A DNA stretch of 64,000 bases from Candidatus Woesearchaeota archaeon. Its GTDB lineage: Archaea; Nanobdellota; Nanobdellia; Woesearchaeales; GCA-2686295. The stretch lies in NCBI GenBank assembly GCA_013202845.1, contig JABMPT010000010.1:59876-123875 (forward strand). The letters are read 5' to 3'. The notes under the pieces were generated by a model. It did no database searches, was not told where the DNA came from, and saw nothing but the letters and a program-made list of their open reading frames with translations. The position numbers and the translations under genes were made by a program. Below, piece by piece: positions 1-64,000 of the stretch. How positions within the stretch are numbered: position 1 is the first letter of the stretch; the number at the start of each line of letters is the position of its first letter.

Positions 1-191
1 TGCTCGTCGTCGTGAAAATCCATTGCCAGCTGTTTTCCTGCCAGCTCTTCAGACATCATTCCTGCCCCTGAGAGCAAGTTATCTGTCAAAGTTGTCTTAC
101 CGTGGTCAATATGTGCGCATATAACAATATTCCTAATACTCTCTGGTTTATTCATAATCCTTGTGACCTTATCAACCATCTTTTCTCCCAT
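1..191 (-). CDS. fusA: Elongation factor 2 (aEF-2), N-terminal fragment; the gene runs off the window start
   Basis: Reverse translation gives [64 protein letters not shown]. This has the G1 motif AHIDHGKTT and the typical aEF-2 N-terminus. Confidence 0.85.
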
Positions 192-239
192 TTTATTTTA
201 CCTCTAAAATTGTTTTTATTTTTGAGACCCAAAAATGTT

Positions 240-908
240 TCATTTTATCTCCTCAATTTCATCTATTTTACCTTCAAGGAATGCTTTTATTTGTGAGACA
301 AGTTTGTCCTTTATCTCAGATATGTTTTTGTTGATAACAACTTCAACAAGCAATCCTTCATCTGAATAATAATCTATGAGTGGTTTTGTTTTCTCCTTGT
401 ACACTTCAAGTCTTTTTTTAACTGATTCTGGTTTGTCGTCCTTCCTTTGGAAGAGTTCAGTGCCGCATTTGTCGCAAACGCCCTCGACTTTAGGCTTGTT
501 GCCCACCTTGTTATATATGGCGCTGCATTTCCTACAAGTAATCCTTCCAGATAATCTCTGGATTATTATTTTGTCATCAGCTTTGAAGTTCAGCACATGG
601 GTTATATCGACAAGTTTTTTCAGATACCCTGCCTGAACAAGGTTCCTTGGAAAGCCATCTAGTATGAAGCCATTCTTGCAATCATCTTCTGTAATTCTGT
701 TCTCTAACAGCTTCAGCATCACATGGTCGTCGACAAGTTCCCCTTTTTCCATCACCTTTTTTATCTCATTGCCTAGTGGAGTGTCTCTTTTTGCCTCCTC
801 TCTGAGCAGGTCTCCTGTGGAGATATGAGGGATTTCAAGCACTTCCATTAGTACCTGAGCATATGTACCCTTTCCTACCCCTGGTGATCCTAAAAATAAT
901 AACTTCAT
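240..908 (-). CDS. adk: Adenylate kinase, long-lid type with Zn-binding CxxC...CxxC
   Basis: P-loop GSPGVGKGT. LID with CRKCSAIYN...CDKCG. Typical Adk length of 222 aa. Confidence 0.9.
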   Translation of the reverse strand: MKLLFLGSPGVGKGTYAQVLMEVLEIPHISTGDLLREEAKRDTPLGNEIKKVMEKGELVDDHVMLKLLENRITEDDCKNGFILDGFPRNLVQAGYLKKLVDITHVLNFKADDKIIIQRLSGRITCRKCSAIYNKVGNKPKVEGVCDKCGTELFQRKDDKPESVKKRLEVYKEKTKPLIDYYSDEGLLVEVVINKNISEIKDKLVSQIKAFLEGKIDEIEEIK

Positions 909-1477
909 TTTTTCTGCTTCCTAAAATGTAGGTCTTCGTGAGGATTCTTCCACTCAACTAGCTCATCTTTTTTGAACCAGAGTTTTATCTCCTTCTCAGC
1001 TGTTTTCTTGCTGTCTGAAGCATGTACCAATGTTATAACAGGCCTGTTATAGGCGTTTGCCAATACGTAGGTATCGAATGAATAGTCCCCCCTAATAGTG
1101 CCTGGGGCTGAATTCTCAGGTGATTGTTCTCCAATCATTTTCCTTACAAGGTTTATGGTATTATGACCTTCAAGTACCATTGCAACTACAGGATATATGG
1201 TTAAATCATGTGCTAATGTGTCACAAATCCTTTGACCATGCTTCATTGGATCTTCTTTATTTGCATTCAGATTCTGGTTCTTTATTAGCTTTGTACCAAC
1301 TGACATCAACCATGTATCATCTTTCTTGTAATGTGTTTCTGCCATATTTTTAGGCACTTTCATCATCTTCATAGCTACTATCTTTAAGCCGACTTTTTCA
1401 AATCTGCTTACTATCTTTCCTATAAATCCTCTGGCAACAACATCTGCTTTCAAAATTATCAAGCTTTTTTCGATCAT
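905..1477 (-). CDS. ndk: Nucleoside diphosphate kinase
   Basis: N-terminal LIILKADVVARGFIGKIVSRFEKVGLKIVAMK and the active-site region TLVHASDS (NxxHxSD). It sits in the conserved archaeal position after L24e. Confidence 0.8.
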   Translation of the reverse strand: MIEKSLIILKADVVARGFIGKIVSRFEKVGLKIVAMKMMKVPKNMAETHYKKDDTWLMSVGTKLIKNQNLNANKEDPMKHGQRICDTLAHDLTIYPVVAMVLEGHNTINLVRKMIGEQSPENSAPGTIRGDYSFDTYVLANAYNRPVITLVHASDSKKTAEKEIKLWFKKDELVEWKNPHEDLHFRKQKK

Positions 1478-1489
1478 TTTGTTTCACCT

Positions 1490-1681
1490 TTATGCTTTCT
1501 TACCTTCCTTAACCCTGTGGTACTCGTTCGTCCACCTGGTTGTTCTTGATTTTCTTCCTAGTTTGAGCATGTTTTTTTCGCACTTGCTCGAGCAGAAATC
1601 AAGTATTTTACCGTCTTTCTTAACATACTTCTTTCCTGTTCCTGCTGGAATTGATTTTTTGCAAAAATTGCATCTGACCAT
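1490..1681 (-). CDS. rpl24e: Ribosomal protein L24e
   Basis: CNFCKKSIPAGTGKKYVKKDGKILDFCSSKC zinc-ribbon pattern followed by RKSRTTRWT. Confidence 0.9.
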   Translation of the reverse strand: MVRCNFCKKSIPAGTGKKYVKKDGKILDFCSSKCEKNMLKLGRKSRTTRWTNEYHRVKEGKKA

Positions 1682-1682
1682 T

Positions 1683-1943
1683 TTATTTCCCTCTTCCTTG
1701 CCTGTTCAAAGGCCTTGCTTCGATCTCAGTTTCTCTTAGCATCAGAATATCATCTTTTTGTACAGGTCCTTTGACATTTCTTGTGATGGTTTTGTTCTTA
1801 TCTCTTCCGTCTAGGATCTTGCATCTAACCTGGATAGCTTCTCCTCTTGTTCCTGTTCTGCCGACAATCTCGTCGATACGGGCTGGAACTGCTTGAGAGA
1901 AGTTCACTTGACCTTTTGTTTCTTGTTCAGCCATTTTTGTCAC
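1683..1943 (-). CDS. rps28e: Ribosomal protein S28e
   Basis: PARIDEIVGRTGTRGEAIQVRCKILDGRDKNKTITRNVKGPV matches the S28e OB-fold signature. Confidence 0.9.
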   Translation of the reverse strand: MTKMAEQETKGQVNFSQAVPARIDEIVGRTGTRGEAIQVRCKILDGRDKNKTITRNVKGPVQKDDILMLRETEIEARPLNRQGRGK

Positions 1944-1944
1944 C

Positions 1945-2253
1945 TTATATTTGTTTCAGGACGTCTTTTGCTTCTCCTGCTTTTAGTATTGCTATGGCTG
2001 CTGTTCCAACTGGTAATCCTGCTGCTGCGCCTAGTTGCTCTTTGCTGTCAACCTCAACGTATTTGATTTCTTTCTCCTTGCATAGCAATGGCAAGTGCAT
2101 GATTATTTCTGGTGGTTGAACATCTTTTGCAACTATGACTAGTTTTGGTGTTCCTCTTTCGATTTCTTTGGTCACTTCATTACATCCTTTTCTTATTTTT
2201 CCAGTCTTTCTTGCTAATTCGACTGCTTCATATATTTTTTCCGACATTTTCAA
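1945..2253 (-). CDS. rpl7ae: Ribosomal protein L7Ae (K-turn binding)
   Basis: ARKTGKIRKGCNEVTKEIERGTPKLVIVAKDVQPPEIIMHLPLLCKEKEIKYVEV is the L7Ae/L30e family signature. It is first in the conserved L7Ae-S28e-L24e-ndk cluster. Confidence 0.9.
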   Translation of the reverse strand: MKMSEKIYEAVELARKTGKIRKGCNEVTKEIERGTPKLVIVAKDVQPPEIIMHLPLLCKEKEIKYVEVDSKEQLGAAAGLPVGTAAIAILKAGEAKDVLKQI

Positions 2254-2388
2254 AAACCTCCAAGTAAATCCTTATTGTGAGACACTTAGAATAAGTACCT
2301 CATTCAACTCGTTTTCGAGTTTCATTAATCACTGGTGTTTTGGTGGAAAAATGTACTGTTTATAAAGTTTTTTCTTCAAAAAAAGAAA

Positions 2389-2402
2389 AGCTTTAAATAT
2401 TA
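2389..2402 (+). promoter_or_regulatory. Putative archaeal TATA/BRE element upstream of the PBP-like gene
   Basis: aagctttaaatatt, about 40 nt upstream of the ATG at 2439. Confidence 0.3.
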
Positions 2403-2438
2403 ATGTAACTACCTAGTAGTAAAAGAGATGATCTAGGG

Positions 2439-5252
2439 ATGGGTCTTTCTAAAAAAGTTAGGGAATATTGGAATAATCACACAGTTAGAGAAATAGAAGA
2501 AGACACGCTAGAATACGCCAGGAACATCCCTAAAAAAGTAAAAAATGTTCTAAAAGACCCATTATTGAAAGAAACTGCAAAAAGCATGCTACACACTGCA
2601 AAAATATGGACTACAGGCATAGCAGCAGTGTTAGTAACTTTCTTCGGAGCCAATTCCCAAATGCATTTCATAGAGAAAGGCATAGCAAAAGCGCTCGAAC
2701 GTTATGACAAACAAGGAATATTCTATGAAACAGGCTATCTATGGCAAAAGATAGACTTCCAGAAGAATCTAGAGGAATTAATATCGACAGGAGAGATAAA
2801 GGAAGAACAACCTATGCAAGTAACATCTACTCCACGACCATTTGATGATGTTGGAGATTTCTTTAAGTTTTGGAATAATGAATATAGAGATTACAGGAAT
2901 CTAGCATCAATAGTGTATCACACTGTAAAAGACAATCTTACAATAGCACATCATCTTGAAGGAGTGTTTCCAAGCATCCAGGCTCTCGACGAATTTCCAA
3001 AAAATGATAGTGAAAACATAGTCTTCAACGATAGAAAAGGAAGACAATTAGCCATGATAAGGTCAAATCACAAATATTACACTTTAGATGAGATATCTAA
3101 CACCCTTGAAACAGCTCTGATAATACAGGAAGACGAAAGGTTCAGAAAGCACGCAGGATTTGACTTTATGTCTGCAGTTAGAGCATATTTTGTAAACAAA
3201 AAAGCAGGAAGAATAGTCGAAGGAGCAAGCACCCTTACAATGCAGATAGCAAAGCACCTCTTTGTAAGAAACGGAGCGAATTACGACAAAACCTATGAAA
3301 GAAAAATAAAAGAAATTATGCTAGCTATGCAGATAGATTATACACATTCAAAAGATTTTCAACTTGAATTCTATATGAATAATATATGCGAATTCGGCAA
3401 TGGAGTTGTTGGATTTGGAGACGCATCACTTTTCTATTTCAATAAAAGAGTTGCAGATATTTCTCTTGCAGAAGCAACTTTCTTAGCAGTCATACCAAAT
3501 AATCCGGCAATGCACCCATACAGAGCAGATGGACTTAAACTGATAATGCAAAACCAGGCAAGACTTCTAGAAGAAATGGTTGATGAAAAAGAGATAACTC
3601 AAGAGCAGGCAGACCAGGTAAAAGCAACAGTATTCAATTTCAGCAAACCAAACTCAAGAATAAAAACCCCTTTCCCATACGTAATAGACTTTGTAAACTC
3701 ATATTTCCAATTAGCTTTGGAAGACCTTGGACTTCCGGCTGATGAATTTGACCTAACAAATCCAAATGGATTGTTCAGAATGACAGGAACAGCAGAATTT
3801 AACACAACTCTAGATAGAAACCTCATGTGGATATTGAATAATGCTGTGTTTGAAAGGAGATTTCACTGGAGTCAGGATTATGCATTCATGATAACTAATG
3901 CCAATTCAGGAGAAATAAGAGCGATCTGTTCAAGCGATGAAATAGGGCAGAACGCGAATATGCTGAAAAACTATGATTATCCAACAGGATCATCCCTTCT
4001 AAAACCACTTACTTATGCTCTTGCATTACAAAGTGGAGAGATGGATGTAGGTTCAAGATTTGATGACACAAAAGTAGCTCCAATCATTGAGGTTGATGGA
4101 ATACAGAAAGCATCATTCACAATAACAGACACATCCAGCTGGAATATTAGCAATTACAATAAAAAATTCCATGGAGAGCAATTATGGACAGATCTAGTTA
4201 AGACATCAAATAATATCGTGCCTGCAAAACTAGTCCTTGAGATGAATAATGGACAGATGACAGGTGCAGAAATGCTCAAATGGTACCTCGGACTGCTCGG
4301 GACAGACCTATCCCGGTACACCAAATCAGGTGACGAAATCTACTCGAGCGTCTTGGGAACCATTGAACAAACAGTTTTTGAAGCCAACAGCGGTTTCAGG
4401 GTGTTTCACGACGGAAAACTAATTCGTAATGCAGAAGATGAACCTTCATTGATACTGAGAAACTTCACATTACAAGATCATAAATTTGAAGTTGAAGATA
4501 ATATAGACTATGAGGGAGTATTGGCAGACAATGTTTTACCATACATCCAAGCAGCTCTATGGAAATCACTGAATGGTTCTGTAGGTGGTCTGTCAAGATA
4601 TTATGCTTATGGAAAAACAGGAACATCAGAATTTGAAAGATTCGAGAACACTCATGGCAGACTGACAAACGCGACATGGTACAATCTTGTCATTAAATCA
4701 AAATACTATGGTGACTTGGTATTCACAGGAGTTGCAACAACCCATAAAAAAACAGGATACATTGCTGCAAAAGTTCATGGACCTATTGTAAAGAACCTTG
4801 TCAAGAAACTTGGAAAAACTGATTCCAAAGGCCATTTCCGCAACCTTAACAACATAATTGCAGCTTCAACCAAAGAACCTGAAACAGAAGAAGTCTCAAA
4901 GTTTGTAATATCAGATATGTCAGTGCTTATCAATAATTATGTGGCAATGAACGGACCTATGATAAACAAAAGCGGAGAAAGCCATTTCATAAAAGGAGAC
5001 AAAATTTATATTAAAGATAATGCCTATGAAGTGTTAGCAGACCTTTCAACAAGACTTAATGCCAAAAGCAGAAAAAAATACTTGAAAGCATTGAACCAAT
5101 TAAGAAAAGGAGTGTATACAAGAAATATTCCATTAGTGATTGACATAAATGATATCATTGGAACAATGGAAAGCGCAAAGAGACAAGAGCACACCTATAT
5201 TAATTCTTTAGAGATAGGCACAGTTATAAGTCATTTGAGAAAAGAGTTCTAG
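2439..5252 (+). CDS. Class A penicillin-binding protein-like: GT51 peptidoglycan glycosyltransferase plus transpeptidase, N-terminal membrane anchor
   Basis: GT51 motifs QEDERFRKHAGFDF (EDxxFxxHxGxD), GASTLTMQIAKH (GxSTxTQQ), RKIKEIMLAMQID and EFYMNNICEFGNGVVGFGDASLFYFNK. Transpeptidase motifs GSSLLKPLTY (SxxK) and YGKTGTSE (KTG[T/S]). One TM helix near residues 55-75. Confidence 0.75.
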   Translation: MGLSKKVREYWNNHTVREIEEDTLEYARNIPKKVKNVLKDPLLKETAKSMLHTAKIWTTGIAAVLVTFFGANSQMHFIEKGIAKALERYDKQGIFYETGYLWQKIDFQKNLEELISTGEIKEEQPMQVTSTPRPFDDVGDFFKFWNNEYRDYRNLASIVYHTVKDNLTIAHHLEGVFPSIQALDEFPKNDSENIVFNDRKGRQLAMIRSNHKYYTLDEISNTLETALIIQEDERFRKHAGFDFMSAVRAYFVNKKAGRIVEGASTLTMQIAKHLFVRNGANYDKTYERKIKEIMLAMQIDYTHSKDFQLEFYMNNICEFGNGVVGFGDASLFYFNKRVADISLAEATFLAVIPNNPAMHPYRADGLKLIMQNQARLLEEMVDEKEITQEQADQVKATVFNFSKPNSRIKTPFPYVIDFVNSYFQLALEDLGLPADEFDLTNPNGLFRMTGTAEFNTTLDRNLMWILNNAVFERRFHWSQDYAFMITNANSGEIRAICSSDEIGQNANMLKNYDYPTGSSLLKPLTYALALQSGEMDVGSRFDDTKVAPIIEVDGIQKASFTITDTSSWNISNYNKKFHGEQLWTDLVKTSNNIVPAKLVLEMNNGQMTGAEMLKWYLGLLGTDLSRYTKSGDEIYSSVLGTIEQTVFEANSGFRVFHDGKLIRNAEDEPSLILRNFTLQDHKFEVEDNIDYEGVLADNVLPYIQAALWKSLNGSVGGLSRYYAYGKTGTSEFERFENTHGRLTNATWYNLVIKSKYYGDLVFTGVATTHKKTGYIAAKVHGPIVKNLVKKLGKTDSKGHFRNLNNIIAASTKEPETEEVSKFVISDMSVLINNYVAMNGPMINKSGESHFIKGDKIYIKDNAYEVLADLSTRLNAKSRKKYLKALNQLRKGVYTRNIPLVIDINDIIGTMESAKRQEHTYINSLEIGTVISHLRKEF

Positions 5253-5254
5253 CT

Positions 5255-5950
5255 CTACTCTCTATTAGCCCAGTCTACAGCAGCATCAACATCAGAAGTA
5301 GTTAGATCAAGCCATGGTTTTCTTGTCTGGAAAATCTTTGCACCCTTGGAATCCCATAGTAGCAAACCAGAATAAACCTTGCTAGGCTCAATTATGATCT
5401 CTGGAGGAGTAAAGTACGAAGTGTAGAGATTCTCTTTCACCATTCGCTTGTTCAAATCATCAAGGTTTATCTTTCCAAGCAATGCTTTTCTGGCTAGCAA
5501 GTTAATGACTCCCAGGACCTCTTCCTGACCGTCATATTTGACACAGAAGTTCAGGAAAAGGTTATCATAATCCTTTGTATCTTCCATCAGCTTCTTGAAA
5601 GCATCTGTTAATTTCATATCAAGATCAAACCATTTGCCGATAACGAAAACCCTGACCTTGTTTTTCTGGATATCCTCATTATTGATAAGCTCTTTGAACA
5701 GCTTTGTCAATTCAACAATCTCTTCATCAGATTCAGCAGAGATATTGAGTGTGAGTATGGGAAGAGCGTGTTTAATCTGATAATTAACAAAGGTTCTTAT
5801 CTGCTCAATATGCTTGTTCACAGCCTCTTTCTCCTCCTTTTTGTTCTTCTCAGCCCACCCCACAATAGAGCTGCCATTAATAGCTATGTGTAAAGGCTTC
5901 TTTTTCTCCTTTAGAAAATTCAAATCAATCTTTGGGAGTTTTAATTCCAT
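5255..5950 (-). CDS. cis-Prenyltransferase (UPPS) family homolog with degenerate catalytic residues; possible non-catalytic subunit
   Basis: UPPS-fold landmarks: HIAINGSSIVGWAEK in place of H(V/I)AIIMDGNGRWAK, and a C-terminal LLLWDSKGAKIF...VDWANRE. The catalytic Asp/Arg of the DGNxRW motif and the RTGGE region are replaced. Confidence 0.5.
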   Translation of the reverse strand: MELKLPKIDLNFLKEKKKPLHIAINGSSIVGWAEKNKKEEKEAVNKHIEQIRTFVNYQIKHALPILTLNISAESDEEIVELTKLFKELINNEDIQKNKVRVFVIGKWFDLDMKLTDAFKKLMEDTKDYDNLFLNFCVKYDGQEEVLGVINLLARKALLGKINLDDLNKRMVKENLYTSYFTPPEIIIEPSKVYSGLLLWDSKGAKIFQTRKPWLDLTTSDVDAAVDWANRE

Positions 5951-6024
5951 GGTCTAAAGGTTTTTTAGCTCGTTTTTAAATTTTTGTATAAAGGTTTATA
6001 AGAAAACTTTTATTCCTAGACAAA

Positions 6025-6615
6025 ATGGGAAAACACTATCAAGTATTGATGGAAAAAGTAAACAATGGTTTTTTCAAAGATGATGTTATGACTAACGGTA
6101 TGAATTTTCATGAATATCTATGTGATCTTGTGAATAGAGCTCAACTCGTTGAGATACCTTTTATCTCTGCAGATTTACCTGTGCATTTGGGATTGACCAA
6201 AAAAGAATTCTTTTCTCTTGGAAACGATTTTTTAGAATTGAGTAAAAAAAATAATACTGGTATTTTAACACCATACAAAACAACTGCGATAGAAGATCCA
6301 CAATCTGTTGTTATCATGGATGAAAGAGATGTTAATAGATTCTTTATGACAACTTCTCAGTATTTAGATTTTGGAAGAGAGTCTGAGGATATGCTTGCAA
6401 TTTCATGTGGTCAGATTAGTGTAGTAGGATGCACTCATACAGGTATCCTGATGACAGCAAAGCCCTTCTATATACATTTAGATATAGATGGAAAAAAACA
6501 AGAATTAAATCTTAGATTAAGGGCAGTCTCTGTTCAAAACATGAGCGAGTCTGGTATAACTTTTATTGAACAAGCAACTTATTTGAACTCATACTCTAAA
6601 AAAGAAAAAAATTAA
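6025..6615 (+). CDS. Hypothetical protein
   Basis: Clean 196-aa ORF with a TATA-like AT-rich upstream region. No recognisable motif. Confidence 0.4.
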   Translation: MGKHYQVLMEKVNNGFFKDDVMTNGMNFHEYLCDLVNRAQLVEIPFISADLPVHLGLTKKEFFSLGNDFLELSKKNNTGILTPYKTTAIEDPQSVVIMDERDVNRFFMTTSQYLDFGRESEDMLAISCGQISVVGCTHTGILMTAKPFYIHLDIDGKKQELNLRLRAVSVQNMSESGITFIEQATYLNSYSKKEKN

Positions 6616-6690
6616 AATTTCTGAAATAATCTGAGAAGTATATAAAGCTTATTGAAAAATTATTTAAACAATCCCTCTTAATTTTGTCCT

Positions 6691-7548
6691 ATGATTCCGG
6701 TCAACTATGCCTTTGCCTTCTTTGGATTGCTTTTCGCTTCTATATTTGACATCAAAACAAGAGAGATACCTGACTGGCTGAACTATTCATTGATTGGCTT
6801 TGGTTTCGGAACTTCGATAATCCTTTCAATAACAAACCTGAATTACTGGATATTTGTATATTCACTGCTAGGTTTTCTGGCTGGACTGATAATATCATTA
6901 GTTTTCTACTATACAGGGCAGTGGGGTGGAGGAGATGCAAAGATGATGATGGCTTTGGGAGCATTGATAGGACTGGACTTTCATTCTGGCTTCCCGATAT
7001 TTGTTGTGTTGTTGCTCAACATCTTCATAATAGGAGCAATTTATGGCGCTATATGGAGTGTTTTTTTAGCTTTGAAGCACAGAAAACAGTTCAAGAAGAG
7101 CTTTAAAGAAATAATTAGGGAGAAAAACATCTTAATTATAAGAAAGACTATTTTAATTATAGTGGTCTTATTGTTGTTATTCTTATTCATAACTCCCACA
7201 TCTATGAAGCCATTCATAATTGGAATAGCAGCGTTCATATTCTTTGCATTCTACTTCTATATATACAGCAAAGCAGTGGAGAAGTCAGCGATGGAAAAAT
7301 ACATCCCTTTGGAGAAGCTCACAGAAGGAGACTGGGTCCTGGAAACAATATATATCAATGGAAAAAAGATATACAGTCCAAGCAATGAGGGAATAGATAA
7401 GAAAGAGATAAAGAAATTATTAGAGCTGAAGAAACATCACAAGAAGTCAAAGATAAAGATCAAAGAAGGAATTCCGTTCCTGCCAAGCTTCTTCATAGCG
7501 TTTATTGTTACTTTATTATTGGGTAATTGGGTTTTATGGGTGATTTAA
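6691..7548 (+). CDS. A24-family aspartic prepilin/preflagellin peptidase (FlaK/PibD-like)
   Basis: Polytopic membrane protein. Conserved Asp motifs FDIKTREIPD and GGGDAKMM (the GGGDxK of A24 peptidases). Confidence 0.75.
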   Translation: MIPVNYAFAFFGLLFASIFDIKTREIPDWLNYSLIGFGFGTSIILSITNLNYWIFVYSLLGFLAGLIISLVFYYTGQWGGGDAKMMMALGALIGLDFHSGFPIFVVLLLNIFIIGAIYGAIWSVFLALKHRKQFKKSFKEIIREKNILIIRKTILIIVVLLLLFLFITPTSMKPFIIGIAAFIFFAFYFYIYSKAVEKSAMEKYIPLEKLTEGDWVLETIYINGKKIYSPSNEGIDKKEIKKLLELKKHHKKSKIKIKEGIPFLPSFFIAFIVTLLLGNWVLWVI

Positions 7549-7550
7549 TA

Positions 7551-8135
7551 ATGAATAAGATAGCAGTAGATATTGTGTTATTACCATCAGAAGAGATGAT
7601 GGACAAAGCAATAGAGATAAATAAAAAATTATTAAAGAATAACGAACCTAAGATTGTGTTAAATAAAGAAAATTGTCTTCCACACATGTCTCTTTGTATG
7701 GGTGTTATCGACGAGAAAGATGTTGAGCTAGTTGGAAAAGAATTAACAACGATAAGCAAAAGATTCTCTGCTTTTGATTTGTCTTTTAATGAGCTTTTTA
7801 CTTCTGATCTTGGTTTTACAGAACTATCATCTAATAAGCCTGATGATCTTCAATTACTCCATGAAACTATTACTGTTAAACTTGCAAAATTCATGACTTA
7901 TAATGCAACTAGCGACATGCTTTTGTTATCAGATGGAGAGGAGAGTTTTTCTGCTGGTTGGATTAGTGGTTATCATAATAATGCTAGTTTTGAAAATTTT
8001 AGTCCTCATGTGACTGTTGGATATGGTGTTCCAGTCGTTGATCTCCCAATCAATTTTACTGCTTCAAAACTTGCTATTTGTCATATAGGAAATTATTGCA
8101 CTTGTAGAAAACTCTTGTTTGAAAAAACTCTATAA
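7551..8135 (+). CDS. 2H phosphoesterase superfamily protein (LigT/ThpR-like), paralog 1
   Basis: Two H-x-[ST]-x motifs, PHMSLCMG and PHVTVGYG. N-terminal IAVDIVLLPSEE. The ORF track starts at a TTG inside the upstream gene; the ATG at 7551 directly follows the upstream stop. Confidence 0.7.
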   Translation: MNKIAVDIVLLPSEEMMDKAIEINKKLLKNNEPKIVLNKENCLPHMSLCMGVIDEKDVELVGKELTTISKRFSAFDLSFNELFTSDLGFTELSSNKPDDLQLLHETITVKLAKFMTYNATSDMLLLSDGEESFSAGWISGYHNNASFENFSPHVTVGYGVPVVDLPINFTASKLAICHIGNYCTCRKLLFEKTL

Positions 8136-8163
8136 GATAATTTGTTATTAATATTGATATAAA

Positions 8164-8766
8164 ATGGAAAAAATTGCTATTGATATCGCATTATTATTGC
8201 CTGAAGAAATTAATAATATTTGTATTAATATTAATAGAAGTAAAGGAGTTGAAGCTTTTTCCGACTTAAGTAAACATGATAATCACCCTCATATAACTCT
8301 TGCAATGGGAGTAATCGATGAAAACCAGATTGATATTGTTAATAACAAATTAGAAGAAATTACTAAGGATTTTTCAGGTTTTGATTTAGAAATAATTGAT
8401 ATTTTCAATGAAACCACTCCTGAAAATAAAACTTCAACAAGCTTTGTTATCAAACCAAATGCTGAACTAAAAGAATTACATGAAAAAATAATGAATGAAT
8501 TATTACCAATCTTCACTTATAATGTTTCAAAAGAAATGTTTTTCATTGATTCAGATGAAGATTATAAAGAAGTTTCTGAGTATTGGGTTGAAAACTATGG
8601 TACAAATCATAAATATCCTGAAAAGTACAGACCACATATTAGTTTAAAATGTAGACATGGAAAATATAATTCTTTTCCTGTTAAATTCTTCACAAATAAA
8701 CTGGTTATGTGTCAACTTGGTAATTATTGCACTTGTAGAAAAATTCTTTTCGAAGTAAATCTCTAA
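8164..8766 (+). CDS. 2H phosphoesterase superfamily protein, paralog 2 (tandem duplicate)
   Basis: HPHITLAMG and RPHISLKCR H-x-T/S-x motifs. Shares N-terminal IAIDIALLLPEE and C-terminal GNYCTCRKILFE with paralog 1. Confidence 0.7.
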   Translation: MEKIAIDIALLLPEEINNICININRSKGVEAFSDLSKHDNHPHITLAMGVIDENQIDIVNNKLEEITKDFSGFDLEIIDIFNETTPENKTSTSFVIKPNAELKELHEKIMNELLPIFTYNVSKEMFFIDSDEDYKEVSEYWVENYGTNHKYPEKYRPHISLKCRHGKYNSFPVKFFTNKLVMCQLGNYCTCRKILFEVNL

Positions 8767-9266
8767 GGTATCCTATCCAATTGTTTCAATAGATAATTCT
8801 CTTCCTCATCAGACATTGCATCTTCTTCTTTTTCTTTCTTGTCCATCTTTGGAGGATGTTCTGGTTTTTCCTCTTTAGCTTCTTCCTTTGGAACGATTAT
8901 CTTTCCAGAAATAGAACTTGTAGCTGCATCCAGATCAGCAGTTTGTAATTGTTTTGGCTTCCATTGAAAGTTCAAACCATCGTCCTGCATCCTTGCAATT
9001 ACTTCCATGTAGAACTCTTCACCTTCATAAGTTATGATATTAGTACCCTGAGCTCCTATTGTTTCAAAGAGCATGGTGGCTGCGTAACTTGCTAAGTAGA
9101 ATAGATGTTCTGAATGCTCTTCAGAAAGATCATCCATCATCTTGACTTCTTGTTTAGGAATTATGACTATATGCCCTTTTGCAGCGGGTTTCTCGACGAG
9201 AACAGCTGCAGCTATGTCATCCTCGTAGATTATCCTGTCTTTCTTCTCAAGCAGTTCTCTTTTCAT
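8763..9266 (-). CDS. HIT-fold protein with fully degenerate histidine triad and an acidic/Lys-rich C-terminal tail
   Basis: IIYEDDIAAAVLVEKPAAKGHIVIIPK matches the HIT N-terminal half. The triad position reads EFYMEVIAR, with no His. Tail KEEKPEHPPKMDKKEKEEDAMSDEEE. Confidence 0.5.
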   Translation of the reverse strand: MKRELLEKKDRIIYEDDIAAAVLVEKPAAKGHIVIIPKQEVKMMDDLSEEHSEHLFYLASYAATMLFETIGAQGTNIITYEGEEFYMEVIARMQDDGLNFQWKPKQLQTADLDAATSSISGKIIVPKEEAKEEKPEHPPKMDKKEKEEDAMSDEEENYLLKQLDRIP

Positions 9267-10195
9267 TTTGAAAACATATGTGTAACTTTGTCAAGCAATG
9301 ATTTGCTCTTTTTCTCATCTTCAGGTTTTGCTTTTTCTTCCTCTTTCTCTGGTTTTGGAGTGTCTGAAACCTCTTCAGGTTTCTGAGCATCGCTCAAAAG
9401 CTTGTCTTTTGGCGCACCAGTAGCTTCACTACTGAGTGCGTCAGAAACTTTTGTTTCTGAGAGCTCTTCTGAAGTGGGTTCTGGCTTTTTCTCCTCGCCA
9501 AGGCCTTCTTTCAGTTTCTTAGATAATTTTTCAACATCAACACCCTGAAAAAGAGCTTTCATCTGAGGATTTAGCTCCATTGCCTGCTTTACCTGTGTAG
9601 GATCCTTAATTAGCAGCTCTTTCAATTGCGGATTCTGTTCAATTATCATGGCAAGATCATCTTTTGATGGCGGTTTAAGCAGTATCTTACCATCTTTTTG
9701 CAGATGTGAATGCATCATTTTCTCAAGATTGGCTTTCAATGGTTTCAGAAGGTCATCCTGTGAGATATCTTTTGAAGGAATATTGAAATTTTCAAGCATG
9801 TCATCATCATCTCTTGGTATTATGTGAAGTAAGAAATGTGGGCTTTGCTGTCCTGCAGCTGCGCCGTTTGCAATGAAAATGCTGCTTTTTGGAGCAGGTG
9901 TTCCATTCTTAACTCCTTTAGCCAAGTATTTTATCTTGCTGAACAAATGTTTGAAAGTCTCTGGAGATATCAAAGGCATTATAGGAACATGCTCTTTAGG
10001 AAGTACCAAAGTATGCCCTTTTGTAGAAGGATAAATATCCAGTATTGCTATTATCTTGTCATCTTCATATACTTTATGAGAAGGAACTTCGCCAGCTATT
10101 ATCCTGCAGAAGACACAATTCTTCTTCTGAAACTCTGCCATCTCCTCTGGACTCATGTTCTTAAGTTCCTCTTCTGTAGGTTGAGCTTCAGCCAT
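9263..10195 (-). CDS. HIT family (HINT-like) protein with atypical triad and a long K/E/P-rich C-terminal tail
   Basis: CVFCRIIAGEVPSHKVYEDDKIIAILDIYPSTKGHTLVLPKEHV is the canonical HIT N-terminus. The triad region PHFLLHIIPR has the 1st and 3rd His but Leu at the middle, nucleophilic position. Confidence 0.65.
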   Translation of the reverse strand: MAEAQPTEEELKNMSPEEMAEFQKKNCVFCRIIAGEVPSHKVYEDDKIIAILDIYPSTKGHTLVLPKEHVPIMPLISPETFKHLFSKIKYLAKGVKNGTPAPKSSIFIANGAAAGQQSPHFLLHIIPRDDDDMLENFNIPSKDISQDDLLKPLKANLEKMMHSHLQKDGKILLKPPSKDDLAMIIEQNPQLKELLIKDPTQVKQAMELNPQMKALFQGVDVEKLSKKLKEGLGEEKKPEPTSEELSETKVSDALSSEATGAPKDKLLSDAQKPEEVSDTPKPEKEEEKAKPEDEKKSKSLLDKVTHMFSK

Positions 10196-10639
10196 AGTAT
10201 TTATAATTAGTTCATTGTATTTAAATCTTTTTCCTTTAATTGTTCACAAGAATCACACAGAAATAGATATGTCTATATAGAATAAGATGTAAGTTTTATT
10301 TAGTTTATAACACGGAACTCTTTATTGAAAAACACTACAGCTGGCATACTGTTTAAATCTTCTTCGCTATATAGCTTTCCGTATTGGTCTGCATATACCA
10401 TTTTTTATTACTTCTACTCTTCGTCCTCCTCCTCGTACATAAATCCCATATCATCTATTTTCCAAGCCATATTGTACCTCCACTTTTTGTGTGTTTTAAA
10501 GGTCTACACACTCACCCAATAATGTATGTAGGACTTATATTAATATATACTTTTCCAATATATAACATATGTTGATATATGTTTTGAACAGAAAGATATA
10601 TAAACAGAAGATGTTTCTAAATTTATGAGGGGATAAATT

Positions 10640-11575
10640 TTGAAAAGAAAGGTTATACAGCACAGTCCAACATCTCTTGTGATAACTCTACCTACCAGTT
10701 GGGCAAGGAAAAACCTTGTAAAGAAAGGAGATGAGCTGAATCTTGAAGAGAATAAAAAAGAGCTTCTTATAAGAAAAGGAGAGATTGTCAGAAAATACTT
10801 TGAAGCAACCATAGACATAAGCAATCTAGACAAAACAACAATTCTCCAAATCATAAGAAATCTATACAGAGAAGGATATGATAAGATAAACATTAAATTC
10901 AGCAAAGAGAGAGTTCCTTACAAGAAGATAAAAGGAGCATTTCTTGTGACTGAGATAATCCACCGGGAAGTAAACAGATTAATAGGTTATGAAATAACAA
11001 GAGAGAAACAGAATTTCTGCATTGTGGAAAGCATTAGTGAAGGAGTTCAGGAAGAACTGCCAAAAATCATCAGAAGGATACATATGTTGCTAATAGACAT
11101 AACAGAGACATTGTATGAAGCAACAAAGAACAATGACAAAGCAGTATTGAAAACAATCCATGAAAAACACGAAACAATCATAAGGTTCATAAACTATTGC
11201 TTAAGAAGCGGAGCAAAAGAGCTCGACGAGAAACATCCTATAACAGACTCACAATACTATTTATTGGCTTCAATGGATAGAGTGGTCCATCTTCTAAGAT
11301 CATCTTCAAAGAGATTATTGAAGCTGAATGGAAAACCTTCTAATGAACTGGTGAAAACCATTGGAAAGACAGTTGAAGCACTCAGATTATTCACAAGATT
11401 TGTCTATCAGAAGAAACCAAGCATTGTAGTGGAAATGAACAATTTAAGATATTCTGTAGAAAAGATGATTACAAAAAGACCAACTAAGCTGGAAGGCGAG
11501 CAAGATCTTGTTTTTTACCATATGAGGCACATCCATCACTTGCTTCTAGACATATCTAATGTTATAGGTATGTAG
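10640..11575 (+). CDS. AbrB/MazE-like swapped-hairpin DNA-binding domain protein with a helical C-terminal domain (PhoU-like?)
   Basis: N-terminal SLVITLPTSWARKNLVKKGDELNLEE is typical of AbrB/SpoVT/MazE domains. The start is TTG, as in the ORF track. Confidence 0.4.
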   Translation: MKRKVIQHSPTSLVITLPTSWARKNLVKKGDELNLEENKKELLIRKGEIVRKYFEATIDISNLDKTTILQIIRNLYREGYDKINIKFSKERVPYKKIKGAFLVTEIIHREVNRLIGYEITREKQNFCIVESISEGVQEELPKIIRRIHMLLIDITETLYEATKNNDKAVLKTIHEKHETIIRFINYCLRSGAKELDEKHPITDSQYYLLASMDRVVHLLRSSSKRLLKLNGKPSNELVKTIGKTVEALRLFTRFVYQKKPSIVVEMNNLRYSVEKMITKRPTKLEGEQDLVFYHMRHIHHLLLDISNVIGM

Positions 11576-11614
11576 CTGAAAAAGTTTTTAAAACCACTAC
11601 TTTTCTTTTCAAGC

Positions 11615-13294
11615 ATGAAAAGCTATTTTGAAGAGCTGATTGATTTCATAAAGAAAGAGAAACCAAACAAACAGAAACTCAACAACAAGAAGATAGAGCT
11701 CTGCTCCAAGCACAAAATAAAGAAGATACCTACAGATATAGAAGTATTGTGCAATGCAAAAGAAGAAGATATTGCAAACCTGAGTAAATTTCTCGTTACA
11801 AAACCTACAAGAACCATTAGCGGAGTTGCTGTAATTGCAGTTATGAGCGCTCCATTCAACTGTCCCCATGGCAGATGCACATATTGTCCTGGAGGCCTAA
11901 AAAGCCATTTCGGCAATGTTCCGCAGTCATATACTGGCAACGAGCCATCTACAATGAGGGGCATAAGAAATGAGTATGACTCTTACAGAATTGTTTTTAA
12001 CAGACTAGAGCAATACATTGTTCTTGGCCAGAATCCTGAAAAAGCAGAAGTTATTGTGATGGGAGGAACATTCCCAGCATTTAAGGAGGATTACAAGAAA
12101 GAGTTCATAAGGAACATATACAAGGCTTTAAACGACTTTTCAAAGCAATTCTATGTGAAAGGCAAGCTAGATATCAAACGCTTCAGAGACTTCTTTGAAT
12201 TACCTGGCAAAGTCAACGATAAACAAAGGCAGGAGAATATAAAGAAAAGAGTTTTGGACTTAAAGAACAAGAATATTAGAAGTTTTGACAAAGAAAAGAA
12301 ACTGAATGAGAAATCAGAGATAAGATGCATTGGATTGACAATCGAAACAAAGCCAGACTGGGGATTGTTGAAGCATGGCAATGAAATGCTAGATTATGGT
12401 TGCACAAGAGTCGAATTAGGCATACAAACAACTTATGACGATGTCTTGAGAGCAATCAACAGAGGCCATGGATTAAAAGAGTCAATAGAATCAATAAGGA
12501 CATTGAAGGATTTAGGCTTTAAGATCAATTATCATATGATGCCAGGGCTTCCAGGAGTCACAAAAGAGAAAGATTTAGAGTCTTTGAAAGAGATTTTTGA
12601 AAACTCTGATTTCAAGCCAGATATGCTAAAGATATATCCTACACTTGTAATGCCAGGAACACCTTTATATGCACAGTATAAGAAAGGCAAATACAAGCCG
12701 ATAACAACTGCCATAGCAGCAGATATAATTGTAGAAGCAAAGAAGTTCGTGCCAAAATATTGCAGAATAATGAGGATACAGAGAGACATCCCTACTAAAG
12801 TCACAGAAGCAGGCGTAGACAGAACAAATCTAAGGCAATATGTTGAGAAATTACAGAAAGAGAAAGGAGTTGTTTGCAACTGTATAAGATGTCGAGAAAT
12901 AAAAAGAAAAGAGATTAAAGGAAAGCCAAAACTTAAAGTTTTAGAATATGAAGCTTCTAAAGGAAAGGAATTCTTTATGTCATTTGTCGACGACAACGAC
13001 CGTTTGTTAGGTTTTTGCAGATTAAGGTTTCCATCCCAGAGCTTGAGAAAAGAAATAACCAATAACAGCGCTATAATTAGGGAATTACACGTCTATGGCA
13101 CTGCAATCGGCTTGAAAAAAGAAGGTAGAGTACAGCATATTGGTTTAGGTAAACAACTCGTCAAAAAAGCTGAAGAAATAGCAAAAAAGAATTCTAAAGA
13201 CAAAGTTGTGGTAATTAGCGGAGTTGGAGTCAAGGAATACTATAGAAAGCTTGGTTATTCTGATGATGGAGTTTATGTGAGTAAAGCGTTATAA
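11615..13294 (+). CDS. elp3: Elongator complex protein 3 homolog (radical SAM + GNAT; tRNA wobble uridine modification)
   Basis: GVAVIAVMSAPFNCPHGRCTYCPGG radical-SAM cluster region of Elp3. C-terminal GNAT with RELHVYG...GLGKQLV. Confidence 0.9.
   Translation: MKSYFEELIDFIKKEKPNKQKLNNKKIELCSKHKIKKIPTDIEVLCNAKEEDIANLSKFLVTKPTRTISGVAVIAVMSAPFNCPHGRCTYCPGGLKSHFGNVPQSYTGNEPSTMRGIRNEYDSYRIVFNRLEQYIVLGQNPEKAEVIVMGGTFPAFKEDYKKEFIRNIYKALNDFSKQFYVKGKLDIKRFRDFFELPGKVNDKQRQENIKKRVLDLKNKNIRSFDKEKKLNEKSEIRCIGLTIETKPDWGLLKHGNEMLDYGCTRVELGIQTTYDDVLRAINRGHGLKESIESIRTLKDLGFKINYHMMPGLPGVTKEKDLESLKEIFENSDFKPDMLKIYPTLVMPGTPLYAQYKKGKYKPITTAIAADIIVEAKKFVPKYCRIMRIQRDIPTKVTEAGVDRTNLRQYVEKLQKEKGVVCNCIRCREIKRKEIKGKPKLKVLEYEASKGKEFFMSFVDDNDRLLGFCRLRFPSQSLRKEITNNSAIIRELHVYGTAIGLKKEGRVQHIGLGKQLVKKAEEIAKKNSKDKVVVISGVGVKEYYRKLGYSDDGVYVSKAL
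13263..13294 (+). repeat. Direct repeat copy 1 (elp3 3' end)
   Basis: atgatggagtTtatgtgagtaaagcgttataa. Copy 2 is at 14126..14157 with one mismatch. Confidence 0.85.
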
Positions 13295-13317
13295 ATATCT
13301 TCTAATTCCAAATTCAT

Positions 13318-14100
13318 ATGTTACTTGAAGCACATCAAATTGTAAGAGAAAGAACAAAAGATTTAATCAGTAGATTTCAAAAAAGAGATGTTTCTTTGCA
13401 ACAATTTACTATAGAAGCAGATTTACAAGGTTCAGAGAAATCATTACAAAGAATATTAACTGCTGATTATGACCTAAGATTTGATGGAAGTCCTTTTCAA
13501 TCACATCCAATCTCAGCCGTTTATCTAGCAAGATGGTTGGCAGAAGGACTCAATGTGAAACATCTGGATAGGGATACCTTAGAACATGACCATTTTGAAG
13601 AAATTTATCAGAGAGGCGTCAAACTTGCATCTGCATTAAAACAATTCAAAAATGATGGAGGAGAAGTGGATTCAGCCATACTTACAGATGGAAATTCGCA
13701 CTATAATAATATAATAACTAAAAAAGTTCACAAGATTGTTCAAATAGAAAAACTAGGAACGCTGAAACATAAAATAGTAGCCCTTGCAGACGGACTTGAT
13801 AATAGCAGTGATATGAATTATGCTCCAGAGCATATTAGAGCCTTGAAATTGTGCAGATTTTTTTTATCTCCGCCCAAACTCGGGCTTGAAATATATACAG
13901 ATATTCCTGATGATATTAGAACAAAAACAGAATTTTTTATGAGTGAGATCATGCAACAAAATGGAGTAGATGAATCAATGCTAAACAGAGAATACGAGTA
14001 TTATCAAAAAACCTATCACAGTAAGAATAAAATTATCCAACAAAATGTTCAAAAGTATGGACAATTATTAGAACAAGTCTTTAACACTGTTTTGTCCTAA
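13318..14100 (+). CDS. Hypothetical protein, cargo of the repeat-flanked insertion at the elp3 3' end
   Basis: Clean 260-aa ORF with no recognised motif, bracketed by the 32-nt direct repeats. Confidence 0.45.
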   Translation: MLLEAHQIVRERTKDLISRFQKRDVSLQQFTIEADLQGSEKSLQRILTADYDLRFDGSPFQSHPISAVYLARWLAEGLNVKHLDRDTLEHDHFEEIYQRGVKLASALKQFKNDGGEVDSAILTDGNSHYNNIITKKVHKIVQIEKLGTLKHKIVALADGLDNSSDMNYAPEHIRALKLCRFFLSPPKLGLEIYTDIPDDIRTKTEFFMSEIMQQNGVDESMLNREYEYYQKTYHSKNKIIQQNVQKYGQLLEQVFNTVLS

Positions 14101-14125
14101 TTATTTCTTATCGACAACTACAGAA

Positions 14126-14157
14126 TGATGGAGTCTATGTGAGTAAAGCGTTATAAT
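14126..14157 (+). repeat. Direct repeat copy 2; would also encode the elp3 C-terminus NDGVYVSKAL*
   Basis: atgatggagtCtatgtgagtaaagcgttataa, with 31 of 32 identity to 13263..13294. Confidence 0.85.
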
Positions 14158-14220
14158 TTTCTCCTTTCGAGTAGTCAAAAAAGAAATGTTTATATAGTTA
14201 CTAAACACTCTCTGTGTCTT

Positions 14221-17103
14221 ATGGGGGCCACAGATGAGAGTGAAAAGCAATCGTTAGATAGTATTATTCTTGAACCGGGTATAAAATGTATTGGTGAATC
14301 AAGCTTTAAAACATTCCCCAACTATAGAGATGAGATTGAACAATTTCTTAAAGAAAGGAAGAATAGAACTAAGAAAGAACTACCCTTTGTAAACCAAGAA
14401 CAGACTTTCATTAAGCTTGCAAGAGCGCTTTCTTCAGCATATCCTTATGTTGTTTTGATAGGAGAACAAGGAATAGGAAAGTCTATGGTTCTGGACTATA
14501 CTGTAAGAGCACTTACAGGCGAGATAAAACTTTCTGAAGTCAAAAAACTTGTCCCTGAAGCTGCACCGCTCCTTAAACAAATGAAAGACAAAGCAAGACA
14601 ATTTGAGAACAGAAACTATCTGTTAATGCCAAATCTTAAAGAGCCTATGAAGGTCAAAGCTATTCCTTATACAAAACCAGACGATATTAATCATGATTTC
14701 GAACTAGCAGAAGACTTTTGTTTGGAGATTTCACAACTACTTACATACTATATTACCAACAACAAGGAGAGTGTGAAAGTTAATCTGAGCGAAAGACAAT
14801 TGAGAAAGCTTGTTTTATCTAAGGTACATGAAATGTATATGGAGTTGTATGCAGACATACTTTTAACTCTTTCTAACAAGATAAAAGAAAAACCAACCAT
14901 AAAGGAATCTTTGGACAATATGATATCCGTAGTTAAACTTAAACCTCCACAAAATCTGAACCAAGATGTGCCTAAAGCAGAATGGAAATTTTATGTGAAA
15001 AGAGGAAAGAACTCCAATTTTCTGGAATATACTACAGAAGCAGGATTCACAGCTCAAAGAGCCCAATTATCAATTGAAGACATAGAACAAGGTTTAGAAA
15101 AAACATATGTTCATGTATCTATCAGCAATTCATGGAAAGGATTCTTAGCTGAAATGAAAAGAATTAAAGTTCTTGGAAAACCAGCAAACTTTTGTGAAAC
15201 AGTAGTTAAAGAGGAATTTGAAAAATATAATACAGAAATACTTGAGAAAGCAATTCAGAGGCAAAAAAGAAAACCAAAACCAACTCAGATTGATTTTGAT
15301 CTAGACTTGATCAGAAGAGTGAATGAATATGATCCTGCAAAAAAGATCTCAAAAGAAACCATCAATGATATCATGTCAGAGATTAAAACAGTCGTTGATG
15401 AATTTACAAAGCCCGCCAAGAATGATGAACTAAAGAATCAGATGCTATCAGTATATGAATTCTTCAACACAGAGAAAAATTTACTTAAAATAGTGATGGG
15501 CACAATGCTCCGAGAAATAGAAAATATGGAAAAGACACCTCCTGGTAAACTAATAAAACAACCTAGTTTTGACCTACCACATGGAGTCTCATATCTGGCC
15601 ATAGATGACATAATGAGTGTGAACCTGTTGGCAGATTACGCCGCACCCACAAAGAGGATTAGCTGGTCAAAAATAGTAGATACAGATCCACAAACCCTGT
15701 TTTGTTCATACAATGAACTACAGCTACCTCCACACATGGCTATAGCTTCTCTAGGTGAATTATTCAAGAGCAGCATCTTGTTATTCACAGATTCATTCAG
15801 TGATTTCATCAGCACGATAACATCCAACAGAGAGATGAGTAAAGGAATGAGAGAACAATTCCTTGATTATCTGCAAACTGGAATAATAACTTTTGTCAAT
15901 GAAGGAGTAACCTATCAATTTGAGGCGCCAAGAATAATACTTGGTTGTGACAACGAAGATCCTTTCATGACATATAGAGCTGGAACTGGTGAGAAAAGAG
16001 ATGAAACTGGTCTAAGAGGAAGGATAACAGCACTCCCAGTATCTGAAGTGATAGAAAACACTCTTGAAGCAAGAAAAGGCACCTTAACTGTGTTATATGA
16101 TACAATCGATAAATTCAACAACGAGAGAGGGGTTGATATCACATTAGACATAAATGCTGCAAACATGCTGTTAAGAGAAATGGTGCCCAAGGAAAGTCTT
16201 ATATTACTAAAATACAGGGATTTATGGAAATTGACAGAAGATGTATGTGCATATGCTGTGTCAAAGAACACTACAAATATTACAGCAAATTTGTTAAAAC
16301 AAAGAACAAAAGATTATCTGCCACCAGGATTCTTCAGATTTGTAGAGTTTGAAACAGAGCACGGAGGATATTTTGATATGCCTGCAAAAGCTGTAGGTCA
16401 TGTGAATGGATTAACAGTACGTGATTCTAGTCCTGGAAGTGTCCTAAAGAACAGATCTCAATTTCTGGCTGTAATGGACAAAACAAAAACAAATGTTAAA
16501 CATTTCGAACTGGTTGACGCTACTAGTGAAAAAACTGATGACAACACAATAAAAAGCTATGAATTGGCGGTGGACTACATAAGAGGATTGCTTTCAGATA
16601 AAAAACTTAAACTATTCGAAGGTGGGGATTGGCAATTGAAGACTCACTTTGGAGGATTCTGGGACAAAATTGGAGGTCCATCCACATCAATGGGAATGGC
16701 AATCAGCATACTATCAGCATTTTCAGGGGAAGAAATGTATAAGAACAGGTTCATAACAGGAACCATAGACCCAATAAATGGAAATGCAGGCATCATAGGA
16801 GGAACTTACCACAAATCTTTGATACCGATGAGACTGAAAGAGCTGTCACCAGACAATGAAAAGATGTATTTCCTATTTCCTGCTGCAAACATGAAAGAAT
16901 TCACTAAAGATGTCATATTCGACCCTTTTGAAGTGCAAAAAAATATTACTTGTTTGCCATATGAAAACTTTGAGCAAGCATATTACCTACTTTCATGCGG
17001 AGCAAACATTAGTAAGAAGAATTGGGAAGATTCAAAAAATCAGGGGAAAACAAGACTCGAAAAGACCCTGAAAGAAGTTAATAAAAGATTTGGAGTTAAA
17101 TAA
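14221..17103 (+). CDS. Divergent soluble LonB-like protein: P-loop, about 450-aa insertion, degenerate Walker B, C-terminal Lon Ser-Lys protease domain
   Basis: Walker A GEQGIGKS. LLFTDSFSDF aligns to Lon[11 protein letters not shown] (DE becomes DS). ILGCDN aligns to sensor-1 ILIAAGN. Protease domain GPSTSMGMAISILSAFSG...IIGGTYHK, against Lon[18 protein letters not shown]...IGGVSSK in this same window. Confidence 0.65.
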   Translation: MGATDESEKQSLDSIILEPGIKCIGESSFKTFPNYRDEIEQFLKERKNRTKKELPFVNQEQTFIKLARALSSAYPYVVLIGEQGIGKSMVLDYTVRALTGEIKLSEVKKLVPEAAPLLKQMKDKARQFENRNYLLMPNLKEPMKVKAIPYTKPDDINHDFELAEDFCLEISQLLTYYITNNKESVKVNLSERQLRKLVLSKVHEMYMELYADILLTLSNKIKEKPTIKESLDNMISVVKLKPPQNLNQDVPKAEWKFYVKRGKNSNFLEYTTEAGFTAQRAQLSIEDIEQGLEKTYVHVSISNSWKGFLAEMKRIKVLGKPANFCETVVKEEFEKYNTEILEKAIQRQKRKPKPTQIDFDLDLIRRVNEYDPAKKISKETINDIMSEIKTVVDEFTKPAKNDELKNQMLSVYEFFNTEKNLLKIVMGTMLREIENMEKTPPGKLIKQPSFDLPHGVSYLAIDDIMSVNLLADYAAPTKRISWSKIVDTDPQTLFCSYNELQLPPHMAIASLGELFKSSILLFTDSFSDFISTITSNREMSKGMREQFLDYLQTGIITFVNEGVTYQFEAPRIILGCDNEDPFMTYRAGTGEKRDETGLRGRITALPVSEVIENTLEARKGTLTVLYDTIDKFNNERGVDITLDINAANMLLREMVPKESLILLKYRDLWKLTEDVCAYAVSKNTTNITANLLKQRTKDYLPPGFFRFVEFETEHGGYFDMPAKAVGHVNGLTVRDSSPGSVLKNRSQFLAVMDKTKTNVKHFELVDATSEKTDDNTIKSYELAVDYIRGLLSDKKLKLFEGGDWQLKTHFGGFWDKIGGPSTSMGMAISILSAFSGEEMYKNRFITGTIDPINGNAGIIGGTYHKSLIPMRLKELSPDNEKMYFLFPAANMKEFTKDVIFDPFEVQKNITCLPYENFEQAYYLLSCGANISKKNWEDSKNQGKTRLEKTLKEVNKRFGVK

Positions 17104-17133
17104 ATTTGTCCGTTAGAAAGAGAGTGTAAAAAT

Positions 17134-18369
17134 TTATTTATGTTTTCTCACTTTAATCCTTTCAATATGCTCTTCGCCAACTTCCTCAATAAAATAAATA
17201 TGGTTATTTATCTTTATCTCCTGCCCGCGGGGAGGAACCTTCTTGAATTCATCTATCAATAAATCACTGACAGTATCATGCTTAGTGTCTAGATCTGTCT
17301 GAAAAAAAGAATTAACATATTTAGGACTGGTCTCTCCATCGACGAGAATAATGTTCTTGTCAACCCTCATGATCTTGTTAGGAGTTACATCGGACTCATC
17401 GATAATCTCTCCAACCAACTCCTCAAGTAAATCTTCAATAGTGACCAGACCAACTGTTTTACCATCCTCACCAACAACTAAAGCAATATGTGTGTGTCTT
17501 TCCTGAAACATCTTGAACAGGTCATCAATAATCGTCTTTTCATGGATAAAGAATGGCTTTACACCAATCTCTCTCAAAGGTAAATCCTCTTCATCATCAG
17601 TTATCGCTTCAAGAACATCTTTTGTATGAACAACTCCAACAATGTTATCTAAAGAGCCTAGAAACAAAGGAGTTCTTGAGAAAGGAGAATCAGCTATAGC
17701 TTCAATAGCGTCTTTTACCTTCATATTCGCATCCAAACAGAACATATTATGCCTTCTAGTCATAACTTCCTTAGCAGTTATATCATTGAACTCAAAGACT
17801 TTCTTTAACAACTCCTTCTCATCCTGCTCGATTGATTTCTCCTCAGCACCTATATCTATCGCTGTTTTTAAGTCATCTTCTGTCATAGTCTCTGCAACTT
17901 TCTTTGAAACACCGAAAAGAACCAATGTGCTGTGAGTTATCCACTCAAATAGTTTCACCAGAGGATATAATATTCTACTGAGAATCCACAATGGCTCCCC
18001 CATAATCAAAGAAACCTTGTCTGCATGAGTTGCAGCATATGACTTAGGAGTTATCTCGCCAAATACCAAGACCAAAAAAGTCATTGCACCAATTGCAATA
18101 CCAGCTCCACTAGAGCCGAATAAATCAGTAGCAACCAAAGTTGCTAAAACAGAAGCGCCTATATTAACAAGATTATTACCAATGAGAATGGTTATGATCA
18201 TCCTCTGGGGATTATCCTTTAGTTTCTCAACAGCTTTAGAACCCTTTCTCTTTTGCTTAAGCAAGGTCCTAAGCTGAATCTTGCTGAGACTTACTAGAGC
18301 TACTTCTGAACCAGAGAATAAACCTGATAAGAAAAGAAGCACAATCAAAGATATTATCTGCCACAGCAT
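17134..18369 (-). CDS. CNNM/CorC-family transporter (DUF21 + CBS pair + CorC_HlyC)
   Basis: N-terminal TM DUF21 region LFLSGLFSGSEVALVSLS. CBS-like middle. C-terminal CorC domain. Confidence 0.8.
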   Translation of the reverse strand: MLWQIISLIVLLFLSGLFSGSEVALVSLSKIQLRTLLKQKRKGSKAVEKLKDNPQRMIITILIGNNLVNIGASVLATLVATDLFGSSGAGIAIGAMTFLVLVFGEITPKSYAATHADKVSLIMGEPLWILSRILYPLVKLFEWITHSTLVLFGVSKKVAETMTEDDLKTAIDIGAEEKSIEQDEKELLKKVFEFNDITAKEVMTRRHNMFCLDANMKVKDAIEAIADSPFSRTPLFLGSLDNIVGVVHTKDVLEAITDDEEDLPLREIGVKPFFIHEKTIIDDLFKMFQERHTHIALVVGEDGKTVGLVTIEDLLEELVGEIIDESDVTPNKIMRVDKNIILVDGETSPKYVNSFFQTDLDTKHDTVSDLLIDEFKKVPPRGQEIKINNHIYFIEEVGEEHIERIKVRKHK

Positions 18370-18429
18370 GTCAAATCATTACCTCAGCTAGAATAGTTGA
18401 TATAGTGATATATAAATATTTTGAAATAC

Positions 18430-18768
18430 TTATTTCACTTTCTTAACTACGAATTTCAAGATCTCCACAACATGTCTGTTTTTTGTTTTAGCATTGCGAA
18501 GCTTCTTTGCAAGGCCTTTCTCATCAAAAATAGCCTCAACCCAGTTTGCAAAGTCATTATTCATCTCTTTCACATGATGCTGAAACATATCATCAGCAAG
18601 TCTGTCAATTGCTTCAGAAAGCTGCAATAAATCACTGCAGCAAGAACCATCAATCATGTAGAAGCTTACATCAGGAGAAACTTTTTTCAAACCTTTTTTC
18701 ACAGTTTTCTTAACTGTCTTCTTTTTAGAAGTTTTTTTGGTAGCCAAACCCCTCACCTCTAATAACAA
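18430..18768 (-). CDS. Hypothetical protein with Lys-rich N-terminus
   Basis: TKKTSKKKTVKKTVKKGLKK followed by a helical region. No family recognised. Confidence 0.35.
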   Translation of the reverse strand: MLLEVRGLATKKTSKKKTVKKTVKKGLKKVSPDVSFYMIDGSCCSDLLQLSEAIDRLADDMFQHHVKEMNNDFANWVEAIFDEKGLAKKLRNAKTKNRHVVEILKFVVKKVK

Positions 18769-18926
18769 GACATAGTATAGATAATATTTAAAGTTTGCTA
18801 TTTGTGATATTGTAAATATTTTTAAAATTACAAAAAAGAAGTTTTTGGAATCGCAAAAGCTATTCTAGCTTTTGAGACACAAAACCTTGAAGTTTTGTTG
18901 TTCAAAAACAAAAAGTTTTTGTATCA

Positions 18927-19904
18927 ATGAATTTTCATAGAATCATGCTTGAAACAATACCAAGGACAGAAGATCTAGAGATAAAGGAGAAATTCGTAGA
19001 GAGGTACAAGGCTCTTTTAGGAAAAGATTATAACAAGTTCATGAAGTATTCTTTTGCATATATCAGAAAGGCAATAAGAGTCAACACTTTGAAAATCTCC
19101 ATTAACAAATTGAAAAAAAGGTTCTCAAAGGATTGGAATATGGAGCAAGTGCCCTGGTGTAAGGAAGGATTTTGGGTTAAGTTCAAGAAAGAAAAAAGGT
19201 TTGACATCGGAAACACTCCCGAACATCAACTGGGTTATATCTATGTGCAGGATGCTGCCAGCATGATACCTGCAATAGTATTAGATCCTAAACCAGGAGA
19301 GAGAGTCTTGGATATGTGCGCTGCTCCAGGCAGCAAGACAACACAATTATCGCAGTACATGAAGAATAAAGGGGTTTTAATTGCAAATGACTCAAATGGC
19401 AAGAGGTTGGCTGCTTTAGGCATAAACCTCCGTAGATGCGGAGTTTCAAATGTTGTAATAACACATCAACAAGGAAACTATTATCGTAAATTAGAGTTTG
19501 ACCGAGTTCTTGTGGATGCCCCTTGCAGCGCAACAGGAACTATAAGAAGGAGCCTGAAAGCATTGTCAATGTGGAGTCCCGGTCTTGTAAGAAAGATGGC
19601 AGGCATCCAAAAACAATTGATAGAAGCAGGTTTCTTGGCATTGAAAAAAGGTGGAACAATGGTTTACAGCACCTGCACTCAAGAACCAGAAGAGAATGAA
19701 GCAATGGTTTCATATTTACTAAAAAAGCATAAAGATGCTAAGCTGGAAGAGATAAAGCTCAACATAAAGAAAAGCAAGCCAATTCTGAAGTTTGAAAACC
19801 TCAAGATAAATCCTGAAGTCAAGAAATGCCTGAGAATATATCCTTTTGATAATAATACCGAGGGCTTTTTTGTCGCTAAAATCAAAAAAGGTAAACCTTT
19901 TTAA
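18927..19904 (+). CDS. NOL1/NOP2/Sun-family RNA cytosine-C5 methyltransferase
   Basis: SAM-binding VLDMCAAPGSKTTQ. Catalytic VDAPCSATGTIRR (motif IV PC, motif VI TC in STCT). Confidence 0.85.
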   Translation: MNFHRIMLETIPRTEDLEIKEKFVERYKALLGKDYNKFMKYSFAYIRKAIRVNTLKISINKLKKRFSKDWNMEQVPWCKEGFWVKFKKEKRFDIGNTPEHQLGYIYVQDAASMIPAIVLDPKPGERVLDMCAAPGSKTTQLSQYMKNKGVLIANDSNGKRLAALGINLRRCGVSNVVITHQQGNYYRKLEFDRVLVDAPCSATGTIRRSLKALSMWSPGLVRKMAGIQKQLIEAGFLALKKGGTMVYSTCTQEPEENEAMVSYLLKKHKDAKLEEIKLNIKKSKPILKFENLKINPEVKKCLRIYPFDNNTEGFFVAKIKKGKPF

Positions 19905-19921
19905 AACTTAATTCTTTACTT

Positions 19922-20761
19922 ATGTTTATGAGCGTAGGTGATGTTATTCCTAGAGATAATTCTTCAACACTAAGGCCCGGACTTGAAAGTATGGTGTTTG
20001 GTGATGGAATTACGGATGGTTTTGAGATACGTAACAAAAATGAATGGCGATTCTTATTCAAAACCGCAGAGGAGAAAATAACTGATTACAGAAAGAACAG
20101 AGGTGTACCTTTAAGAAAAAGATATCAGGATGCAAGTAACTGCATAGATGCAATCATTAAGAATGATGGCTGGAGCATTTCTACAGCTTTCCTTGATTCT
20201 CTTGATAATAGTCTATTGGCTATTATAACACATGTAGACAAACCTCATGTAAGAAAATTGTTTAGAGACGAAAAGCTAGATAGAAACATGGTTGGACATC
20301 TCTACCACAATATCAAGAGCTATAGAGACAGGAAATTCTCTGAGTGCAACAATATTGCTCAACCATACATAAGCGGAACTTCAAAAGAAGTCCAAGACAT
20401 AAAAAAAGTCTTAGTTGGTAGAACCACTTATGTGGAACAGGAAAATGATACAAGAGTTTATATGAGGTTCTGGAAGAACAAATTCACATACTTCAATAAT
20501 GTGCTTGACAGATTGGATGTAGAGGATGTATCACTTCATGATCTTGATGATATAAAGTATATGTCAAGCAAGATTGCTAATAATAGGTATCTTGCCAAGA
20601 AAGAAGAGTTCAAAGAGGAAAGACAGAATCTTCTTTTCAGGCTCGCGAACGCTTATGAAACTGGTAAAAGACATCTTCTGAAAAAAGGTGTTGAACCAAA
20701 AAAAGAGCCTGCATATAAGAGAATTCTAAATAGATTTACACCAAATATTCTTTCAAGATGA
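19922..20761 (+). CDS. Hypothetical protein; overlaps the downstream gene by 4 nt
   Basis: 279-aa ORF, no motif. The stop overlaps the Nnr dehydratase start (ATGA). Confidence 0.4.
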   Translation: MFMSVGDVIPRDNSSTLRPGLESMVFGDGITDGFEIRNKNEWRFLFKTAEEKITDYRKNRGVPLRKRYQDASNCIDAIIKNDGWSISTAFLDSLDNSLLAIITHVDKPHVRKLFRDEKLDRNMVGHLYHNIKSYRDRKFSECNNIAQPYISGTSKEVQDIKKVLVGRTTYVEQENDTRVYMRFWKNKFTYFNNVLDRLDVEDVSLHDLDDIKYMSSKIANNRYLAKKEEFKEERQNLLFRLANAYETGKRHLLKKGVEPKKEPAYKRILNRFTPNILSR

Positions 20762-21534
20762 GAAAAACAGATTCTCATAAAGGACAGAACGGCATTGTTC
20801 TTGTTATCGGTGGTTCTGAAGATTTTATTGGTGCACCTTATTTAGCAACGAGAAGTGTCGCTTGTTTGAGAACCGGACCTGACTTAGTTATACTGGCTTG
20901 TCCTAAAAAAGTGGCATGGGCTGTCAACTGCATGACTCCTGACCTGATAACTAAGAAGTTAAGAGGCAAATACCTGAAGAAAAGCCATGCAAGAAAGATA
21001 TTAAGGATGTCTAAGAAAGCAGATGTTGTACTTCTAGGTCCTGGTTTTGGGCTGAACAAGAAAACTAAAGAATTATTGGAAATCTTGGTCAAAGAGATAA
21101 AAAAGCCCAAAGTTATCGACGCTGACGCATTGAAAGCTATAAGAATTCAAGATGTTAACAACGCTGTTTTCACACCGCACCAGAAAGAGTTTGAGATATT
21201 ATTGCATAATTCTGAACTGACTAAGAAAAACTATAGAAGAAAACTAAAGAATAATATTATCTTATTGAAAGGAAAGATAGACAAAGTCATATCTAAAGAC
21301 AAAGTTAAGAATAATCATACTGGCAACGAAGCCATGACTGTAGGTGGAACAGGTGATGTTCTTGCAGGGCTCGTCGCCGGATATATAGCTCAAGGCAAAA
21401 CACTGTTTGACGCTTCTTTCAGAGCTGCTTATATCAATGGTAAAATAGGGGATAAAACAAGAGAAAAGCTTGGCTATGGCTTGTTAGCTTCTGATTTCTT
21501 GGCTGAGATAGCCAAGTTAAACAAAAAGAAATAG
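20758..21534 (+). CDS. nnr: ADP-dependent NAD(P)H-hydrate dehydratase (YjeF C-terminal/Nnr2 carbohydrate-kinase fold)
   Basis: HKGQNGIVLVIGGSEDFIGAPYLA and GTGDVLAGLVAG motifs. Confidence 0.8.
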   Translation: MRKTDSHKGQNGIVLVIGGSEDFIGAPYLATRSVACLRTGPDLVILACPKKVAWAVNCMTPDLITKKLRGKYLKKSHARKILRMSKKADVVLLGPGFGLNKKTKELLEILVKEIKKPKVIDADALKAIRIQDVNNAVFTPHQKEFEILLHNSELTKKNYRRKLKNNIILLKGKIDKVISKDKVKNNHTGNEAMTVGGTGDVLAGLVAGYIAQGKTLFDASFRAAYINGKIGDKTREKLGYGLLASDFLAEIAKLNKKK

Positions 21535-21610
21535 TTTTTATTACTTCTTAGTTAAAACTAAAGTAAAATTTATAAATCTCGTCTAATTCTCAAGAAATTG
21601 GTGGCAGGAG

Positions 21611-22816
21611 ATGAGTAACCAATTACAAGACATCCAAAGAACAGGATTAGAATTAATAGGAGAAGGATATCTAGAAAACTTAATAGAGGATTCTGATAGG
21701 TTACAACAAAAAGACAAAGCATACAAATCTCTAGGGAAAAAACCGGATCACTTTATATCACAATATGAGAAACCAACAAATCCTATAAGAAAGGCAAGAG
21801 ATGTCATAAGAGATCTTGAAGGAGTAGAAGTAACATCAATAATTCTAAAACAACAATTAAAAGATGCAAATGAAAAAGTTGCTGATTATGAAAAAAATCA
21901 TGAGATAGTAAAAAGAGTCAAAAATCCTGTAGAACTAACAGCGATTGTTTATTCTGGAGAAGATTATTTTAAAACAAAAAGCATAAGGGTGGCGATACCA
22001 ATCTCAGAAAAACAATACATAAAATCCAACGCAAAGTCAGTGATAAACGCGCTTTACAAAGACATAGAGAAAATGTTCATAGAAGCTCTTAATGAAACTG
22101 TGAAGAATTACGAAATAAAATCAAAATTACCTGGAAAATACCTGGAGTTTAGAGCAATTCCAGAAGATGCATCATTAGCACTCATTGTTGAACAAGTTTC
22201 AGATAAGATGAACGAAATAGCAAATAAAAGAAATCATGACATAACTCAAACCAACAATATCACTATGAAATTCTTCTATGACAAAACAGGAGCGTTGGCC
22301 TACTTGAAAAAAGAGCTTTTAGAAGAAAAAACTATACCAACAAGGAAAAGACCAGGTCCGAAAAGAAAAATTGATTCGAATGCAACAGGGTTCCCAATGC
22401 AACAGGTAAGGACGGATCTTGAAGCTGCACTCCTAGAAGAAGGGTTTGTACTATCAAACGTTTATAATACAACTAGTAATCATCTAAGTAGAGGCATACT
22501 AAGACCTGATGTAAACGGTCGATTGTATAGTGAACACAGAAAAAACGACTACATACAAGGAGAACTCATCAAACAAAGAGTGTTTCATCATGAAAGAGAA
22601 TATGTATCTGTCAAAGAGTTTAAAGAACTAACTGGTCTAAGAGAAACAACATACAGAGCGTGGATATCAAGAAAACATGTACGAACAGAGAAGACAGAAG
22701 ATGGAGTCCAGATGAAAACAGGCTCCTTAAAAAAACATTTAAGTTTGTCTAACTTTTCAACAAACGACCGACACCCGGAAGGGATGTGGGGCAGAAGAAA
22801 AAGGAAGAGAAAATGA
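21611..22816 (+). CDS. Hypothetical protein with a basic C-terminal tail (GRRKRKRK)
   Basis: 401-aa ORF with a TATA-like element about 35 nt upstream. No family recognised. Confidence 0.4.
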   Translation: MSNQLQDIQRTGLELIGEGYLENLIEDSDRLQQKDKAYKSLGKKPDHFISQYEKPTNPIRKARDVIRDLEGVEVTSIILKQQLKDANEKVADYEKNHEIVKRVKNPVELTAIVYSGEDYFKTKSIRVAIPISEKQYIKSNAKSVINALYKDIEKMFIEALNETVKNYEIKSKLPGKYLEFRAIPEDASLALIVEQVSDKMNEIANKRNHDITQTNNITMKFFYDKTGALAYLKKELLEEKTIPTRKRPGPKRKIDSNATGFPMQQVRTDLEAALLEEGFVLSNVYNTTSNHLSRGILRPDVNGRLYSEHRKNDYIQGELIKQRVFHHEREYVSVKEFKELTGLRETTYRAWISRKHVRTEKTEDGVQMKTGSLKKHLSLSNFSTNDRHPEGMWGRRKRKRK

Positions 22817-22844
22817 GAAAATCAGACTTTAGGAATAAACTAGA

Positions 22845-23513
22845 CTAATTCTTATCTATCAATCCTTGCAACAGATTATATGCTCTCATAACGTCTTTTT
22901 TGTTTAGAATAAAAGTCATCTCTGTGCTTGTGGTTATTAATTCTAGGATGTTTATGTTCTCCCAGGCAAACATTCTTACAACGTTTGATATGACTCCTGG
23001 TGTGTGCAAGAATTTTGGATTAAAGTTTAATGATAATGAAACCACATTTTCTTCAATGTTTGATATTGTCTCTTCTTTCAATAGTTCTAAAATCTTATTC
23101 TTATGCTTCTCATTAGTTATTATTACAGATTCGTTATTGCCATGGATAATGTTTAGAACATCGCCTTTTTTATAATTTATTATCTCATATACTTTTCTTA
23201 ACTTTGAGAAGAAAGCAGTTGACTTTACAACGCAGATGTCAACTAAGTTTGTTTTCATAGATATATCAGAATTATAATCAAACTCAGGCACTTTTGCTTC
23301 TTTTTCCTGCAGTTTATCTGCATATCTTCGAAACGCCATAATAATTGCTGAATGCTTCACTTCTTTCCCCAGTTCTTTCTCTATCTCATCCTTGTATCTC
23401 TCTGCTAAACTGGCAAAATTAACTATATTCATAGATAAAGCATGCTGCAATATTGGTTTTTCTTCAACTAATTTTTTCACAATATGGCTTATTGTAGGCA
23501 TAATTAACCACAA
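22845..23513 (-). CDS. ACT-domain-containing putative regulator (COG2150-like)
   Basis: N-terminal helix-turn-helix-like segment, then two beta-alpha-beta-beta-alpha-beta-like blocks (NLVDICVV...; PGVISNVVRMFAWENINILEL) typical of ACT domains. Confidence 0.4.
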   Translation of the reverse strand: MWLIMPTISHIVKKLVEEKPILQHALSMNIVNFASLAERYKDEIEKELGKEVKHSAIIMAFRRYADKLQEKEAKVPEFDYNSDISMKTNLVDICVVKSTAFFSKLRKVYEIINYKKGDVLNIIHGNNESVIITNEKHKNKILELLKEETISNIEENVVSLSLNFNPKFLHTPGVISNVVRMFAWENINILELITTSTEMTFILNKKDVMRAYNLLQGLIDKN

Positions 23514-23612
23514 ATGAATAACAATTTATAAAGTTTTCTGTTATTATAGTAACATTAAGTTTATATACACAGTTATGTTTCTATATGAAAAGATTCAAAG
23601 AGGTACAAAAAA

Positions 23613-24029
23613 ATGCCAACAGGAAACGGAGTTACATTACGCGATATGAAAATTGTTGAAGAGACAGGAATACATCCTATCACAGCAATGAATAAAGAAC
23701 TTCATTATCAAACAATAAACCATGCAGTTATTATACTTCAAGAAATAGGAAACAGCCCTTATATAGGAAGAGATAGAATGCTTTCAGCACTGTCACAGCT
23801 TCAAGAATCTAGAGAGTATGGAGCTCTTGTTAACAATGCAAGCTTGAATGATTACATAAATCAAGCAATTCCAAGAATTGAATCAGCACTACAAGCAATA
23901 TCTCCAGAAGGGCATGAATTCGAGCCTGAAGCAATGGGTCATTTTGCAGACACAGCAATTACACACATTCAAGGAGCAATATATCATTTAAACCAAGGAT
24001 ATGAAACTTTAGAACAAAGAATGAATTAA
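23613..24029 (+). CDS. Hypothetical protein
   Basis: 138-aa ORF with a TATA-like element upstream. Confidence 0.35.
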   Translation: MPTGNGVTLRDMKIVEETGIHPITAMNKELHYQTINHAVIILQEIGNSPYIGRDRMLSALSQLQESREYGALVNNASLNDYINQAIPRIESALQAISPEGHEFEPEAMGHFADTAITHIQGAIYHLNQGYETLEQRMN

Positions 24030-24097
24030 TTTTTTATTTTCTTAAATTATTTTCTTTATTTATTTATCACTTTATATTTCTCAAGCTTCTCTTGAGT

Positions 24098-26053
24098 TCA
24101 TTTTATAGGCATCAAGGTATAAAATATGTTTCCTCCTTCAGGGTTCGCTCTGACATTAACTTCACAGTCAAGTGCTTCACCTATTTCCCTTGCGTTAGAG
24201 AGACCGATTCCTCTTCCTTTTGAATTCTTCTCAAGATAAACTCCTGCTTCCCAAATTGCTTGATAATCTTCTTCACTTAAGGTTTTTCCAGCGTCTATCA
24301 CTTCAAGAGCTAGATGGTTCTCATCTTTTTGATAAAGCTTTACAATAACATCACTATCTTTTGGAGCGTATTTGTCTGCGTTTGTCAGGTTATTCCTCAA
24401 CACCTGCTTGATAATCGGATGAGAGAATACATTTGGTAAATCTTCTTGGATATCAAGTTTAAGATGCACATTCTCCAGAGTTTTATCATATGCATTAACT
24501 GTGTTTGACACAAGTGAACCCATATCCATCTCTTCTGTTTTAATCCTCTCGCCTCTCTCCATTTGTGAAAAAACAGTGAAGTATCCTAACACATCAAAGA
24601 GTTCTTCAGAGCTCGATTTGGCTGCTTCTAGTAAATCTAAATCAACACCAGTCTCTAAAAAGTAGTCAAGAATACCATGTATATTACTCGCAGGGTTCCT
24701 AATATCATGGAGAACTGTACCTATGAACAAATCCTTGGTCTTATTAGCTCTTTTCAAAGCTTCTTCAACTTTCTTGTATTGAATAGACTCTGCTATCTCA
24801 TTAGATACAAACTCTAATAGTTCTAGATCTTTTTCAGAATAAATCTTCTTGTCTGAATAGTTCTGCAGAGCTAAAACTCCTATGACTTCCTCGTCAATTA
24901 TTAAAGGCACACCAAGCCATTGCTTAGATGGAGCGCCTATTAACTCTATTTCCTTTTTTTCTTCAAGTTTATTCATATCATTGTCTGAAAGAAACATTGA
25001 TTTTTTGTTTTTTATCACATGGGCTGTGAGCCCATTGCCTAAAGGTATGGCTTCTTCTGGCCCTTTATCTTTTTCATCTTTGTAAAAAGGGAATGATAAC
25101 TCATCTCTTTCTTTATCATAAAAAGCTATATAGAAATTATCAGTATTTACAACCTTGCTTAAGCTGATATCTATTGTTCCAATAAGCTCATCAAGACTTG
25201 TTGTTCTATGAGTTGCTTCAGATATATTGTACAATGCTTTTTGCAGTTGTTCTGCTTTCTCTCTCTCTGTGATGTCTTTGACAAAGCTTATTTTCATACC
25301 ATGAAACAAATTAGTAGTTGCAAATGATAGTGTTCGTTGCTCTCCATCCTTGTGTGTTATCACAGTTTCGTTTTCTTCTGCAAATAATTCTTGATATTCT
25401 TTATCAGGAGAGATTTTCTCTAAGAAAGTTTGGAGGTCTAGTATATCGTCACTTGGGTAACCTGTGATTTTTTCCAATTTAGGGTTATAAATCAAAACTT
25501 TTCCATCTTTGCCAGAAACCAGGATTCCATAAGGTGCAGAGTCAATAGAGAGGCTGTATTTTTCTTCACTTTGTTTTAACTTATGTTGGGCTTTTATTTG
25601 TTCTGTTATATCTCTGATAATTCCTTGATAAATTAGATTTCCTTTCTCATCCTCTGATATAGTAGAAGTTAGTAAACAATCAACTATTGTACCATCTTTT
25701 TTCTTTAACTGTACTTCCATACCCTTTACATGACCTTTCTTTTTTATTTCTTCAATAAACCTTTCTCTATCTTCAAGATTAACATATAACTCAGAAACAC
25801 TTGTTTTCAAAAGATCTTCTCTTTCATAACCAAATAAGTCTAAAGCAGCTTGATTAAAATCTATTATCTTACCCTCTCTGCTAGAAATATATAGAGCATC
25901 CGTTGAGCTTTCGAAAAGGTCACGGTACTTTTCTTCGCTTAATAGGTTACTTATAAGTTGTATTTCTTCAGGTTTAAGCTTACCAATTGTTTCATTACTC
26001 AGAATTCCTTCTAATTTTTCTCTAGTCATTTTTTCAAGTTTATCTCCTGTCAT
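24098..26053 (-). CDS. Cytoplasmic multi-PAS/GAF sensor histidine kinase
   Basis: PAS-like blocks. H-box GTVLHDIRNPASNIHG. HATPase_c G-boxes GRGIGLSNAREI. Confidence 0.8.
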   Translation of the reverse strand: MTGDKLEKMTREKLEGILSNETIGKLKPEEIQLISNLLSEEKYRDLFESSTDALYISSREGKIIDFNQAALDLFGYEREDLLKTSVSELYVNLEDRERFIEEIKKKGHVKGMEVQLKKKDGTIVDCLLTSTISEDEKGNLIYQGIIRDITEQIKAQHKLKQSEEKYSLSIDSAPYGILVSGKDGKVLIYNPKLEKITGYPSDDILDLQTFLEKISPDKEYQELFAEENETVITHKDGEQRTLSFATTNLFHGMKISFVKDITEREKAEQLQKALYNISEATHRTTSLDELIGTIDISLSKVVNTDNFYIAFYDKERDELSFPFYKDEKDKGPEEAIPLGNGLTAHVIKNKKSMFLSDNDMNKLEEKKEIELIGAPSKQWLGVPLIIDEEVIGVLALQNYSDKKIYSEKDLELLEFVSNEIAESIQYKKVEEALKRANKTKDLFIGTVLHDIRNPASNIHGILDYFLETGVDLDLLEAAKSSSEELFDVLGYFTVFSQMERGERIKTEEMDMGSLVSNTVNAYDKTLENVHLKLDIQEDLPNVFSHPIIKQVLRNNLTNADKYAPKDSDVIVKLYQKDENHLALEVIDAGKTLSEEDYQAIWEAGVYLEKNSKGRGIGLSNAREIGEALDCEVNVRANPEGGNIFYTLMPIK

Positions 26054-26127
26054 AAATGCTTTCGAATATGTAGATTTTAACTATCTAATAGTGGAAATTC
26101 AAGATTCTTTTTAAAGATATAGTGAAA

Positions 26128-26565
26128 TTATTTCCTTGCTTTCTCTATTCTACCATGCAATAAAGCTTCCAAAGACTGATCATTAACCTTTATGACCTGC
26201 CATCTCACACCCGGGATATCTCCTTTAGAACGACCCATTGTACCACCGATGCATTCAATCATAACTTCATCGTGCTCATCAATCAACTTTGAAGCTCCAT
26301 CACCAGGACAAAAAGCAGTAACTTGCTTCCCATTCTTAATAAGCTGCACACGAACACATTTTCTCATAGCAGAGTTTGGCTGTTTTGCCTCTAACTGGAC
26401 TTTTTCAAGAACTATGGCTGAAGCTTGTGAAGCTCCTCCCAAAGGATCAGCTTTCTTCTTCAAGTCAAAAGCTTTCTTAACAAACCATTTATCAGAATAG
26501 CGAGACTTCTTTCTTCTCTTCATCAATTTCTTAGCTGCATTGATTCCTTTTGATTTGCTTGCCAT
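26128..26565 (-). CDS. rps12: Ribosomal protein S12 (uS12)
   Basis: [30 protein letters not shown]. Confidence 0.9.
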
Positions 26566-26601
26566 GTTATCCTCGGAAAATATGACTATTTATAAATATT
26601 A

Positions 26602-27018
26602 CTAAACAACTTTTATCTCTTTCAATTCAGGAAAATACTTCTGTACTATCTCTTCTGTCTCTCTCAGGTTCTTAGCTTTTGAACCTATCATCAAGCCCTT
26701 GGTCTTTGTGTCAGGACCAATTATGGTAACAACGCCATCTTCTTCAGAGATCTTCACAACTTTCAGCGGGGCTATCAAGTTCTGTATGAACTGCAATAAA
26801 TTCTCATTATACTCTATAATCCTTATCTGTTTACTCAATAACTTCTCAAGTTTTAACAGATGCATCTTGTTCTTACCAAGAGCTTTCATCATCAAGCCCT
26901 GATTCACCATGAAAGTGAGTTTCTCCTTGAAATAGAAGCATTCCTTTACATTAATACGAGTTATCTTTTCAAAAAGATTAATGTGCCTTATCAAATCCAA
27001 ATCGTATTTTACACTCAT
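26602..27018 (-). CDS. nusA: Archaeal NusA-like KH-domain protein
   Basis: Two KH-like segments (GKNKMHLLKLEKLL; GSKAKNLRETEEIV). Conserved position between L30e and S12. Confidence 0.75.
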   Translation of the reverse strand: MSVKYDLDLIRHINLFEKITRINVKECFYFKEKLTFMVNQGLMMKALGKNKMHLLKLEKLLSKQIRIIEYNENLLQFIQNLIAPLKVVKISEEDGVVTIIGPDTKTKGLMIGSKAKNLRETEEIVQKYFPELKEIKVV

Positions 27019-27275
27019 CTTAGAATTCCAATTATTGATACTGAAAAAGGTTTTTTACAAAACACTCCGAGCTCGTCGTTTGGCATATCCAGTTCCTCAA
27101 CTGTAACCTCTTCAAAGCTAGCATACTGTTTTACATCTGCAACAGTGCCTGAATTACAGTTAGAACTTAAGAAAACCTTTTCAATCTTTCCTAACTTCAA
27201 ATTCTTCAAAACCCTGTCTGTTCCAATGACAAGTTTCTCATTTCCTAATAATTTCTTTATTTCAGCAACAGTCAT
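27015..27275 (-). CDS. rpl30e: Ribosomal protein L30e
   Basis: KLVIGTDRVLKNLKLGKIEKVFLSSNC...PFSVSIIGI. Confidence 0.85.
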   Translation of the reverse strand: MTVAEIKKLLGNEKLVIGTDRVLKNLKLGKIEKVFLSSNCNSGTVADVKQYASFEEVTVEELDMPNDELGVFCKKPFSVSIIGILR

Positions 27276-28405
27276 TTTGTCTTTGTCACCAATCCTGGCA
27301 ATCCAGTACCTACTGGTACCAATTGATTCATCATGACATTCTCAATAACACTGTTCAAGTAATCAACTTCTCCTGTCAATGCAGCATTAATAACATGATT
27401 AATAGGTGTTTCAAAAGAAGCTCTGGCCAAAACACTTGGTTTCTCCTTGACAATACCATATCTGTTTATACCCATAACCTTTCCAGACATACACATCGCA
27501 TCTGCAACGAGCATTATATGCCTTATGTCAATATTTATTCCCTGAGCATCCAGTACTTTCAAAACCTCATTTATGATTATCTGTCTTGTAGCCTCTACTC
27601 CAAGCATACCCTCAATCTCAAACAAGTCATTACTGACTGTTCTTGTTGTATCGACATATTCTTTCTTCAGTATCTCTTTCAGATTAGAACCTGCTGTAAC
27701 AATGAGATATTCTTCCCCTCTTTTAACAGGCAACACCTGTGTTATGCCTTTGACACCTGATATGAAAGCATCCTTTATCTTTTCCTTTAATTTGTAAATC
27801 TCATTCAATGCCTCGTCTTTTGAGTTTGAAGTAACAATGATTGAATAATCCTTTTGCTTCTTGAATTTGAATTTTTTGAAAGTCTTTGACAGAATTTTTG
27901 TGGCTTTTTCCTCTGTTAAGCCAGCGTTTTTAAGCTTTGATTTTTTCATCAGAATAGTCATCTGAAGATTTGCAATGTTTATTGAAATCTCTTGCAAGAA
28001 AGCCTGTAATGTAGTCTCTTTCATATTCTCAGCCAGTTTCTTGATATTCTTACCGGTTGAATAAGGTTTTTTCAGATAAACCTCCATCATTTTGGTGTTT
28101 ATGTTCTTTCTTCCGTCAAGAATCTCTATCAATCTTGGCAATCCTGTTGTGACATTTAACTCTGAAACTCCTGCAAAATGGAATGTGTTCAAGGTCATCT
28201 GTGTACCTGGCTCACCGATTGACTCAGCACCCACCAAACCAACGCTCTCTCCTGGTTGAGCTAATGATCTTCTGTACTCTGAATACACTGCTTCCAGTAT
28301 CTTCTTTACTTTTGCCTCTGAACATTTAGCAGGCAAATGCTCTTTCACTTCTTCCAATATCTTTTCCGGAATTTTATCCTCATATTGTTTGAATTGTTTT
28401 GTCAT
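27272..28405 (-). CDS. rpoA2: DNA-directed RNA polymerase subunit A''
   Basis: GESVGLVGAESIGEPGTQMTLNTFHFAGV is the trigger-loop region of the largest-subunit C-terminal part. Confidence 0.95.
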   Translation of the reverse strand: MTKQFKQYEDKIPEKILEEVKEHLPAKCSEAKVKKILEAVYSEYRRSLAQPGESVGLVGAESIGEPGTQMTLNTFHFAGVSELNVTTGLPRLIEILDGRKNINTKMMEVYLKKPYSTGKNIKKLAENMKETTLQAFLQEISINIANLQMTILMKKSKLKNAGLTEEKATKILSKTFKKFKFKKQKDYSIIVTSNSKDEALNEIYKLKEKIKDAFISGVKGITQVLPVKRGEEYLIVTAGSNLKEILKKEYVDTTRTVSNDLFEIEGMLGVEATRQIIINEVLKVLDAQGINIDIRHIMLVADAMCMSGKVMGINRYGIVKEKPSVLARASFETPINHVINAALTGEVDYLNSVIENVMMNQLVPVGTGLPGLVTKTK

Positions 28406-30996
28406 TTTACTGAGTTTATTATCTGTTTAACATTAATCTTTCCGCCTTCGGTTCTTGAAACATCCAATCCATCTTCACCATAGTTGAACTGGACTATCTT
28501 TCCAGAGGCGTCTCTTACAGTGAAATCATACTCAACTTTCAAGTCCTGCAAAGCATTTGCAAGTCTCCTATACAAATAACCGGATTTTGGTGTTCTCAAT
28601 GCAGTATCCATAAGGCTGTCCCTTCCTGTCATTGCCATAAAGAACATCTCGTGAGGCTTTAATCCGCTTTTGAAACCATTCTTTATGAAACCATGAGCAT
28701 CGGGTCCCAGATCATTCTTTCTAAAACATGACAAAGTCCTGTCTTCAAAACCTTTGTCGATTCTTCCGCCTCTCAGAGCCTGTTGTCCTACGCAGGCTGC
28801 TATCTGAGCCAGATTAATCAGGTTTCCTCTTGCTCCGGATTTGATCATTGCCATTGTATTGCTTGTCTGGTCAGTTGTATCTGCCACGACTTGTCCTGAA
28901 TCGTTCCTTGCCTTGTTCAATCTCTCAAGAATCCTTAATTCAAGAGTTTCTGCAAAGCTTCTTCCAGGTAATGGCTCGAGTGTTCCTGCGTGAAACTCTT
29001 CAATCATCCTGTCCACATCCTGATAAGCCGCATCAATGATGAGCTTGACTTTTCCTTCTGCATCTCCTACAAGGTCAGTGTCTGAAAGCTTGGTTGTGAA
29101 TCCATATTTCAACAGGACTTCATTTCCAAGTCTGTATATCTTTCCAAGTATTTCGACCATTTCATCCTTTCCATATTGCTTGTGGATGTTTCTCAGCAAC
29201 AATCCTGAGCCCTCTCCAAGATTGCTCTTGTCCATAATACCTGACAAAAGCTTTCCTTTTCTTATCTTTACAATGTGGTCTGGATCATCTGAATGCACTG
29301 ATCTTGATATTCCATCAAAGTCGAAATCATCTGGTAGCATGAGTGAAAAAATCTCTTTTCCTGTTAGTTCTGCTTTGGCTGAAAATCCTGAGAAGTCAGA
29401 TATGCCAACTGAAGCCAATAAGTCAACTGCTTCATTCCTTGGAAGCTTCATTTCTTTTGTCAACAAATAGTTTCCTGAGATTGCGTCCTGGTTGCAGCCA
29501 ATGATACTTAAACCATATCTTGGACTTATCAACTGAGTCTGTACTTCCATCAATACTTCTGCTTCTGCTCTTGCTTCTTCTGTTTGTGGTATGTGCAAGT
29601 TCATTTCGTCACCATCAAAGTCAGCATTGTAAGGCGCACAAACAGCAGGATTAAGTCTTAGTGTCAATCCAGGCAACACTCTTACCCTGTGGCACATCAT
29701 GCTCATCCTGTGTAGTGATGGTTGTCTGTTGAATAATGATATATCTCCGTTGCAAAGATGTCTCTCGACAATAAATCCTGGCTGTAATTCCTCAAGTAAT
29801 TGCTCTTTTGTCTCATCAGTAATCTTTTTTCTCTTGCCGTCAGGTCTTATAATATAGTTTGCTCCAGGATATTCCTCTGCTCCTTTTTCAACGAATTTTT
29901 TCAAAAATTTTATGTTCCATTCAGTCACTCTTTCAGGAACTGTCAGTTTCATAGCGATGACCATTGGAACTCCTACTTCGTTGATATTGAGCTTTGGATC
30001 CGGGCTAATGACTGTCCTTGCTGAGAAGTTCGTTCTTTTTCCTGCAAGGTTATGCCTGATTCTTCCTTCTTTGCTTTTTATTCTTGCAGTGAGTGTTTTC
30101 AGTGGCTCTCCGCTCCTGTGCCTTGCCGGCGGTAGTTGAGCAACTTCATTATCAAAGAAAGTTGTAACATGATACTGCAATAAGTCCCATAAATCTTCTA
30201 TGATTATCTCCGGTGCTCCTGCGTTGATGTTCTCGAACAATCTCTGGTTGATTCTTACAATATCTCCTAGCTTATGTGTAAGGTCATCCTCGCTTCTTTC
30301 ACCGCTTTCAAGAGTTATTGAAGGTCTCATTGTAACCGGTGGTATCGGCAACACAGTCAGAATCATCCATTCAGGCCTTACTGCTTTTGGATTCATGCCA
30401 AAAACCTCAAGGTCATCATCAGGTATCCTTTCCAAGCGGGTTCTTATCTCGATTGGTGAAAGTCTCTTCTCATCCTCAAGTAAAGTTGTTGGTTTCTCAA
30501 GTCTTACCTTGAACTGTTTTTCCTTGCAATGAGGACATTTAGTGATTGTTTTCAAACTGGCTATTATCTCTGAGACTTTCTTCCTCCTGTTTGATAACCC
30601 AAGCTCTGCACCTACCAATTCCAAAGTATCCAAATGCTTGTTAATCTTGTCCTTAGGTATGAGTATCCTTCCACAATCCTTGCAAGTGCATCTTAGCAAG
30701 TCAAGTATCTCTTTTATGAATTTTATATGCACAATTGATCTTGCCAATTCAATGAATCCAAAGTGTCCGATGCATTCCTTTAACTTGCTTCCGCAGGTCT
30801 TGCATTTCAATCCTGGATCAATGACACCTAGTCTCACATCCATTAATCCACCGTCGACAGGGTATCCTTCTTTATCATAAAGTTCAGGAGTAACAACTTT
30901 TGCTGAAGCCATTTTTTTTATGAACTTAGGACTCATCATTCCAAAAGTTATCTTGCCTATCTTCTTGTATGTGTGTTCAGATTCTTCTAGTGTCAA
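28402..30996 (-). CDS. rpoA1: DNA-directed RNA polymerase subunit A'
   Basis: Active site YNADFDGDEMNLH. Zn-binding N-terminus CKTCGSKLKEC. Confidence 0.95.
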   Translation of the reverse strand: MTLEESEHTYKKIGKITFGMMSPKFIKKMASAKVVTPELYDKEGYPVDGGLMDVRLGVIDPGLKCKTCGSKLKECIGHFGFIELARSIVHIKFIKEILDLLRCTCKDCGRILIPKDKINKHLDTLELVGAELGLSNRRKKVSEIIASLKTITKCPHCKEKQFKVRLEKPTTLLEDEKRLSPIEIRTRLERIPDDDLEVFGMNPKAVRPEWMILTVLPIPPVTMRPSITLESGERSEDDLTHKLGDIVRINQRLFENINAGAPEIIIEDLWDLLQYHVTTFFDNEVAQLPPARHRSGEPLKTLTARIKSKEGRIRHNLAGKRTNFSARTVISPDPKLNINEVGVPMVIAMKLTVPERVTEWNIKFLKKFVEKGAEEYPGANYIIRPDGKRKKITDETKEQLLEELQPGFIVERHLCNGDISLFNRQPSLHRMSMMCHRVRVLPGLTLRLNPAVCAPYNADFDGDEMNLHIPQTEEARAEAEVLMEVQTQLISPRYGLSIIGCNQDAISGNYLLTKEMKLPRNEAVDLLASVGISDFSGFSAKAELTGKEIFSLMLPDDFDFDGISRSVHSDDPDHIVKIRKGKLLSGIMDKSNLGEGSGLLLRNIHKQYGKDEMVEILGKIYRLGNEVLLKYGFTTKLSDTDLVGDAEGKVKLIIDAAYQDVDRMIEEFHAGTLEPLPGRSFAETLELRILERLNKARNDSGQVVADTTDQTSNTMAMIKSGARGNLINLAQIAACVGQQALRGGRIDKGFEDRTLSCFRKNDLGPDAHGFIKNGFKSGLKPHEMFFMAMTGRDSLMDTALRTPKSGYLYRRLANALQDLKVEYDFTVRDASGKIVQFNYGEDGLDVSRTEGGKINVKQIINSVK

Positions 30997-32795
30997 TATT
31001 TTCCCTCCAAACCAAGTTTTGGATATACTGTAAGTGCTTTTAATTCATCAAGTATTAATTTGAATGCATAGCTAATTTCTATGTTTGAGACTTCTGTGTT
31101 TTCTCCGCATATTGGGCAGAATGATTGCTCTTTCCTGCCATCATAGACAGCTATGACTCCGCAATCCTCACAAACTGGAACTATTGTCTTGTCTGCATCA
31201 AACCTTTCTTTCAACAATAGAGAGGTTCCGTGCGCTACAAAGGTGTCTTTCTCCATCTCTCCAAGTCTCAGACCTCCCTCGTTGGCTCTTCCCTCTGTTG
31301 GCTGTCTTGTCAATAACTGTATTGGCCCTCTGGCTCTGGAGTGTACTTTGTTTGCTACCATATGTTTTAATTTTAGATAGTACATGCTTCCGACATAAAT
31401 CTTGGCCTTGTATCTCTCACCAGTTATGCCGTTGTACATTGTCTCTGTACCGTTCTCCATGAAACCCAAGCTTAGTAATTCTTTTCTCAGATCAACCTCT
31501 TTCTCAGAATCAAACAATGTAGCGTTGATCCTTCTTCCTGCCAATGCGCCTGTCTTGCTTGCCAATAACTCAATCATGTGAGCCATTGTCATTCTTGACG
31601 GGATTCCATGAGGACTGAATATAATATCAGGTCTTGTACCTGATGCTGTGAATGGTATATCTTCTTCTGGAACAATTATGCTGATAACTCCTTTCTGACC
31701 GTGCCTGCTTGTGAACTTGTCCCCTATCTCAGGAATTCTTTGATCCCTTAATCTTACCTGGATCAGCTTATTACCTTCAGAGTTTTCTGTTATGGTTACA
31801 AAATCAACAATTCCTTTTTCTCCGTGTTTCAGAGCCATTGAAGATTCTCTTCTGGAACTTGATGTAAGGTTATATTCATCCAGTGAACTCAGGAATCTTG
31901 GAGGGCTAGACTTTCCAATTATGACGTCTCCTTCTTTTACAGCTGCTTCAGGATAGATTATTCCATCATCTTCAAGAAGCCTGTAATCATTCTCTGACCT
32001 GAAGCCCTTGACATCCTTGTCTGGAATAGATACTTCATCAATCAAGCCTCCTGAATATCTTAATTCTTCAGATATCACAGGCCTGTAATAAGTGCTCCTG
32101 CCCATTCCCCTGTCAACAGACCCTTTGTTTATGACAATTGCGTCTTCCATATTGTATCCTTGATATGACATGACTGCCACAACAACATTCTGTCCTGATG
32201 GGTGTTTTTCGTATTCAAGAGTTTCGTGAATCAATGTGCTTGATATAGGATATTGAGGATAATGCAGTAAATTGACATCCATGTCCATTCTGTTAAAATA
32301 GTTTGCTACATAAAATCCTATTGCCTGTTTCTGGTTCTTTGAACCCTGGCTTAGCCTGACTCCATGGTTGAAGTTTCCAAATGGAACCAATGCAGTTGTC
32401 AGACCAACAATATCCAATGGGCTGACTTCCAGATGTGTGTGGTCCGGTGTTAACTCTTCTTCTTTGAAAGCTATCAATGCATTTTCTTCTTCTAAAGCGT
32501 CAAGATAATCAATGACTCCCTGTTTTACAAGGTCAGTCCATGTTATCTCGTTCTTTTCAAGTTGATCAAGATGTTTGTTTGTCAATAATGGTTTTCCATC
32601 ACTTACAACAATGAGTGGTTTGACTGCTCTGCCTCCGCTGATCTCCACTCTTACCTCATCAGTTTTTTGATTGAACATAACATTTGCTGTGATTGGTAGT
32701 TTACCCATTCTTCTCTCTGATACAATCCTGTCTACAAATTCCTCTGGCTTTTTTACTGTTCCAACAAATTTGTTGTTTAAAAATACATCACTCAT
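30993..32795 (-). CDS. rpoB1: DNA-directed RNA polymerase subunit B' (C-terminal part of split B)
   Basis: GQKGVISIIVPEEDIPF, GLRLGEMEKD, and the C-terminal Zn ribbon CEDCG...CPICG. Confidence 0.95.
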   Translation of the reverse strand: MSDVFLNNKFVGTVKKPEEFVDRIVSERRMGKLPITANVMFNQKTDEVRVEISGGRAVKPLIVVSDGKPLLTNKHLDQLEKNEITWTDLVKQGVIDYLDALEEENALIAFKEEELTPDHTHLEVSPLDIVGLTTALVPFGNFNHGVRLSQGSKNQKQAIGFYVANYFNRMDMDVNLLHYPQYPISSTLIHETLEYEKHPSGQNVVVAVMSYQGYNMEDAIVINKGSVDRGMGRSTYYRPVISEELRYSGGLIDEVSIPDKDVKGFRSENDYRLLEDDGIIYPEAAVKEGDVIIGKSSPPRFLSSLDEYNLTSSSRRESSMALKHGEKGIVDFVTITENSEGNKLIQVRLRDQRIPEIGDKFTSRHGQKGVISIIVPEEDIPFTASGTRPDIIFSPHGIPSRMTMAHMIELLASKTGALAGRRINATLFDSEKEVDLRKELLSLGFMENGTETMYNGITGERYKAKIYVGSMYYLKLKHMVANKVHSRARGPIQLLTRQPTEGRANEGGLRLGEMEKDTFVAHGTSLLLKERFDADKTIVPVCEDCGVIAVYDGRKEQSFCPICGENTEVSNIEISYAFKLILDELKALTVYPKLGLEGKY

Positions 32796-34276
32796 TTTAT
32801 CTTCTCCAAGCCCATGCTTTGAAGTGCTGTTAAAACTTTATCTTCATTCTCGGCTTGAGTTATATTTGCTAACAGAGCAAGGTTTTTTCTAAGCCCGATA
32901 TTTGTTCCTTCAGGAGTCTCGCTAGGGCAGAGTCTTCCTATATGCGTAGGATGCAAAGCTCTTGCCTCGAAATTCTCCTGGCTTGAGGATAATGGACTTA
33001 CAACTCTCTGCAAATGTGATTGTGCCTGCAAGAAATTCAATCTCTCGATTCTCTGTGAGATACCTTTTCTTCCACCAACCCAGTTACCAGTAGCCATTGA
33101 GCTATAGATCCTTTGGGTTAACAGCTTCTCTCTTATAATTACCTTTATGCTTGGAAATTTTCCTCTTTTTACGATTCTCTGGAAATTGTACAGGAAGTCA
33201 CCTATCAACACTTTCAAGTTCATCCTAAAAAGGTCTCCAAGCAAATCTCCTGGCAATTTTATTCTCTTGTTCATATAATGATCCTTATCATCAATTGGTA
33301 ATTTGTTATTCTCAACAAGGATGAATTTCTTCATCATCTTGCAAAGATTATAAGCTTTTAGCAGTCTATGCTCTTTTTCTATCCCTAGATGAGGCAATAA
33401 GTACTTGTCAATGATATCAATCATTCTCTCCAACCTAATCTCCCTTGACTGAGTTATACCAATCTTCTTTGCCAGATAATCAATTGCATCCTCTTCTGTT
33501 TTCACGTCGACAAATTCGTAAAGGTTGATTATAACTTCAGAATTTTCCCCCAAATCAATATGTTTCATTATATCTTCATCTTTTTTGAGGCCTAAAACCT
33601 TCAGAACAACTATGATTGGAACTCTCTTCACTCTTGTGAATGACAAGTAGAAAACACCGTCTTTTAATTTCTCAAACTGGTGCGGAATCTTGTATGAACC
33701 TTTCTCAGAGAATATCTTTCCAACGAATTTACTGATGCCTGTTGATGGTTTTTCAACCAAGAACTTGTTAGAAGCAAGATCTTCAATGTTGACAATTGCT
33801 TTCTCTGTCCCGTTTATTATAAAATACCCGCCATTATCATCAGGGTCCTCGCCTGTTTTCACTAATTCCGTTTTGTTAAGTTCGTGCAAATGACAGAACT
33901 TTGATTTAAGCATTATTGGGAGATTACCTATCTGGGTTGTGAACGATTCTCTCTGCACACCATTGATATGTGAACTTACTTCCATAAAGATTGGTGCAGA
34001 ATATGAGATTTTTCTGAGTCTTGCCTCAACAGGATAAATAGATCTTTTTGAACCATCAGCCTCAGTTATCTCAGGCTTTGTAACCCAAATTTTATCTAAT
34101 CTAATCTTGAACTCATCAATGTTTGGTGGTATGATTGTTGGTTCAACCTCCCTGTTCTCATCAATTATTACCTGGAGCTCTTTCTCCACAAATCTGTTGA
34201 AAGACTCTATTGAAGACTGGACTATTGAATTCTCTTCAAAATATTTCTTAATCAAAATCTTTGAATAATCACTCAT
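32792..34276 (-). CDS. rpoB2: DNA-directed RNA polymerase subunit B'' (N-terminal part of split B)
   Basis: N-terminal Rpb2 protrusion/lobe region. The 4-nt overlap with rpoB1 is typical of split-B archaea. Confidence 0.9.
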   Translation of the reverse strand: MSDYSKILIKKYFEENSIVQSSIESFNRFVEKELQVIIDENREVEPTIIPPNIDEFKIRLDKIWVTKPEITEADGSKRSIYPVEARLRKISYSAPIFMEVSSHINGVQRESFTTQIGNLPIMLKSKFCHLHELNKTELVKTGEDPDDNGGYFIINGTEKAIVNIEDLASNKFLVEKPSTGISKFVGKIFSEKGSYKIPHQFEKLKDGVFYLSFTRVKRVPIIVVLKVLGLKKDEDIMKHIDLGENSEVIINLYEFVDVKTEEDAIDYLAKKIGITQSREIRLERMIDIIDKYLLPHLGIEKEHRLLKAYNLCKMMKKFILVENNKLPIDDKDHYMNKRIKLPGDLLGDLFRMNLKVLIGDFLYNFQRIVKRGKFPSIKVIIREKLLTQRIYSSMATGNWVGGRKGISQRIERLNFLQAQSHLQRVVSPLSSSQENFEARALHPTHIGRLCPSETPEGTNIGLRKNLALLANITQAENEDKVLTALQSMGLEKIK

Positions 34277-34511
34277 TAATCACACCTCTATAGAATACAG
34301 TCTCACCGGCAGTAGAACTCTTCCTAATAATCTTGATAACATCCCTTTCTTTAGCATCAAGATGAGAAATTGCAGGGTCTTTGATAGAAATCTTAGGCAG
34401 CTCTTTTATATCAACATTATATTTTTCCATCAAGGCTTTCTTGTCCTTGTCGCTAAGTTTTAGATGCACTGGAACTAAAATGTGAGTTAGTTTGTCTTTC
34501 TTTGCTGCCAT
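34269..34511 (-). CDS. rpoH: RNA polymerase subunit H (Rpb5 homolog)
   Basis: HILVPVHLKLSDKDKKALMEKYNVDIKELPKISIKDPAISHLDAKERDVIKIIRKSSTAGETVFYRGV. The internal Met at 34511 was chosen as the start because the ORF-track start overlaps the tRNA-Lys gene. Confidence 0.85.
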   Translation of the reverse strand: MAAKKDKLTHILVPVHLKLSDKDKKALMEKYNVDIKELPKISIKDPAISHLDAKERDVIKIIRKSSTAGETVFYRGVINE

Positions 34512-34532
34512 TTTTGTTGTTTGATCATAAAC

Positions 34533-34648
34533 TGGGCCGGACGAGATTCGAACTCGCGACCACTTGATTGCTTTCACCTACTGAAAGTTCCAAAACTTCC
34601 AGTTTTGGTTAAAAGTCAAGTGCTCTTGCCAGGCTGAGCTACCGGCCC
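34533..34648 (-). tRNA. tRNA-Lys (anticodon TTT) with a roughly 40-nt canonical intron
   Basis: Acceptor GGGCCGG/CCGGCCC. D arm GCTC-AGCCTGGCAA-GAGC. Anticodon stem CTTGA/TCAAG with loop CTTTTAA. T arm GCGAG-TTCGAAT-CTCGT. Confidence 0.7.
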
Positions 34649-34676
34649 GATGGTTTATGCCCGTAAAGGAAATAAA

Positions 34677-34782
34677 CGCCCTGGCCGGGATTTGAACCCG
34701 GGTCGATGCCTCGACAGGGCATCATGATAGTTATCGCGCGAAACCATGTGATTATCAGCGTGCCGAACTACACTACCAGGGC
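34677..34782 (-). tRNA. tRNA-Asp (anticodon GTC) with a roughly 34-nt non-canonical intron in the 5' half
   Basis: Acceptor GCCCTGG/CCAGGGC+G. GTGTAG D-arm start. Anticodon hairpin ATGCC-CTGTCGA-GGCAT. T arm CCGGG-TTCAAAT-CCCGG. The extra 34 nt sit between the D-stem and the anticodon stem. Confidence 0.6.
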
Positions 34783-35007
34783 AATCTTTGATAAATAATA
34801 TAGCTAGGTCTATCTCCACTTGTGTTTTTGTTAGTGAAGAAAAACCATTTTGTTTGTTTGAGCTCGTCTTTACCTGGGTGTGTGTTGCTTGGAAACCGTA
34901 ATCCCTTTATAAACGTTACGGTTTACTATTGGAAATCATCATACTTTTTTGAGTTTAATTTTATTTTTAATAGAAATATTTATTTATGCATAGAAAAACA
35001 AGGTAAT

Positions 35008-36174
35008 ATGGCATTAAATTTTCATAGAAACATCCCTTTATTGTATATTTACAGTATTCTAATAAAAAGGGTTTCAATGCCAATAATAATTCTATACTTT
35101 CTTTTAAATAATTTAAATTATACCCAAATCGGAATTCTAGCAGCTGTAATGGCTGTCACAACCATGATAACAGAGATTCATGGAGGTATTTTCGCTGATT
35201 TATATGGTAAGAAATACTCTTTGATGCTTCACTCATTCTTTGGAATGATGTGTATGTTCTTTTATTTCATTGGCGATTCATTCTATTATTTTGTTGTAGC
35301 CAGCTTCATGTATGGTCTTGCAGGAACTTTTATCACAGGAACCAGAAATGCGTTGCTGTATGACACTCTTTTACAGACTAATGATACATCAAGCTTCAAG
35401 AAATATAATGGACGAATGCTTCTTTACTCACACTTGGTCAATGCTTTAGTATTATTAGTTATACCTGTAATTTACACATATAACGTTAAGTTTCCTTTCT
35501 TGATAGGAATAGCTTTTTACATAGCATCGTTTATTGTTGCTTATTATTTCATTGAACCTCCAATAGCCAAAACAAATAGAAGATTCTCAGATTACAACAG
35601 AAAGTTTGTTGCAGCAGTTAAAGAGATTGTATTCAGCAAGAAAGCTCTTTTCGCTCTTTTAATGATGACTGTGGTATATGCATCATTGTATATGAGTTCT
35701 GAATATACGCAGCCGCTTCTTTTGATATCTGGTTTGCAGGTAATCTATTTTGGGATAGTATATACTTTGATGAGAGCATTGATGGGATTCGGTGGATGGT
35801 TTACGCATAAGTTGGAGAAATATTTTAGCAACACAAGTCTGTTGATTGCCGGAAGCGGATTCATAGTCCTGGCATTTCTTGGTCACTGGCTTGGAGCAGG
35901 AATTGTTATCATAATTGCAATATTATTAAAGAAATTCTTTGAAGGACTTACAAGAATAATACTGGAAGAAGACATTAATAAGAACATAAAATCAGAAAAT
36001 AGAACAACAATACTATCAATCTCAAGCCTTGTAAGGAATCTATTGACTGCATTGCTCGTGCTTTCTTTTGGCACACTAGCAGACTTTATCGGTGTGCAGA
36101 AAATCTTTGGTTACGCAATAATTGCGTTTATAGTATTAATACTAATTGTTTTCTTTTTCTTGAAAAGAGATTAA
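35008..36174 (+). CDS. MFS-type membrane transporter
   Basis: About 12 predicted TM helices. MFS-like GGIFADLYGKK loop after TM2. The start was moved to the internal ATG at 35008; the region upstream is an AT-rich promoter-like leader. Confidence 0.6.
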   Translation: MALNFHRNIPLLYIYSILIKRVSMPIIILYFLLNNLNYTQIGILAAVMAVTTMITEIHGGIFADLYGKKYSLMLHSFFGMMCMFFYFIGDSFYYFVVASFMYGLAGTFITGTRNALLYDTLLQTNDTSSFKKYNGRMLLYSHLVNALVLLVIPVIYTYNVKFPFLIGIAFYIASFIVAYYFIEPPIAKTNRRFSDYNRKFVAAVKEIVFSKKALFALLMMTVVYASLYMSSEYTQPLLLISGLQVIYFGIVYTLMRALMGFGGWFTHKLEKYFSNTSLLIAGSGFIVLAFLGHWLGAGIVIIIAILLKKFFEGLTRIILEEDINKNIKSENRTTILSISSLVRNLLTALLVLSFGTLADFIGVQKIFGYAIIAFIVLILIVFFFLKRD

Positions 36175-36217
36175 ATCAAAAACTTTATATAATGAAATCC
36201 TATTTTCATTTTCTAAG

Positions 36218-36583
36218 ATGAAGAGAGTTCTTATAATTGAGGATGAGGAAGACATCGCAGAGGCAGAGAAACTGATTCTACAGGACCACTTCAAGGTTTA
36301 TGTCGCATATACTGGCAGTGAGGGTCTTGCAATGGCTGAGAAGCTTAGACCTGATGTTATTGTTCTTGACATAATGTTGCCGCATATATCTGGCTATGAG
36401 ATTGCTCAGAGACTCAAGGATAATAAGAATCTGGCCAATTCAAGGATTGTCATGGTGACTGCAAAAAGCGAACAGGCTGATGAAGATATGGGCAAATACA
36501 GCGGCGCTGAAGTCTATGTCACCAAGCCATTTGAGCCTGAAGAACTTCTCGAAGCAGTGAATAAAGTTCTGAAAAAGAGGTGA
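36218..36583 (+). CDS. CheY-like response regulator, single receiver domain
   Basis: KRVLIIEDEEDIAE. Phospho-acceptor region VIVLDIMLP. TAKSE with the conserved Lys. Confidence 0.85.
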   Translation: MKRVLIIEDEEDIAEAEKLILQDHFKVYVAYTGSEGLAMAEKLRPDVIVLDIMLPHISGYEIAQRLKDNKNLANSRIVMVTAKSEQADEDMGKYSGAEVYVTKPFEPEELLEAVNKVLKKR

Positions 36584-36604
36584 AGAACTTAGCTGTGATA
36601 TTAA

Positions 36605-38074
36605 ATGAATGCATTTGAATTATTAATTATAATCTATCATTCTATAAACAGTTTCATGGCCACTGATGGCGGTGAATTGCTTAAGAAATTCGTTGAGCTC
36701 TTCTTGTTCACAGTTGTAACCTATATGATTGCCAGTGAGTACGGCCGCTCCAAAGAAAGGCACCTAAAGTATTTGATGATTGGGTTTGCAGCTCTAGCAA
36801 TTGACAAATTGATCATGAGCTTGGTTTTTTCTTCTATTGTTTTTGGAGATGTAAGATTGTTTATCCTGAATCCTTTTCTGCCTATTCTAGACTTGTTTTT
36901 AGAGATATTTGCTTTAATATTATTGACTAATTCATTCATTTACCCTATCTTTGCAGACAAGGTTGATGCTTTGAAAAGAAAGATTACCAGAGAGACATTT
37001 ATAGTTATTATAATAGTATTAATTATTGAAGCTTTCTGGCTTGTCAGGGTTACTCATGAGCCTACAGCTGCTTTCAGGAGTGAATTGAGTTATCTGTTCT
37101 TGGAATTATTGAAGATAATGGTTCTTTACAGCCCTATATTCTATATATTATCTAATTTGAAAAAGATGGGCAAGTACGGACCTCACATAATGATTGCTTT
37201 TATAGTAGCTATGATAACACCTGCAACCAATGTCATTAATGTTGTCTTCTTTGGAGGAGCAAGCAACAACTTAAGAGTATTTGCTCATCCATTCCTGTTC
37301 ATCAGTGTATTGTTGTTCACAAGAGTTACTTATCTAAAACTTGTTGATAAGGCAACCATCAAACGTGAGTTGGCTGAGACCAAAGAGAAATATGTCCGTG
37401 AGCATGAATTAGGAAAGATGAAGGATGAATTCGTCAGCACAGTAAGCCATGAATTAAGGACTCCTATAACCTCTATGAAACTTTATTTGGCTTTGCTAAG
37501 GCAAAAAAAATTCGGCGCTTTGAAAAAGAAACAGCAAGATGCTGTTAGTATTGTTGAAAAGGAAACTAATAGATTATCAAAATTAATTGCAGATATATTG
37601 AACCTTTCAAGATTGGAAGCAAAGAAAACAAAGCTGAAGTTGGAGAATGTCAACATCTACAAACTTGTGAAAAACAATCTCTATTATAACCTGGCTGAGC
37701 AGAAAGGAGTTGAGATTGAGAATAATATTTCTAAGAAATTCATTGCAACTGTCGATCCTGAAAAATTCAAACAAGTCTTTATCAATTTGTTTAGTAATGC
37801 AGTGAATTATGCAAGGAGAAAGATTAGTATTTCTGTTAAAGAAGGTGTGAATCACTGGGATTTTATCGTCGAGGATGATGGACCAGGCATTGAAAAAGAA
37901 AAACTTGAAAAATTATTTGATAAATTCTATAGAGTAGGGGATTATCTGACAAAAGATAAGAAAGGAACAGGTCTAGGTCTAGCTATAGTGAAAAATATTG
38001 TAGAACTTCACAACGGCGAAGTCTGGGCAGAATCTAAAAAAGGGACGAGGTTTATTGTCAGATTGCCAAAGTAA
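36605..38074 (+). CDS. Membrane sensor histidine kinase
   Basis: Six or seven N-terminal TM helices. H-box VSTVSHELRTPITSM. N/G boxes NAVNYA, DDGPGI, GTGLGLAIV. Confidence 0.85.
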   Translation: MNAFELLIIIYHSINSFMATDGGELLKKFVELFLFTVVTYMIASEYGRSKERHLKYLMIGFAALAIDKLIMSLVFSSIVFGDVRLFILNPFLPILDLFLEIFALILLTNSFIYPIFADKVDALKRKITRETFIVIIIVLIIEAFWLVRVTHEPTAAFRSELSYLFLELLKIMVLYSPIFYILSNLKKMGKYGPHIMIAFIVAMITPATNVINVVFFGGASNNLRVFAHPFLFISVLLFTRVTYLKLVDKATIKRELAETKEKYVREHELGKMKDEFVSTVSHELRTPITSMKLYLALLRQKKFGALKKKQQDAVSIVEKETNRLSKLIADILNLSRLEAKKTKLKLENVNIYKLVKNNLYYNLAEQKGVEIENNISKKFIATVDPEKFKQVFINLFSNAVNYARRKISISVKEGVNHWDFIVEDDGPGIEKEKLEKLFDKFYRVGDYLTKDKKGTGLGLAIVKNIVELHNGEVWAESKKGTRFIVRLPK

Positions 38075-38102
38075 TATAAATAAGACATTATTTCTGACCG
38101 TC

Positions 38103-38969
38103 ATGAGCACCATTGAGAATTTAGTCAACTATGAATTTCTTGACCTGCTTGAAAAATCAGATATAGATTTTTTTCAGGTTCAAAGAGATCATGAATTTCC
38201 TGAATCAGAACTTAGCTTAAGAAAGAATTACGGTGGCAAAACTGATAAAGGAAGAGAAAGAAAAGTTATGATTCTTGAAATAAGTAAATCATTAATTCAA
38301 ATAATCAATGAGTTTGTCAACGAACATGGAGCTATTACAAGAAAGGAAGTCAGTTACACAGTCACAGAGTATTTTAATGGACAAATACCTGATAATATTA
38401 ATGATCGATTTGAAGGTGATTCATTAGCAAAGATTCTTTTCCCAAACTCAAGCGCATCTTATATTCAAACAGTTAGAAATTACTTAGAAGACAGCAATAT
38501 CAAGCTTGGAAAGATAACAAATTTCTACAATCCTAGAGAGAGAAAGTTAAAACCAAGCATCGGCCCTGGAGCCAATGTATTCTACAAGAGCGAAACAAGA
38601 GCTAAAGAATACATCACTAAGAAATTCACAATCTCAAAAGATGAAAAAAGTCAAACTCGCTCTAGTAAAAGGTCTATACATATAGAATTTCTTAGTCAAT
38701 GGAACGCTGCAACTTTGAGTTTACAACAGAACAGATCTCATCTAAGCCAGATCAATAGCATTAATAGTGATGAAATAGCAATTGAATACTTGATTAACAG
38801 AGGTATTTCTGAAGAAGTCGCCACAGGAATTTTTGATCATGAAGAATTAAAATCAGTCATAGTTTCTGATGATAAGTACAACATCTTTGCATTGGAAGGA
38901 ATAGCATCAATATATCGGAACGAAACAATACAGAAGCAAATAGATTTTAAGTTAAGAGAAAATAAATGA
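38103..38969 (+). CDS. Hypothetical protein downstream of the two-component pair
   Basis: ORF with no motif. The internal ATG at 38103 was preferred because the ORF-track start overlaps the kinase gene's 3' end. Confidence 0.4.
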   Translation: MSTIENLVNYEFLDLLEKSDIDFFQVQRDHEFPESELSLRKNYGGKTDKGRERKVMILEISKSLIQIINEFVNEHGAITRKEVSYTVTEYFNGQIPDNINDRFEGDSLAKILFPNSSASYIQTVRNYLEDSNIKLGKITNFYNPRERKLKPSIGPGANVFYKSETRAKEYITKKFTISKDEKSQTRSSKRSIHIEFLSQWNAATLSLQQNRSHLSQINSINSDEIAIEYLINRGISEEVATGIFDHEELKSVIVSDDKYNIFALEGIASIYRNETIQKQIDFKLRENK

Positions 38970-38981
38970 TTTCTGAAAACC

Positions 38982-40466
38982 TTATCTTCTGAAATTCCCT
39001 CTAGGGCCTTTTCTTCTATTGTCATATCTTCTTTTTGGACCATGAAATTTTCTTGGACCACTGTCATTTCTTTTTGGACTATCTGATCTCTTTGAACCGT
39101 CATCTCTTTTAGGACCATCATCAGTTCTTCTAGAACTATCATGTCTTTTTGGAGAATCTGTTCTTCTTTGACCATCATGTCTTCTTGGAGCATCTGATCT
39201 TCTTTGATTGTCATGTCTTCTTGGACCTTCATTATCTCTTCTAGGTCCCGATCCTCTTGGACGACCATCCCTTCTAGGGGCTGATCTTCTCCAAGTATTA
39301 GGTCTTCCTCGATTATTACTTCTTCCTCTGCTTTCCACTCTAACAGTTGTGGCTTGTTCCACGCGAGGAGTGTCCAAGTTTTCAATTTCAAAGTTTCTGT
39401 AATCCCTCTGAATTCTACCAAAATTATCATGATCTAAATCACATAAGATGTTGATAACCTTGCCTGATTCACCAGCTCTGGCAGTCCGGCCTATCCTGTG
39501 AACATAATCCTTCGAATCTTTTGGAATCTCATAATTGTATACATGAGAAACATTCTCTATATGAAGACCTCTTGCTGCAACATCTGTGCAAACCAAGACT
39601 TCTGCTTTCGCATCATTGAAAGACTTTAAAGTGCTTGTTCGCTTGTTCTGCGACAAACCTCCATGAATAGCAATTGCATTAACCTTGTTGGTTCTCAAAT
39701 TTTTAACAACAAAATCAGTTGTTCTTCTTGTATTGCAAAATACTAAAACCAAATCTGTGTCTTCTTCTCGAAGCAGATGCACAAGCACTGATATCTTCAT
39801 GTTTTTTGACACGTCGTAATATACTTGTTTTAGCTTGCTCGGATCAACATATTTATTGGTTAAGACTTCAATCGGATTATTCAAGTATCTATCAGCCAAT
39901 CTCTTAATCTCATATGAGATAGTGGCTGAGAAAAACATTGTCTGTCTTTGCTTCGGACATACACGAATGATTTTTTCAACATCATCTATGAATCCCATGT
40001 CAAGCATACGATCTGCTTCGTCCAGAACCAATATTTTAACTCTGGACAAATCAATGGTTCTCCTGTTAAGGTGATCCAATAATCTTCCTGGCGTCGCCAC
40101 AACTACTTCTGCATTTGTCAAATCATGAATCTGCGGGTTGATTGAAACACCACCGTAAACACTCATAATCCTAAGATGCTTGCCATGTGAAAGCTGTTTT
40201 ATGGACTCTTTTACCTGTTCAGCTAGTTCTCTTGTCGGAGAAAGCACTAAAGCCTGTACACCTTTTCCCGGTACAACTTTATCTACAATTCCGCTTCCAA
40301 AAGCAAGTGTTTTTCCAGAACCAGTTTCTGATTCTCCTATCACATCCCTACCTTTCATTATATGAGGAATTGATCTCTCTTGTATCTGTGTTGGTTTTGT
40401 AAAACCTAATCTCTCTATGACTTCAAATAGTTCCCTACTTAAGCCTAAATTTTCAAATAAATTCAT
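38982..40466 (-). CDS. DEAD-box ATP-dependent RNA helicase with an Arg/Asp-rich repetitive C-terminal tail
   Basis: Q-motif TKPTQIQ. Motifs GSGKT (I), VLDEADRMLDMGF (II), SAT (III), HRIGRTARAG (VI). Tail of repeated P[RK]R[HND]D..RR.D units. Confidence 0.9.
   Translation of the reverse strand: MNLFENLGLSRELFEVIERLGFTKPTQIQERSIPHIMKGRDVIGESETGSGKTLAFGSGIVDKVVPGKGVQALVLSPTRELAEQVKESIKQLSHGKHLRIMSVYGGVSINPQIHDLTNAEVVVATPGRLLDHLNRRTIDLSRVKILVLDEADRMLDMGFIDDVEKIIRVCPKQRQTMFFSATISYEIKRLADRYLNNPIEVLTNKYVDPSKLKQVYYDVSKNMKISVLVHLLREEDTDLVLVFCNTRRTTDFVVKNLRTNKVNAIAIHGGLSQNKRTSTLKSFNDAKAEVLVCTDVAARGLHIENVSHVYNYEIPKDSKDYVHRIGRTARAGESGKVINILCDLDHDNFGRIQRDYRNFEIENLDTPRVEQATTVRVESRGRSNNRGRPNTWRRSAPRRDGRPRGSGPRRDNEGPRRHDNQRRSDAPRRHDGQRRTDSPKRHDSSRRTDDGPKRDDGSKRSDSPKRNDSGPRKFHGPKRRYDNRRKGPRGNFRR
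38990..39330. repeat. Imperfect tandem coding repeats, period about 36 nt, about 7 units
   Basis: Repeated tcttcttggaccatc/tctttttggac... units. They encode PRRHDNQRRSDA/PRRHDGQRRTDS/PKRHDSSRRTDD... in the helicase tail. Confidence 0.7.
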
Positions 40467-40582
40467 TCTAATTTACCTCTAGTTATTATATAGCACTTCT
40501 TCAGAAAAAGCGAAATGTTAAATGTTATTAAGCAAGTGCTCTCTCGTCGCTAGTCATGCTCTGTAAAAAAGAAAAAGTTAGA

Positions 40583-40606
40583 GGTAGTATATAAAGGTTT
40601 GGGAAA
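40583..40606 (+). promoter_or_regulatory. Putative TATA element with the recurring tataaaggtttggga motif
   Basis: gtatataaaggtttgggaaac. Similar elements occur at 48921..48940 and 52596..52616. Confidence 0.3.
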
Positions 40607-40673
40607 CAAGTTTATTTCTTAAAAAAACAATACCAAGCTAAAGCCATATAAATATTAGAAGTTTCCTTTCTGT

Positions 40674-41534
40674 ATGCTTGACCCAACACCGTCTATTCAG
40701 GAGTTACATCTTACTTTTGTTCTGTGGAAAAAGTTACTAGGGGAAAACAGCGGAAATTTTGATCACTATAACGATCAACTTGAAGAGTATGAAGATACAT
40801 TTTCTGAAGGAATTAATACACAGGTACAATTAGGTAGAATTCACGATGTAAGAACAGTTGGAGATTGCAAGACTTATGGAGATTCTTTCTTTCATAAACA
40901 TGAAGGTATTACTTATATCCGCGCTGGTTTGCCTTATCCAGATGAAGAAATGGATCCATATGAAGACTTGTTTAATGAATATTCACAAAAATTAAGAGTG
41001 ATGATCCTTGTGGATGGCGTTAATCCAACAGAACTTGTGAATAATCAATTACTAACAGCAAATAAACTAAGTCAAGCAACTCACACATTAATTAATGATA
41101 ATAATCCACAACAAGCTTTAGTTCAGTATAGAAAATTATCTCATTTAAGTGAACAACCCAGGAGCTTAAGTATTGAAAGAATTCTAAATGATAATTTTGC
41201 ACTCGAACAAGTTACTGGCTTAACAATCACACAAAAAGCAAGTGAAGACTCAAGCTATTATAGTAGGTTCCTAAAGAGATTTGACTTGAAATGGGTAGAT
41301 TTTATGGATGAAAACCAAGAAAAATATTTTAGAGTTTCAGAAATGCTCTGCGACGTGAATTATGACTCTAATTCTTGGAAACACAGTTATGATATGATCA
41401 GAAAAGAAATCACCTCTAAAGAAGATATAAATAACCCTCTTGTAGCAGCGTGCTTAATGCAAAACATAGTAAATGAAAGAAAAGCAATTTACACGAAAGA
41501 TGTAATTGCACTTCTAAACTCTACAGATTCTTAG
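40674..41534 (+). CDS. Hypothetical protein
   Basis: 286-aa ORF with a TATA-like element upstream (catataaatatt). Confidence 0.4.
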   Translation: MLDPTPSIQELHLTFVLWKKLLGENSGNFDHYNDQLEEYEDTFSEGINTQVQLGRIHDVRTVGDCKTYGDSFFHKHEGITYIRAGLPYPDEEMDPYEDLFNEYSQKLRVMILVDGVNPTELVNNQLLTANKLSQATHTLINDNNPQQALVQYRKLSHLSEQPRSLSIERILNDNFALEQVTGLTITQKASEDSSYYSRFLKRFDLKWVDFMDENQEKYFRVSEMLCDVNYDSNSWKHSYDMIRKEITSKEDINNPLVAACLMQNIVNERKAIYTKDVIALLNSTDS

Positions 41535-41542
41535 AATAAATA

Positions 41543-41612
41543 TCCCCCCGCCCGTGCTTGAAAGCGTTTGTCGTCGAGAAGATATTTTGATGAAATATTT
41601 TATGTACTAAAA
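41543..41612. repeat. Left repeat block of the tRNA-Tyr-associated cassette: tccccccgccc 11-mer, tcgtcgagaaga, atgtactaaaa
   Basis: Exact copies of all three segments recur at 42718..42768. The 11-mer equals the 3' acceptor end of the tRNA-Tyr gene. Confidence 0.75.
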
Positions 41613-41643
41613 GGTTCACACCCGCAGAAATCGAATACATAAA

Positions 41644-42624
41644 TTATTCAATACATTTTTTTATTAAATATTCAAAACATGTTTTAGTTGTGTCAAACAA
41701 TAAAACTCCTTCTGAAATATTGAAATGTTCTCTTTTATGAGACACACGATCAGAAGAAGTAGACCATAATGAAATAATTGTTGATTGAAAAAAGCCGAAT
41801 ATTTTTTCATCTATCAAGTGATTGTCTTTTAAATAAGATAGATTGGATTTAATTTTAGATTGAACTTCTACCTTGTCACATTTTCTTTTTGTAACTTCAT
41901 ATATAAATATTTCAACAGCAGACCTTAACTCATCCAAAGAATCCTTTACTTTTCCTTGTTTTAACTTAGTAAATCCCTCATTCAATATAGTATCTACTTT
42001 TTCAAATTCATACTCTTTTAGAAGATAGCTAATAGAACTTTCAAATTGTTCTTTAGTATAATCAACTAAAACATCAGGACTCTTAACTACAGAAGTATTT
42101 AAGGCTTTCATAAATTGAATTATGAATTCTTTATTTGTCTCTATTATTGAAGTATATTCAAACTCATCTATTGGTTTTTCAGAAATTTTTGCTGCTTTTT
42201 GATTCAATCTAAAGAAAAGAACTGGCTTAGTTCTTATCGTGATCATAATTCCAGGTTTGTCTTCATACTTGGAAAGAGATAAAAGAACATTTATTTCCCA
42301 AGGCCAATCAACTCTTGTTGATTTGAGTTTCTTAAAATACTCTGAATGAAATAGTTCATCTCTCTTAAGAAATCCATAGTCTAATTTGATATTTTGAAAT
42401 TTAGTTAGTTTAGGAAAAGATACATTGTGTATAAAAGTCATTGATAAGAATTTATCATGATATTCATCCGGAAGCAAAAAAGGAACAGCTCTAGTTTCAT
42501 TCACATAAGATAAATTAGAGAAATACTTGTCGATATTTCTTTTCAGACCCAATACCTCTTTTTCACTTACTTTCTCTAAACCTATAAAACAATCTCCTTC
42601 TATTATAAGATTTTGTGCTTTCAT
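41644..42624 (-). CDS. Hypothetical protein, cargo of the repeat-flanked cassette beside tRNA-Tyr
   Basis: 326-aa ORF, no recognised family. Bracketed by the repeat blocks. Confidence 0.45.
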   Translation of the reverse strand: MKAQNLIIEGDCFIGLEKVSEKEVLGLKRNIDKYFSNLSYVNETRAVPFLLPDEYHDKFLSMTFIHNVSFPKLTKFQNIKLDYGFLKRDELFHSEYFKKLKSTRVDWPWEINVLLSLSKYEDKPGIMITIRTKPVLFFRLNQKAAKISEKPIDEFEYTSIIETNKEFIIQFMKALNTSVVKSPDVLVDYTKEQFESSISYLLKEYEFEKVDTILNEGFTKLKQGKVKDSLDELRSAVEIFIYEVTKRKCDKVEVQSKIKSNLSYLKDNHLIDEKIFGFFQSTIISLWSTSSDRVSHKREHFNISEGVLLFDTTKTCFEYLIKKCIE

Positions 42625-42717
42625 TTCTATAGAGTAATAAAACTCTTCTTTTAAATATTTCCCAGAAACATGTACTAAATGGTTCAGTTCTGTACCGCAG
42701 AACGTTTTTTTAGTTTC

Positions 42718-42768
42718 TCGTCGAGAAGAATTGGGGGATATGTACTAAAATATAGAGTCCCCCCGCCC
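42718..42768. repeat. Right repeat block: tcgtcgagaaga, atgtactaaaa, and tccccccgccc (the tRNA-Tyr 3' end)
   Basis: Direct repeats of 41543..41612. Confidence 0.75.
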
Positions 42769-42948
42769 AGACTTTCATAACGGTCTCGCATGCTTGAGCA
42801 AAGCGAAACATGCCTCGTCGTCAATGGCCGAAACCGTTGTTTTGAACCGGGGACCTTTCGGTCTCGACTGGCTATATTTCATCCATACCCTATGGGTTAG
42901 TCATATAGCATCTACAGCCGAACGCTCTAGCCGCTGAGCTACGGGGGG
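42758..42948 (-). tRNA. tRNA-Tyr (anticodon GTA) with two introns: canonical after position 37/38 (about 49 nt), and one in the T-loop (about 69 nt)
   Basis: Acceptor CCCCCCG/CGGGGGG+A. D arm GCTC-AGCGGCTA-GAGC. Anticodon stem TTCGG/CCGAA with loop CTGTAGA. T-stem CCCGG/CTGGG with T-loop TTCAAAA interrupted by the second insert. Confidence 0.5.
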
Positions 42949-43043
42949 GTGTGTGTAAAAAAATAGAAGTTGTTTATAAAAGTTACTAAAACATTTTTGT
43001 TTTATAACTTCAAAAACTCAAGTTTTTGTAATTTACTATGAAA

Positions 43044-43625
43044 TTATTCTTCTAGATAGTTTAGATGAAACAGTGATTCTCTCGACACACGACTTAGCGT
43101 GTCTTGACATCTAATTGGCTTTTTTCTCCAGCTTTTTATAAGAACCATTTCTCTTTTCCTTATTCCAAGTTCATTCTCTGAAAACTTCTTTGCATCTATA
43201 GGAATAACAGTTTTTTTCATATTCTTCTCATAGGTTTCATCATCAGGTATTTCCATGTCAACTATCTTTCTGTCATCAAGTTTTGTCGTCGTCAAAAATT
43301 CATGATTTGCAATCTCTGTGTCCTGCACTTCTAAAGGATACTTTTCATTTAACGCAGCAAAGAAATCAAATGTTTGCTCTATGACTTTAGGCGGACTTAT
43401 AACTGAGAATCTTACATTGAAAGAATCAACTTTGTCTTCACTAGAAGGATAAACATGAGCTTCAGTTACACCTTTCCTTGATTTTAATTCATAAAAGCTT
43501 TGATTATAATTTTCATCACGGCTTCCAACAACTTTAAAGCCATATTTCTTAAGAAAATCATCTAACTCAGAATAATCAACTTTTTTCTTAAAACGAACTC
43601 TGAACAGATATGCCTCGATCCCCAC
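43044..43625 (-). CDS. Hypothetical protein
   Basis: 193-aa ORF, no motif. Confidence 0.35.
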   Translation of the reverse strand: MGIEAYLFRVRFKKKVDYSELDDFLKKYGFKVVGSRDENYNQSFYELKSRKGVTEAHVYPSSEDKVDSFNVRFSVISPPKVIEQTFDFFAALNEKYPLEVQDTEIANHEFLTTTKLDDRKIVDMEIPDDETYEKNMKKTVIPIDAKKFSENELGIRKREMVLIKSWRKKPIRCQDTLSRVSRESLFHLNYLEE

Positions 43626-43764
43626 AATATATACATTGGTTTCATCATTTATAAAAGTTGCTATGAATGACTTTGAAGAATGAACAAAAGGTTTAAAAGT
43701 AAATATAAATTCTCGAATTTCAAAGGGGTGAACAAATCACTCCAAGATTTCTTGGAGACTCAGC

Positions 43765-45045
43765 GTGACTAACATGGAAGGGAACCGAGTCGTTATTACA
43801 GGAATGGGTTGTGTTACACCCATAGGAATTGGGATAGATCAATATAAAACCGCACTTGAAATGGGTGTTTCTGGAGCAGGACCTTTGACAAACGTGGAAG
43901 ACACAGAAGGTCTTAATGTTCTTATAGCATGTGAAGTAGATGGTTTTGATCCAAATGATTATATGAGTTTTAAAACTGCAAAGAGGACTGATCTTAGCAC
44001 TCAATTTAGTCTGGCTGCAATGAAAGAAGCAATAACAGATGCAGGACTGTCTCTTACAGAGGATGGTAATCTAGCTCTTGATGATAATAATCAAAGGGTT
44101 TCAATAATTATGGGCACTGGAATTGGTGGTTTTAAAACAACTCAGGAGCAAACAAGAATTCTGCTTAATAAAGGTCCAAGAAGGGTCAATCCCCTTGCCA
44201 TTCCTAAGCTAATGCCAAACGCAGTAGCCGCTTTGGGTTCTTTAGAATTTTTAATTCATGGAAACGCAAAAACTGTCAATAGTGCGTGCAGTTCAGCAAA
44301 TGATGCTATTGCAGATGCCTATGATAAACTTGTATTGGGAAGAGCTGATGTTACTATCTCCGGAGGATCAGACGCAGGCATATCAAAACTTACTATCGCA
44401 GCATTTGCTAATATGGGTGCACTTACTAAACAATACAATGACAATCCTACAATCGCATCAAGACCTTTTGATATGGATAGAAGCGGATTCGTCATAGGTG
44501 AAGGTTCAGGAGTTGTTGTCATGGAAAGACTTGAGTATGCGCAAGCTAGAGGTGCAAGGATTTACGCAGAGGTCTTGGGTTATGGAGCAACAAGCGATGC
44601 ATTTCATCTTACTGCACCTTCCAAAGATGGGTCTGGAGCTATAAGCGCAATGCAAATGGCGCTGGATATGGCAGGTTTAAGACCTGAACAAGTTGACTAC
44701 ATAAACGCTCATGGAACTTCTACTCCTTTAAATGACAAAATGGAAACAATAGCCATAAGAAAGGTTTTTGGAGCATATGCTGATAATCTCTTTGTGAGCT
44801 CAACCAAATCCATGGTTGGCCACTTGCTTGGAGCAGCTGGCGGAGCTGAACTAATAGCGACTGTTTTAGGTATGCAGCACGATACTGTTTATCCAACCAT
44901 TAATTATACTACACCAGATCCTGAATGTGACTTAAATTATGTGCCAAACAAAGCATTGAATCAAGTGACAAATGTCGCATTATCGAATTCTTTTGGCTTT
45001 GGCGGACATAATGTATGCCTTGCTGTTAAGAAATATGAAGGATGA
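43765..45045 (+). CDS. fabF: 3-oxoacyl-ACP synthase II-like beta-ketoacyl synthase
   Basis: NRVVITGMGCVTPIG N-terminus. Active-site Cys region NSACSSANDAIADA. Catalytic His AHGTSTPLND and GHLLGAAG. Confidence 0.85.
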   Translation: MTNMEGNRVVITGMGCVTPIGIGIDQYKTALEMGVSGAGPLTNVEDTEGLNVLIACEVDGFDPNDYMSFKTAKRTDLSTQFSLAAMKEAITDAGLSLTEDGNLALDDNNQRVSIIMGTGIGGFKTTQEQTRILLNKGPRRVNPLAIPKLMPNAVAALGSLEFLIHGNAKTVNSACSSANDAIADAYDKLVLGRADVTISGGSDAGISKLTIAAFANMGALTKQYNDNPTIASRPFDMDRSGFVIGEGSGVVVMERLEYAQARGARIYAEVLGYGATSDAFHLTAPSKDGSGAISAMQMALDMAGLRPEQVDYINAHGTSTPLNDKMETIAIRKVFGAYADNLFVSSTKSMVGHLLGAAGGAELIATVLGMQHDTVYPTINYTTPDPECDLNYVPNKALNQVTNVALSNSFGFGGHNVCLAVKKYEG

Positions 45046-45047
45046 AT

Positions 45048-46079
45048 TTATCTAGAAAACCTTGCCCTGTATAAGTTAGCTCCATAAGTGAACCCTGCTC
45101 CGAATGCAACATTAACAACAAGACTTCCTTCTTTAATTATCCCTCTTTCTTTTGCTTCTGCTGCAGCTAATGGCACTGATGCTGTAGAAGTGTTGCCGTA
45201 CCTTTCAAGATTGTGAAACACAACTCCTTTTAATCCTTCTTTTTCAAGTCCTTTCTTAGCAGCGTTCACAATTCTTATGTTAGCGCCATGCGGAAGCACT
45301 ACATCAACGTCTTCTAATGAATAACCAGTGCCTTCTAAAACATCCAAGACAGATTGCTTCATCACTCTTGCGGCAAATTTGAGAACTTTTCCTCCATCCA
45401 TAATTAGATAGTTCTTTTTTCTTTTCTCTGTCTGAAACTCTCCATTGTTTTTTGAAACTATTTGAAGCCCTTCTCTTTTCTCCGTGGTTAGATAACCATT
45501 TGGCCAGCCTTTACCTCCCATATCAGGCTCAGAACCCAAAACATTTTTTATCACTCCTTCCTCTTCAGATCTTTGGAGAAGATAAGCACCTGCACCGTCA
45601 CCGAACAATACACATGTATGTCTGTCTGCATAATCTGTGAATTTTGAAATTCTTTCAGCTCCAAGAACTAATAATTTATCAACAACACCCGCTATGATGT
45701 TATTGTATCCTGTTCTTATGGCACCTACCAAGCCAGTGCATGCTAGGATCTGGTCGTACGCAGGAATTCCTTTCCTTGCGCCTATGTCTCCAGCAATAAG
45801 CGCTGCATGAGCCGGGAATGTTCTATTTCCATCATGCACGTTTGTAGCAAGTATTATTTCATCAATTTCTTCTGGACTAAAAGGCACACGACTCATCAAA
45901 TCATACACTGCAAGGGTTCCCATCTCTCTAACTCCTTTGTCTAAAGAAATCCTTCTCTCTCTCATGCCAGTCCTGGAAAATATCCACTCATCACTTGTAT
46001 CTACAAGCTTTTCAAGGTCTGCATTTGTTAGAACAGTTTCAGGAATGTGAACTCCTGGTCCGTATATAGTTACTCCCAT
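45048..46079 (-). CDS. fabH: 3-oxoacyl-ACP synthase III-like (KAS III/FabH family) condensing enzyme
   Basis: Cys-His-Asn triad contexts ILACTGLVGA, LPHGANIRIV, YGNTSTASVPLA. Confidence 0.75.
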   Translation of the reverse strand: MGVTIYGPGVHIPETVLTNADLEKLVDTSDEWIFSRTGMRERRISLDKGVREMGTLAVYDLMSRVPFSPEEIDEIILATNVHDGNRTFPAHAALIAGDIGARKGIPAYDQILACTGLVGAIRTGYNNIIAGVVDKLLVLGAERISKFTDYADRHTCVLFGDGAGAYLLQRSEEEGVIKNVLGSEPDMGGKGWPNGYLTTEKREGLQIVSKNNGEFQTEKRKKNYLIMDGGKVLKFAARVMKQSVLDVLEGTGYSLEDVDVVLPHGANIRIVNAAKKGLEKEGLKGVVFHNLERYGNTSTASVPLAAAEAKERGIIKEGSLVVNVAFGAGFTYGANLYRARFSR

Positions 46080-46138
46080 AAAGTAGAAGGTATTCCAAAG
46101 TTTTTAATAAAGGTTGTTAAAAATTCTTAGAATAAAAA

Positions 46139-46846
46139 TTATCTCAGAACTCCTTGCAGTTCACTAACCATTTCATAGACACTTTCCACTCCAATTATCA
46201 AGTCTTTATTAATTTCTTCTTCAAGAGAAATATCAAGCAATCCATGTTTATATTTGAACAAAGCAGCTGCCGCTCCTCCATATTCAGCCATGCAGATAAC
46301 ATGCTTACCTGCATCAAGTACATGACAAGCTTCATCAATTGTTCCTTCACCTCCGTTGATAGCAACTACAACATCTGCTATTTCCGAAACATAAGCTCTT
46401 CTTTCTGCCATATCATTGCCGACTCTAACAATGTCTAGCTTTCCATTTCTAGAACCAACTGCAAGATCAAAATATTTTTTAGGAGGCATATATTTGCCTT
46501 CAGCGTCCTCTCCTCCTCCATGGTCATTATAAGTTTTGGTCCCATGTTCAGGTATTAACACAAAGAAATTATCGTCTAAAACCTTGTCACCTTTTCCTGC
46601 CGTTTCAAAACAAAATCTTAGTACGCCAATATATGTATCTATTCCAACTCCTGAAACTCCCCCTGTGAATATTGAGCCACCTTTTTTCCCAATAAATTCT
46701 CTTAGCATATGACCGACTTCAATACCTATTCTTTCGTCATATTTGTCGTCTGGAGAAGAAGCTCCTATCACACCTATGACTGGAATGCCTTTTTCTTTCC
46801 TTATATTTTCAGCAAGAGTTTCATCCATGTTAAGACTTGGAAACAA
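46139..46846 (-). CDS. LOG-family (TIGR00725-like) Rossmann-fold protein
   Basis: GGVSGVGID (GGxxGxMG-like) and NGGEGTIDE (PGGxGTxxE). Confidence 0.6.
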   Translation of the reverse strand: MFPSLNMDETLAENIRKEKGIPVIGVIGASSPDDKYDERIGIEVGHMLREFIGKKGGSIFTGGVSGVGIDTYIGVLRFCFETAGKGDKVLDDNFFVLIPEHGTKTYNDHGGGEDAEGKYMPPKKYFDLAVGSRNGKLDIVRVGNDMAERRAYVSEIADVVVAINGGEGTIDEACHVLDAGKHVICMAEYGGAAAALFKYKHGLLDISLEEEINKDLIIGVESVYEMVSELQGVLR

Positions 46847-46864
46847 GAAGAAATTTAAAAATCT

Positions 46865-47062
46865 TTAGCTGTGTTCAAAAATAAACAGCTCATCAATAGT
46901 TGTCTTCAATGCTTTCGCCACATCATGAGCTAATTGGAGGGAAGGGTTGTATTTCCCTTTCTCCAGAAAAACAATTGTCTCTCTTCTGACTCCTACTTTT
47001 TTTGCCAGGTCTTCCTGGGTAAGATCATGCCTTGCTCTTAGCTCTTTAATGCGTGTTTTCAT
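46865..47062 (-). CDS. XRE-family helix-turn-helix transcriptional regulator
   Basis: [29 protein letters not shown] Cro/C1-type HTH. Confidence 0.85.
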
Positions 47063-47063
47063 T

Positions 47064-47489
47064 CTATATCTCCTTCTTGTTGTAATATGCCCAAAAACCT
47101 ACAAATAAAATGGCCATCCCTGCTACTGCAAGACTTGTTGCTTGTGAAATATCTCTAAACTTTATTATGTCATCAGATAAAAATCCAATTGCTAATAATA
47201 GATAAAGTGTGACATAAAATGCTAAAGAACTTGCCTTTTCAATCACTTTTCTACTTCTCTCGTCCTTCAAAGGATATCCTTCTTTCATATCCCTATTTCC
47301 TCTTCTAAAAACAAAGATAGCAAATACAAGTATTATAATTGCAATGATACCTCCTCCAATTCCTCCTGCAATATTTCCTTTTGTAAAAGACTTTAGTGAG
47401 AATAAAATTCCAGTTACAATTACAAATAAGCTCACAATAATTAATGCAATCATTCTGATTTTTTCCTTACCTTCTATTTTTGTTTTCAT
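47064..47489 (-). CDS. Small membrane protein partnered with the XRE regulator
   Basis: Three or four TM helices. Immediately upstream of, and co-oriented with, the HTH gene. Confidence 0.5.
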
Positions 47490-47509
47490 TTTTTACCTCC
47501 TGAATTTAG

Positions 47510-47671
47510 TTATTTTTTTGAACTAACAGCGATTGTAACTATTCCAATGATTAATGTGACAATTCCATAGTTCACATATCCTTTAACCATTAGGTATGCT
47601 GCTATTATACATATTCCAATTCCTGCTCCTAACATAAATCTTGACAATATTTGTTCAGGTTTTTGTTCCAT
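47510..47671 (-). CDS. Candidate 53-aa two-TM membrane peptide; not in the ORF track
   Basis: MEQKPEQILSRFMLGAGIGICIIAAYLMVKGYVNYGIVTLIIGIVTIAVSSKK. Co-oriented with the two genes downstream of it. Confidence 0.3.
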   Translation of the reverse strand: MEQKPEQILSRFMLGAGIGICIIAAYLMVKGYVNYGIVTLIIGIVTIAVSSKK

Positions 47672-47847
47672 TTTTCATCACCTTTTGTTAGTTATTTTTA
47701 ACATTTTGTTAGGTATTTTTAACCTTATGTTAGATATATATAACAATTACTATATAAATGTTTCGGTTATATCAAAAACAATTTGCAATAAATTTAAATA
47801 AAGAAAAATCAAAAGAACATAAGAATCAAAACTAATAAGGTGAAACT

Positions 47848-48117
47848 ATGAGTGAAAGAGTTGAAGCATTGATGAGAATTGTAGTCTCTATAATCTCAGG
47901 AATAATACTTGGATTATGGAAAGCGTTGATACAGATAATTGCGTTAATCCATTGGATAATTGCAATAATCACAGGTAAGAGAATGAGAGATCTTGCTAAT
48001 TTCTGTGAGATATGGAATTCTCAAGTATATATTTACCTAAGATACTTAACATTTGTATCAAATAAAAGACCATTCCCATTCTCATCTTTAGAAAAGAACA
48101 TATCAGAATTTGAATAG
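47848..48117 (+). CDS. Small hydrophobic hypothetical protein
   Basis: 89-aa ORF with 2 TM helices. Confidence 0.3.
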   Translation: MSERVEALMRIVVSIISGIILGLWKALIQIIALIHWIIAIITGKRMRDLANFCEIWNSQVYIYLRYLTFVSNKRPFPFSSLEKNISEFE

Positions 48118-48897
48118 TTAAGCTAACTCTGCAATAAGCTTGGCAGCAACTTTACTAGTCATATCATTAACATCCTTCTTAGGATTAACCTCAACTATAT
48201 CTGCTGCATTCAAATTCTTCAGTATCTTCAACCTTTGGATGAAATATATCAATTGCCTTGTTGTCAAGCCGCCTGGCTCTGAATGACCAGTTCCTGGCGC
48301 ATATGCAGGGTCTAGAGCATCAATATCAATAGATAAATATGATCCATCCCATTCACGAGCAACGCTCATAATGGATTCACAAACCTCTCTTTTTCCTTCT
48401 ATTGCTATCTCTTTCATTGTATAATACTTTATTTTCTTCTGTTTTAGATAAGCGACCTCTTCCTTTGACCAATTCCTTAAACCAACTAAGATAACATTAT
48501 GAGGTTTCAAAATCCCCTCATTAATCAAAACTCTCAAATAATCTTCATGAGACGCCTTGAAATCATCCTGCACATCAGGATGCGCATCAAAAACAACAAT
48601 GCCAGGGTTAGAATATCTTTTAGCAAACGCCTTGAAACTAGGATAAGTTATCGAATGATCACCGCCAAGCATGACTGTGAAATGATCCATGTCTGAAAGC
48701 TGAGATTCTATCTTGTCAAAACTCGCTTCTAGATTGGAGTTATCAATAGCAACAGTTTCCTGATTAATCACCGGCAGCCTACCATCTTCATTTATGAAAA
48801 AATCTTTTAGAAAGGAAGCTATCTTATCAGGCGCCAACTCCTGCCCATCCTTTCTTGCTAATGCCCCTCCGTTAAAAGGTATCTTTACAAGTCTCAT
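48118..48897 (-). CDS. speB: Agmatinase/arginase-family ureohydrolase
   Basis: Mn-binding motifs GGDHSIT, DAHPD, SIDIDALDP. Confidence 0.8.
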   Translation of the reverse strand: MRLVKIPFNGGALARKDGQELAPDKIASFLKDFFINEDGRLPVINQETVAIDNSNLEASFDKIESQLSDMDHFTVMLGGDHSITYPSFKAFAKRYSNPGIVVFDAHPDVQDDFKASHEDYLRVLINEGILKPHNVILVGLRNWSKEEVAYLKQKKIKYYTMKEIAIEGKREVCESIMSVAREWDGSYLSIDIDALDPAYAPGTGHSEPGGLTTRQLIYFIQRLKILKNLNAADIVEVNPKKDVNDMTSKVAAKLIAELA

Positions 48898-48941
48898 AAG
48901 AAAAAAGAAGTTAAAACATATTATTTAAAGGTTTGGGAGAA

Positions 48942-49349
48942 TTATCTTAGAAGATCTCTTCTATATTTATCCATAACCAATTTTTCCATCGAATATTCTA
49001 TAAAGTCCTGTATTGATAAGCCCGTCCTTGCGATGAAGAAACTTTGTTCATTGTCTGATATCTTTCCTTTAAGAAAAGCATATGCCAAGAATTGAGGAGA
49101 TTTTAAGGATTTAACATCAGTTCCATGCATAATTAATTTATAATCATTTCGCGCTTCTGTTATAATTGAATCTTCAATCGCACAATCTAATGACCCATCA
49201 GAGCCATTTGCATACAAATGTTTCAAAAGGTCTTTTTTATCTTTAGGTATGCGTGAGTAGTGGTTTGGAGAAGTGTCTCTTACCAATTCATGCAACGTCC
49301 TGCGAAGATTCTCATCATTTCTATCTTTTTTTCGTTTCAAAGTAGCCAT
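48942..49349 (-). CDS. Hypothetical protein
   Basis: 135-aa ORF, no motif. Confidence 0.35.
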   Translation of the reverse strand: MATLKRKKDRNDENLRRTLHELVRDTSPNHYSRIPKDKKDLLKHLYANGSDGSLDCAIEDSIITEARNDYKLIMHGTDVKSLKSPQFLAYAFLKGKISDNEQSFFIARTGLSIQDFIEYSMEKLVMDKYRRDLLR

Positions 49350-49395
49350 TGCTTTGTTAGGAAAAAAGAAGTGATTAATAAGTATTTCTATAATT

Positions 49396-50127
49396 TTAAA
49401 CTTTTATTTCATACTCAAAGTAATCATCCCAGGGATTCTCCAAGTGCATCATGTCATGAACAGAGAACTTCTCGAAGTACTTTCTGAATGGCCTCATAGA
49501 GTTTCCATGCGCAGAAAGAGCGACATTAACCTTGTTCACTTTTATGAACTTGATTAAATCTTTCAAGAAATCATTGACCCTGTCGCAAACCATCTTCACG
49601 CTCTCGCCGTTTGGAGGTGGATGGTTATAGCTTCTCCTGATAATTTTTAGTTCTGCCTCTCCAACAGTTTTTACAAAAGCTTCTCGCTCTTCTCCATGTA
49701 AATGGTCTATCTTGTGCCAGTGCAATAATGTTTTGTAATCATCAGTTCCTTCTTTATGAATAAAATTTGTGTGTGATTTATGCTGCCAGTCACCATAGTT
49801 TCTTTCGATCATTCTGTCATCTTGCACCAGCATGAAGCATTCTGGATGATATTTCATAACTTCCTTCAAAGTGTCATGTGATCTTGATAATCTTGTCCTG
49901 AAAGCAACGTCAATCTTCTTATCCTTCATCATCTTACTGACTTTCTTAGATTGTCGAATACCTAAAGGTGTTAGCTTAGAATCAACCCAACCAGTGAATT
50001 TATGGTCTCGGTTGTAGTATGTCTGTGCATGCCTGAAAATATATATCTTACACTTCTTCCTTGGCTTATGCTTTTCCTCTAATTTTTTCTTCTCCCAGAC
50101 TACTTTCTCGAAATTAACACTTTTCAT
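49396..50127 (-). CDS. Histidine phosphatase superfamily (phosphoglycerate-mutase-like) protein
   Basis: IYIFRHAQT (RHG-type motif) near the N-terminus. Confidence 0.55.
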   Translation of the reverse strand: MKSVNFEKVVWEKKKLEEKHKPRKKCKIYIFRHAQTYYNRDHKFTGWVDSKLTPLGIRQSKKVSKMMKDKKIDVAFRTRLSRSHDTLKEVMKYHPECFMLVQDDRMIERNYGDWQHKSHTNFIHKEGTDDYKTLLHWHKIDHLHGEEREAFVKTVGEAELKIIRRSYNHPPPNGESVKMVCDRVNDFLKDLIKFIKVNKVNVALSAHGNSMRPFRKYFEKFSVHDMMHLENPWDDYFEYEIKV

Positions 50128-50153
50128 AGAACAATTCTTGGTAGTTGTAGTAT

Positions 50154-51500
50154 TTATAATTTACCATTAGAATAATTTCTTCTTTTGAAATCGCTTTGAG
50201 AGAACATTCCTGGATATGCATTGTCAACTGTTTTGTATATTGAATTATTGAACCTGTTAATCACTATTCCTGTGAATCCGACGTTCAGAAACAAATTGTA
50301 GGTTGCATGTCTTGGAATGTCTTCTGTTGACATATTTAGATAATTTTCAAACAGCCATTGTATAGCATCAGCAGATGTTTTTTCAGGGTCTTTCTTCCAC
50401 GGTTCTTTGGCTCCATTTATAGACCAAGGCAAAATCTGTTCTGGAAATAAGTCTTTGAACATCCTGTAATTGCTGTTTGAATACCTACTCATCAACCCCC
50501 TTAAGCCTGCTTCCTTCAGGGATCGCGTTGTTGCATCACTTTTTAACCTTGTGTCAAACACTTCTTCAGATGTCATATTTGAAATGTTGCCGATGTTATT
50601 AGTGATAAGATAATCAACAACCGCATTCAATTTATTATCATGATTGTCAAAATAACCCCTAGGGGTTATATTAAGCTTCCAAGCTTTGAATTCTGGGAAA
50701 AGAACTTTCAATGCAGAGTATGGACTTGAGTTGAAAACATTTTTCAACATAGATCCTAATCCTTCTTTTTTAAAGTCTTCAGCGCGTATATCAACACAGT
50801 CATCAATGGTTTGAATATTCTTTTTCTTAGCAAACCAGGAGACTGCCATCACAGCATTGTTATACCCCCTTTTGCCTGTCCAATATTTTCGTCCAGCTCT
50901 TTTAAAATTCCAAGGTACAAACTCACCAGGATATGTATCCATAACAGCTCTTGCAGGACTATTCCTGTAAAAAACCCATAACAGTTTACCAAGCTTCATA
51001 CTCTTAAAAAAATTCCAGTCAACTTTACTAGGGATTTCTTCAAATTTTATTTGTGCAACATCCTCGATAGCAGTGCGAATAATTCGCCTAACAATCAATA
51101 TTGGTTTTGCTTCTGTCTTTTTTAATTTGTAAATATAATAATGACCATACTTGTTTTTCAAAGTGTCTAATATTGTTTCTGTCGCCTCGACATCAGGAAA
51201 GAACTCGTTTCTTCCTCCAATTACATCATGATAAGTTCTACCACCTTCATGATTAATAGGTGCATCTAATGATATAAACCCTTTCTCTGGTTTTCTTTTT
51301 TCTGCATTAAGAAACCTTAATTGATCAATCATATCATGCTTTACTGCTGTAAGAATGTATGATTTAGAAAACGTCGAGTCTGTCTCCAACAACTGCCAAG
51401 CTGTAATCCTACCTATCTGTTCAAAGTCTTCAATCATGTAGGGGTCAGCATATCTTCGCGCTAGAAACTTAATAGAATCCTCTATCTCAAGAAAATTCAT
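50154..51500 (-). CDS. Hypothetical protein: N-terminus resembles sigma-70 region 2, then three or four Trp-rich repeats of about 50 aa
   Basis: FLARRYADPYMIEDFEQIGRITAWQLLE...ILTAVKHDMIDQLR against the sigma70_r2 pattern aRRy..d..aeDlvQe.flrlw...ytiarn..iD.lR. Repeats YPGEFVPWNF.../FPEFKAWKLN.../FPEQILPWSIN... Confidence 0.4.
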   Translation of the reverse strand: MNFLEIEDSIKFLARRYADPYMIEDFEQIGRITAWQLLETDSTFSKSYILTAVKHDMIDQLRFLNAEKRKPEKGFISLDAPINHEGGRTYHDVIGGRNEFFPDVEATETILDTLKNKYGHYYIYKLKKTEAKPILIVRRIIRTAIEDVAQIKFEEIPSKVDWNFFKSMKLGKLLWVFYRNSPARAVMDTYPGEFVPWNFKRAGRKYWTGKRGYNNAVMAVSWFAKKKNIQTIDDCVDIRAEDFKKEGLGSMLKNVFNSSPYSALKVLFPEFKAWKLNITPRGYFDNHDNKLNAVVDYLITNNIGNISNMTSEEVFDTRLKSDATTRSLKEAGLRGLMSRYSNSNYRMFKDLFPEQILPWSINGAKEPWKKDPEKTSADAIQWLFENYLNMSTEDIPRHATYNLFLNVGFTGIVINRFNNSIYKTVDNAYPGMFSQSDFKRRNYSNGKL

Positions 51501-51612
51501 ATATAGAATAGAACTAATTTTTATTTAAACTTTATGTGTATATTCTATATGTTTTTTTCTTCTTTACAAGCATTGTAGATGTTATCAAACAATTCTTCAA
51601 TAAGAATCAGAC

Positions 51613-52533
51613 TTATTCCTTTCTCTTTTTAGTCTTTTTGACCTCTTTATCAAGATCGAGTTTTTCCAAGAGTTCCTTGTATCTATTCCTAATTGTAACT
51701 TCAGTAACACCTGCAACATCCGCAACTTCTCTCTGGGTTCTTTTTTCACCATTGATCAAAGCTGCGACATATAGAGCTGCTGCTGCAATTCCTGTTGGAC
51801 CTCTACCAGAAGTTAATTCTACATTCTGAGCTTTTTCAATGATCTCGACACTCCTTGTCTGAGTTTCAGGGCTCAATTTCAAAGAGGTCGAGAACCTGGC
51901 AATATAATCTGCAGGATTGCTAGGTAAAATCTTTATACCTAGTTCCCTTGTGACAAACCTATAAGTCCTTCCAACTTCTTTCTTCTCAATTCCAGAAGCC
52001 TCTGACAATTCGTCCAGAGTTCTTGGCACATCATGTCTTCTGCAAGCAGCGTACAATGCACCTGCCACAACAGATTCCATGCTCCTCCCCCTAACCAATC
52101 CTTTCTGAACTGCCAATGTGTAAATCCTTGAAGCCTCTTCTTCAACTGATCCTGGAAGTTTTAAGTATGATGAAACCCTTTTCAGTTCTGATAGTGCTAG
52201 CTTAAGATTTCTTTCGATTGCAGTGCTTATTCTCTGCTGCCACTTTCTAAGTCTGAAGTATTTGTTTTTTCCTTTGTGGTCTAACTGGTATAGATCTGCT
52301 TTTCTTCCGACATCAGTTCCCAATCCTTGGTCAAACTGTGTGTAAGACATTAGAGCTCCGGTCCTTCTTTTCTTTGCAGCAGACTCAGCATCGAACTCTC
52401 GCCACTCCTGGTCAAAGTCAACCATCTTGTCTTCAACAACAAGACCGCAATCCTTGCAAATGACTTCTCCTTTTTCCTGATAATAGAATAAGTTTATACC
52501 ACCGCATTCTGGACACTTTTTAACAAACGTCAA
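51613..52533 (-). CDS. tfb: Transcription initiation factor IIB (TFB)
   Basis: N-terminal Zn ribbon CPECGG...CKDCG, followed by two cyclin-fold repeats. Confidence 0.9.
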   Translation of the reverse strand: MTFVKKCPECGGINLFYYQEKGEVICKDCGLVVEDKMVDFDQEWREFDAESAAKKRRTGALMSYTQFDQGLGTDVGRKADLYQLDHKGKNKYFRLRKWQQRISTAIERNLKLALSELKRVSSYLKLPGSVEEEASRIYTLAVQKGLVRGRSMESVVAGALYAACRRHDVPRTLDELSEASGIEKKEVGRTYRFVTRELGIKILPSNPADYIARFSTSLKLSPETQTRSVEIIEKAQNVELTSGRGPTGIAAAALYVAALINGEKRTQREVADVAGVTEVTIRNRYKELLEKLDLDKEVKKTKKRKE

Positions 52534-52716
52534 TAAAAAAAACCCCCGCTAAATTACGTATCGTCTGATGACGACGTAAAATTTATAAAGGAGAAACGCA
52601 ACTGATTTATAAAGGTTTCGGAGAGAGGTATTTATCTATATTAATATGGTTTAATCAAAAATTTTATATACTACACCTTCTAAAAGCTTTTTAATAACTT
52701 AAGAGGTGTTTTCGGT

Positions 52717-55341
52717 ATGAAAAAAATAGTTCTTTCCTTGTTATTATTTGTTCTATATTTGTCTTTGGTTAATGCTGTGGATGAAGTTTCCATCCTTGAT
52801 GAAGCTGTCATCACTGAACCCATTGTGGTCGTCGATACAGATGATGAGTTAGAGTTTGATGAAGATATCAAGATTCTACCGGACAGCCCTTTGTACGGCT
52901 TGAAAAGGGTTGCTGAGGATGTCAGACTAGCTTTCACGCTTGACAAGAAGAAGAAAGCTGAAAAAGGTTTGGAACTAGCCGATAAGAGACTTGCCGAAAT
53001 ACAGCTCATGACAAACCAGGGAAAGACAAAAGGTCTTGAGAAAGCACAGGCAGCCCATAAAAGAGCCCTTGAAAGAGTCAGGAAAGACATTGAGATAATA
53101 AAGAAAGTACAAGGAGAACCTGAGGAAGAACTCAAAACTGTTGTTGAACTTGAGAAAAAAATCCGAAAACACGAAGACAGGGTTCTAAGACTCGGAGATA
53201 TAATCGAGATAAAGATTAAAACAGAATTAACTGCTGATCAAGAGGAAAAACTAAGAGATTTCTTAGACTCTTTGAAACAAGATACTGCAAACGCCAGAAT
53301 TAATGTGTTGGAAGAAAGAGAAAAGTCAAAAGAAAGATTGAGAAAAGAAGTCGGATACACCGACATTGCTATAGAAAAGAAGATTACAGATGTTGAAGTC
53401 AGCAAAGGATTAAACCTTGATGATAAAGCAAAAGCCATCAATGCAATAAAAGAAGCAGACCTTGTAATAGAAGAAGCCAAGATAAGGCTTGACAAGGTAA
53501 AGGACCTTGTTTGTTTAAAGGAGTGCGTAGAAAGAAACAGTGCAAAATCATGCGCAGATAAATGCCTTACCCCACCACAAACTTCATTTGAAAGAATGGT
53601 CGCATCTGCACGATTGGATATGATAACTGCAAATGTTGTTGAAGAACCAACAACCACAGAACAACCAACAATTGTTGAAGAACCAACAACCACAGAACAA
53701 CCAACAATTAATGAAACACCCACAAACGATACTGAACCACCAGAAGAACCACCTGCTGCTGCATGTGAAGATAGTGATGGTGGATTAGAATACTACACTT
53801 ATGGAAAGGTTTTCACCCAGGGAAACACCCAACCAAGCGTTATTGACACTTGTAGTGGTTCAACGGTTAATGAAGGAATATGTACTTCAGACGGCGGAGC
53901 TACGGCACAAAGATACCTGTGTCCAAATGGGTGTGCTAATGGTGCTTGTATAGAAGAAGCTCCTGAACCAATTCCTCCAACACCTTCAAATGAGTCTATT
54001 TGCGATTCTGGTGAAACAGTTACTATCTGTCACCAACCTGGAACCAATGCTGAACAAACAATGATTATTCCAAATTCAGCAGTGTCAGGTCATATGGGCC
54101 ATGGAGATACTTGTGGTGAATGTAATGAGTCAGAAGAGATTCCGTCCAACAGAGAATTGACTTTTAAACTGACATTTGATGATACAATGACATCCACTGA
54201 TGGGGAAGCACCTTTAAAGAGTGTTGGAACTCCAATCTACTCTACTGATGCAATCTCAGGCAAGTCATTATCAAATGTGAAAAGCAACGAGTACTATCAA
54301 TACTTGTGCGAAGGAAACTTCAATCATGAGGAAGGAACTGTACAAGCATGGATCAAGTTTGACAGGTTTGGTAGAGACGCTGTTGTGTGGCATACTGATG
54401 ACAGCATGTATGTGATGTACTATGACAAAGGCTCAAGAGATGGTTATAAAGCAATAAAAGGCCGTGTTGGTCAAGTCAGCCCTGAACCTCGTTACAAATT
54501 CGACCTTCGAGATACTCCTGAGAATGAACCAAATACTTGGGAAGGTACTGGCTGGCACTTTGTAGCTATGACTTGGAAAGGATCACCAAGCGGCATTGCA
54601 AAGCTGTTCATAGACGGTGAATTAAAAGATACAAGGACATATTCTGGTGGTGAAGACTGTTATACTTTCAGAGTTGGTAACAATTACTGGCCTGGAATGT
54701 CTTGGATTGACGGAAAGATTGATGAGTTAGAGGTTTACAACTATGCGAGAGAGCCTGGAAAGATACTAAACAACTATAATGACCACGCAGAGGAAGAAGA
54801 GCCAGAAGTTGAGGAAGAACCTTCTGAACCAGTATCTGTGTGTCCATCAATAGCACTTCCATCACCAAATTTCTGCAAAAATGGAAGGATAGTGCCTAAG
54901 AAGGATGATGGATGCTTAGTTGGTTATGATTGTGAAGCAATTATAATCCCTGTTGACACTGAGCCTGTGTTGAATTGTACTGTGGAATGTACCACTGATG
55001 TCTGTAATAAGAAATGCATCATTGCAAAAAAAGATATAGACAGTACAACCAAGAAGCATGAAGTTATCAAAGAGAAACTTGAGGTTATTAAGCAGGATAT
55101 CAAGAGAGATTATGAAATCCTCAAGGAGAAAATAATAGCAGAAGACAGAGTTGTGATTAAGAGTGAAGATACTTCTTCCTTGAATGAAAAGATAACCTTG
55201 GCTGAGCAGTCTTTGGAAGAAGCATTGAAGATTAGGGACGAAGCTGAAGAAGCATTGGTTTGGGGTGATTCAAACTATGCTATCGATGCTGCTCACAGAG
55301 CTATAATGCTGGCAAGAAAGGCTATCAATGTCTTAATATAA
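52717..55341 (+). CDS. Secreted or surface protein: signal peptide, coiled-coil, Thr/Pro-rich linker, Cys-rich modules, concanavalin/LamG-like domain
   Basis: Signal MKKIVLSLLLFVLYLSLVNA. LamG-like GTVQAWIKFDRF...WHFVAMTW...KLFIDGEL...IDELEVYNYA. Many Cys pairs. Confidence 0.6.
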   Translation: MKKIVLSLLLFVLYLSLVNAVDEVSILDEAVITEPIVVVDTDDELEFDEDIKILPDSPLYGLKRVAEDVRLAFTLDKKKKAEKGLELADKRLAEIQLMTNQGKTKGLEKAQAAHKRALERVRKDIEIIKKVQGEPEEELKTVVELEKKIRKHEDRVLRLGDIIEIKIKTELTADQEEKLRDFLDSLKQDTANARINVLEEREKSKERLRKEVGYTDIAIEKKITDVEVSKGLNLDDKAKAINAIKEADLVIEEAKIRLDKVKDLVCLKECVERNSAKSCADKCLTPPQTSFERMVASARLDMITANVVEEPTTTEQPTIVEEPTTTEQPTINETPTNDTEPPEEPPAAACEDSDGGLEYYTYGKVFTQGNTQPSVIDTCSGSTVNEGICTSDGGATAQRYLCPNGCANGACIEEAPEPIPPTPSNESICDSGETVTICHQPGTNAEQTMIIPNSAVSGHMGHGDTCGECNESEEIPSNRELTFKLTFDDTMTSTDGEAPLKSVGTPIYSTDAISGKSLSNVKSNEYYQYLCEGNFNHEEGTVQAWIKFDRFGRDAVVWHTDDSMYVMYYDKGSRDGYKAIKGRVGQVSPEPRYKFDLRDTPENEPNTWEGTGWHFVAMTWKGSPSGIAKLFIDGELKDTRTYSGGEDCYTFRVGNNYWPGMSWIDGKIDELEVYNYAREPGKILNNYNDHAEEEEPEVEEEPSEPVSVCPSIALPSPNFCKNGRIVPKKDDGCLVGYDCEAIIIPVDTEPVLNCTVECTTDVCNKKCIIAKKDIDSTTKKHEVIKEKLEVIKQDIKRDYEILKEKIIAEDRVVIKSEDTSSLNEKITLAEQSLEEALKIRDEAEEALVWGDSNYAIDAAHRAIMLARKAINVLI
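53636..53707 (+). repeat. Perfect 36-nt tandem duplication (x2) encoding VEEPTTTEQPTI
   Basis: ttgttgaagaaccaacaaccacagaacaaccaacaa repeated back to back. Confidence 0.85.
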
Positions 55342-55459
55342 TTTTTTTATTTTTTCTTTAATTATTATTTCTAGTTAGCTTTTTCTATAAAAAACCGAAA
55401 TATTTATATAATAGTATAGCTATTAGTATAGTGGTATATAACTTACATAGGTGAATATA

Positions 55460-55654
55460 ATGGAAAACCTACCTCCCTTGCCAACAGGATTTGATAACAT
55501 GATGGAGATAACCAACACAGTAGAGGTTGAGGTAGAGTCAAAAGGACAAAAATTTCTATTCATGTTCATAATGAATATAGATGTGACATTCGATCCAGAG
55601 GCAAACGAGATAGTCATAGAATGTCAGGAAGAAAGAATCGATAGCGTACATTGA
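55460..55654 (+). CDS. Small hypothetical protein (64 aa)
   Basis: The ATG at 55460 lies within the ORF-track GTG-start ORF. AT-rich promoter-like upstream. Confidence 0.3.
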   Translation: MENLPPLPTGFDNMMEITNTVEVEVESKGQKFLFMFIMNIDVTFDPEANEIVIECQEERIDSVH

Positions 55655-55730
55655 TAACCGGGAAAAAGAGACCCACTCCTGGGAAAAAGAGGTTGAGAAC
55701 TAATTCTTATATATTAACTATATATGTAAT

Positions 55731-57179
55731 CTAGTAACTCTTGGCAAAATAAGCGTAGAAATTAGCTTTCTTTTCGCATTGAACACATTTCTTCTTTATC
55801 TTCTTCTGCTTGAAAGGAATATTAACTGATTTAGCTCCGCCAGACTTGTCCTTTAGCCAGTCCTCACAATCAACTTCTCCACACCATGGAGAATAAGCAA
55901 TCTTCTTAGCCTTGATAACACTCTTTAAAGCGTCAAAGTCATCAGCCTGCACAATACTCTCATCCAAGAATTTCTTGGCTTTCTTGAAAAGGTTCTTTTG
56001 AATATCATCAAGCAAAGCTTTTACTTTCTTCTTAACATCTTTCTCTTTGACAAAGATCTTTTCACCAGTATCTCTTCTTACTACAACAATCTGTTTCTTC
56101 TCAACGTCCTTAGGACCGACTTCAATCCTCAAAGGAACTCCTTTCATTTCCCACTGGTTAAACTTCCATCCAGGCGAATAATTATCACGATCATCCAATT
56201 CAACTGCAGCTCCAAGGGATTTTTTGATCTCTTTGGCTTTCTTCAAAACCTTGTTCTTTGTCTTCTCGAATATGATAGGAACAATAACTGCTTGTATTGG
56301 CGCAACCTTAGGCGGCAAGACTAATCCTTTATCATCACCGTGGATGCCAAAGAGCATTCCCAATGACCTAGTGCTGAAGCCCCAAGAAGTCTGCCACGCG
56401 AATTTCTTCTTCTCTTTCTCGTCTGTGAATTTGATTCCAAAGCTCTTGGAAAAGTTCTGGCCTAAGCCATGTGAAGTAGCGCCCTGTATTGCCTTGCCAT
56501 CAGGAAAAACTGTTTCAACACTGACAGTATAATCTGCTCCTGCGAATTTCTCTTTTTCAGATTTAGATCCTTTCAGAACAGGTATAGCATATAACTCTTC
56601 AAAGAGTTTAATATAAATTGTGAGGATCTTCATAGCGAACTTATCCATGTCTTTCTCAGTGGCGTGCACTGTGTGTCCTTCCTGCCATAAGAATTCTCTA
56701 GTCCTCAGAAACGGAACTGGGTGTTTGAATTCCCATCTCACGATATTGCACCATTGATTTATCAAGAGAGGTAAGTCATTATATGATCTAACCCATTTCT
56801 TGTAAGTGTCATAAATAATAGTCTCAGAAGTAGGTCTTATGGCAAGCTTCTCTTGTAGTTTACTACTTCCTGCGTGTGTAACCCATGCAACTTCAGGATT
56901 GAAACCTTTGATGTGTTCTTTCTCCTTATTCAACAATTCTTCAGGTATCAATAATGGAAATGAAGCATTCTTCACCCCAATCTTCTTTATCTCTTTATCA
57001 AAGAATGCTTGAGCTTTCTCCCATATCTCATAAGCATAAGGTCTTAGCACCATGCAGCCAGAAACCTTTGTGTATTCCATCAACTCTGCCTTCTGGATTA
57101 CTTGTGTGTACCATTCAGAAAAATTATCAGATTTTTTCGCTGAAACCCCCTTTTCCTGCCTTTTTTCCTGTTTTTTCAT
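55731..57179 (-). CDS. proS: Prolyl-tRNA synthetase, archaeal/eukaryotic type
   Basis: Class II core with the archaeal-type C-terminal Zn-binding domain (CGEVDCEDW...CVQCEKK). Motif-2/3 context FRTREFLWQEGH, GTSHGLGQNFSK. Confidence 0.9.
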   Translation of the reverse strand: MKKQEKRQEKGVSAKKSDNFSEWYTQVIQKAELMEYTKVSGCMVLRPYAYEIWEKAQAFFDKEIKKIGVKNASFPLLIPEELLNKEKEHIKGFNPEVAWVTHAGSSKLQEKLAIRPTSETIIYDTYKKWVRSYNDLPLLINQWCNIVRWEFKHPVPFLRTREFLWQEGHTVHATEKDMDKFAMKILTIYIKLFEELYAIPVLKGSKSEKEKFAGADYTVSVETVFPDGKAIQGATSHGLGQNFSKSFGIKFTDEKEKKKFAWQTSWGFSTRSLGMLFGIHGDDKGLVLPPKVAPIQAVIVPIIFEKTKNKVLKKAKEIKKSLGAAVELDDRDNYSPGWKFNQWEMKGVPLRIEVGPKDVEKKQIVVVRRDTGEKIFVKEKDVKKKVKALLDDIQKNLFKKAKKFLDESIVQADDFDALKSVIKAKKIAYSPWCGEVDCEDWLKDKSGGAKSVNIPFKQKKIKKKCVQCEKKANFYAYFAKSY

Positions 57180-57274
57180 CTCTTGGTGTTTACACTTGTC
57201 TATTTATAAAAATTGTGGTTTATAAGAGTAAATTTTATAAAGGAATAGGCTTTTTATAGCTATGGGTGATAATT

Positions 57275-57421
57275 ATGACAGAAGGATATTGCGTTAAGTG
57301 TAAAGCAAAAAGAGAAATGGCTAGCGCCGCAGAAGTAACCATGAAAAATGGTAGAAAAGCCATGAAGGGTAAATGCCCAAAATGTGGCACTGGTATGTAT
57401 AGAATCCTCGGAAACAAGTAA
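57275..57421 (+). CDS. Small zinc-ribbon protein (48 aa); not in the ORF track
   Basis: MTEGYCVKCKAKREMASAAEVTMKNGRKAMKGKCPKCGTGMYRILGNK has CxxC...CxxC. TATA-like element upstream. Confidence 0.5.
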   Translation: MTEGYCVKCKAKREMASAAEVTMKNGRKAMKGKCPKCGTGMYRILGNK

Positions 57422-57646
57422 TAAATCTATATGTTAAAAATAGGTTTTTTAAAAGGAGGACTAAATTATTTTTTTATTTTATGTATTATTCTAGGGATTG
57501 TTATCCTAGCGGTCCCTAATATTCTTGAATTCGTTATAGCTATATTTTTATTAATAGTTGGAGCTAGCGGTTTATTGTCAGGAATGGGTGGGAGAAAAAG
57601 ATTCTTCTAGGAAAAATATTTATACTTCACATAATTAATTCCTTCT

Positions 57647-57892
57647 ATGATTGTAGAACTAGCGATCTTGATTATTGTCGGGTTACTGATGGTATTCATT
57701 TTCAAGTTTGTTAAGCGTTTAGTTGTTTTTATTGTGAATTCGGTTCTTGGCTTGCTTGCCTTGTTCGGCTTCAATTACCTGTTTGATTCCAATGTTGTGA
57801 TAAATGTCTGGAGTATCTTAATAACTGGAGTTAGCGGCTTTATTGGCTTCTTTATTGTATTGATTACGCACTATCTTGGAGTAGCTTTTTAG
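57647..57892 (+). CDS. Small membrane protein (2-3 TM)
   Basis: Hydrophobic 81-aa ORF. Confidence 0.35.
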   Translation: MIVELAILIIVGLLMVFIFKFVKRLVVFIVNSVLGLLALFGFNYLFDSNVVINVWSILITGVSGFIGFFIVLITHYLGVAF

Positions 57893-58177
57893 AACTATTC
57901 TCTTCCGCCATCCTGTTCAGCCAGTCGTAGACACAATTTATTGCGATTAGCTTACCGTTCGCTCTATCTGGATGGAAGCAATAATTCTTTAGTCTAAAAT
58001 CACAGGTCACGGGAACTTCACCTCTAATATAAACCTTTTAGTTTACAGGTTTGTATTTAAGTATACTAATAAGTATATTGGTATAACTAATATATAAACT
58101 TTTCGATTTGTTTAAAAAAGGATTATATCTTGCTAAAAACAAATATATTTATATATTTCAAACAATCCTTCTAACTT

Positions 58178-58426
58178 ATGAAAATCTTCAAGACACTCAA
58201 GAACACATTGAGAGTTGTTTTCTTACTATTTGTAATTCTAGGCATATTGATAATTGTGAACGACGACGAAGGAACAACAGCAAGAGTGATTGAAGAAGCA
58301 AAGCCAGTGTTACAGGAAGCAGCGCAGGACATTGATGCAATAGCTGAAAAAAGCGGTTTAAAAGACAAAGCAAAGGAAAAAATAGTAGAAGCAAAAGACA
58401 AGCTAAAAGAGCTAATTCTGGGTTAA
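58178..58426 (+). CDS. Small membrane-anchored hypothetical protein
   Basis: N-terminal TM helix, then a charged helical region. Confidence 0.35.
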   Translation: MKIFKTLKNTLRVVFLLFVILGILIIVNDDEGTTARVIEEAKPVLQEAAQDIDAIAEKSGLKDKAKEKIVEAKDKLKELILG

Positions 58427-58465
58427 ATTTAAATAAGACTTGTCATTTCCAAAGAACTTCAAATA

Positions 58466-58876
58466 TTGAAGAAGGAAAACAAGATGGAAGTAGTAATGCC
58501 AAATGTTGTGACAAAAGGAAAAAAAGTACACATAGGAAGAGTTGTTACAAGCACTGAAAAAAGAGTTATTGAAGACATTGGACATGCAGTTGATGCTGCA
58601 AGGGAAGGAGATGTCAAAAAATTAGGACGATTCTTAAGAAAATTCAGTCCTGTTGTTTCAAATAATGAAAGAAGCGAATATGGAAAAACAACAAAAGTCC
58701 ATGAGAAATATCATAACGTTCCAGGAATAAATGCTTCAGAAAGACAAAGAATTATAAGTGCTTTAGAGAATTACTTTGCATTTCTCTCAGAAGATAGCTC
58801 TCCAGATGGTGAATACAACCCCCCAATCCATTTCGAATTGTTAAAGAACAATCAAGGATTTCAATACAGAATCTAA
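58466..58876 (+). CDS. Hypothetical protein
   Basis: 136-aa ORF. Confidence 0.35.
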   Translation: MKKENKMEVVMPNVVTKGKKVHIGRVVTSTEKRVIEDIGHAVDAAREGDVKKLGRFLRKFSPVVSNNERSEYGKTTKVHEKYHNVPGINASERQRIISALENYFAFLSEDSSPDGEYNPPIHFELLKNNQGFQYRI

Positions 58877-59211
58877 ATTAACTTTATTTTTTCTATAATA
58901 ATTTCTTTTTTATCATAATAACTTGTCAGAGTGCCGTAAACCTCGACTTCTATACCATTAGAGACATTCACATCATCAAAGATAATACCATTAACAATCT
59001 CTTTCTGAGAAATAGATAACATAGTAACATTATTCCTCTTCCTAACACTTTCTACAACGCCAATAATCTTAACCTCAGAATCTTCATCCATATACTCTAA
59101 CTCAACTATTCTGGATTCTTCCAGTTCAACAAATTGGAGTATGAAAAACAAGGAACATATTCCGACAAGAGAGAATAACAAGGATAGTTTCAATAAAGTT
59201 GAATCTTTCAT
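58873..59211 (-). CDS. Membrane-anchored hypothetical protein, possibly OB-fold
   Basis: N-terminal TM helix, then a beta-rich domain about 90 aa long. Confidence 0.35.
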   Translation of the reverse strand: MKDSTLLKLSLLFSLVGICSLFFILQFVELEESRIVELEYMDEDSEVKIIGVVESVRKRNNVTMLSISQKEIVNGIIFDDVNVSNGIEVEVYGTLTSYYDKKEIIIEKIKLI

Positions 59212-59305
59212 GACAGTATAATAAAGAACAGTTTAATAACAATAACTATGATTTTCTCGTGATTTTTCCGATAGAATTATAAACAAGTTATTATTCAACA
59301 TCTAA

Positions 59306-61192
59306 ATGAAAAAGAGGGAGTTTGGCTTCAAAACTACAAAAGAGATAAAGGTTTCTAAAAAGATTGTAGATCAAGTCATTGGTCAGGAAGCAGCTGTAAA
59401 TGTAATAAGGAAAGCATCAGCGCAGAGAAGACATGTTCTATTAATAGGAGAGCCTGGAACAGGAAAATCCATGCTCGGGCTTGCTTTAGCAGAGCTCCTG
59501 CCAAAAGAGAAACTTGTCGATGTGCTTGCATTTCCAAACCCAAACGATGAAAACCAGCCATTGATAAGAACAGTACCAGGAGGCAAGGGAAGAGACATGG
59601 TTGCAAAAGCAAAGATGAAGAACTTTGGCGGTTTCAAGAACACCAACATGATAATGCTCATCTTCGCTTTGATAATCGGCATGATGCCCTACTGGTGGTG
59701 GAAAGCAGGACATATAACAGATGTAATCTACGCTGCACTCATCATATCAGGAATAATAATCATTTTCGGCGTAGTGATGGCCATGAACCTTGGAAGAAGG
59801 ATGGAGATGAATAAAACATCTGCTCCTAAAGTCATAGTTGATAATTTCAAGAAAAAAGAAGCGCCTTTCTTCGACGCTACAGGCGCACATGCAGGAGCAC
59901 TTCTAGGAGATGTATTACATGACCCATTCCAGTCAGGAGGATTGGGAACACCAGCACATGAAAGGGTAGTTGCAGGAATGATACACAAAGCGCATATGGG
60001 AGTTTTGTTCATAGACGAGATCGCTACATTACAACCAGCAACCCAGCAAGAATTACTAACTTCATTACAAGAAGGAAAATATGCTATAACAGGACAATCA
60101 GAGAGAAGCGCTGGAGCAATGGTTAGAACAGAAGCAGTTCCTTGTAAATTCATATTGATAGCGGCTGGAAATTTCGAAACAGTCAGGAACCTGCATCCAG
60201 CCCTAAGGTCAAGAATAAGTGGTTATGGTTATGAAGTATATATGAAAGAAACTATACCAGACAACCAGGAAAACAGGGAGAGAATGGGACAGTTTGTCGC
60301 TCAGGAAGTAGTGAAGGACGGCAAGATACCACATTTCTCAAGAGAAGCAGTTCTATACATGGTTAACGAAGCCAGGAGAAAAGCCAACAGAAAAGGACAC
60401 CTAACATTAAGATTCAGAGAGTTGGGCGGACTAGTAAGAGCTGCAGGAGACATTGCAGTAGAAGAAAAAGCAAAGATAGTGCAGCCAAAACACATAGTCA
60501 AAGCAAAAAAAATAGCTAAATCACTAGAGCACCAGATAGCAGACCAGATAATAGAGAGGAAAAAAGAATATGAAGTGATAGTAACAGAAGGAAAGAGAAT
60601 CGGAAGGGCCAACGGTCTGGCAGTGATGGGCACAGGCACAAGCTATTCAGGAATCATACTACCAATAGAATCAGAAGTCACACCGGGCGGAAAAGAATCG
60701 GAAATCATAGCAACCGGAAAGCTGGGAGAGATTGCAAAAGAGGCAATAACGAACGTTTCCGCCATTATCAAGAAATTCTTTGGGGAAGATATCAAAGAAA
60801 CATACGACATTTATGTGCAGTTCCTCCAAACTTATGAAGGAGTGGAAGGAGACTCTGCATCCATCGCAGTTGCAACAACGATAATCTCTGCCTTTAAAGG
60901 AGTGCCGATAAAGCAGGATTATGCAATGACAGGATCATTATCTGTCAGAGGAGAAGTTCTGCCGATAGGCGGTGTTTCATCAAAGATAGAAGCGGCAATC
61001 GACGCAGGAATAGCAAATGTGTTGGTTCCAAGGTCAAACTTGCAAGACATCGTGGTCGATTCAGAAAGACTAAAGAAGATAAAAGTAATGCCAGTAGACA
61101 CGATATTCGACGTTCTAAAACTGGCTTTGGACTGGAAAGGAAAAGAGAAAATCTTCAAAAAAATAGAAAAAGCAAGTAAAAAAAAATATTAA
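59306..61192 (+). CDS. lonB: Archaeal membrane-bound Lon protease (LonB)
   Basis: Walker A GEPGTGKS. Two-helix membrane insertion. Walker B VLFIDEI. Sensor AAGN. Protease [17 protein letters not shown]...[12 protein letters not shown] (Ser-Lys dyad). Confidence 0.9.
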
Positions 61193-61201
61193 AAATAATT
61201 A

Positions 61202-62065
61202 TTATTTCTTTCTAAAAGGCTTTGAAATCAACCAGATTATCCAAATAACAACTGCCCATGGAACAACATAGAATAGCAATTTGAACAATGAGTTGATGCT
61301 ATTGACCAATTTATTGACAAGCTCTGAGAACTTGACAAAAGCAACATTTGCATAACCGCTTGCTTCTTCTCTCAAAGACACTGAAACAGTTGAATAATCA
61401 ACCCTCTTATCAAGGTTTTCCAAATAATCTTCATAGTATTTAATAGTTCTTTCTTGGTTGAATATTCTGTCATTCAAATTAATCTTGTCCTCAACATCAG
61501 TAGCTTCGGCATACATCTCTTGATAGCGTTCAAGCCTTTCCTTCTCCAGTGCTAGTTGAGTTTCTGTATCAGTGTATGTCCCAGTAATATCATTTGCATT
61601 CTCATTGAAAGACTGGACTTCACCGATCTCTTTCAACTGGGTAAGCACAGCACCATATTTGTCAGTTTCAACTTTGAAACTGTAATAACCAGTTCTGTAT
61701 TGTTTCCAGCCTTCACCATGTCTAGAAACACTGTCACTTAACAGATAAGAGTCTGAAGATGTGACAATTGCTTTTAGTTTAGCTTCTGCATCATCATACT
61801 CTCCTCGCTCGATCTCTGTTGTCAAGCTAGCAGTCTTTGTGATCTTGCGCTCCTCGACCTCTGGCGCGAAACTATCATAACCAGGACTTGGTACTCCTCT
61901 GGCATAAGCAACTGATTCTGCAATCCCCATATCTGCTCCATAACTAACACTTTTGAGTAAGTTACTACCACCACCTGTAAAGCTAAAAGCTCCAAGAATG
62001 ACAACAACAACCAATATCAAAAGCCAGTTATCCTTCAATTTCAAAAATTGATTTTTTAAAGCCAT
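61202..62065 (-). CDS. Membrane protein with N- and C-terminal TM helices around a coiled-coil (DUF4349-like architecture)
   Basis: Architecture only. No catalytic motif. Confidence 0.4.
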   Translation of the reverse strand: MALKNQFLKLKDNWLLILVVVVILGAFSFTGGGSNLLKSVSYGADMGIAESVAYARGVPSPGYDSFAPEVEERKITKTASLTTEIERGEYDDAEAKLKAIVTSSDSYLLSDSVSRHGEGWKQYRTGYYSFKVETDKYGAVLTQLKEIGEVQSFNENANDITGTYTDTETQLALEKERLERYQEMYAEATDVEDKINLNDRIFNQERTIKYYEDYLENLDKRVDYSTVSVSLREEASGYANVAFVKFSELVNKLVNSINSLFKLLFYVVPWAVVIWIIWLISKPFRKK

Positions 62066-62149
62066 AATATCACCTTACTATTTTTGATCTTAATGAATAA
62101 CTAATATATAAATACATTGTTATAGGTTCAAACCCATTAGAAGTTAAAA

Positions 62150-62231
62150 CGCCACGGCCCGGATTCGAACCGGGAATGCCAAAGGCACTGGCTCTCAAGG
62201 CCAGCGCAATACCAGATTATGCGACCGTGGC
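62150..62231 (-). tRNA. tRNA-Ser (anticodon TGA), type II with long variable arm
   Basis: Acceptor GCCACGG/CCGTGGC+G. Anticodon stem CTGGC/GCCAG with loop CTTGAGA. Variable arm hairpin TGCC-TTT-GGCA. T arm CCCGG-TTCGAAT-CCGGG. Confidence 0.7.
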
Positions 62232-62397
62232 ACGTGTGAAAATAACCTTGATTTGTTTATATAATTATCGTTTGGCTTTCTGCTGTAGTAATTAGTACAA
62301 CGCAGTTTTATATAAAAAACAATCCTATAAGGTATTAGTTTTTGTTAGAAAAACTAGAACAAATGTGATATAGCGATAGCTATATTGGAGGCAAAAA

Positions 62398-62766
62398 ATG
62401 GGATTAGCAAAAATAGTATATAAGGTTGCATTAGCAGGAACAATATTCGTTGCAGGAATGTATGTTGGCAACAAAATGAGTGGTGATTCTGACTATGCGA
62501 TAAACAGAACAAATCAAGCAGTTATGTTAGAAGCAAAGAATGTCGACAAAGCATACGAGTTGACAAAAATTGATGACGAAGTCTACATGGGCAGCGCCAT
62601 ACATAACTTGAATGGTGTCAAAGCACTTGCTTTTGGCGATATAGAGGCACAAGCAGACAGCATCGATTCTACAGTTGACAACAACAAGATAATGGAAGCT
62701 ATAGAAGAGATCGGCGATAAAGTAGTGGATAAGTACAATGATGTGAAGGACAAAGTCACAAACTAA
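62398..62766 (+). CDS. Small membrane-anchored hypothetical protein
   Basis: N-terminal TM helix. 122 aa. Confidence 0.35.
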   Translation: MGLAKIVYKVALAGTIFVAGMYVGNKMSGDSDYAINRTNQAVMLEAKNVDKAYELTKIDDEVYMGSAIHNLNGVKALAFGDIEAQADSIDSTVDNNKIMEAIEEIGDKVVDKYNDVKDKVTN

Positions 62767-62795
62767 TTTATCAATAAAATGTAGGAGGTCTAACA

Positions 62796-64000
62796 ATGAC
62801 TGAAAAAAATGAACAAAACTTGAATCAAACTGCTGAGGAAACTCTGGATGAGGTTCTTTTAGAGGAGCCTTTGAAAAAAGATCAGGATGAAATAAGAGCA
62901 GAGGCAACACTTAGAGATTTTTACAATAGGTTTCTGCCTGGCGTTACTGAGCAATTAAAGGAAAGAACTGATGATTTGAAGTCTCGATGGGATGCCGCTG
63001 ATCAGATGAGTTTGCTTCTTTTCAGACCATTTGATTTGAATAAGTTGCCATCTGATCAACAAAAAGCATACAAGGAAAAGATTGCGCGCAAGATAAAAAT
63101 TTATGACGCAATAAAAAAGACTGGGATAAATCTTTATGGCATTGAGAGAACATTGTTCCTGAGAAAAGCGAGGAAAGTCAGAGATAATCTTGGTTCAAAC
63201 CTTGAGTCTTATATGAAAGAGTTGAAAGGAAAGGCATATCTGAATGTGAGCGCTGATTTATACGCGAATCTATTGAGTAATCTTCCTGAACACATCAAAT
63301 CAGAAGACAGATACTCAAATCTTGTCAAATGGCTTACAGACAACGCAGGAGTTCCTAAGAATGGGGGAGGACTAAAGACAGAGTTAAGGGATCTTGGTCA
63401 ACAAGCCAGATATCTCACTGACATAGATGATCTATTAGAGGCAACCATCACATCATATGATATAAAGATGGAAAGTACGTCTAATGAGATTAAGGATCTT
63501 GACAAGCAATTAGCAAAGGATCCTGGCGATAGCAAGATAATGGAAGAGAGAGCTAAGAAAACTGCTCTTTACAACCAATACGAGATAGAAAGGGATAATT
63601 ACTTTGACTCCAGAGAGGATGTTTTCAATCAACTAATGGACATCAAAGCTAACTATGTCTCAACAGAACAGAGAATGGGTGTCAAAGAAGTATCTGCTCT
63701 TAAGACTAGAAAGGTTCTCAGAAGGCTTGAATCTGCAGTCAAACACTACGAGCTATACGGCGACACCAGAAAAGAGATGACTACTGTTGTTCAAAACCTA
63801 AAACAAGTTGAGAAAGGATATGACTATGCAGACGTCCTTGAAGTCGCTGCTCAACAGGGAGATTCAATAGCAACACAGCAATACGAGAACATAATGGAAC
63901 GAGACAAGAAGAGAGAAAATGAATCCATTCCAACTAATGGTGGCCGTGACTGGAAGTCCCTGGCCAACAATATTAGATCCCAGCAAAGGGAGGAGATGGA
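62796..64000 (+). CDS. Hypothetical charged/coiled-coil protein, 3'-truncated by the window end; not in the ORF track
   Basis: ATG at 62796 preceded by GGAGG. Open frame MTEKNEQNLNQTAEETLDEVLLEEP... continues to the window end. Confidence 0.5.
   Translation, partial: MTEKNEQNLNQTAEETLDEVLLEEPLKKDQDEIRAEATLRDFYNRFLPGVTEQLKERTDDLKSRWDAADQMSLLLFRPFDLNKLPSDQQKAYKEKIARKIKIYDAIKKTGINLYGIERTLFLRKARKVRDNLGSNLESYMKELKGKAYLNVSADLYANLLSNLPEHIKSEDRYSNLVKWLTDNAGVPKNGGGLKTELRDLGQQARYLTDIDDLLEATITSYDIKMESTSNEIKDLDKQLAKDPGDSKIMEERAKKTALYNQYEIERDNYFDSREDVFNQLMDIKANYVSTEQRMGVKEVSALKTRKVLRRLESAVKHYELYGDTRKEMTTVVQNLKQVEKGYDYADVLEVAAQQGDSIATQQYENIMERDKKRENESIPTNGGRDWKSLANNIRSQQREEM

Follow-up and report, generated by a model that had tools for sequence, protein, structure and literature searches.

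The ORF at positions 2439-5252 encodes a homologue of class-A penicillin-binding proteins (PBPs) and belongs to a small, fast-diverging family of such homologues resident in DPANN archaea. The host lineage is a subclade of Woesearchaeales. Class-A PBPs are otherwise bacterial, and we know of no archaeon that makes a bacterial-type cell wall, so the presence of an intact bacterial wall-building enzyme in an archaeon is a puzzle. The original prediction, a class-A PBP lying beside a degenerate UPPS homologue in an archaeal context, was upheld in the window (the whole stretch of 64,000 nucleotides that was analyzed), since the GT51 E-value, the transpeptidase (TP) motifs, the fold and the flanking genes agree. 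The coordinates of both ORFs (Table 1) were confirmed to be exact; the two genes are convergent and are separated by 2 bp.

Table 1. Features of the PBP-like gene and its surroundings (window positions; aa, residues of the PBP-like protein unless stated otherwise).
Feature	Position	Strand	Remarks
L7Ae (1945-2253), S28e (1683-1943), L24e (1490-1681)	1490..2253	-	conserved archaeal ribosomal-protein cluster; fixed flank of slot
Candidate archaeal BRE/TATA element of PBP-like gene	2392..2401	+	TTTAAATA-containing stretch ~40 nt before ATG; AT-rich region
Class-A PBP-like ORF P0001	2439..5252	+	937 aa; NCBI name [quoted passage not shown]
Lys-rich N-terminal tail, aa 1-52	2439..2594	+	presumed cytoplasmic; AF2 helices, low confidence
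Weakly hydrophobic segment, aa 53-75	2595..2663	+	presumed signal-anchor or TM helix; hydropathy (KD19)
Juxtamembrane region, aa 76-199	2664..3035	+	family motif D90..G93.F95...G99.L101-W102; lineage-specific insertion; low pLDDT
GT51 peptidoglycan glycosyltransferase domain, aa 200-395	3036..3623	+	Pfam; PDB 2oqo alignment
Catalytic Glu231 of GT51	3129-3131	+	alignment
Glu292 of GT51	3312-3314	+	alignment
Interdomain linker, aa 396-480	3624..3878	+	alignment, AF2 model
Transpeptidase (penicillin-binding) domain, aa 481-795	3879..4823	+	alignment, AF2 model, structure superposition
TP motif G517-S-S519-L-L-K522-P	3987-4007	+	alignment
TP motif S590-N-N592	4206-4214	+	alignment
TP motif K726-T-G-T	4614-4625	+	alignment
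C-terminal helical extension, aa 796-937	4824..5249	+	low pLDDT
UPPS-fold protein P0121, 231 aa	5255..5950	-	fixed flank of variable slot; Woesearchaeales-wide family
Peptidase A24 (prepilin/preflagellin peptidase)	6691..7548	+	Pfam; near-constant neighbour of UPPS-like gene in Woesearchaeales loci

Domain architecture and catalytic motifs

The Pfam Transgly profile (PF00912) matched residues 204-380 with an E-value of 2.4e-45, and the A. aeolicus PBP1a GT domain (PDB 2oqo) matched with an E-value of 2e-31. All five GT51 motifs had been reported; motifs 1 to 4 were found (E231-D-E-R-F-R-K-H-A-G, G262-A-S-T-L-T-M-Q, R288-K-I-K-E292 and K305..Y312-x-N314), but motif 5 (RRxxVL) is degenerate, Q373 and L377 alone being retained. 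The SxxK and KTG(T) motifs claimed for the TP domain were located by alignment as S519xxK522 and K726TG, together with S590xN592. The Pfam TP profile (PF00905) gave no match at E<=0.01, and the protein fell under all NCBIfam PBP thresholds; PBP_1a_fam, whose cut-off is 508.75, scored 225 bits over residues 212-733. In the AF2 model, where pLDDT is above 90 for most positions between residues 200 and 790, the bifunctional PBP fold was confirmed by superposition on S. aureus PBP2, E. coli PBP1b, L. monocytogenes PBP4 and A. baumannii PBP1a.

The N-terminus, MGLSKK, matches MGLSEK in the orthologue P0339. The proposed N-terminal membrane anchor is represented by a hydrophobic segment, but only a weakly hydrophobic one: its KD19 maximum is 1.35 (residues 53-71), while the other four core orthologues reach 1.20-1.76 and the bacterial relative P0197 reaches 2.77. 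The C-terminal extension (aa 796-937), for which a Pfam search returned no match, is common only to the four closest archaeal orthologues, at 20-28% identity, and is missing from P0193 and P0194.

With bacterial class-A PBPs (S. aureus PBP2, 2olv/3dwk; E. coli PBP1b, 3vma/5hlb; A. aeolicus PBP1a GT domain, 2oqo) the archaeal protein has in common the order of (presumed) N-terminal anchor, GT51, linker and TP, both GT51 catalytic glutamates, the SxxK, SxN and KTG motifs, and a predicted fold that superposes on their structures. It differs from them in its archaeal host, the ~120-aa juxtamembrane region, the 140-aa C-terminal helical extension, the weak anchor, a GSSxxKP loop that is one residue longer than the canonical loop, the degenerate motif 5, and its failure to reach the Pfam TP threshold or any NCBIfam PBP threshold. 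Identity is just 19-20% to S. aureus PBP2 in structural alignments and 22-26% to bacterial homologues in sequence alignments.

The seven archaeal members are 25-40% identical overall, and of the 644 ungapped columns in their alignment just 52 show no variation (92% vary). The GT51 and TP active-site residues are all invariant, the set including E231, D232, H238, K289, E292, S519, K522, S590, N592, K726 and G728, and both catalytic centres look intact as judged from the alignment. The PBP-like protein evolves far faster than every neighbour: compared with locus L006, its identity is 37%, versus 77-89% for ADK, NDK, L24e, S28e, L7Ae, the UPPS-like protein and PepA24.

Residence in the archaeal genome and origin

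The flanks had been described as unmistakably archaeal, and we identified L7Ae, S28e, L24e, NDK, EF-2, EF-1a, split RpoB, TFIIB, LonB, peptidase A24 and an intron-containing tRNA in the context of the gene. That class-A PBPs are otherwise bacterial, and that a first word-index search returned no relative above 32% identity, could point to an assembly chimera or to bacterial contamination of an archaeal bin. We consider this explanation next to impossible, because contigs from two other sequencing runs (SRR28106079, 69 kb, and SRR28106066) carry the identical PBP-like protein, flanks and junctions, and syntenic orthologues (28-40% identity) occupy the same archaeal site in three other Woesearchaeales species, in independently derived NCBI and ENA assemblies. 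These orthologues lie between the UPPS-like gene and L7Ae, with 37% identity over the full length at L006/L007/L010, 30% at L008/L009/L011 and 28% at L012. Moreover, the base composition fits the window as predicted, the GC/GC3 of the gene (0.366/0.313) being inside the range of its neighbours, and no repeats or mobile-element signatures were detected at its borders. A chimeric contig was ruled out by the synteny and the recurring junctions, and the view of a resident gene acquired by horizontal transfer, not contamination, was sustained. The candidate BRE/TATA stretch falls in a 185-bp divergent intergenic region common to the PBP-like gene and L7Ae, and the evidence for it is weak, this region being AT-rich. 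Promoter-like matches were near shuffle expectation, and no bacterial-type terminator was found.

An exhaustive HMMER search of 1.84e9 representatives yielded only seven archaeal cluster representatives of the family, and P0182, P0191/P0339, P0192, P0193, P0194 and P0195/P0340 ranked above the bacterial continuum. The P0193 gene sits among archaeal genes, including those for RpoL, a Ski2-type helicase and Fe-ADH_2. In a distance-based neighbour-joining (NJ) tree of 132 sequences and 611 columns, sampled from the best 150 HMMER matches, the seven archaeal proteins and six Fibrobacterota/Chitinivibrionia-type PBPs formed a 13-member clade in 60/60 bootstraps, within which the bacterial six were recovered in 60/60 and the core five in 53/60. 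This phylogeny suggests one bacterial acquisition, that is, a single bacterium-to-archaeon transfer; the assignment of the donor to Fibrobacterota/Chitinivibrionia-type bacteria is provisional. In an NJ tree of the flanking genes the PBP-containing genomes also group together, in keeping with one insertion and vertical inheritance thereafter.

The bacterial sister group in the NJ tree consists of long PBP1-like proteins (P0197, P0198, P0200, P0234, P0246 and P0277), of which P0197 is named Chitinivibrionia and P0246 Fibrobacterota. They are ~27% identical to the archaeal protein and have in common with the archaeal members a pre-GT FPS/YPS segment, linker motifs, a (D/N)(G/N)K(L/I)I.N....PSL segment and the G-S-(S/A)-x-x-K-P loop. 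In contrast to the archaeal members, they have a bacterial gene context (AsmA, PgpA and RecR around P0197), a strongly hydrophobic TM segment (KD 2.77) and large insertions in the TP domain, and they lack the archaeal C-terminal domain. The loop is found in 11 of the 13 clade members, while among 135 other matches checked the canonical GSxxKP was present in 99 and GSxxxKP alone in only 2. In three bacterial clade members K-3 is Ala and K-4 is Ser, and the spacing of the Ser in the SxxK loop across the wider clade is ambiguous.

The UPPS-like neighbour and the variable slot

The neighbouring protein was predicted to have a UPPS fold without the catalytic Asp and Arg, and the evidence agrees. 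It matched Pfam Prenyltransf with an E-value of 1e-23, although under all NCBIfam cut-offs, and its predicted model (pLDDT 86) has the UPPS fold, with TM-scores of 0.76-0.81, about 0.8 to bacterial UPPS. Its HIAINGSSIVGWAE aligns with HIAIIMDGNGRWAK of M. luteus UPPS, the equivalents of D26, N28 and R30 being S, I and G, and the FSTENWSR and RTSGEERLSN motifs are replaced too. The suggested resemblance to the non-catalytic subunits of heteromeric cis-prenyltransferases (NgBR/Nus1/MaUPPS-B) did not hold. Like NgBR, the protein lacks the region I catalytic Asp/Arg; however, the C-terminal RxG, the defining mark of NgBR-type subunits and a requirement in both subunit classes (bioRxiv 10.1101/139675), is absent from it and occurs in just 1 of 81 family members. 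Its sequence and fold matches go instead to catalytic UPPS and DHDDS, and the family has conserved motifs of its own, SG(L/F)LLWD, NYDGQEE and KENLYTSYFxPP.

The UPPS-like gene has 201 relatives in GTDB genomes and is fixed between peptidase A24 and a slot of variable content, which is bounded on the other side, in the PBP lineage, by the L7Ae-S28e-L24e-ndk cluster. Of 80 loci kept from a GTDB scan with the UPPS-like family, only three (L010, L011 and L012) had a PBP-like gene within 8 kb. Elsewhere the slot is empty (L013, L015, L037 and others) or holds an Asp/Glu racemase (L014), a PrsA/SurA-like PPIase, a metallophosphatase or other genes, so that in the loci recovered the presence of the PBP-like gene is already largely uncorrelated with the UPPS-like gene. 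The neighbour is best read as an unrelated, lineage-wide pseudo-cis-prenyltransferase, its adjacency being incidental.

These data bear on the reading that the PBP polymerizes a non-murein, polyprenyl-PP-linked envelope glycan, with the UPPS-like neighbour supplying or handling the carrier lipid; handling of that lipid by the neighbour was the alternative offered earlier. The two genes adjoin in four species, the UPPS fold is kept with high confidence, and some DPANN carry Alg13/14- or EpsE/F-like lipid-linked glycan enzymes (PMC8993221). We nevertheless find this proposal very improbable and do not regard the neighbour as a functional partner: the slot content varies freely, the convergent genes form no operon and are not co-transcribed, and a family that lacks D26, N28, R30, the region III and V catalytic residues and RxG is unlikely to make any polyprenyl-PP. 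In addition, the kept SxxK, SxN and KTG point to a D-Ala-D-Ala-type acyl donor, that is, a murein-type peptide.

Possible functions of the PBP-like protein

The reading that we favour, though with only middling confidence, is that the protein is an active enzyme of the cell surface whose substrate is bacterial-type peptidoglycan material. It would be anchored N-terminally, facing outward and catalytically competent; its GT51 cleft would bind lipid-II-type disaccharide-peptide or glycan strands, and D-Ala-D-Ala stem peptides would acylate Ser519. The gene is accessory, being absent from sister species with the same flanks (71-74% identical), it is fast-evolving, and no mur, mraY, murG, flippase or SEDS gene was found in the window plus 7.5 kb upstream (~71 kb); the substrate is therefore most likely peptidoglycan material encountered at the cell surface, for example that of a host or of prey, or wall or precursors that are scavenged, and an essential archaeal sacculus is less likely. 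Several observations speak against the surface reading. GT51 enzymes act on lipid II in their own anchoring membrane, and the surface reading leaves unexplained how a membrane-bound archaeal enzyme would gain access to the lipid II or nascent glycan of a bacterium; the strict conservation of both catalytic sites would be predicted by endogenous polymer synthesis too; the anchor is weakly hydrophobic and surface exposure is presumed; and PF00905 gave no significant score, with GT51 motif 5 degenerate. DPANN precedents for dealing with bacterial wall material are GH23 lytic transglycosylases and a muramoyl-tetrapeptide carboxypeptidase (PMC8204110, PMC9723730, PMC11537232). The giant extracellular GH23 "murein-like lytic transglycosylase" proteins are likewise bacterial-wall-directed, were acquired by Woesearchaeota/Pacearchaeota, are presumed to be surface-exposed and have been explained as a means of interaction with bacteria (Rinke 2013, Castelle 2015/2021, Vigneron 2022); however, they are lytic and reach 3,000 aa, whereas the present protein is of the GT51-transpeptidase synthase type, with no SLT/GH23 domain detected by Pfam.

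It is also conceivable, but in our judgement unlikely, that the Woesearchaeales in question produce lipid II, or a near analogue on a polyprenyl carrier, which the PBP polymerizes and cross-links to build a murein-like layer or septal ring of their own. The invariant catalytic centres in proteins so divergent overall, the presumed type II topology like that of bacterial class-A PBPs, other bacterial-type envelope and lipid genes of the lineage (e.g., the FabF/FabH-like KAS at 43765-46079), the bacterial isoprenoid and fatty-acid pathways reported for Woesearchaeota (PMC8204110) and the racemase that fills the same slot in L014 are consistent with such synthesis. Set against this are the lack of precursor genes in the ~71 kb, the absence of the PBP-like gene from the sister species, unlike what an essential wall synthase would show, and the extreme divergence of the PBP relative to its neighbours. 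Furthermore, the DPANN and archaeal cell-wall literature that we found mentions no GT51 enzyme or class-A PBP for DPANN, and a 2012 screen detected the GT28+GT51+GH gene set in 0 of 101 archaeal genomes, the single genes named for archaea being GH73 and GT28, not GT51 (PMC3541169).

A non-enzymatic or decaying relic, in which the PBP fold serves as a binding module (adhesin or sensor) or the gene is being lost, would accord with the very fast divergence and patchy distribution, the missing PF00905 score, the degenerate motif 5, the weak anchor, and the extra N- and C-terminal regions to which no function is assigned. We regard it as quite improbable, because each of the seven distinct archaeal cluster representatives has an intact ORF and the catalytic residues of both domains are all invariant while nearly all other ungapped columns vary. 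The catalytic cores are also the best-kept parts of the protein: among the core five, identity is 38-49% in the GT core and 29-45% in the TP core, compared with 14-28% in the tails.

The PBP-like ORF and its two active sites

The PBP-like ORF (its product is P0001, whose numbering is used for residues) and the convergent UPPS-like gene (product P0121) lie exactly where the original prediction had placed them, separated by a 2-bp gap. Residues 204-380 of P0001 match the Pfam GT51 model PF00912 (E=2.4e-45), and the GT51 region matched the A. aeolicus PBP1a glycosyltransferase structure with E=2e-31. All five GT51 motifs had been claimed for the protein; motifs 1 to 4 were found in the alignment, with E231 and E292 as the catalytic Glu residues of motifs 1 and 3, but motif 5 (R-R/K-x-x-V-L) is degenerate, reading Q-N-Q-A-R-L-L with the Arg substituted, and the family keeps just Q373 and L377 of it. 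G262-x-S-T, K305, Y312 and N314 are, together with E231 and E292, aligned and invariant, and alignments with 19 and with 76 bacterial class-A PBPs showed that P0001 has every universally conserved GT51 residue (E231, D232, H238, G262, T265, K289, E292, K305 and Y312). The predicted SxxK and KTG transpeptidase (TP) motifs were likewise borne out: S519-L-L-K522, S590-N-N592 and K726-T-G occur in the correct order and spacing, matching the 76 bacterial PBPs, and the SxxK, SxN and KTG residues are invariant across the seven archaeal members. The Pfam Transpeptidase model PF00905 gave no significant score on P0001, and the NCBIfam model TIGR02074 (PBP_1a_fam) covered residues 212-733 with 225 bits, under its cut-off of 508.75.

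Coordinates of the features discussed (window positions unless a locus is named)
Feature	Coordinates	Strand	Description
PBP-like ORF (P0001)	2439-5252	+	937 aa
UPPS-like gene (P0121)	5255-5950	-	231 aa
Variable slot, window equivalent	2254-5254		between UPPS-like gene and L7Ae
Tandem paralogues	7527-8135, 8164-8766	+	about 200 aa each
ORF of 960 aa	14221-17103	+	zero Pfam matches
PAS/GAF histidine kinase	24098-26053	-	bacterial-style two-component gene
tRNA	34533-34648	-	Rfam match over 116 nt, apparently intron-bearing; ARAGORN gave none there
Response regulator	36218-36583	+	bacterial-style two-component pair with HisKA kinase
HisKA kinase	36605-38074	+	bacterial-style two-component pair with response regulator
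FabF-like	43765-45045	+	bacterial-type beta-ketoacyl-ACP synthase
FabH-like	45048-46079	-	bacterial-type beta-ketoacyl-ACP synthase
Protein of 874 aa	52717-55341	+	DUF5667 and Laminin_G_3 (ConA-like lectin); probably a surface protein
ORF after P0193/P0194 genes	L090:10582-11859, L172:4307-5548		413/425 aa, no Pfam match
ORF upstream of PBP-like gene in L008	L008:11263-12297		344 aa, same strand, no Pfam match
Asp/Glu racemase in slot	L014:9636-10331		beside metallophosphatase

An AlphaFold (AF2) model of P0001, built from a 77-sequence alignment, had a mean pLDDT of 77, mostly above 90 across residues 200-790. A Foldseek search with this model returned S. aureus PBP2 first (E=6e-27), followed by E. 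coli PBP1b, L. monocytogenes PBP4 and A. baumannii PBP1a. Residues 1-175 and 810-937 were modeled as helical with low confidence, and the model is uninformative for both termini. The sole hydrophobic segment and presumed membrane anchor, aa 53-71, is weakly hydrophobic, with a maximum KD19 (19-residue window) of 1.35; the other core orthologues (the four closest archaeal ones) range from 1.20 to 1.76, and the bacterial relative P0197 reaches 2.77. A class III (prepilin-like) signal peptide, suggested by the nearby peptidase A24 gene, was considered and set aside, as the N-terminal tail of the window protein, 52 aa long, is conserved; two orthologues carry K-(K/R)-(S/G)-L-I-T ahead of the hydrophobic stretch. 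P0001 is shown to be a class-A PBP homologue, and apart from GT51 motif 5 and the curated family score it agrees with the class-A features of motif and fold that could be tested.

Of the 644 ungapped columns in the alignment of the seven archaeal PBP-like proteins, only 52 show no variation, and all catalytic residues of both domains are among these. Within the core five (P0001 and its four closest archaeal orthologues), the GT51 (38-49% identity) and TP (29-45%) domains are the most conserved parts and the tails the least (14-28%). The invariant catalytic residues and conserved cores, set against the divergent tails, indicate that catalysis is under purifying selection and that the protein changes fast elsewhere. 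These alignments show both active sites to be conserved under constraint.

Orthologues, origin and residency

A word-index search with P0001 returned nothing above 32% identity among the best 8000 candidates. The apparent orphan status was overturned by orthologues found through synteny of the UPPS-like neighbor and through an exhaustive HMMER search. The UPPS-like protein has orthologues at 72-80% identity, and their loci carry a Transgly gene at the same site, between the UPPS-like gene and L7Ae. The PBP-like protein of locus L006 (GCA_016783785.1; 846 aa) is 37% identical to that of the window over its full length, those of L008/L011 (854 aa) 30%, and that of L012 (at least 946 aa) 28%. The neighboring products of L006 are much closer to their window counterparts, with identities of 82% for ADK, 88% for NDK, 84% for L24e, 89% for S28e, 85% for L7Ae, 80% for the UPPS-like protein and 77% for peptidase A24. 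The available pairs of PBP-like orthologues are either identical (P0195 and P0340) or no more than 40% identical, too diverged for dN/dS. The word-index search thus missed every orthologue of a fast-evolving gene, and synteny recovered them.

In the HMMER search of 1.84 billion representatives, the archaeal relatives P0182, P0191/P0339, P0192, P0193, P0194 and P0195/P0340 outranked some 29,000 bacterial PBPs, which form a continuum. The archaeal relatives that carry a source name are called Nanoarchaeota, Woesearchaeota or archaeon, and the neighbors of P0193 are archaeal (RpoL, a Ski2-type helicase and an Fe-ADH_2 family protein). Next in rank were long Chitinivibrionia and Fibrobacterota proteins (P0197, P0246 and others); the gene context of P0197 is bacterial. 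A profile search with the TP and C-terminal region of four orthologues retrieved P0182 and P0001 alone, and a metagenome contig scan with the five-member alignment, dominated by the generic GGSTxTQQ pattern, retrieved no family member. The genes of P0193 and P0194, the more distant archaeal members, are followed by a conserved ORF, with ends overlapping or abutting; these ORFs are 28% identical to each other and have no counterpart in the window. In L008, an ORF unrelated to them lies directly upstream of the PBP-like gene. These ORFs may be lineage-specific partners of the PBP-like genes.

The original prediction that the gene was acquired by HGT agrees with an NJ tree of 132 sequences (611 columns, Kimura-corrected distances, sampled from the top HMMER hits), in which the seven archaeal and six Fibrobacterota-type PBPs formed one clade in 60 of 60 bootstraps. 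Within it, the six bacterial members clustered together (60/60), as did the five Woesearchaeales proteins from loci of the UPPS-like/L7Ae type (53/60); archaeal monophyly was recovered in 13 of 60 bootstraps, and the placement of P0193 and P0194 was poorly supported. Pre-GT and linker segments are alike across the 13-member clade, and the loop reads G-S-(S/A)-x-x-K-P in 11 of these sequences. Outside the clade, 135 hits were checked: the canonical GSxxKP is present in 99, GSxxxKP alone in just 2. Three bacterial clade members carry Ala at K-3, the canonical nucleophile position, with Ser at K-4 only. In the sister and wider clade, the register of the SxxK serine is ambiguous, and these sequences suggest that the transpeptidase domain of the Fibrobacterota-type subfamily either uses an unusual SxxxK register or is inactive. 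The tree and the shared segments are consistent with a single transfer, the donor being Fibrobacterota-like or a common unsampled one, a reading that is provisional because of the tree method and the sampling.

That P0001 might come from a chimeric contig or from contamination was rejected. The flanks are archaeal (L7Ae, S28e, L24e, NDK, ADK, EF-2, EF-1alpha and S10, with split RpoB, RpoH, TFIIB, LonB, peptidase A24 and an apparently intron-containing tRNA); GC and GC3 of the PBP gene are inside the range of neighboring genes; the identical protein with identical junctions occurs on contigs of SRR28106079 and SRR28106066, two further sequencing runs; and a repeat scan of positions 1900-6100 found no flanking repeats, insertion scars or mobile-element ends. 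The gene is therefore resident, as had been predicted. A promoter and terminator scan found no bacterial-type terminators, and tblastn against 50,697 phage records gave ordinary PBPs only, at no more than 29% identity, with no hint of a viral vector.

The UPPS-like neighbor and the variable slot

P0121 has a confident UPPS fold (AF2 pLDDT 86), and its model aligned with the UPPS structures of S. pneumoniae, B. subtilis, M. luteus and E. coli with TM scores of 0.76-0.81 (Foldseek). Its predicted catalytic degeneracy was confirmed in the alignment: S, I and G occupy the equivalents of D26, N28 and R30 (region I), and the substrate and Mg2+ residues of region III (F-S-x-E-N-x-x-R) and region V (R-T-x-G-E-x-R-x-S-N) are replaced. 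TIGR00055 scored 84.3 bits, under its cut-off of 109.55. Of 81 distinct family members, 8 have Asp at the position equivalent to D26 and 2 have Asn at the one equivalent to N28. A likeness to the non-catalytic subunits of heteromeric cis-prenyltransferases had also been proposed. The C-terminal RxG motif, which is contributed to the partner's active site, is essential in homomeric enzymes and in NgBR-type subunits (bioRxiv 10.1101/139675). An R.G within the last 25 aa is found in 1 of the 81 members, and P0121 itself ends in ...DWANRE. This likeness was therefore not upheld; from the loss of D26/N28/R30, of regions III and V and of RxG, P0121 is judged to belong with neither the canonical synthases nor the NgBR-type subunits. 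No catalytic partner cis-prenyltransferase was found in the window. The family is Woesearchaeales-wide (a scan of GTDB species-representative genomes confirmed 201 relatives) and may be a lineage-specific pseudo-enzyme. It has invariant motifs of its own (H21, W32, SG(L/F)LLWD, NYDGQEE and KENLYTSYFxPP), and the gene is nearly always divergent beside peptidase A24 (L010-L089 and the window).

Many Woesearchaeales loci are arranged as PepA24(-), UPPS-like(+), variable slot and L7Ae-S28e-L24e-NDK, and nearly all of them have PepA24 paired with the UPPS-like gene. An empty slot of about 130-260 bp is seen in L013, L015, L037 and several loci at greater distance. In other loci the slot contains a membrane-anchored PrsA/SurA-like PPIase (L018 and L020), TM-anchored ORFs of a similar kind and about 400 aa in L021, L025, L028, L029 and L034, a metallophosphatase with an Asp/Glu racemase in L014, a metallophosphatase with a second ORF lacking a Pfam match in L017, and multi-gene inserts in L016 and L078. 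A PBP-like gene occupies it in the window lineage and three relatives only, and the PBP-positive genomes group together in a tree of five concatenated flank genes. These data fit a putative single insertion into the slot followed by vertical descent. Because slot contents vary and the PBP-positive genomes form a clade by their flank genes, the adjacency of the PBP-like and UPPS-like genes, which are convergent, is positional and not functional, and the suggested pairing of the two is abandoned; adjacency across a few close species can be purely positional. The PBP-like gene is thus shown to be accessory as well as fast-evolving.

Possible function and other genes of the window

Murein synthesis is regarded as a bacterial hallmark. 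The GT51 family tracks the presence of peptidoglycan almost perfectly, and a 2012 CAZy-based survey covering 101 archaeal genomes found the GT28+GT51+GH gene set in none of them; as single genes it named GH73 and GT28 for archaea, but not GT51 (PMC3541169). We found no paper in the literature describing a GT51 or class-A PBP in DPANN. NCBI auto-annotation already names P0001 'penicillin-binding protein [Candidatus Woesearchaeota archaeon]', and what is unexpected is the archaeal host. DPANN archaea have a GT51 and transpeptidase family that appears to descend vertically and whose two active sites are clearly constrained. It offers a concrete protein for asking if some archaea build, borrow or manipulate bacterial walls, and it bears on the association of Woesearchaeales with bacteria.

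In the reading we prefer, the PBP-like protein would be held by an N-terminal anchor and face outward, its GT51 cleft would bind lipid-II-type or glycan-strand substrates, its TP domain would form an acyl-enzyme with D-Ala-D-Ala stems, and at the surface of the archaeon the enzyme would work on wall material of bacterial type. Taken whole, this package strikes us as an even call. Action at the surface is favored because the gene is dispensable between sister species, because it diverges like a surface-interaction protein, and because DPANN already have wall-directed enzymes, among them GH23 lytic transglycosylases and a muramoyl-tetrapeptide carboxypeptidase (PMC8204110, PMC9723730, PMC11537232). 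Whereas the murein-like GH23 lytic transglycosylases of DPANN have their SLT/GH23 domain in a very large extracellular protein, PF00912 (GT51) was the only domain detected in P0001. The weak point of the preferred reading is the route by which a membrane-bound GT51 would reach the lipid II of another cell.

The main rival, endogenous synthesis of a murein-like polymer, would use the same two conserved active sites; murein-precursor genes (MurA-F, Ddl, MraY, MurG and flippase) were absent from the 64-kb window and the 7.5 kb upstream (about 71 kb), and we consider this rival improbable. Similarly doubtful is the fuller proposal that a Woesearchaeales subclade uses a bacterial-type bifunctional PBP at its own surface, polymerizing and/or cross-linking peptidoglycan, either as a murein-like structure of its own or in covalent coupling to, or remodeling of, the wall of a bacterial partner. 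If either proved true, Archaea would have their first murein-synthase-type activity, and the enzyme would be a new tool of DPANN-bacterium interaction, a synthase-type counterpart of the known lytic transglycosylases.

Several other genes of the window are listed in the table. The tandem paralogues have a common tail (...GNYCTCRK(L/I)LFE...), and one of them has a weak 2'-5' RNA ligase/2H-phosphoesterase match. The FabF-like and FabH-like genes, situated on an archaeal contig, are in line with the bacterial fatty-acid genes that others have reported from Woesearchaeota.

Follow-up and report, generated by a model that had tools for sequence, protein, structure and literature searches.

A conserved pair of HIT-fold genes lacking the catalytic histidine in DPANN archaea, with two unlinked 2H phosphoesterase neighbours

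Background

Histidine triad (HIT) proteins are textbook covalent-catalysis enzymes, and to our knowledge every characterised branch of the superfamily (Hint, Fhit, GalT, DcpS and aprataxin) uses the middle histidine of the triad. The HIT fold is an obligate dimer. GalT and Ap4A phosphorylase are tandem HIT pseudo-dimers, in which an active-site half and a degenerate half make up one dimer-like unit, and an active-site-bearing and a degenerate HIT half are reportedly also joined as one unit in the avian Asw (HintW)-Hint heterodimer model. Loss of hydrolysis is compatible with ligand binding in hHint1 H112N, a hydrolysis-dead protein that crystallises as substrate complexes and whose PDB entries are deposited as such. 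For Fhit bound to Ap3A, signalling does not require hydrolysis (PMC9121386). A search of the accessible literature library returned nothing that links HIT or histidine triad proteins to Woesearchaeota or DPANN archaea, or that treats HIT proteins as pseudoenzymes.

Here we analysed a stretch of 64,000 nucleotides (the window) from a Candidatus Woesearchaeota contig, in which two 2H phosphoesterase genes (2HA and 2HB) face two HIT genes (HIT-long and HIT-short). All four reading frames described in an initial annotation are present, and their features are collected in Table 1. That annotation had proposed that the four genes together form a dedicated module for RNA-end processing, repair or nucleotide-signal degradation.

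Table 1. Genes and sequence features of the locus, in window coordinates
Feature	Position	Strand	Basis
2HA, 2H phosphoesterase, 194 aa	7551-8135	+	family HMM, 224 bits
HMSL motif of 2HA	7683-7694	+	
HVTV motif of 2HA	8007-8018	+	
2HB, LigT/YjcG-like 2H phosphoesterase, 200 aa	8164-8766	+	'HISLKCR' sub-branch
HITL motif of 2HB	8290-8301	+	
HISL motif of 2HB	8635-8646	+	
HIT-short gene, 167 aa, second of pair	8763-9266	-	Pfam HIT, 44.2 bits
C-terminal peptide NYLLKQLDRIP of HIT-short	8766-8798	-	orthologue motif counts
Pseudo-triad E84-F-Y-M-E88 of HIT-short, no His; continues VIAR	9003-9017	-	sequence
HIT-long gene, 310 aa, first of bicistronic HIT pair	9263-10195	-	Pfam HIT, 71.8 bits
C-terminal peptide LLDKVTHMFSK of HIT-long	9266-9298	-	motif [LM]-D-x-[IV]-x-x-[LM]-F-x0-2
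Disordered E/K/P-rich linker of HIT-long, residues 236-298	9302-9490	-	pLDDT <50, composition
STI1/ubiquilin/XPC-binding-like helical domain of HIT-long (marginal matches), residues 179-231	9503-9661	-	AF2 model, orthologue profile matches
HIT domain of HIT-long, residues about 26-130	9806-10120	-	
Degenerate triad H120-F-L122-L-H124 of HIT-long, Leu at nucleophile position	9824-9838	-	alignments to 1Y23, 3IMI, 3L7X
ANGxxAGQQ loop of HIT-long HIT domain	9845-9871	-	
KGH of HIT-long HIT domain	10013-10021	-	
LDI of HIT-long HIT domain, ribose-binding	10034-10042	-	
CxxC of HIT-long HIT domain	10106-10117	-	

Results and discussion

HIT-long and HIT-short form a conserved two-gene unit

The start codon of HIT-short overlaps the stop codon of HIT-long (junction ATGA at 9263-9266), and the two form a translationally coupled operon. 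In 77 of 80 relatives' loci HIT-short comes directly after HIT-long in the same orientation, and the remaining three loci end first; stop and start codons mostly overlap, with a spacing of -4 nt in 31 loci and of -8 nt in six. An NCBI Candidatus Woesearchaeota protein matches HIT-long at 100% identity, and HIT-long has 508 homologues, with 300 relatives in GTDB species genomes; HIT-short falls into at least 376 clusters at 50% identity. As syntenic core genes, the pair is found in about 300 GTDB species representatives. Nearly all DPANN archaea of the Woesearchaeota type have it, and its conservation extends across DPANN archaea of the Woesearchaeota/Nanoarchaeota type. Since little that is dispensable survives in their reduced genomes, the pair is probably important for these symbionts.

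The two proteins are also found as natural fusions. Among the best 149 HIT-short cluster representatives, 15 are single chains of 308-398 aa in which a HIT-long-type domain precedes a HIT-short-type domain, a layout shared with GalT. The fusion P0358, an NCBI Woesearchaeota protein seen on 8 contigs, is flanked by Elp3 and Peptidase_A24, the slot of the split pair, which suggests that HIT-long and HIT-short most likely constitute one pseudo-dimer. The likeness to the GalT/Ap4A phosphorylase arrangement lies in pairing an active-site half with a degenerate half; GalT retains its nucleophilic histidine, whereas neither HIT-long nor HIT-short does, and the two are mostly separate polypeptides. 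Since the HIT fold is an obligate dimer, and because of the operon structure and the fusions, we propose that the two proteins most likely form a heterodimer with one ligand site. Homodimers of HIT-long or of HIT-short may form instead. The real unit of the locus is the HIT pair, not the four genes.

HIT-long has lost the nucleophile and appears to keep the nucleotide pocket

The initial annotation had read the HIT-long triad with leucine in place of the middle histidine, a reading that depends on correct registration. The HIT alpha/beta fold is present and the curated cut-off of the HIT superfamily profile PF01230 was passed, and HMMER aligned HIT-long without gaps to B. subtilis Hit (1Y23), with SPHFLLHIIP over VFHYHMHIIP, and to two other solved HITs (3IMI and 3L7X). 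These ungapped alignments place L122 between H120 and H124, in agreement with the earlier reading; mis-registration was accordingly rejected, and the triad remains degenerate. Of 171 distinct HIT-long orthologues, 122 have Leu at the nucleophile position, 48 have Met and one has Ile, and not one has His. The motif of active HITs with its middle histidine (H-phi-H-phi-H/Q-phi-phi) is absent from both proteins of the pair.

The surroundings of the triad are strictly kept. C27, C30, D53, I54, H61, H69, N110, G115, Q116 and H120 are invariant across HIT-long orthologues; the residues of the Hint-branch pocket (F29 and I32 for the base, with D53, I54, N110 and Q116) vary little or not at all, and D53-I54, N110 and Q116 align with the ribose and alpha-phosphate contacts of hHint1. 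Read from these alignments, HIT-long appears to have kept the nucleotide pocket while losing the nucleophile. Compared with the Hint-type HITs 1Y23, B. anthracis 3IMI, M. smegmatis 3O0M and S. tokodaii 2EO4, it has the same fold, with 34-38% identity over the HIT domain, and it shares with zinc-bound members of this type the CxxC, the KGH, the Asp-Ile pair, the Asn/Gln phosphate loop and the first and third histidines. The zinc ligands of Hint-type enzymes are invariant in HIT-long, and the histidine of the covalent nucleotidyl intermediate has been permanently exchanged for Leu or Met. HIT-long differs from Hint-type HITs in its middle residue, which is always Leu, Met or Ile, in its obligatory degenerate partner gene, and in a C-terminal extension of 180 aa that comprises the putative STI1-like domain and ends in an acidic tail.

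HIT-short is degenerate throughout. It had been described as having no histidine at the triad position, and it indeed reads E84-F-Y-M-E88 there; in 134 single-domain HIT-short cluster representatives, more than one histidine is rarely kept in the triad region. Alignment places Val-Glu at the ribose-binding Asp-Ile and shows the N-terminal segment to be absent, so that the set of residues defining the Hint-branch pocket is missing. Only the long helix and the adjoining strand are retained by HIT-short, from which the N-terminus that binds the base, the Asp that binds the ribose and the entire triad are gone. With no catalytic nucleophile in either protein, the earlier suggestion that both HIT members are probably non-catalytic gains support.

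The C-terminal extension of HIT-long carries a putative STI1-like domain

In the AF2 model, HIT-long residues 179-231 form a compact bundle of five helices (pLDDT 93-97). Pfam searches at E<=0.01 among 41 HIT-long orthologues matched UBQLN1 in nine, Ddi2_HDD in six and XPC-binding in four; orthologue P0030 scored 28.9 bits for UBQLN1 against a cut-off of 27 bits, and orthologue P0084 scored 26.1 bits for XPC-binding against 26.4. A profile of the helical region searched against PDB sequences found the Rad23 XPC-binding domain (E=0.026). The window's own HIT-long had no Pfam match to STI1, UBQLN1 or XPC-binding at E<=1, and a recognisable STI1-like repeat is missing in about 20% of orthologues. 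These Pfam and PDB-profile matches, limited to the STI1/ubiquilin/XPC/Ddi2 group, are marginal and suggest an STI1/ubiquilin-like helical domain in HIT-long. Like STI1, ubiquilin, the Rad23 XPC-binding domain and the Ddi2 HDD, the region has repeated helical hairpins of the NPxL...NPE type; unlike the eukaryotic domains, it is archaeal and fused to a HIT domain. The assignment would place in archaea a module usually discussed as eukaryotic.

The acidic, Lys- and Pro-rich tails noted earlier on both HIT proteins were recovered, residues 236-298 of HIT-long having pLDDT <50. HIT-short ends in [RK]-x-P in 71 of 78 orthologues (a fuller motif in 66 of 78) and in 120 of the 134 single-domain cluster representatives. 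HIT-long residues 301-308 are predicted to form a helix, within a terminal motif present in 34 of 78 orthologues. A comparable arrangement is seen in the archaeal ribosomal stalk protein aP1, whose C-terminal helix carries the hydrophobics L100, L103, L106 and F107 (PMC4267659): both have an acidic flexible linker, a short end helix, hydrophobics at i, i+3, i+6 and i+7, and a Phe near the C-terminus. A profile of the HIT-long tail found no matches among PDB sequences, and neither the window nor any of the loci analysed carries an aP1 gene, so the idea that the tail mimics the stalk protein is one of pattern only, with the motif in fewer than half of the orthologues.

The 2H genes are recent, unlinked neighbours of the HIT pair

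A 2H gene detected by the family HMM lies within 8 kb in only two of the 80 HIT-pair loci; both are among the closest relatives and hold one 2H gene each, and no second locus with two 2H genes was found among the 80, of which 67 extend 1 kb or more beyond HIT-short. From the other side, the HIT pair is absent from all 80 metagenome loci retrieved with the 2H family, and no neighbour family occurs in more than seven of them. The gene of P0138, a protein with 59% identity to 2HB, has different and unrelated surroundings. A diadenylate cyclase beside the 2H protein P0171 is not recurrent among 2H loci.

In 23 loci pibD, the prepilin peptidase gene, abuts HIT-short directly, and 2HA and 2HB occupy a variable insertion slot between pibD and the HIT pair. 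2HB and HIT-short are convergent with overlapping stop codons (8763-8766), which makes a shared transcript of 2H and HIT genes impossible; a sigma-70 promoter and terminator scan stayed at background level, sigma-70 models not being applicable to archaea. The co-location in relatives expected earlier was therefore borne out for HIT-long with HIT-short and failed for the 2H genes with the HIT pair. The four genes themselves are not chance, and their adjacency is incidental, the 2H genes being recent and unlinked neighbours. Among the closest species, the gene found in the slot behind HIT-short is a 2H gene, a NUDIX gene or an HD hydrolase, so that a loose association with nucleotide metabolism could exist within this sub-clade. 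A suggestive cluster of four enzymes thus became one conserved two-gene unit plus unrelated neighbours, a caution for similar loci.

Candidate functions of the HIT pair

We judge it fairly probable, with real room for doubt, that the window holds two independent things: a HIT-pair pseudoenzyme acting as a nucleotide-binding adaptor, and 2H genes with no functional tie to it. HIT-long and HIT-short would be an obligate pseudoenzyme pair, probably a joint nucleotide-binding, non-enzymatic complex in DPANN archaea. Its single site would bind a nucleoside-5'-phosphate ligand (NMP-X or NpnN) that is not cleaved by the HIT mechanism, and the complex would serve as a receptor or adaptor, with the STI1/ubiquilin-like domain and the tail-end peptides recruiting partners. 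The proposed pair resembles Fhit-Ap3A, where activity resides in the ligand-bound form rather than in turnover (PMC9121386). Fhit H96N and hHint1 H112N are laboratory mutants and Fhit is a kinetically slow enzyme, whereas the loss in HIT-long is natural and fixed family-wide. A large natural HIT family with an always aliphatic nucleophile position and an intact pocket would clearly exemplify the conversion of an enzyme into a ligand receptor or adaptor, and HIT-long adds to it an obligatory degenerate partner subunit.

Despite the loss of the histidine, the pair might still be an enzyme. It would hydrolyse or transfer a nucleotidyl group with no covalent His intermediate, for instance through direct attack of water aided by H124, H120 or the zinc, or with a residue of HIT-short, and the strict conservation of the remaining HIT-long active site is what selection on chemistry would yield. 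A related fusion (P0300) even keeps a canonical HAHIH triad, which indicates that the lineage of the pair descends from active enzymes. We nevertheless regard a surviving enzyme as unlikely, given that the replacement is aliphatic in 171 of 171 orthologues and never a possible nucleophile or general base, that HIT-short offers no conserved His, Cys or Ser at its triad, and that the characterised branches depend on the middle histidine. Somewhat less likely still is a structural scaffold or chaperone-like adaptor that binds no nucleotide and keeps its pocket residues for folding and zinc only. Family descriptions present eukaryotic STI1-type domains as modules through which co-chaperones and shuttle factors bind clients, and both HIT proteins carry conserved terminal peptides, as a scaffold might; the invariance of D53-I54, N110 and Q116 is hard to explain by folding alone, however, and the same positions drift freely in HIT-short.

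The module first proposed, in which the HIT proteins would be non-catalytic substrate-binding subunits of the 2H enzymes, draws on the closest relatives. The order pibD, 2H, HIT-short, HIT-long, with the 2H gene convergent to the HIT genes, recurs in L001 and L002/L081-83; in L001 a NUDIX gene lies 62 nt beyond HIT-short in the same orientation, an HD-domain hydrolase fills the slot in L003, and several closely related species thus each have a nucleotide hydrolase there. Each inserted hydrolase is a singleton that lacks homologues at the other loci, and the 78 of 80 HIT-pair loci without a nearby 2H gene, the 80 2H loci without the pair, the 23 HIT-pair loci with pibD directly adjoining HIT-short and the convergent orientation with overlapping stops have already largely refuted the module by synteny; we hold it to be very improbable. 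A toxin/immunity or defence pairing of 2H with HIT genes, raised at the outset as an alternative, is scarcely credible: the gene distribution is already inconsistent with it, since the HIT pair is a syntenic core pair in a stable rather than a variable or mobile context. PADLOC gave only a generic HIT-family (ThsC) match on the HIT proteins, and PADLOC and PHROGs returned nothing specific in the region.

A more specific version of the receptor reading is a long shot. The heterodimer would be a non-hydrolysing receptor for a nucleotide alarmone (ApnA-like or NMP-X) and would link translation in DPANN archaea to nucleotide status. With the ligand in the single surviving pocket, the tail motif L-D-x-[IV]-x-x-[LM]-F would mimic the aP1 helix and compete for translational GTPases such as aEF2 or aEF1A, further partners would be bound by the STI1-like domain and by the NYLxKQLxRIP peptide, and neighbouring 2H, NUDIX or HD hydrolases would clear the ligand in some species. 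If true, archaea would have in this pair a natural equivalent of the brake that Fhit-Ap3A puts on translation.

2HA and 2HB belong to a diverged 2H family

Both window proteins have the two H-x-[ST]-x motifs and two lobes of the 2H fold; the motifs and the common C-terminus GNYCTCRK[LI]LFE are as first described, and both motif histidines are invariant in 44 aligned family members. The start of 2HA is the ATG at 7551 rather than the upstream TTG at 7527, in keeping with the family N-terminus MxKIAIDxxLLP. Relative to LigT/ThpR, YjcG and archaeal '2'-5' RNA ligase' proteins, the family falls below the Pfam and TIGR02258 thresholds: the two proteins score 13.2 and 28.5 bits for the ThpR equivalog TIGR02258 (cut-off 65.7), 20.5 and 26.1 for PF13563 (cut-off 27), and 19.2 for PF02834 (cut-off 23.3). 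Many homologues have a precomputed PF13563 match. Anti-CBASS Acb1 was not supported for either protein by profile threshold or by closest structural neighbour. Compared with LigT/ThpR and YjcG, the family adds the C-terminal LGNYCTCRK with two near-invariant Cys. From these motifs, 2HA and 2HB are apparently active, diverged LigT/ThpR/YjcG-like 2H enzymes. A recent tandem duplication was rejected, as the two are 37% identical and belong to different sub-branches, that of 2HA ('HITLG') being the commonest in metagenomes; by sequence comparison they are old paralogues.

Conservation of the HIT gene pair and its surroundings

The four ORFs described in the initial annotation, two adjoining 2H phosphoesterase genes (2HA and 2HB) and two overlapping HIT-fold genes (HIT-long and HIT-short), are present as it described, and HIT-long and 2HB are each 100% identical to an NCBI protein encoded on a 138-kb contig of a Candidatus Woesearchaeota MAG. 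We evaluated the conservation of this arrangement in 80 loci from GTDB species genomes encoding HIT-long relatives (of 300 confirmed) and, in the reverse direction, in 80 metagenome loci reached through the 2H family. In 77 of the 80 HIT loci the gene after HIT-long, on the same strand, is HIT-short, and the remaining three end before its possible position. Thirty-one of these loci have -4 nt from the HIT-long stop to the HIT-short start and six have -8 nt; in the window the overlap reads ATGA. An HMM built from 97 2H family members matched only two of the 80 HIT loci (L001 and L002, among the closest relatives); 67 of the 80 have at least 1 kb of sequence beyond HIT-short. The relatives' loci L081-83 have the order pibD > 2H > < HIT-short < HIT-long, where pibD is the prepilin peptidase gene and the single 2H gene encodes a protein identical to that of L002. 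Neither the HIT pair nor a second 2H gene was found in any of the 80 metagenome 2H loci, and no neighbor family was shared by more than seven of them. One 2H protein with 59% identity to 2HB (P0138) is situated among unrelated genes. The 2H and HIT genes are convergent with overlapping stop codons and are therefore separate transcription units. Together, these results show that the four-gene arrangement is a lineage-specific juxtaposition and that the HIT pair is the conserved unit. The proposal that the four genes form a module for RNA-end processing, repair or nucleotide-signal degradation is thus largely unsupported, and the cluster as first noted is incidental.

What lies between HIT-short and pibD varies: pibD directly abuts HIT-short in 23 of the 80 loci, and other loci hold coiled-coil, membrane or AAA genes there. 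Among close relatives, L001 has a NUDIX and a 2H gene in this slot, L002 a single 2H gene and L003 an HD-domain gene, and the window has two 2H genes there; the genes inserted in the close relatives have no homologues in the other loci. It is curious that several closely related species, that of the window among them, each carry a nucleotide or phosphoester hydrolase of a different superfamily in the slot, and we assign a small probability to a loose functional association in this sub-clade.

Features of the window, of HIT-long and of related loci
Feature	Location	Strand	Remark
2HA	7551-8135	+	ATG at 7551 fits family N-terminus better than upstream TTG
2HB	8164-8766	+	
HIT-short	8763-9266	-	
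HIT-long	9263-10195	-	
HIT domain of HIT-long			confident in AlphaFold model
Five-helix bundle of HIT-long	residues 178-234		confident in AlphaFold model
E/K/P-rich stretch of HIT-long	residues 236-298		disordered in AlphaFold model
Terminal helix of HIT-long	residues 301-308		AlphaFold model
Micro-ORF MVYADQYGKLYSEEDLNSMPAVVFFNKEFRVIN	10300-10401	-	33 aa
Micro-ORF MAWKIDDMGFMYEEEDEE	10417-10470	-	17 aa
AbrB/MazE-type gene	10640-11575	+	311 aa
GT51 gene	2439-5252	+	937 aa
tRNA	34533-34648	-	116 nt
Hydrolase gene of slot in L001	L001:1637-2146	+	
HD-domain gene of slot	L003:5204-5824	-	
2HA-type gene (P0171) and diadenylate cyclase (DAC) gene	L084:5001-6239		

A degenerate triad and a probably retained pocket

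Both HIT proteins are solid matches to the Pfam HIT family (71.8 bits for HIT-long and 44.2 bits for HIT-short). In ungapped alignments to three solved HIT proteins (1Y23, 3IMI and 3L7X), SPHFLLHIIPR of HIT-long lies over VFHYHMHIIPR, so the triad registration stands and the middle, nucleophilic His is Leu122. Of 171 distinct HIT-long orthologues, 122 have Leu here, 48 Met, one Ile and none His. All 171 keep the first triad His, and 168 the third. The earlier suggestion of non-catalytic HIT proteins is supported and now extends to a conserved family of two predicted subunits. Residues C27, C30, D53, I54, G60, H61, H69, N110, G115, Q116 and H120 are invariant and, by alignment to hHint1 and bacterial zinc-HITs, would map to the zinc site and to the residues that contact base, ribose and alpha-phosphate. 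A lost nucleophile combined with an invariant pocket appears to reflect selection to bind a ligand in the absence of covalent catalysis. The HIT pair belongs to the superfamily by fold and profile and lacks its defining catalytic motif.

HIT-short reads EFYMEVIAR at the triad and has neither the N-terminal segment for base binding nor the Asp that binds ribose. It conserves a long helix and the next strand (LF..AS..A..LFE.L.A.GTNI), as well as a DGLNFxWxPK segment and a C-terminal peptide; in view of HIT structures in general, this pattern is consistent with keeping the dimer interface and not an active site. Querying 1.84 billion cluster representatives exhaustively with HIT-short (phmmer) yielded 919 relatives, including 376 with E≤1e-10. 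Of the 149 best, 15 carry a HIT-long-type followed by a HIT-short-type domain in a single chain of 308-398 aa. The middle His is absent from the first domain in 14 of the 15, and the fusion P0300 keeps HAHIH there, a triad that points to a putative active ancestor. Another fusion, P0358, is an NCBI Woesearchaeota protein found on eight contigs and lies between Elp3 and the A24 peptidase, the exact slot of the split pair in other genomes. Since HIT folds are obligate dimers, the codon overlap and the natural fusions make a HIT-long/HIT-short heterodimer, laid out like the GalT pseudo-dimer, the most likely predicted assembly. A second HIT-HIT fusion lineage (P0263, P0313, P0324, P0332, P0368, P0370, P0373 and P0380) is without the NYL..L.R.P ending and has a different conserved C-terminal peptide, [DE]-E-I-x-x-A-I-x-x-x-x-x.

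Accessory parts and proposed function

AlphaFold (mean pLDDT 76.7) divides HIT-long into four regions. Its helical bundle matches STI1-like families only, namely UBQLN1 in nine, Ddi2_HDD in six and XPC-binding in four of 41 orthologues (E≤0.01), and one orthologue surpassed the Pfam cut-off. A profile of the bundle region reached the Rad23 XPC-binding domain, CBP NCBD and DDI2 among PDB sequences at E 0.03-0.3. These matches are moderate evidence for a candidate STI1-like domain.

Among 78 HIT-long orthologues, 34 finish with the motif [LM]-D-x-[IV]-x-x-[LM]-F, whose hydrophobic residues have the same spacing and C-terminal position as L100, L103, L106 and F107 of the stalk protein aP1, the residues that bind aEF1A and aEF2 (PMC4267659). 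The possible likeness remains a lead because a profile search with HIT-long tails did not support it. In 29 of the 80 loci (within L004-L079), an L7Ae-S28e-L24e-Ndk-aEF2(-S10) cluster, named by sequence recognition and not by profile search, is no more than 8 kb away from the HIT pair. It is placed on the far side of pibD or, in L023, L035, L037, L048 and L051, upstream and divergent; this nearness may be mere conserved housekeeping synteny. Most HIT-short orthologues end in [ED]-N-Y-L-[IL]-K-x-L-x-R-[IVLT]-P, with the [RK]xP ending in 71/78 orthologues and 120/134 single-domain cluster representatives. This peptide persists in fusions without the STI1-like domain, so its target is probably external.

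We propose that the HIT pair would act as a non-hydrolysing nucleotide receptor or adaptor, with inferred ligand, partners and biological role. HIT-long would supply the only binding pocket, for a nucleoside-5'-phosphate ligand, and its degenerate partner HIT-short would complete the fold; partner proteins would be recruited through the STI1-like domain and both tail peptides. Precedents for ligand-bound, hydrolysis-independent HIT function are hHint1 H112N, whose PDB deposits are substrate complexes, and the Fhit-Ap3A complex, which associates with ribosomes and hinders translation without requiring hydrolysis (PMC9121386). The description that fits the HIT pair best is a natural HIT pseudoenzyme found throughout its family, a predicted heterodimer whose interaction modules are of the eukaryote-like STI1 type and short peptides. 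No paper in the literature searched links HIT proteins to Woesearchaeota or DPANN, or treats them as pseudoenzymes. The pair itself is genuine and common, an apparently undescribed system of putative pseudoenzymes from which testable predictions follow.

2H phosphoesterases and other genes of the window

The two 2H proteins score just under the Pfam 2_5_RNA_ligase2 threshold (20.5 and 26.1 bits vs 27) and far under that of the ThpR equivalog. In an alignment of 44 family members both His of the H-x-[ST]-x motifs are invariant, and LGNYCTCRK is a family-specific C-terminal motif. AlphaFold models 2HB with very high confidence (pLDDT 96.8). These proteins are additional members of an already known 2H kind. 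A 2HA-type gene (P0171) converges on a DAC gene in L084, a neighbor that does not recur among the main neighbor families of the 80 2H loci; L084 also holds a canonical 137-aa HIT gene between two PheRS subunit genes.

The window is archaeal, with a putative intron-containing tRNA and genes for Elp3, prepilin peptidase and UPP synthase. The tRNA (Rfam 57.9 bits, with no ARAGORN call in bacterial mode) is consistent with an intron-containing archaeal tRNA. Another gene, shared with L081, codes for a GT51 peptidoglycan transglycosylase-domain protein (PF00912, 154.6 bits); this cell-wall enzyme is of bacterial type, although its host is a DPANN archaeon. The product of the gene divergent from HIT-long carries an AbrB/MazE-type (SpoVT) domain at its N-terminus (PF04014, 26.5 bits), and this gene is kept beside Elp3 in closer relatives. 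Two micro-ORFs upstream of HIT-long on the same strand have the common pattern D-x-x-G-x-phi-Y-x-E-E-D and occur at the syntenic position in L002, L003, L005, L009 and L081-83 with 55-83% identity; L005 has two copies of the 17-aa one.

Follow-up and report, generated by a model that had tools for sequence, protein, structure and literature searches.

Possible recombination scar at the 3' end of elp3 in a Woesearchaeota archaeon

Introduction

In Thaumarchaeota, 14 of 68 integrated elements (iMGEs) lie in the 3'-distal region of protein-coding genes (PMC6563490), where they are flanked by direct repeats, the reading frame of the target gene is rebuilt, and empty sites can be found. The same three features recur at the locus described here, in a 64-kb stretch of DNA from a Woesearchaeota archaeon (hereafter the window), in which a direct repeat of the end of elp3 encloses a single gene. 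The locus departs from the thaumarchaeal elements in several respects: the insert carries no integrase and no element-like genes, one of its flanks looks chromosomal, no extrachromosomal or second copy of it was found, and it is 0.86 kb long, whereas integrated elements are usually far larger than this. Integron cassettes offer a second comparison, since they likewise hold one ORF, about 0.8 kb long, that has hardly any upstream spacer and sits downstream of a fixed point. They differ from the window insert in their attC palindrome, GTTRRRY core, IntI, and array, none of which is present in the window, and the repeat in the window is the end of a housekeeping gene.

A third group of described systems involves recombination anchored by homology. 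In bacteria, a Campbell-type single crossover with a circularised fragment yields duplications of the homologous segment of the kind seen here, and homology-facilitated illegitimate recombination (HFIR) has also been documented (PMC3240628); at T6SS and Rhs loci, displaced 3' ends are described as scars of HFIR-like replacement (PMC5361080). In these systems, as in the window, foreign DNA is added beside a conserved anchor gene with no dedicated recombinase, part of the anchor is duplicated or its old 3' end is left downstream as an orphan, and the inserts, at about 1 kb, are comparable in size. The window differs in its host, a DPANN archaeon, and in the length of the duplicated segment, which is 32 nt here and 109 to 950 bp in the E. 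coli experiments.

Results

A repeat of the elp3 3' end encloses one gene

The elp3 gene (11615 to 13294; this and all other features are on the plus strand unless stated otherwise) encodes a 559-aa radical-SAM/GNAT tRNA U34 modification enzyme, with Pfam matches to ELP3_N, Radical_SAM, Radical_SAM_C, and Acetyltransf_1, and ends in its own stop codon. Its 3'-terminal 32 nt, ATGATGGAGTTTATGTGAGTAAAGCGTTATAA (13263 to 13294; copy T1), are the functional last 10 codons and stop of the gene (DGVYVSKAL*), and they recur at 14125 to 14156 (copy T2) with 31 of 32 positions identical; the single mismatch, T to C, exchanges GTT for the synonymous GTC. A preliminary description of the locus had correctly recorded this repeat and its one mismatch, though it placed the second copy one base too far to the right (14126 to 14157) and gave the distance between the copies as 863 bp, where the actual spacing is 862 nt. 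With up to three mismatches allowed, the 32-mer has only these two copies in the 64-kb window, and it appeared in 0 of 100 dinucleotide shuffles of the window. The repeat is confirmed as real and is no one-off artefact of assembly: an independent Logan assembly of SRR28106079 reproduces 8.5 kb of the sequence, with 0 mismatches.

The likeness between the copies ends past the stop codon, where the following 9 nt match at 6 of 9 positions, and the 90 nt 5' of T1 cannot be aligned with the 90 nt 5' of T2. A longer homology extending 5' of T2 (YRQLQNDG versus YRKLGYSDDG) was considered and rejected, as it is no better than those obtained with shuffled sequence. T2 does translate as ...NDGVYVSKAL*, as had been proposed, but the reading frame that it closes stays open for a mere 23 codons, lacks a start codon, and is not the frame of the gene upstream of it, for which reasons we treat T2 as non-coding: a displaced, untranslated elp3 tail.

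Between the copies lies a single ORF of 260 codons, as first described (ORF260; 13318 to 14100), with spacers of 23 nt on its 5' side and 24 nt on its 3' side. The elp3 stop region, TTATAAATA (13289 to 13297), forms a TATA-like box about 25 nt 5' of the ORF260 ATG and, judging from this placement, may be the promoter of a leaderless or short-leader ORF260 transcript; the same TTATAAATA is present at a 22-nt spacing in the relative L082. The spacer between the ORF260 stop and T2 (14101 to 14124), the right end of which is the novel junction, has no homology to the sequence 5' of T1. T2 is followed by the native elp3-Lon intergenic region (14157 to 14220), which includes the Lon promoter TTTATATA at 14189 to 14196, and then by a gene for a 960-aa Lon-like protein (Lon960; 14221 to 17103) with weak AAA_16 and Lon_C matches, a downstream neighbour that lies outside the inserted segment. 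Beyond it, on the minus strand, a CNNM/CBS/CorC transporter gene (17134 to 18369) is the conserved right-hand anchor of the variable region.

Relatives carry two types of empty site

The preliminary description held that the gene had been inserted behind elp3 with the C-terminus of Elp3 kept, and predicted that in some relatives the Lon-like gene would come straight after elp3. The repeat and the empty sites of relatives, whose Elp3 proteins are 73-82% identical to that of the window, agree with both statements. Among relatives, the gene directly after elp3 is a convergent hydrolase gene, a Lon-like gene, a CNNM gene, or an ORF260-type gene. In the first type of empty site, elp3 converges on a Ser_hydrolase gene (L084, L085, L087, L088, and L002), the two gene ends overlapping in each case except L088; it is the junction of the closest relatives, whose Elp3 proteins are 78-82% identical to that of the window. 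The second type is found in L004 (Elp3 73% identical), where elp3 is directly followed by a Lon-like orthologue that is 44% identical to Lon960. At the position equivalent to T2, L004 has its genuine elp3 tail, and this differs in sequence.

The two sides of the insert resemble different types of empty site. When aligned to the L004 sequence that separates the true elp3 stop from the Lon-like gene, the right flank of T2 scores 40, which 0 of 3000 shuffles attain. On the right of T1, the flank ATATCTTCTAAT (13295 to 13306) matches the equivalent position in L087 at 12 of 12 nucleotides, a score reached by 6 of 3000 shuffles, and scores are raised against L088 (18/3000) and L005 (32/3000) too. 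On the strength of these matches, ATATCTTCTAAT (..ILEDI..) is probably what is left of the 3' end of a serine-hydrolase gene, the one that converges on elp3 and abuts it in relatives. Since the two right flanks match different native junctions, two native junctions appear to have been juxtaposed in the window.

Searches for a donor genome or a same-species empty site found neither. Exact-protein look-ups of ORF260, Elp3, and Lon960 for same-species variants returned only the same arrangement, and matches to a looser 22-nt pattern fell in one relative with a hydrolase-type empty site, one distant Elp3, and two contigs unlike the genes of the locus. Within elp3, where DNA identity to the relatives is about 75%, sliding-window identity was too noisy to reveal a mosaic breakpoint.

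ORF260 belongs to a rare family resembling RelA/SpoT HD domains

An exhaustive phmmer search of about 15 billion proteins recovered only two homologues of ORF260, P0002 (43% identical) and P0003 (29%), and records of ORF260 itself are confined to contigs of this locus. Three motifs stand out in the protein, RFDGSPFQSHP (aa 54-64), HDHFEE (90-95), and ALADGLDNSSD (155-165), within which H63, H90-D91, E94-E95, and D161-N162 are invariant across the three family members and D158 is represented by D, D, and E. They correspond, in the same order and spacing, to motifs in the HD domains of RelA/SpoT homologues, Mesh1, and Lmo0812 (HD_4, PF13328), which can be written R-x-x-G-x-P-[FY]-x-x-H-P, H-D-x-x-E-[ED], and A-D-x-[LM]-x-N. 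A profile of the three-member family aligned to the RelA HD domain (8fr8_I residues 104-223; E=0.0065) over the HP, HD, and D..N motifs and to Lmo0812 (4yf1) at E=0.27, and BLASTP against a Pfam HD_4 protein of L085 covered the same motifs (E=0.006). Other comparisons were less informative: none of the three sequences matched Pfam HD_4 even at E up to 10, hhalign matched the family to one HD_4 protein over no more than 24 columns, P0002 and P0003 searched singly against the PDB returned nothing relevant, and an AlphaFold2 model built from the three-sequence alignment, although all-helical, was too poor for a fold search (pLDDT 46).

From these motifs and profiles we predict that ORF260 is a divergent and rare SpoT/Mesh1-like HD phosphohydrolase, and that it is cargo rather than the enzyme that moved the segment. 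It is set apart from small alarmone hydrolases by falling below the HD_4 threshold as a single sequence, by about 90 additional C-terminal residues, and by a family of only three known members. We know of no (p)ppGpp signalling in this lineage. The prediction nonetheless gives an orphan family, linked to elp3, its first functional lead.

The earlier suggestion that ORF260 might be a highly diverged mini-recombinase was not borne out. Searches of Pfam, PHROGs, NCBIfam, and PADLOC gave no recombinase, transposase, or phage match, and the stretches proposed as catalytic, EHIRALKLCRF and REYEYYQKTYH, are not conserved in P0002 and P0003: only R174 is invariant, while H172, R179, and the Tyr-rich stretch vary. 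PADLOC also returned no match for the homologues, Lon960, or the 216-aa ORF of L081, and the idea of a defence island was rejected.

In the window, in L082, and in L083 alike, the member of the family comes first after elp3. By the preliminary description's own account, relatives carrying this gene after elp3 with no repeat would refute it, and this is partly the case: L083 has no repeat, and in L082 the repeat survives only as a decayed second elp3 tail of 12+8 nt (0/2000 shuffles), the 12-mer of which, TATGTGAGTAAA, has no other occurrence in the 64-kb window. The distribution of the family is patchy, and the CNNM protein of the window is 73% identical to those of L084 and L085, which do not have an ORF260-type gene, and 64% identical to that of L083, which does.

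The absence of a recognisable integrase, noted at the outset, holds for the cassette, its neighbours, and 20 further ORFs of the 64-kb window, among which no integrase or transposase was found. A 27-nt core of the repeat had 0 matches in viral_contigs and metagenome_contigs, and the cassette has neither terminal inverted repeats nor arm-type repeats, nor an attC-like imperfect palindrome at its ends.

Gene tails are duplicated at other loci

Non-paralogous tail duplications were found 4 times among 821 ORF tails. In L081, a CPR bacterium, the tail of elp3 is duplicated over 94 nt around HicAB, and in L066 and L018 the tail of rsmF is duplicated over 76 and 85 nt; the cargo in these cases is unrelated, and they contain no recombinase either. 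Pooled over the window, L081, L066, and L018, codon differences between the copies number 23 synonymous and 8 non-synonymous, where in-situ duplication followed by neutral decay of one copy would be expected to give about 38% synonymous changes (binomial p=4.6e-5); the window contributes one difference, a synonymous one, so that the bias comes from the other three loci. This bias suggests that both tails may have evolved as working gene ends in separate genomes before they were joined. That a CPR bacterium and rsmF genes show the same footprint hints that DPANN and CPR genomes may repeatedly gain and lose genes in this way, and repeats of this kind should therefore not automatically be taken for integrase att sites.

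Discussion

We consider it somewhat more probable than not, at roughly 0.55, that the 32-nt repeat is a homology-anchored recombination scar and not the att site of a self-mobile cassette. The repeat, the empty sites, the flank homologies, the distribution of the family, and the HD motifs were all observed; where the DNA came from, how the steps followed one another, and that enzymes of host recombination carried them out we infer, as follows. The donor would have been DNA of a close relative with an ORF260-type gene after elp3, and the recipient a chromosome with the Lon-like gene in that position; because all three members of the family follow elp3, the insert plausibly came from an elp3-adjacent locus and so brought its homologous anchor with it. 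One crossover would have fallen within conserved elp3 sequence, and the other junction would have formed 32 nt ahead of the resident elp3 stop codon, either through a Campbell-type single crossover with a circularised fragment or through an illegitimate end-join, as in HFIR. The product would read, in order, elp3 with its full tail T1, the imported flank and ORF260, the displaced tail T2, and the resident Lon promoter. T1 supplies the C-terminus of Elp3, and its TTATAA stop region probably the TATA box of ORF260 as well, and recombination between T1 and T2 would remove ORF260 precisely.

If this is right, the locus is a tidy example of ordinary gene gain and not a new mobile element: a single gene gained without mobile-element machinery in an ultra-small archaeal genome, visible at base-pair resolution, in which the conserved end of a housekeeping gene serves as a recombination handle and the old end stays behind as a scar. 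Several points weigh against it. The relatives on which the reconstruction is based share only 73-82% Elp3 identity with the window, the hydrolase relic beside T1 is just 12 nt long, 32 nt is a short substrate for homologous recombination, and gene conversion acting on an old duplication could instead have made T1 and T2 so nearly identical.

That last point leads to the strongest of the competing explanations, which we nevertheless think unlikely: that a single insertion of ORF260, in a common ancestor of the lineages of the window, L082, and L083, duplicated the tail in situ, after which gene conversion kept T2 like T1 in this genome and deletion between the repeats removed the gene from other lineages. 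The shared position of the gene in three diverged lineages (43% and 29% identity) and the decayed second tail of L082 fit such a history, as does the presence in T2 of the window-specific GCG codon of T1, and direct repeats would permit precise loss and so produce the empty junction of relatives. Such losses would, however, have to be repeated and precise in the closer relatives, conversion across only 32 nt that stops exactly at the stop codon is ad hoc, and the two right flanks of different native junction types are left unexplained; in the longer tail duplications, moreover, most differences are synonymous, as would be expected of two functional alleles more than of a decaying relic.

Slightly less likely again is the mechanism first proposed for the locus, site-specific integration in which the 32-mers are attL and attR of a minimal or decayed element, with a tyrosine or serine integrase acting in trans or since deleted. 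Its classical signature is a set of direct repeats restoring the target gene's 3' end, the use of 3'-distal gene regions has the thaumarchaeal precedent cited above, relatives have empty sites, three homologues of ORF260 sit at one target gene in hosts that are not nearest relatives, and the unrelated lineage L081 likewise has an insertion at an elp3 tail. An integrase encoded outside the 64-kb window could have acted in trans. What speaks against integration is that the 862-bp unit, its neighbours, and the 20 other window ORFs have no integrase, that the unit consists of a single housekeeping-type hydrolase gene, that the site is absent from viral and metagenome contigs and has no inverted or arm-type repeats, that other tail duplications with unrelated cargo also lack recombinases, and that the flank beside T1, with its hydrolase relic, looks chromosomal and not element-derived.

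We give little credence to a functional role for the repeat, in which T2 would be conserved because it serves ORF260 or Lon as an operator, a terminator, a processing site, or some other regulatory or RNA element. An identity of 31/32 is very high for non-coding DNA, the 12-mer TATGTGAGTAAA survives in the second copy of L082, and T2 lies upstream of the Lon promoter; but the 12-mer occurs nowhere else in 64 kb, L004 has at the equivalent position a real elp3 tail of different sequence, and L083 has no second copy. T2 itself has no Rfam match, no unusual RNA fold (z=0.40), and no terminator-like feature, and the Rfam and fold results speak against its reading as an RNA element.

An equally long shot is that ORF260-type genes are selfish elp3-tail cassettes acting like free-standing homing endonucleases, or, more broadly, that DPANN and CPR genomes practise a recombinase-free 'gene-tail capture' at elp3 and rsmF. 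The idea draws on two points: the three members lie directly after elp3 although their lineages are not each other's nearest relatives, and HD domains can be nucleases. The ORF260 protein would cut the elp3 tail of genomes without the gene, and repair would copy the gene in and duplicate the tail; capture of this kind, if true, would add one or two genes behind conserved genes. Least probable of all, the repeats could be a target-site duplication like that of a transposon, or the unit an integron-type cassette: the single, nearly promoterless ORF, its cassette size (862 bp), and the direct repeats at its bounds would suit such a reading, but terminal inverted repeats, an attC-like palindrome, IntI, and a transposase are all missing, and 32 nt is far longer than the target-site duplications known to us.

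Two minor observations concern the relatives. The last 100-150 nt of elp3 give a weak hint of being nearest to L087 and L088 rather than to L084. Behind the Lon gene of L004, in AT-rich sequence, there is a possible second elp3 tail, matching at 17 of 20 nt (p ~0.007), which we regard as suggestive.

A duplicated elp3 tail brackets a single gene

In this Candidatus Woesearchaeota metagenome-assembled genome (locus tags HQ533_), the last 32 nt of elp3 (11615-13294) occur a second time downstream: copy 1 (T1) lies at 13263-13294 and copy 2 (T2) at 14125-14156, 862 nt apart, and their lone mismatch, GTT to GTC, is synonymous. With up to three mismatches allowed, the repeat has two copies in the 64 kb and none in 100 shuffles, and its 12-nt core, TATGTGAGTAAA, is found in the window only at T1 and T2. 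The preliminary description was right about this repeat (31 of 32 positions matching) and about its first interval, and set the second one base too far right. The same 8.5 kb is present without mismatch in an independent Logan assembly. Near-identity ends at the stop codon, with 6 of the following 9 nt matching, and the 90 nt upstream of T1 align with those upstream of T2 no better than shuffled sequence. Between the copies are a 23-nt spacer, a 260-codon ORF (ORF260, 13318-14100), and a second spacer, of 24 nt; the unit and its surroundings do not differ in GC content. T2 is untranslated: its frame, other than that of ORF260, is open for only 23 codons and has no start codon.

Empty and filled sites in relatives

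We compared 80 Elp3 loci from species-representative genomes and the closest Elp3 proteins from a large protein collection, and the predicted empty sites were present in two forms. In L084, L085, L087, L002, and L088 (Elp3 82%, 81%, 78%, 78%, and 78% identical to that of the window), elp3 is followed by a convergent Ser_hydrolase gene (PF06821), with CNNM (17134-18369, minus strand, in the window) next in all but one of the five. In L002, L084, L085, and L087 the stops of the hydrolase gene and elp3 overlap or abut, the palindrome TTATAA is common to both genes in L084 and L085, and the two lie a few bases apart in L088. In L004 (73%), elp3 is followed after 86 nt by a Lon-like gene, then the hydrolase and CNNM. 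The gene after elp3 is CNNM in L090 (73%) and a 120-aa gene in L089 (76%). The Lon-like gene of the window (14221-17103) encodes a 960-aa protein that matches AAA_16 and Lon_C (S16 protease) only weakly and nothing in PADLOC; apart from here, it adjoins elp3 in L004 alone (44% identical), and a canonical archaeal LonB is encoded separately (59306-61192).

Both homologues of ORF260 are likewise encoded directly after elp3. Locus L082 reads elp3 tail, 22 nt, ORF269, and convergent hydrolase gene, and L083 reads elp3 tail, 54 nt, and ORF276 overlapping a convergent CNNM gene. L083 has no second elp3 tail; L082 has a decayed one, TATGTGAGTAAA, matching its own elp3 tail at 12 of 12 positions (reached in 0 of 2000 shuffles), and AGTTATAA stands 18 nt after it, overlapping the hydrolase stop. 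The family is patchily distributed among relatives: CNNM is 73% identical to that of the window in L084 and L085, which are without the gene, versus 64% in L083, which has it. The sequence TTATAAATA forms the elp3 stop region of the window and also of L082, about 25 nt before the start codon of ORF260 or ORF269, plausibly an archaeal TATA box for these genes.

The flanks of the two copies can be matched to these arrangements. The 64 nt after T2 (14157-14220) align to the spacer that in L004 separates the elp3 stop from the Lon-like gene (score 40, 0/3000 shuffles), with the promoter-like AGAAATRTTTATATAGTT inside the alignment; from this match, T2 and its right flank are a native elp3-Lon junction. 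The 12 nt that follow T1 (ATATCTTCTAAT, 13295-13306) are identical to the end of the hydrolase gene (..ILEDI..) next to elp3 in L087 (6/3000 shuffles), with scores also raised against L088 (18/3000) and a further Elp3 locus, L005 (32/3000), so that T1 and its right flank look like what is left of an elp3-hydrolase junction. One locus thus brings together native junctions of two different types, with ORF260 between them.

The cargo belongs to a rare and divergent family

Pfam, PHROGs, NCBIfam, and PADLOC gave nothing significant for ORF260, and a word-indexed search of 5.8 billion proteins returned only ORF260 itself. Exhaustive phmmer against representatives of about 15 billion proteins found as its only relatives P0002 (269 aa, 43% identical) and P0003 (276 aa, 29%), and a profile search with the family added no further members. 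The three-way alignment keeps R-x-x-G-x-P-x-Q-x-H (aa 54-63; RFDGSPFQSHP in ORF260), H-D-H-F-E-E (aa 90-95), and A-L-A-[DE]-x-[LM]-D-N-x-x-D (aa 155-165), in the same order and spacing as the motifs of the RelA/SpoT/Mesh1 HD hydrolase domain. A profile of the three members matches the RelA HD domain (8fr8_I, residues 104-223, E=0.0065) and Lmo0812 (4yf1, E=0.27), with the motifs aligned, and BLASTP against a Pfam HD_4 protein of L085 covers the same region at E=0.006; single sequences of the family stay below Pfam thresholds. Taken together, motif order, spacing, and these matches make ORF260 a probable HD phosphohydrolase of SpoT/Mesh1-like type, though a very divergent one. Its AlphaFold2 model is poor (pLDDT 46) and all-helical. 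The family, probably of HD hydrolases, is new and very rare, and is here carried as cargo.

In the closest relatives, an HD_4 gene (SpoT-like, Pfam; 257-287 aa) lies between CNNM and rsmF (L085:9531-10304, L084:7936-8799). The 64 kb of the window hold no orthologue of it, and ORF260 may therefore be its functional substitute. A Lys-rich ORF (about 105-112 aa) occupies the CNNM-rsmF position in the window (18430-18768), L002, and L088. Two tandem paralogous genes of the window (7527-8766; 202 and 200 aa) encode HD-domain (PF01966) proteins, as judged by synteny with L085, and have in common a 73-nt stretch at 77% identity (8067-8139 and 8698-8770).

Origin of the duplication

We favor, at a probability of roughly 55%, a homology-anchored recombination scar, in which the order would be T1, imported flank, cargo, T2, and resident flank, with elp3 as the anchor and 14124/14125 as the novel junction. 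It could have arisen by one crossover joining the chromosome to a circularised fragment that carried part of the gene end, or through recombination that was homologous at one end, with an illegitimate join at the other. Both routes have been documented: most such events in the E. coli experiments were single crossovers that duplicated 109-950 bp of the homologous segment (PMC3240628), and displaced 3' ends in T6SS and Rhs loci have been read as scars of replacement resembling homology-facilitated illegitimate recombination (PMC5361080). The feature is a new example of an already known kind of recombination scar.

The 31/32 identity could reflect gene conversion of an older duplication instead of a recent event between near relatives, a reading we consider doubtful. 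An integrase acting in trans is unlikely: archaea are known to harbour integrations in the 3'-distal part of protein genes (PMC6563490) and every member of the ORF260 family lies at elp3, but beyond the repeats and the empty site every feature tested came out absent. No integrase or transposase turned up in the unit, among the genes up to about 10 kb away, or among 20 other ORFs of the window; the unit ends lack inverted repeats, T2 shows no Rfam family or unusual RNA fold, and viral and metagenome contig collections hold no copy of the repeat core. Of the site-specific integration first proposed, the insertion scar is borne out by the repeat and the empty sites, and the attL/attR-like site is not. 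The accompanying suggestion that ORF260 is a mini-recombinase fails, as it lacks Pfam and PHROGs matches and the proposed motif residues, R174 excepted, are not conserved in its homologues.

Gene-tail duplications at other loci

Among the loci compared, 821 ORF tails were scanned for a repeat of the tail no more than 3 kb downstream, which gave five matches, one of them a tandem-paralogue pair and the others gene-tail duplications around unrelated genes (the window, L081, L066, and L018). In L081 (5271-6738; contig CAYIVQ010000003.1, which bears the label Candidatus Saccharibacteria, CPR), the final 94 nt of elp3 recur 1374 nt downstream at 87% identity, around HicA, a HicB-like gene, and a 216-aa ORF, the stop codon being changed to TCA; the architecture is that of the window, and the lineage is unrelated. 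The 3' end of rsmF (RsmB/F methyltransferase), the gene following elp3 in both L066 and L018, recurs around unrelated ORFs 1.2 kb downstream in L066 (76 nt; 8808-10114) and 1.75 kb downstream in L018 (85 nt; 5668-7505). After the second copy in L018 lies a gene for a mini-MCM helicase, of a type that archaeal mobile elements often carry. No recombinase is recognisable in the four inserts.

Synonymous to non-synonymous codon differences between copies number 10:2 in L081, 1:0 in the window, and 5:2 and 7:4 in L066 and L018. Pooled, they come to 23:8, or 74% synonymous, against about 38% expected if one copy had decayed in place (binomial p = 4.6e-5). This excess points to recombination with DNA from relatives, and in the longer cases both tails would have evolved as working gene ends in different genomes before being joined. 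With the window, these loci give a modest hint that DPANN and CPR genomes recurrently gain genes through gene-tail duplication.

Further features

The window also encodes a peptidoglycan transglycosylase domain (PF00912) within a protein of 937 aa (2439-5252), and bacterial-type FabF and FabH ketoacyl synthases (43765-46079). An in-frame tandem repeat with 18/36-nt periodicity (39045-39227, minus strand) sits where a DEAD-box helicase ORF (38982-40466) and a 197-aa ORF (38837-39430) overlap, and an exact in-frame 36-nt tandem repeat occupies 53636-53707 (units at 53636 and 53672). At another Elp3 locus (L029:2115-2310), a tandem array of about three and a half ~63-nt units, each containing GGTAAAGAGCATATGA, starts inside the last 16 nt of elp3.
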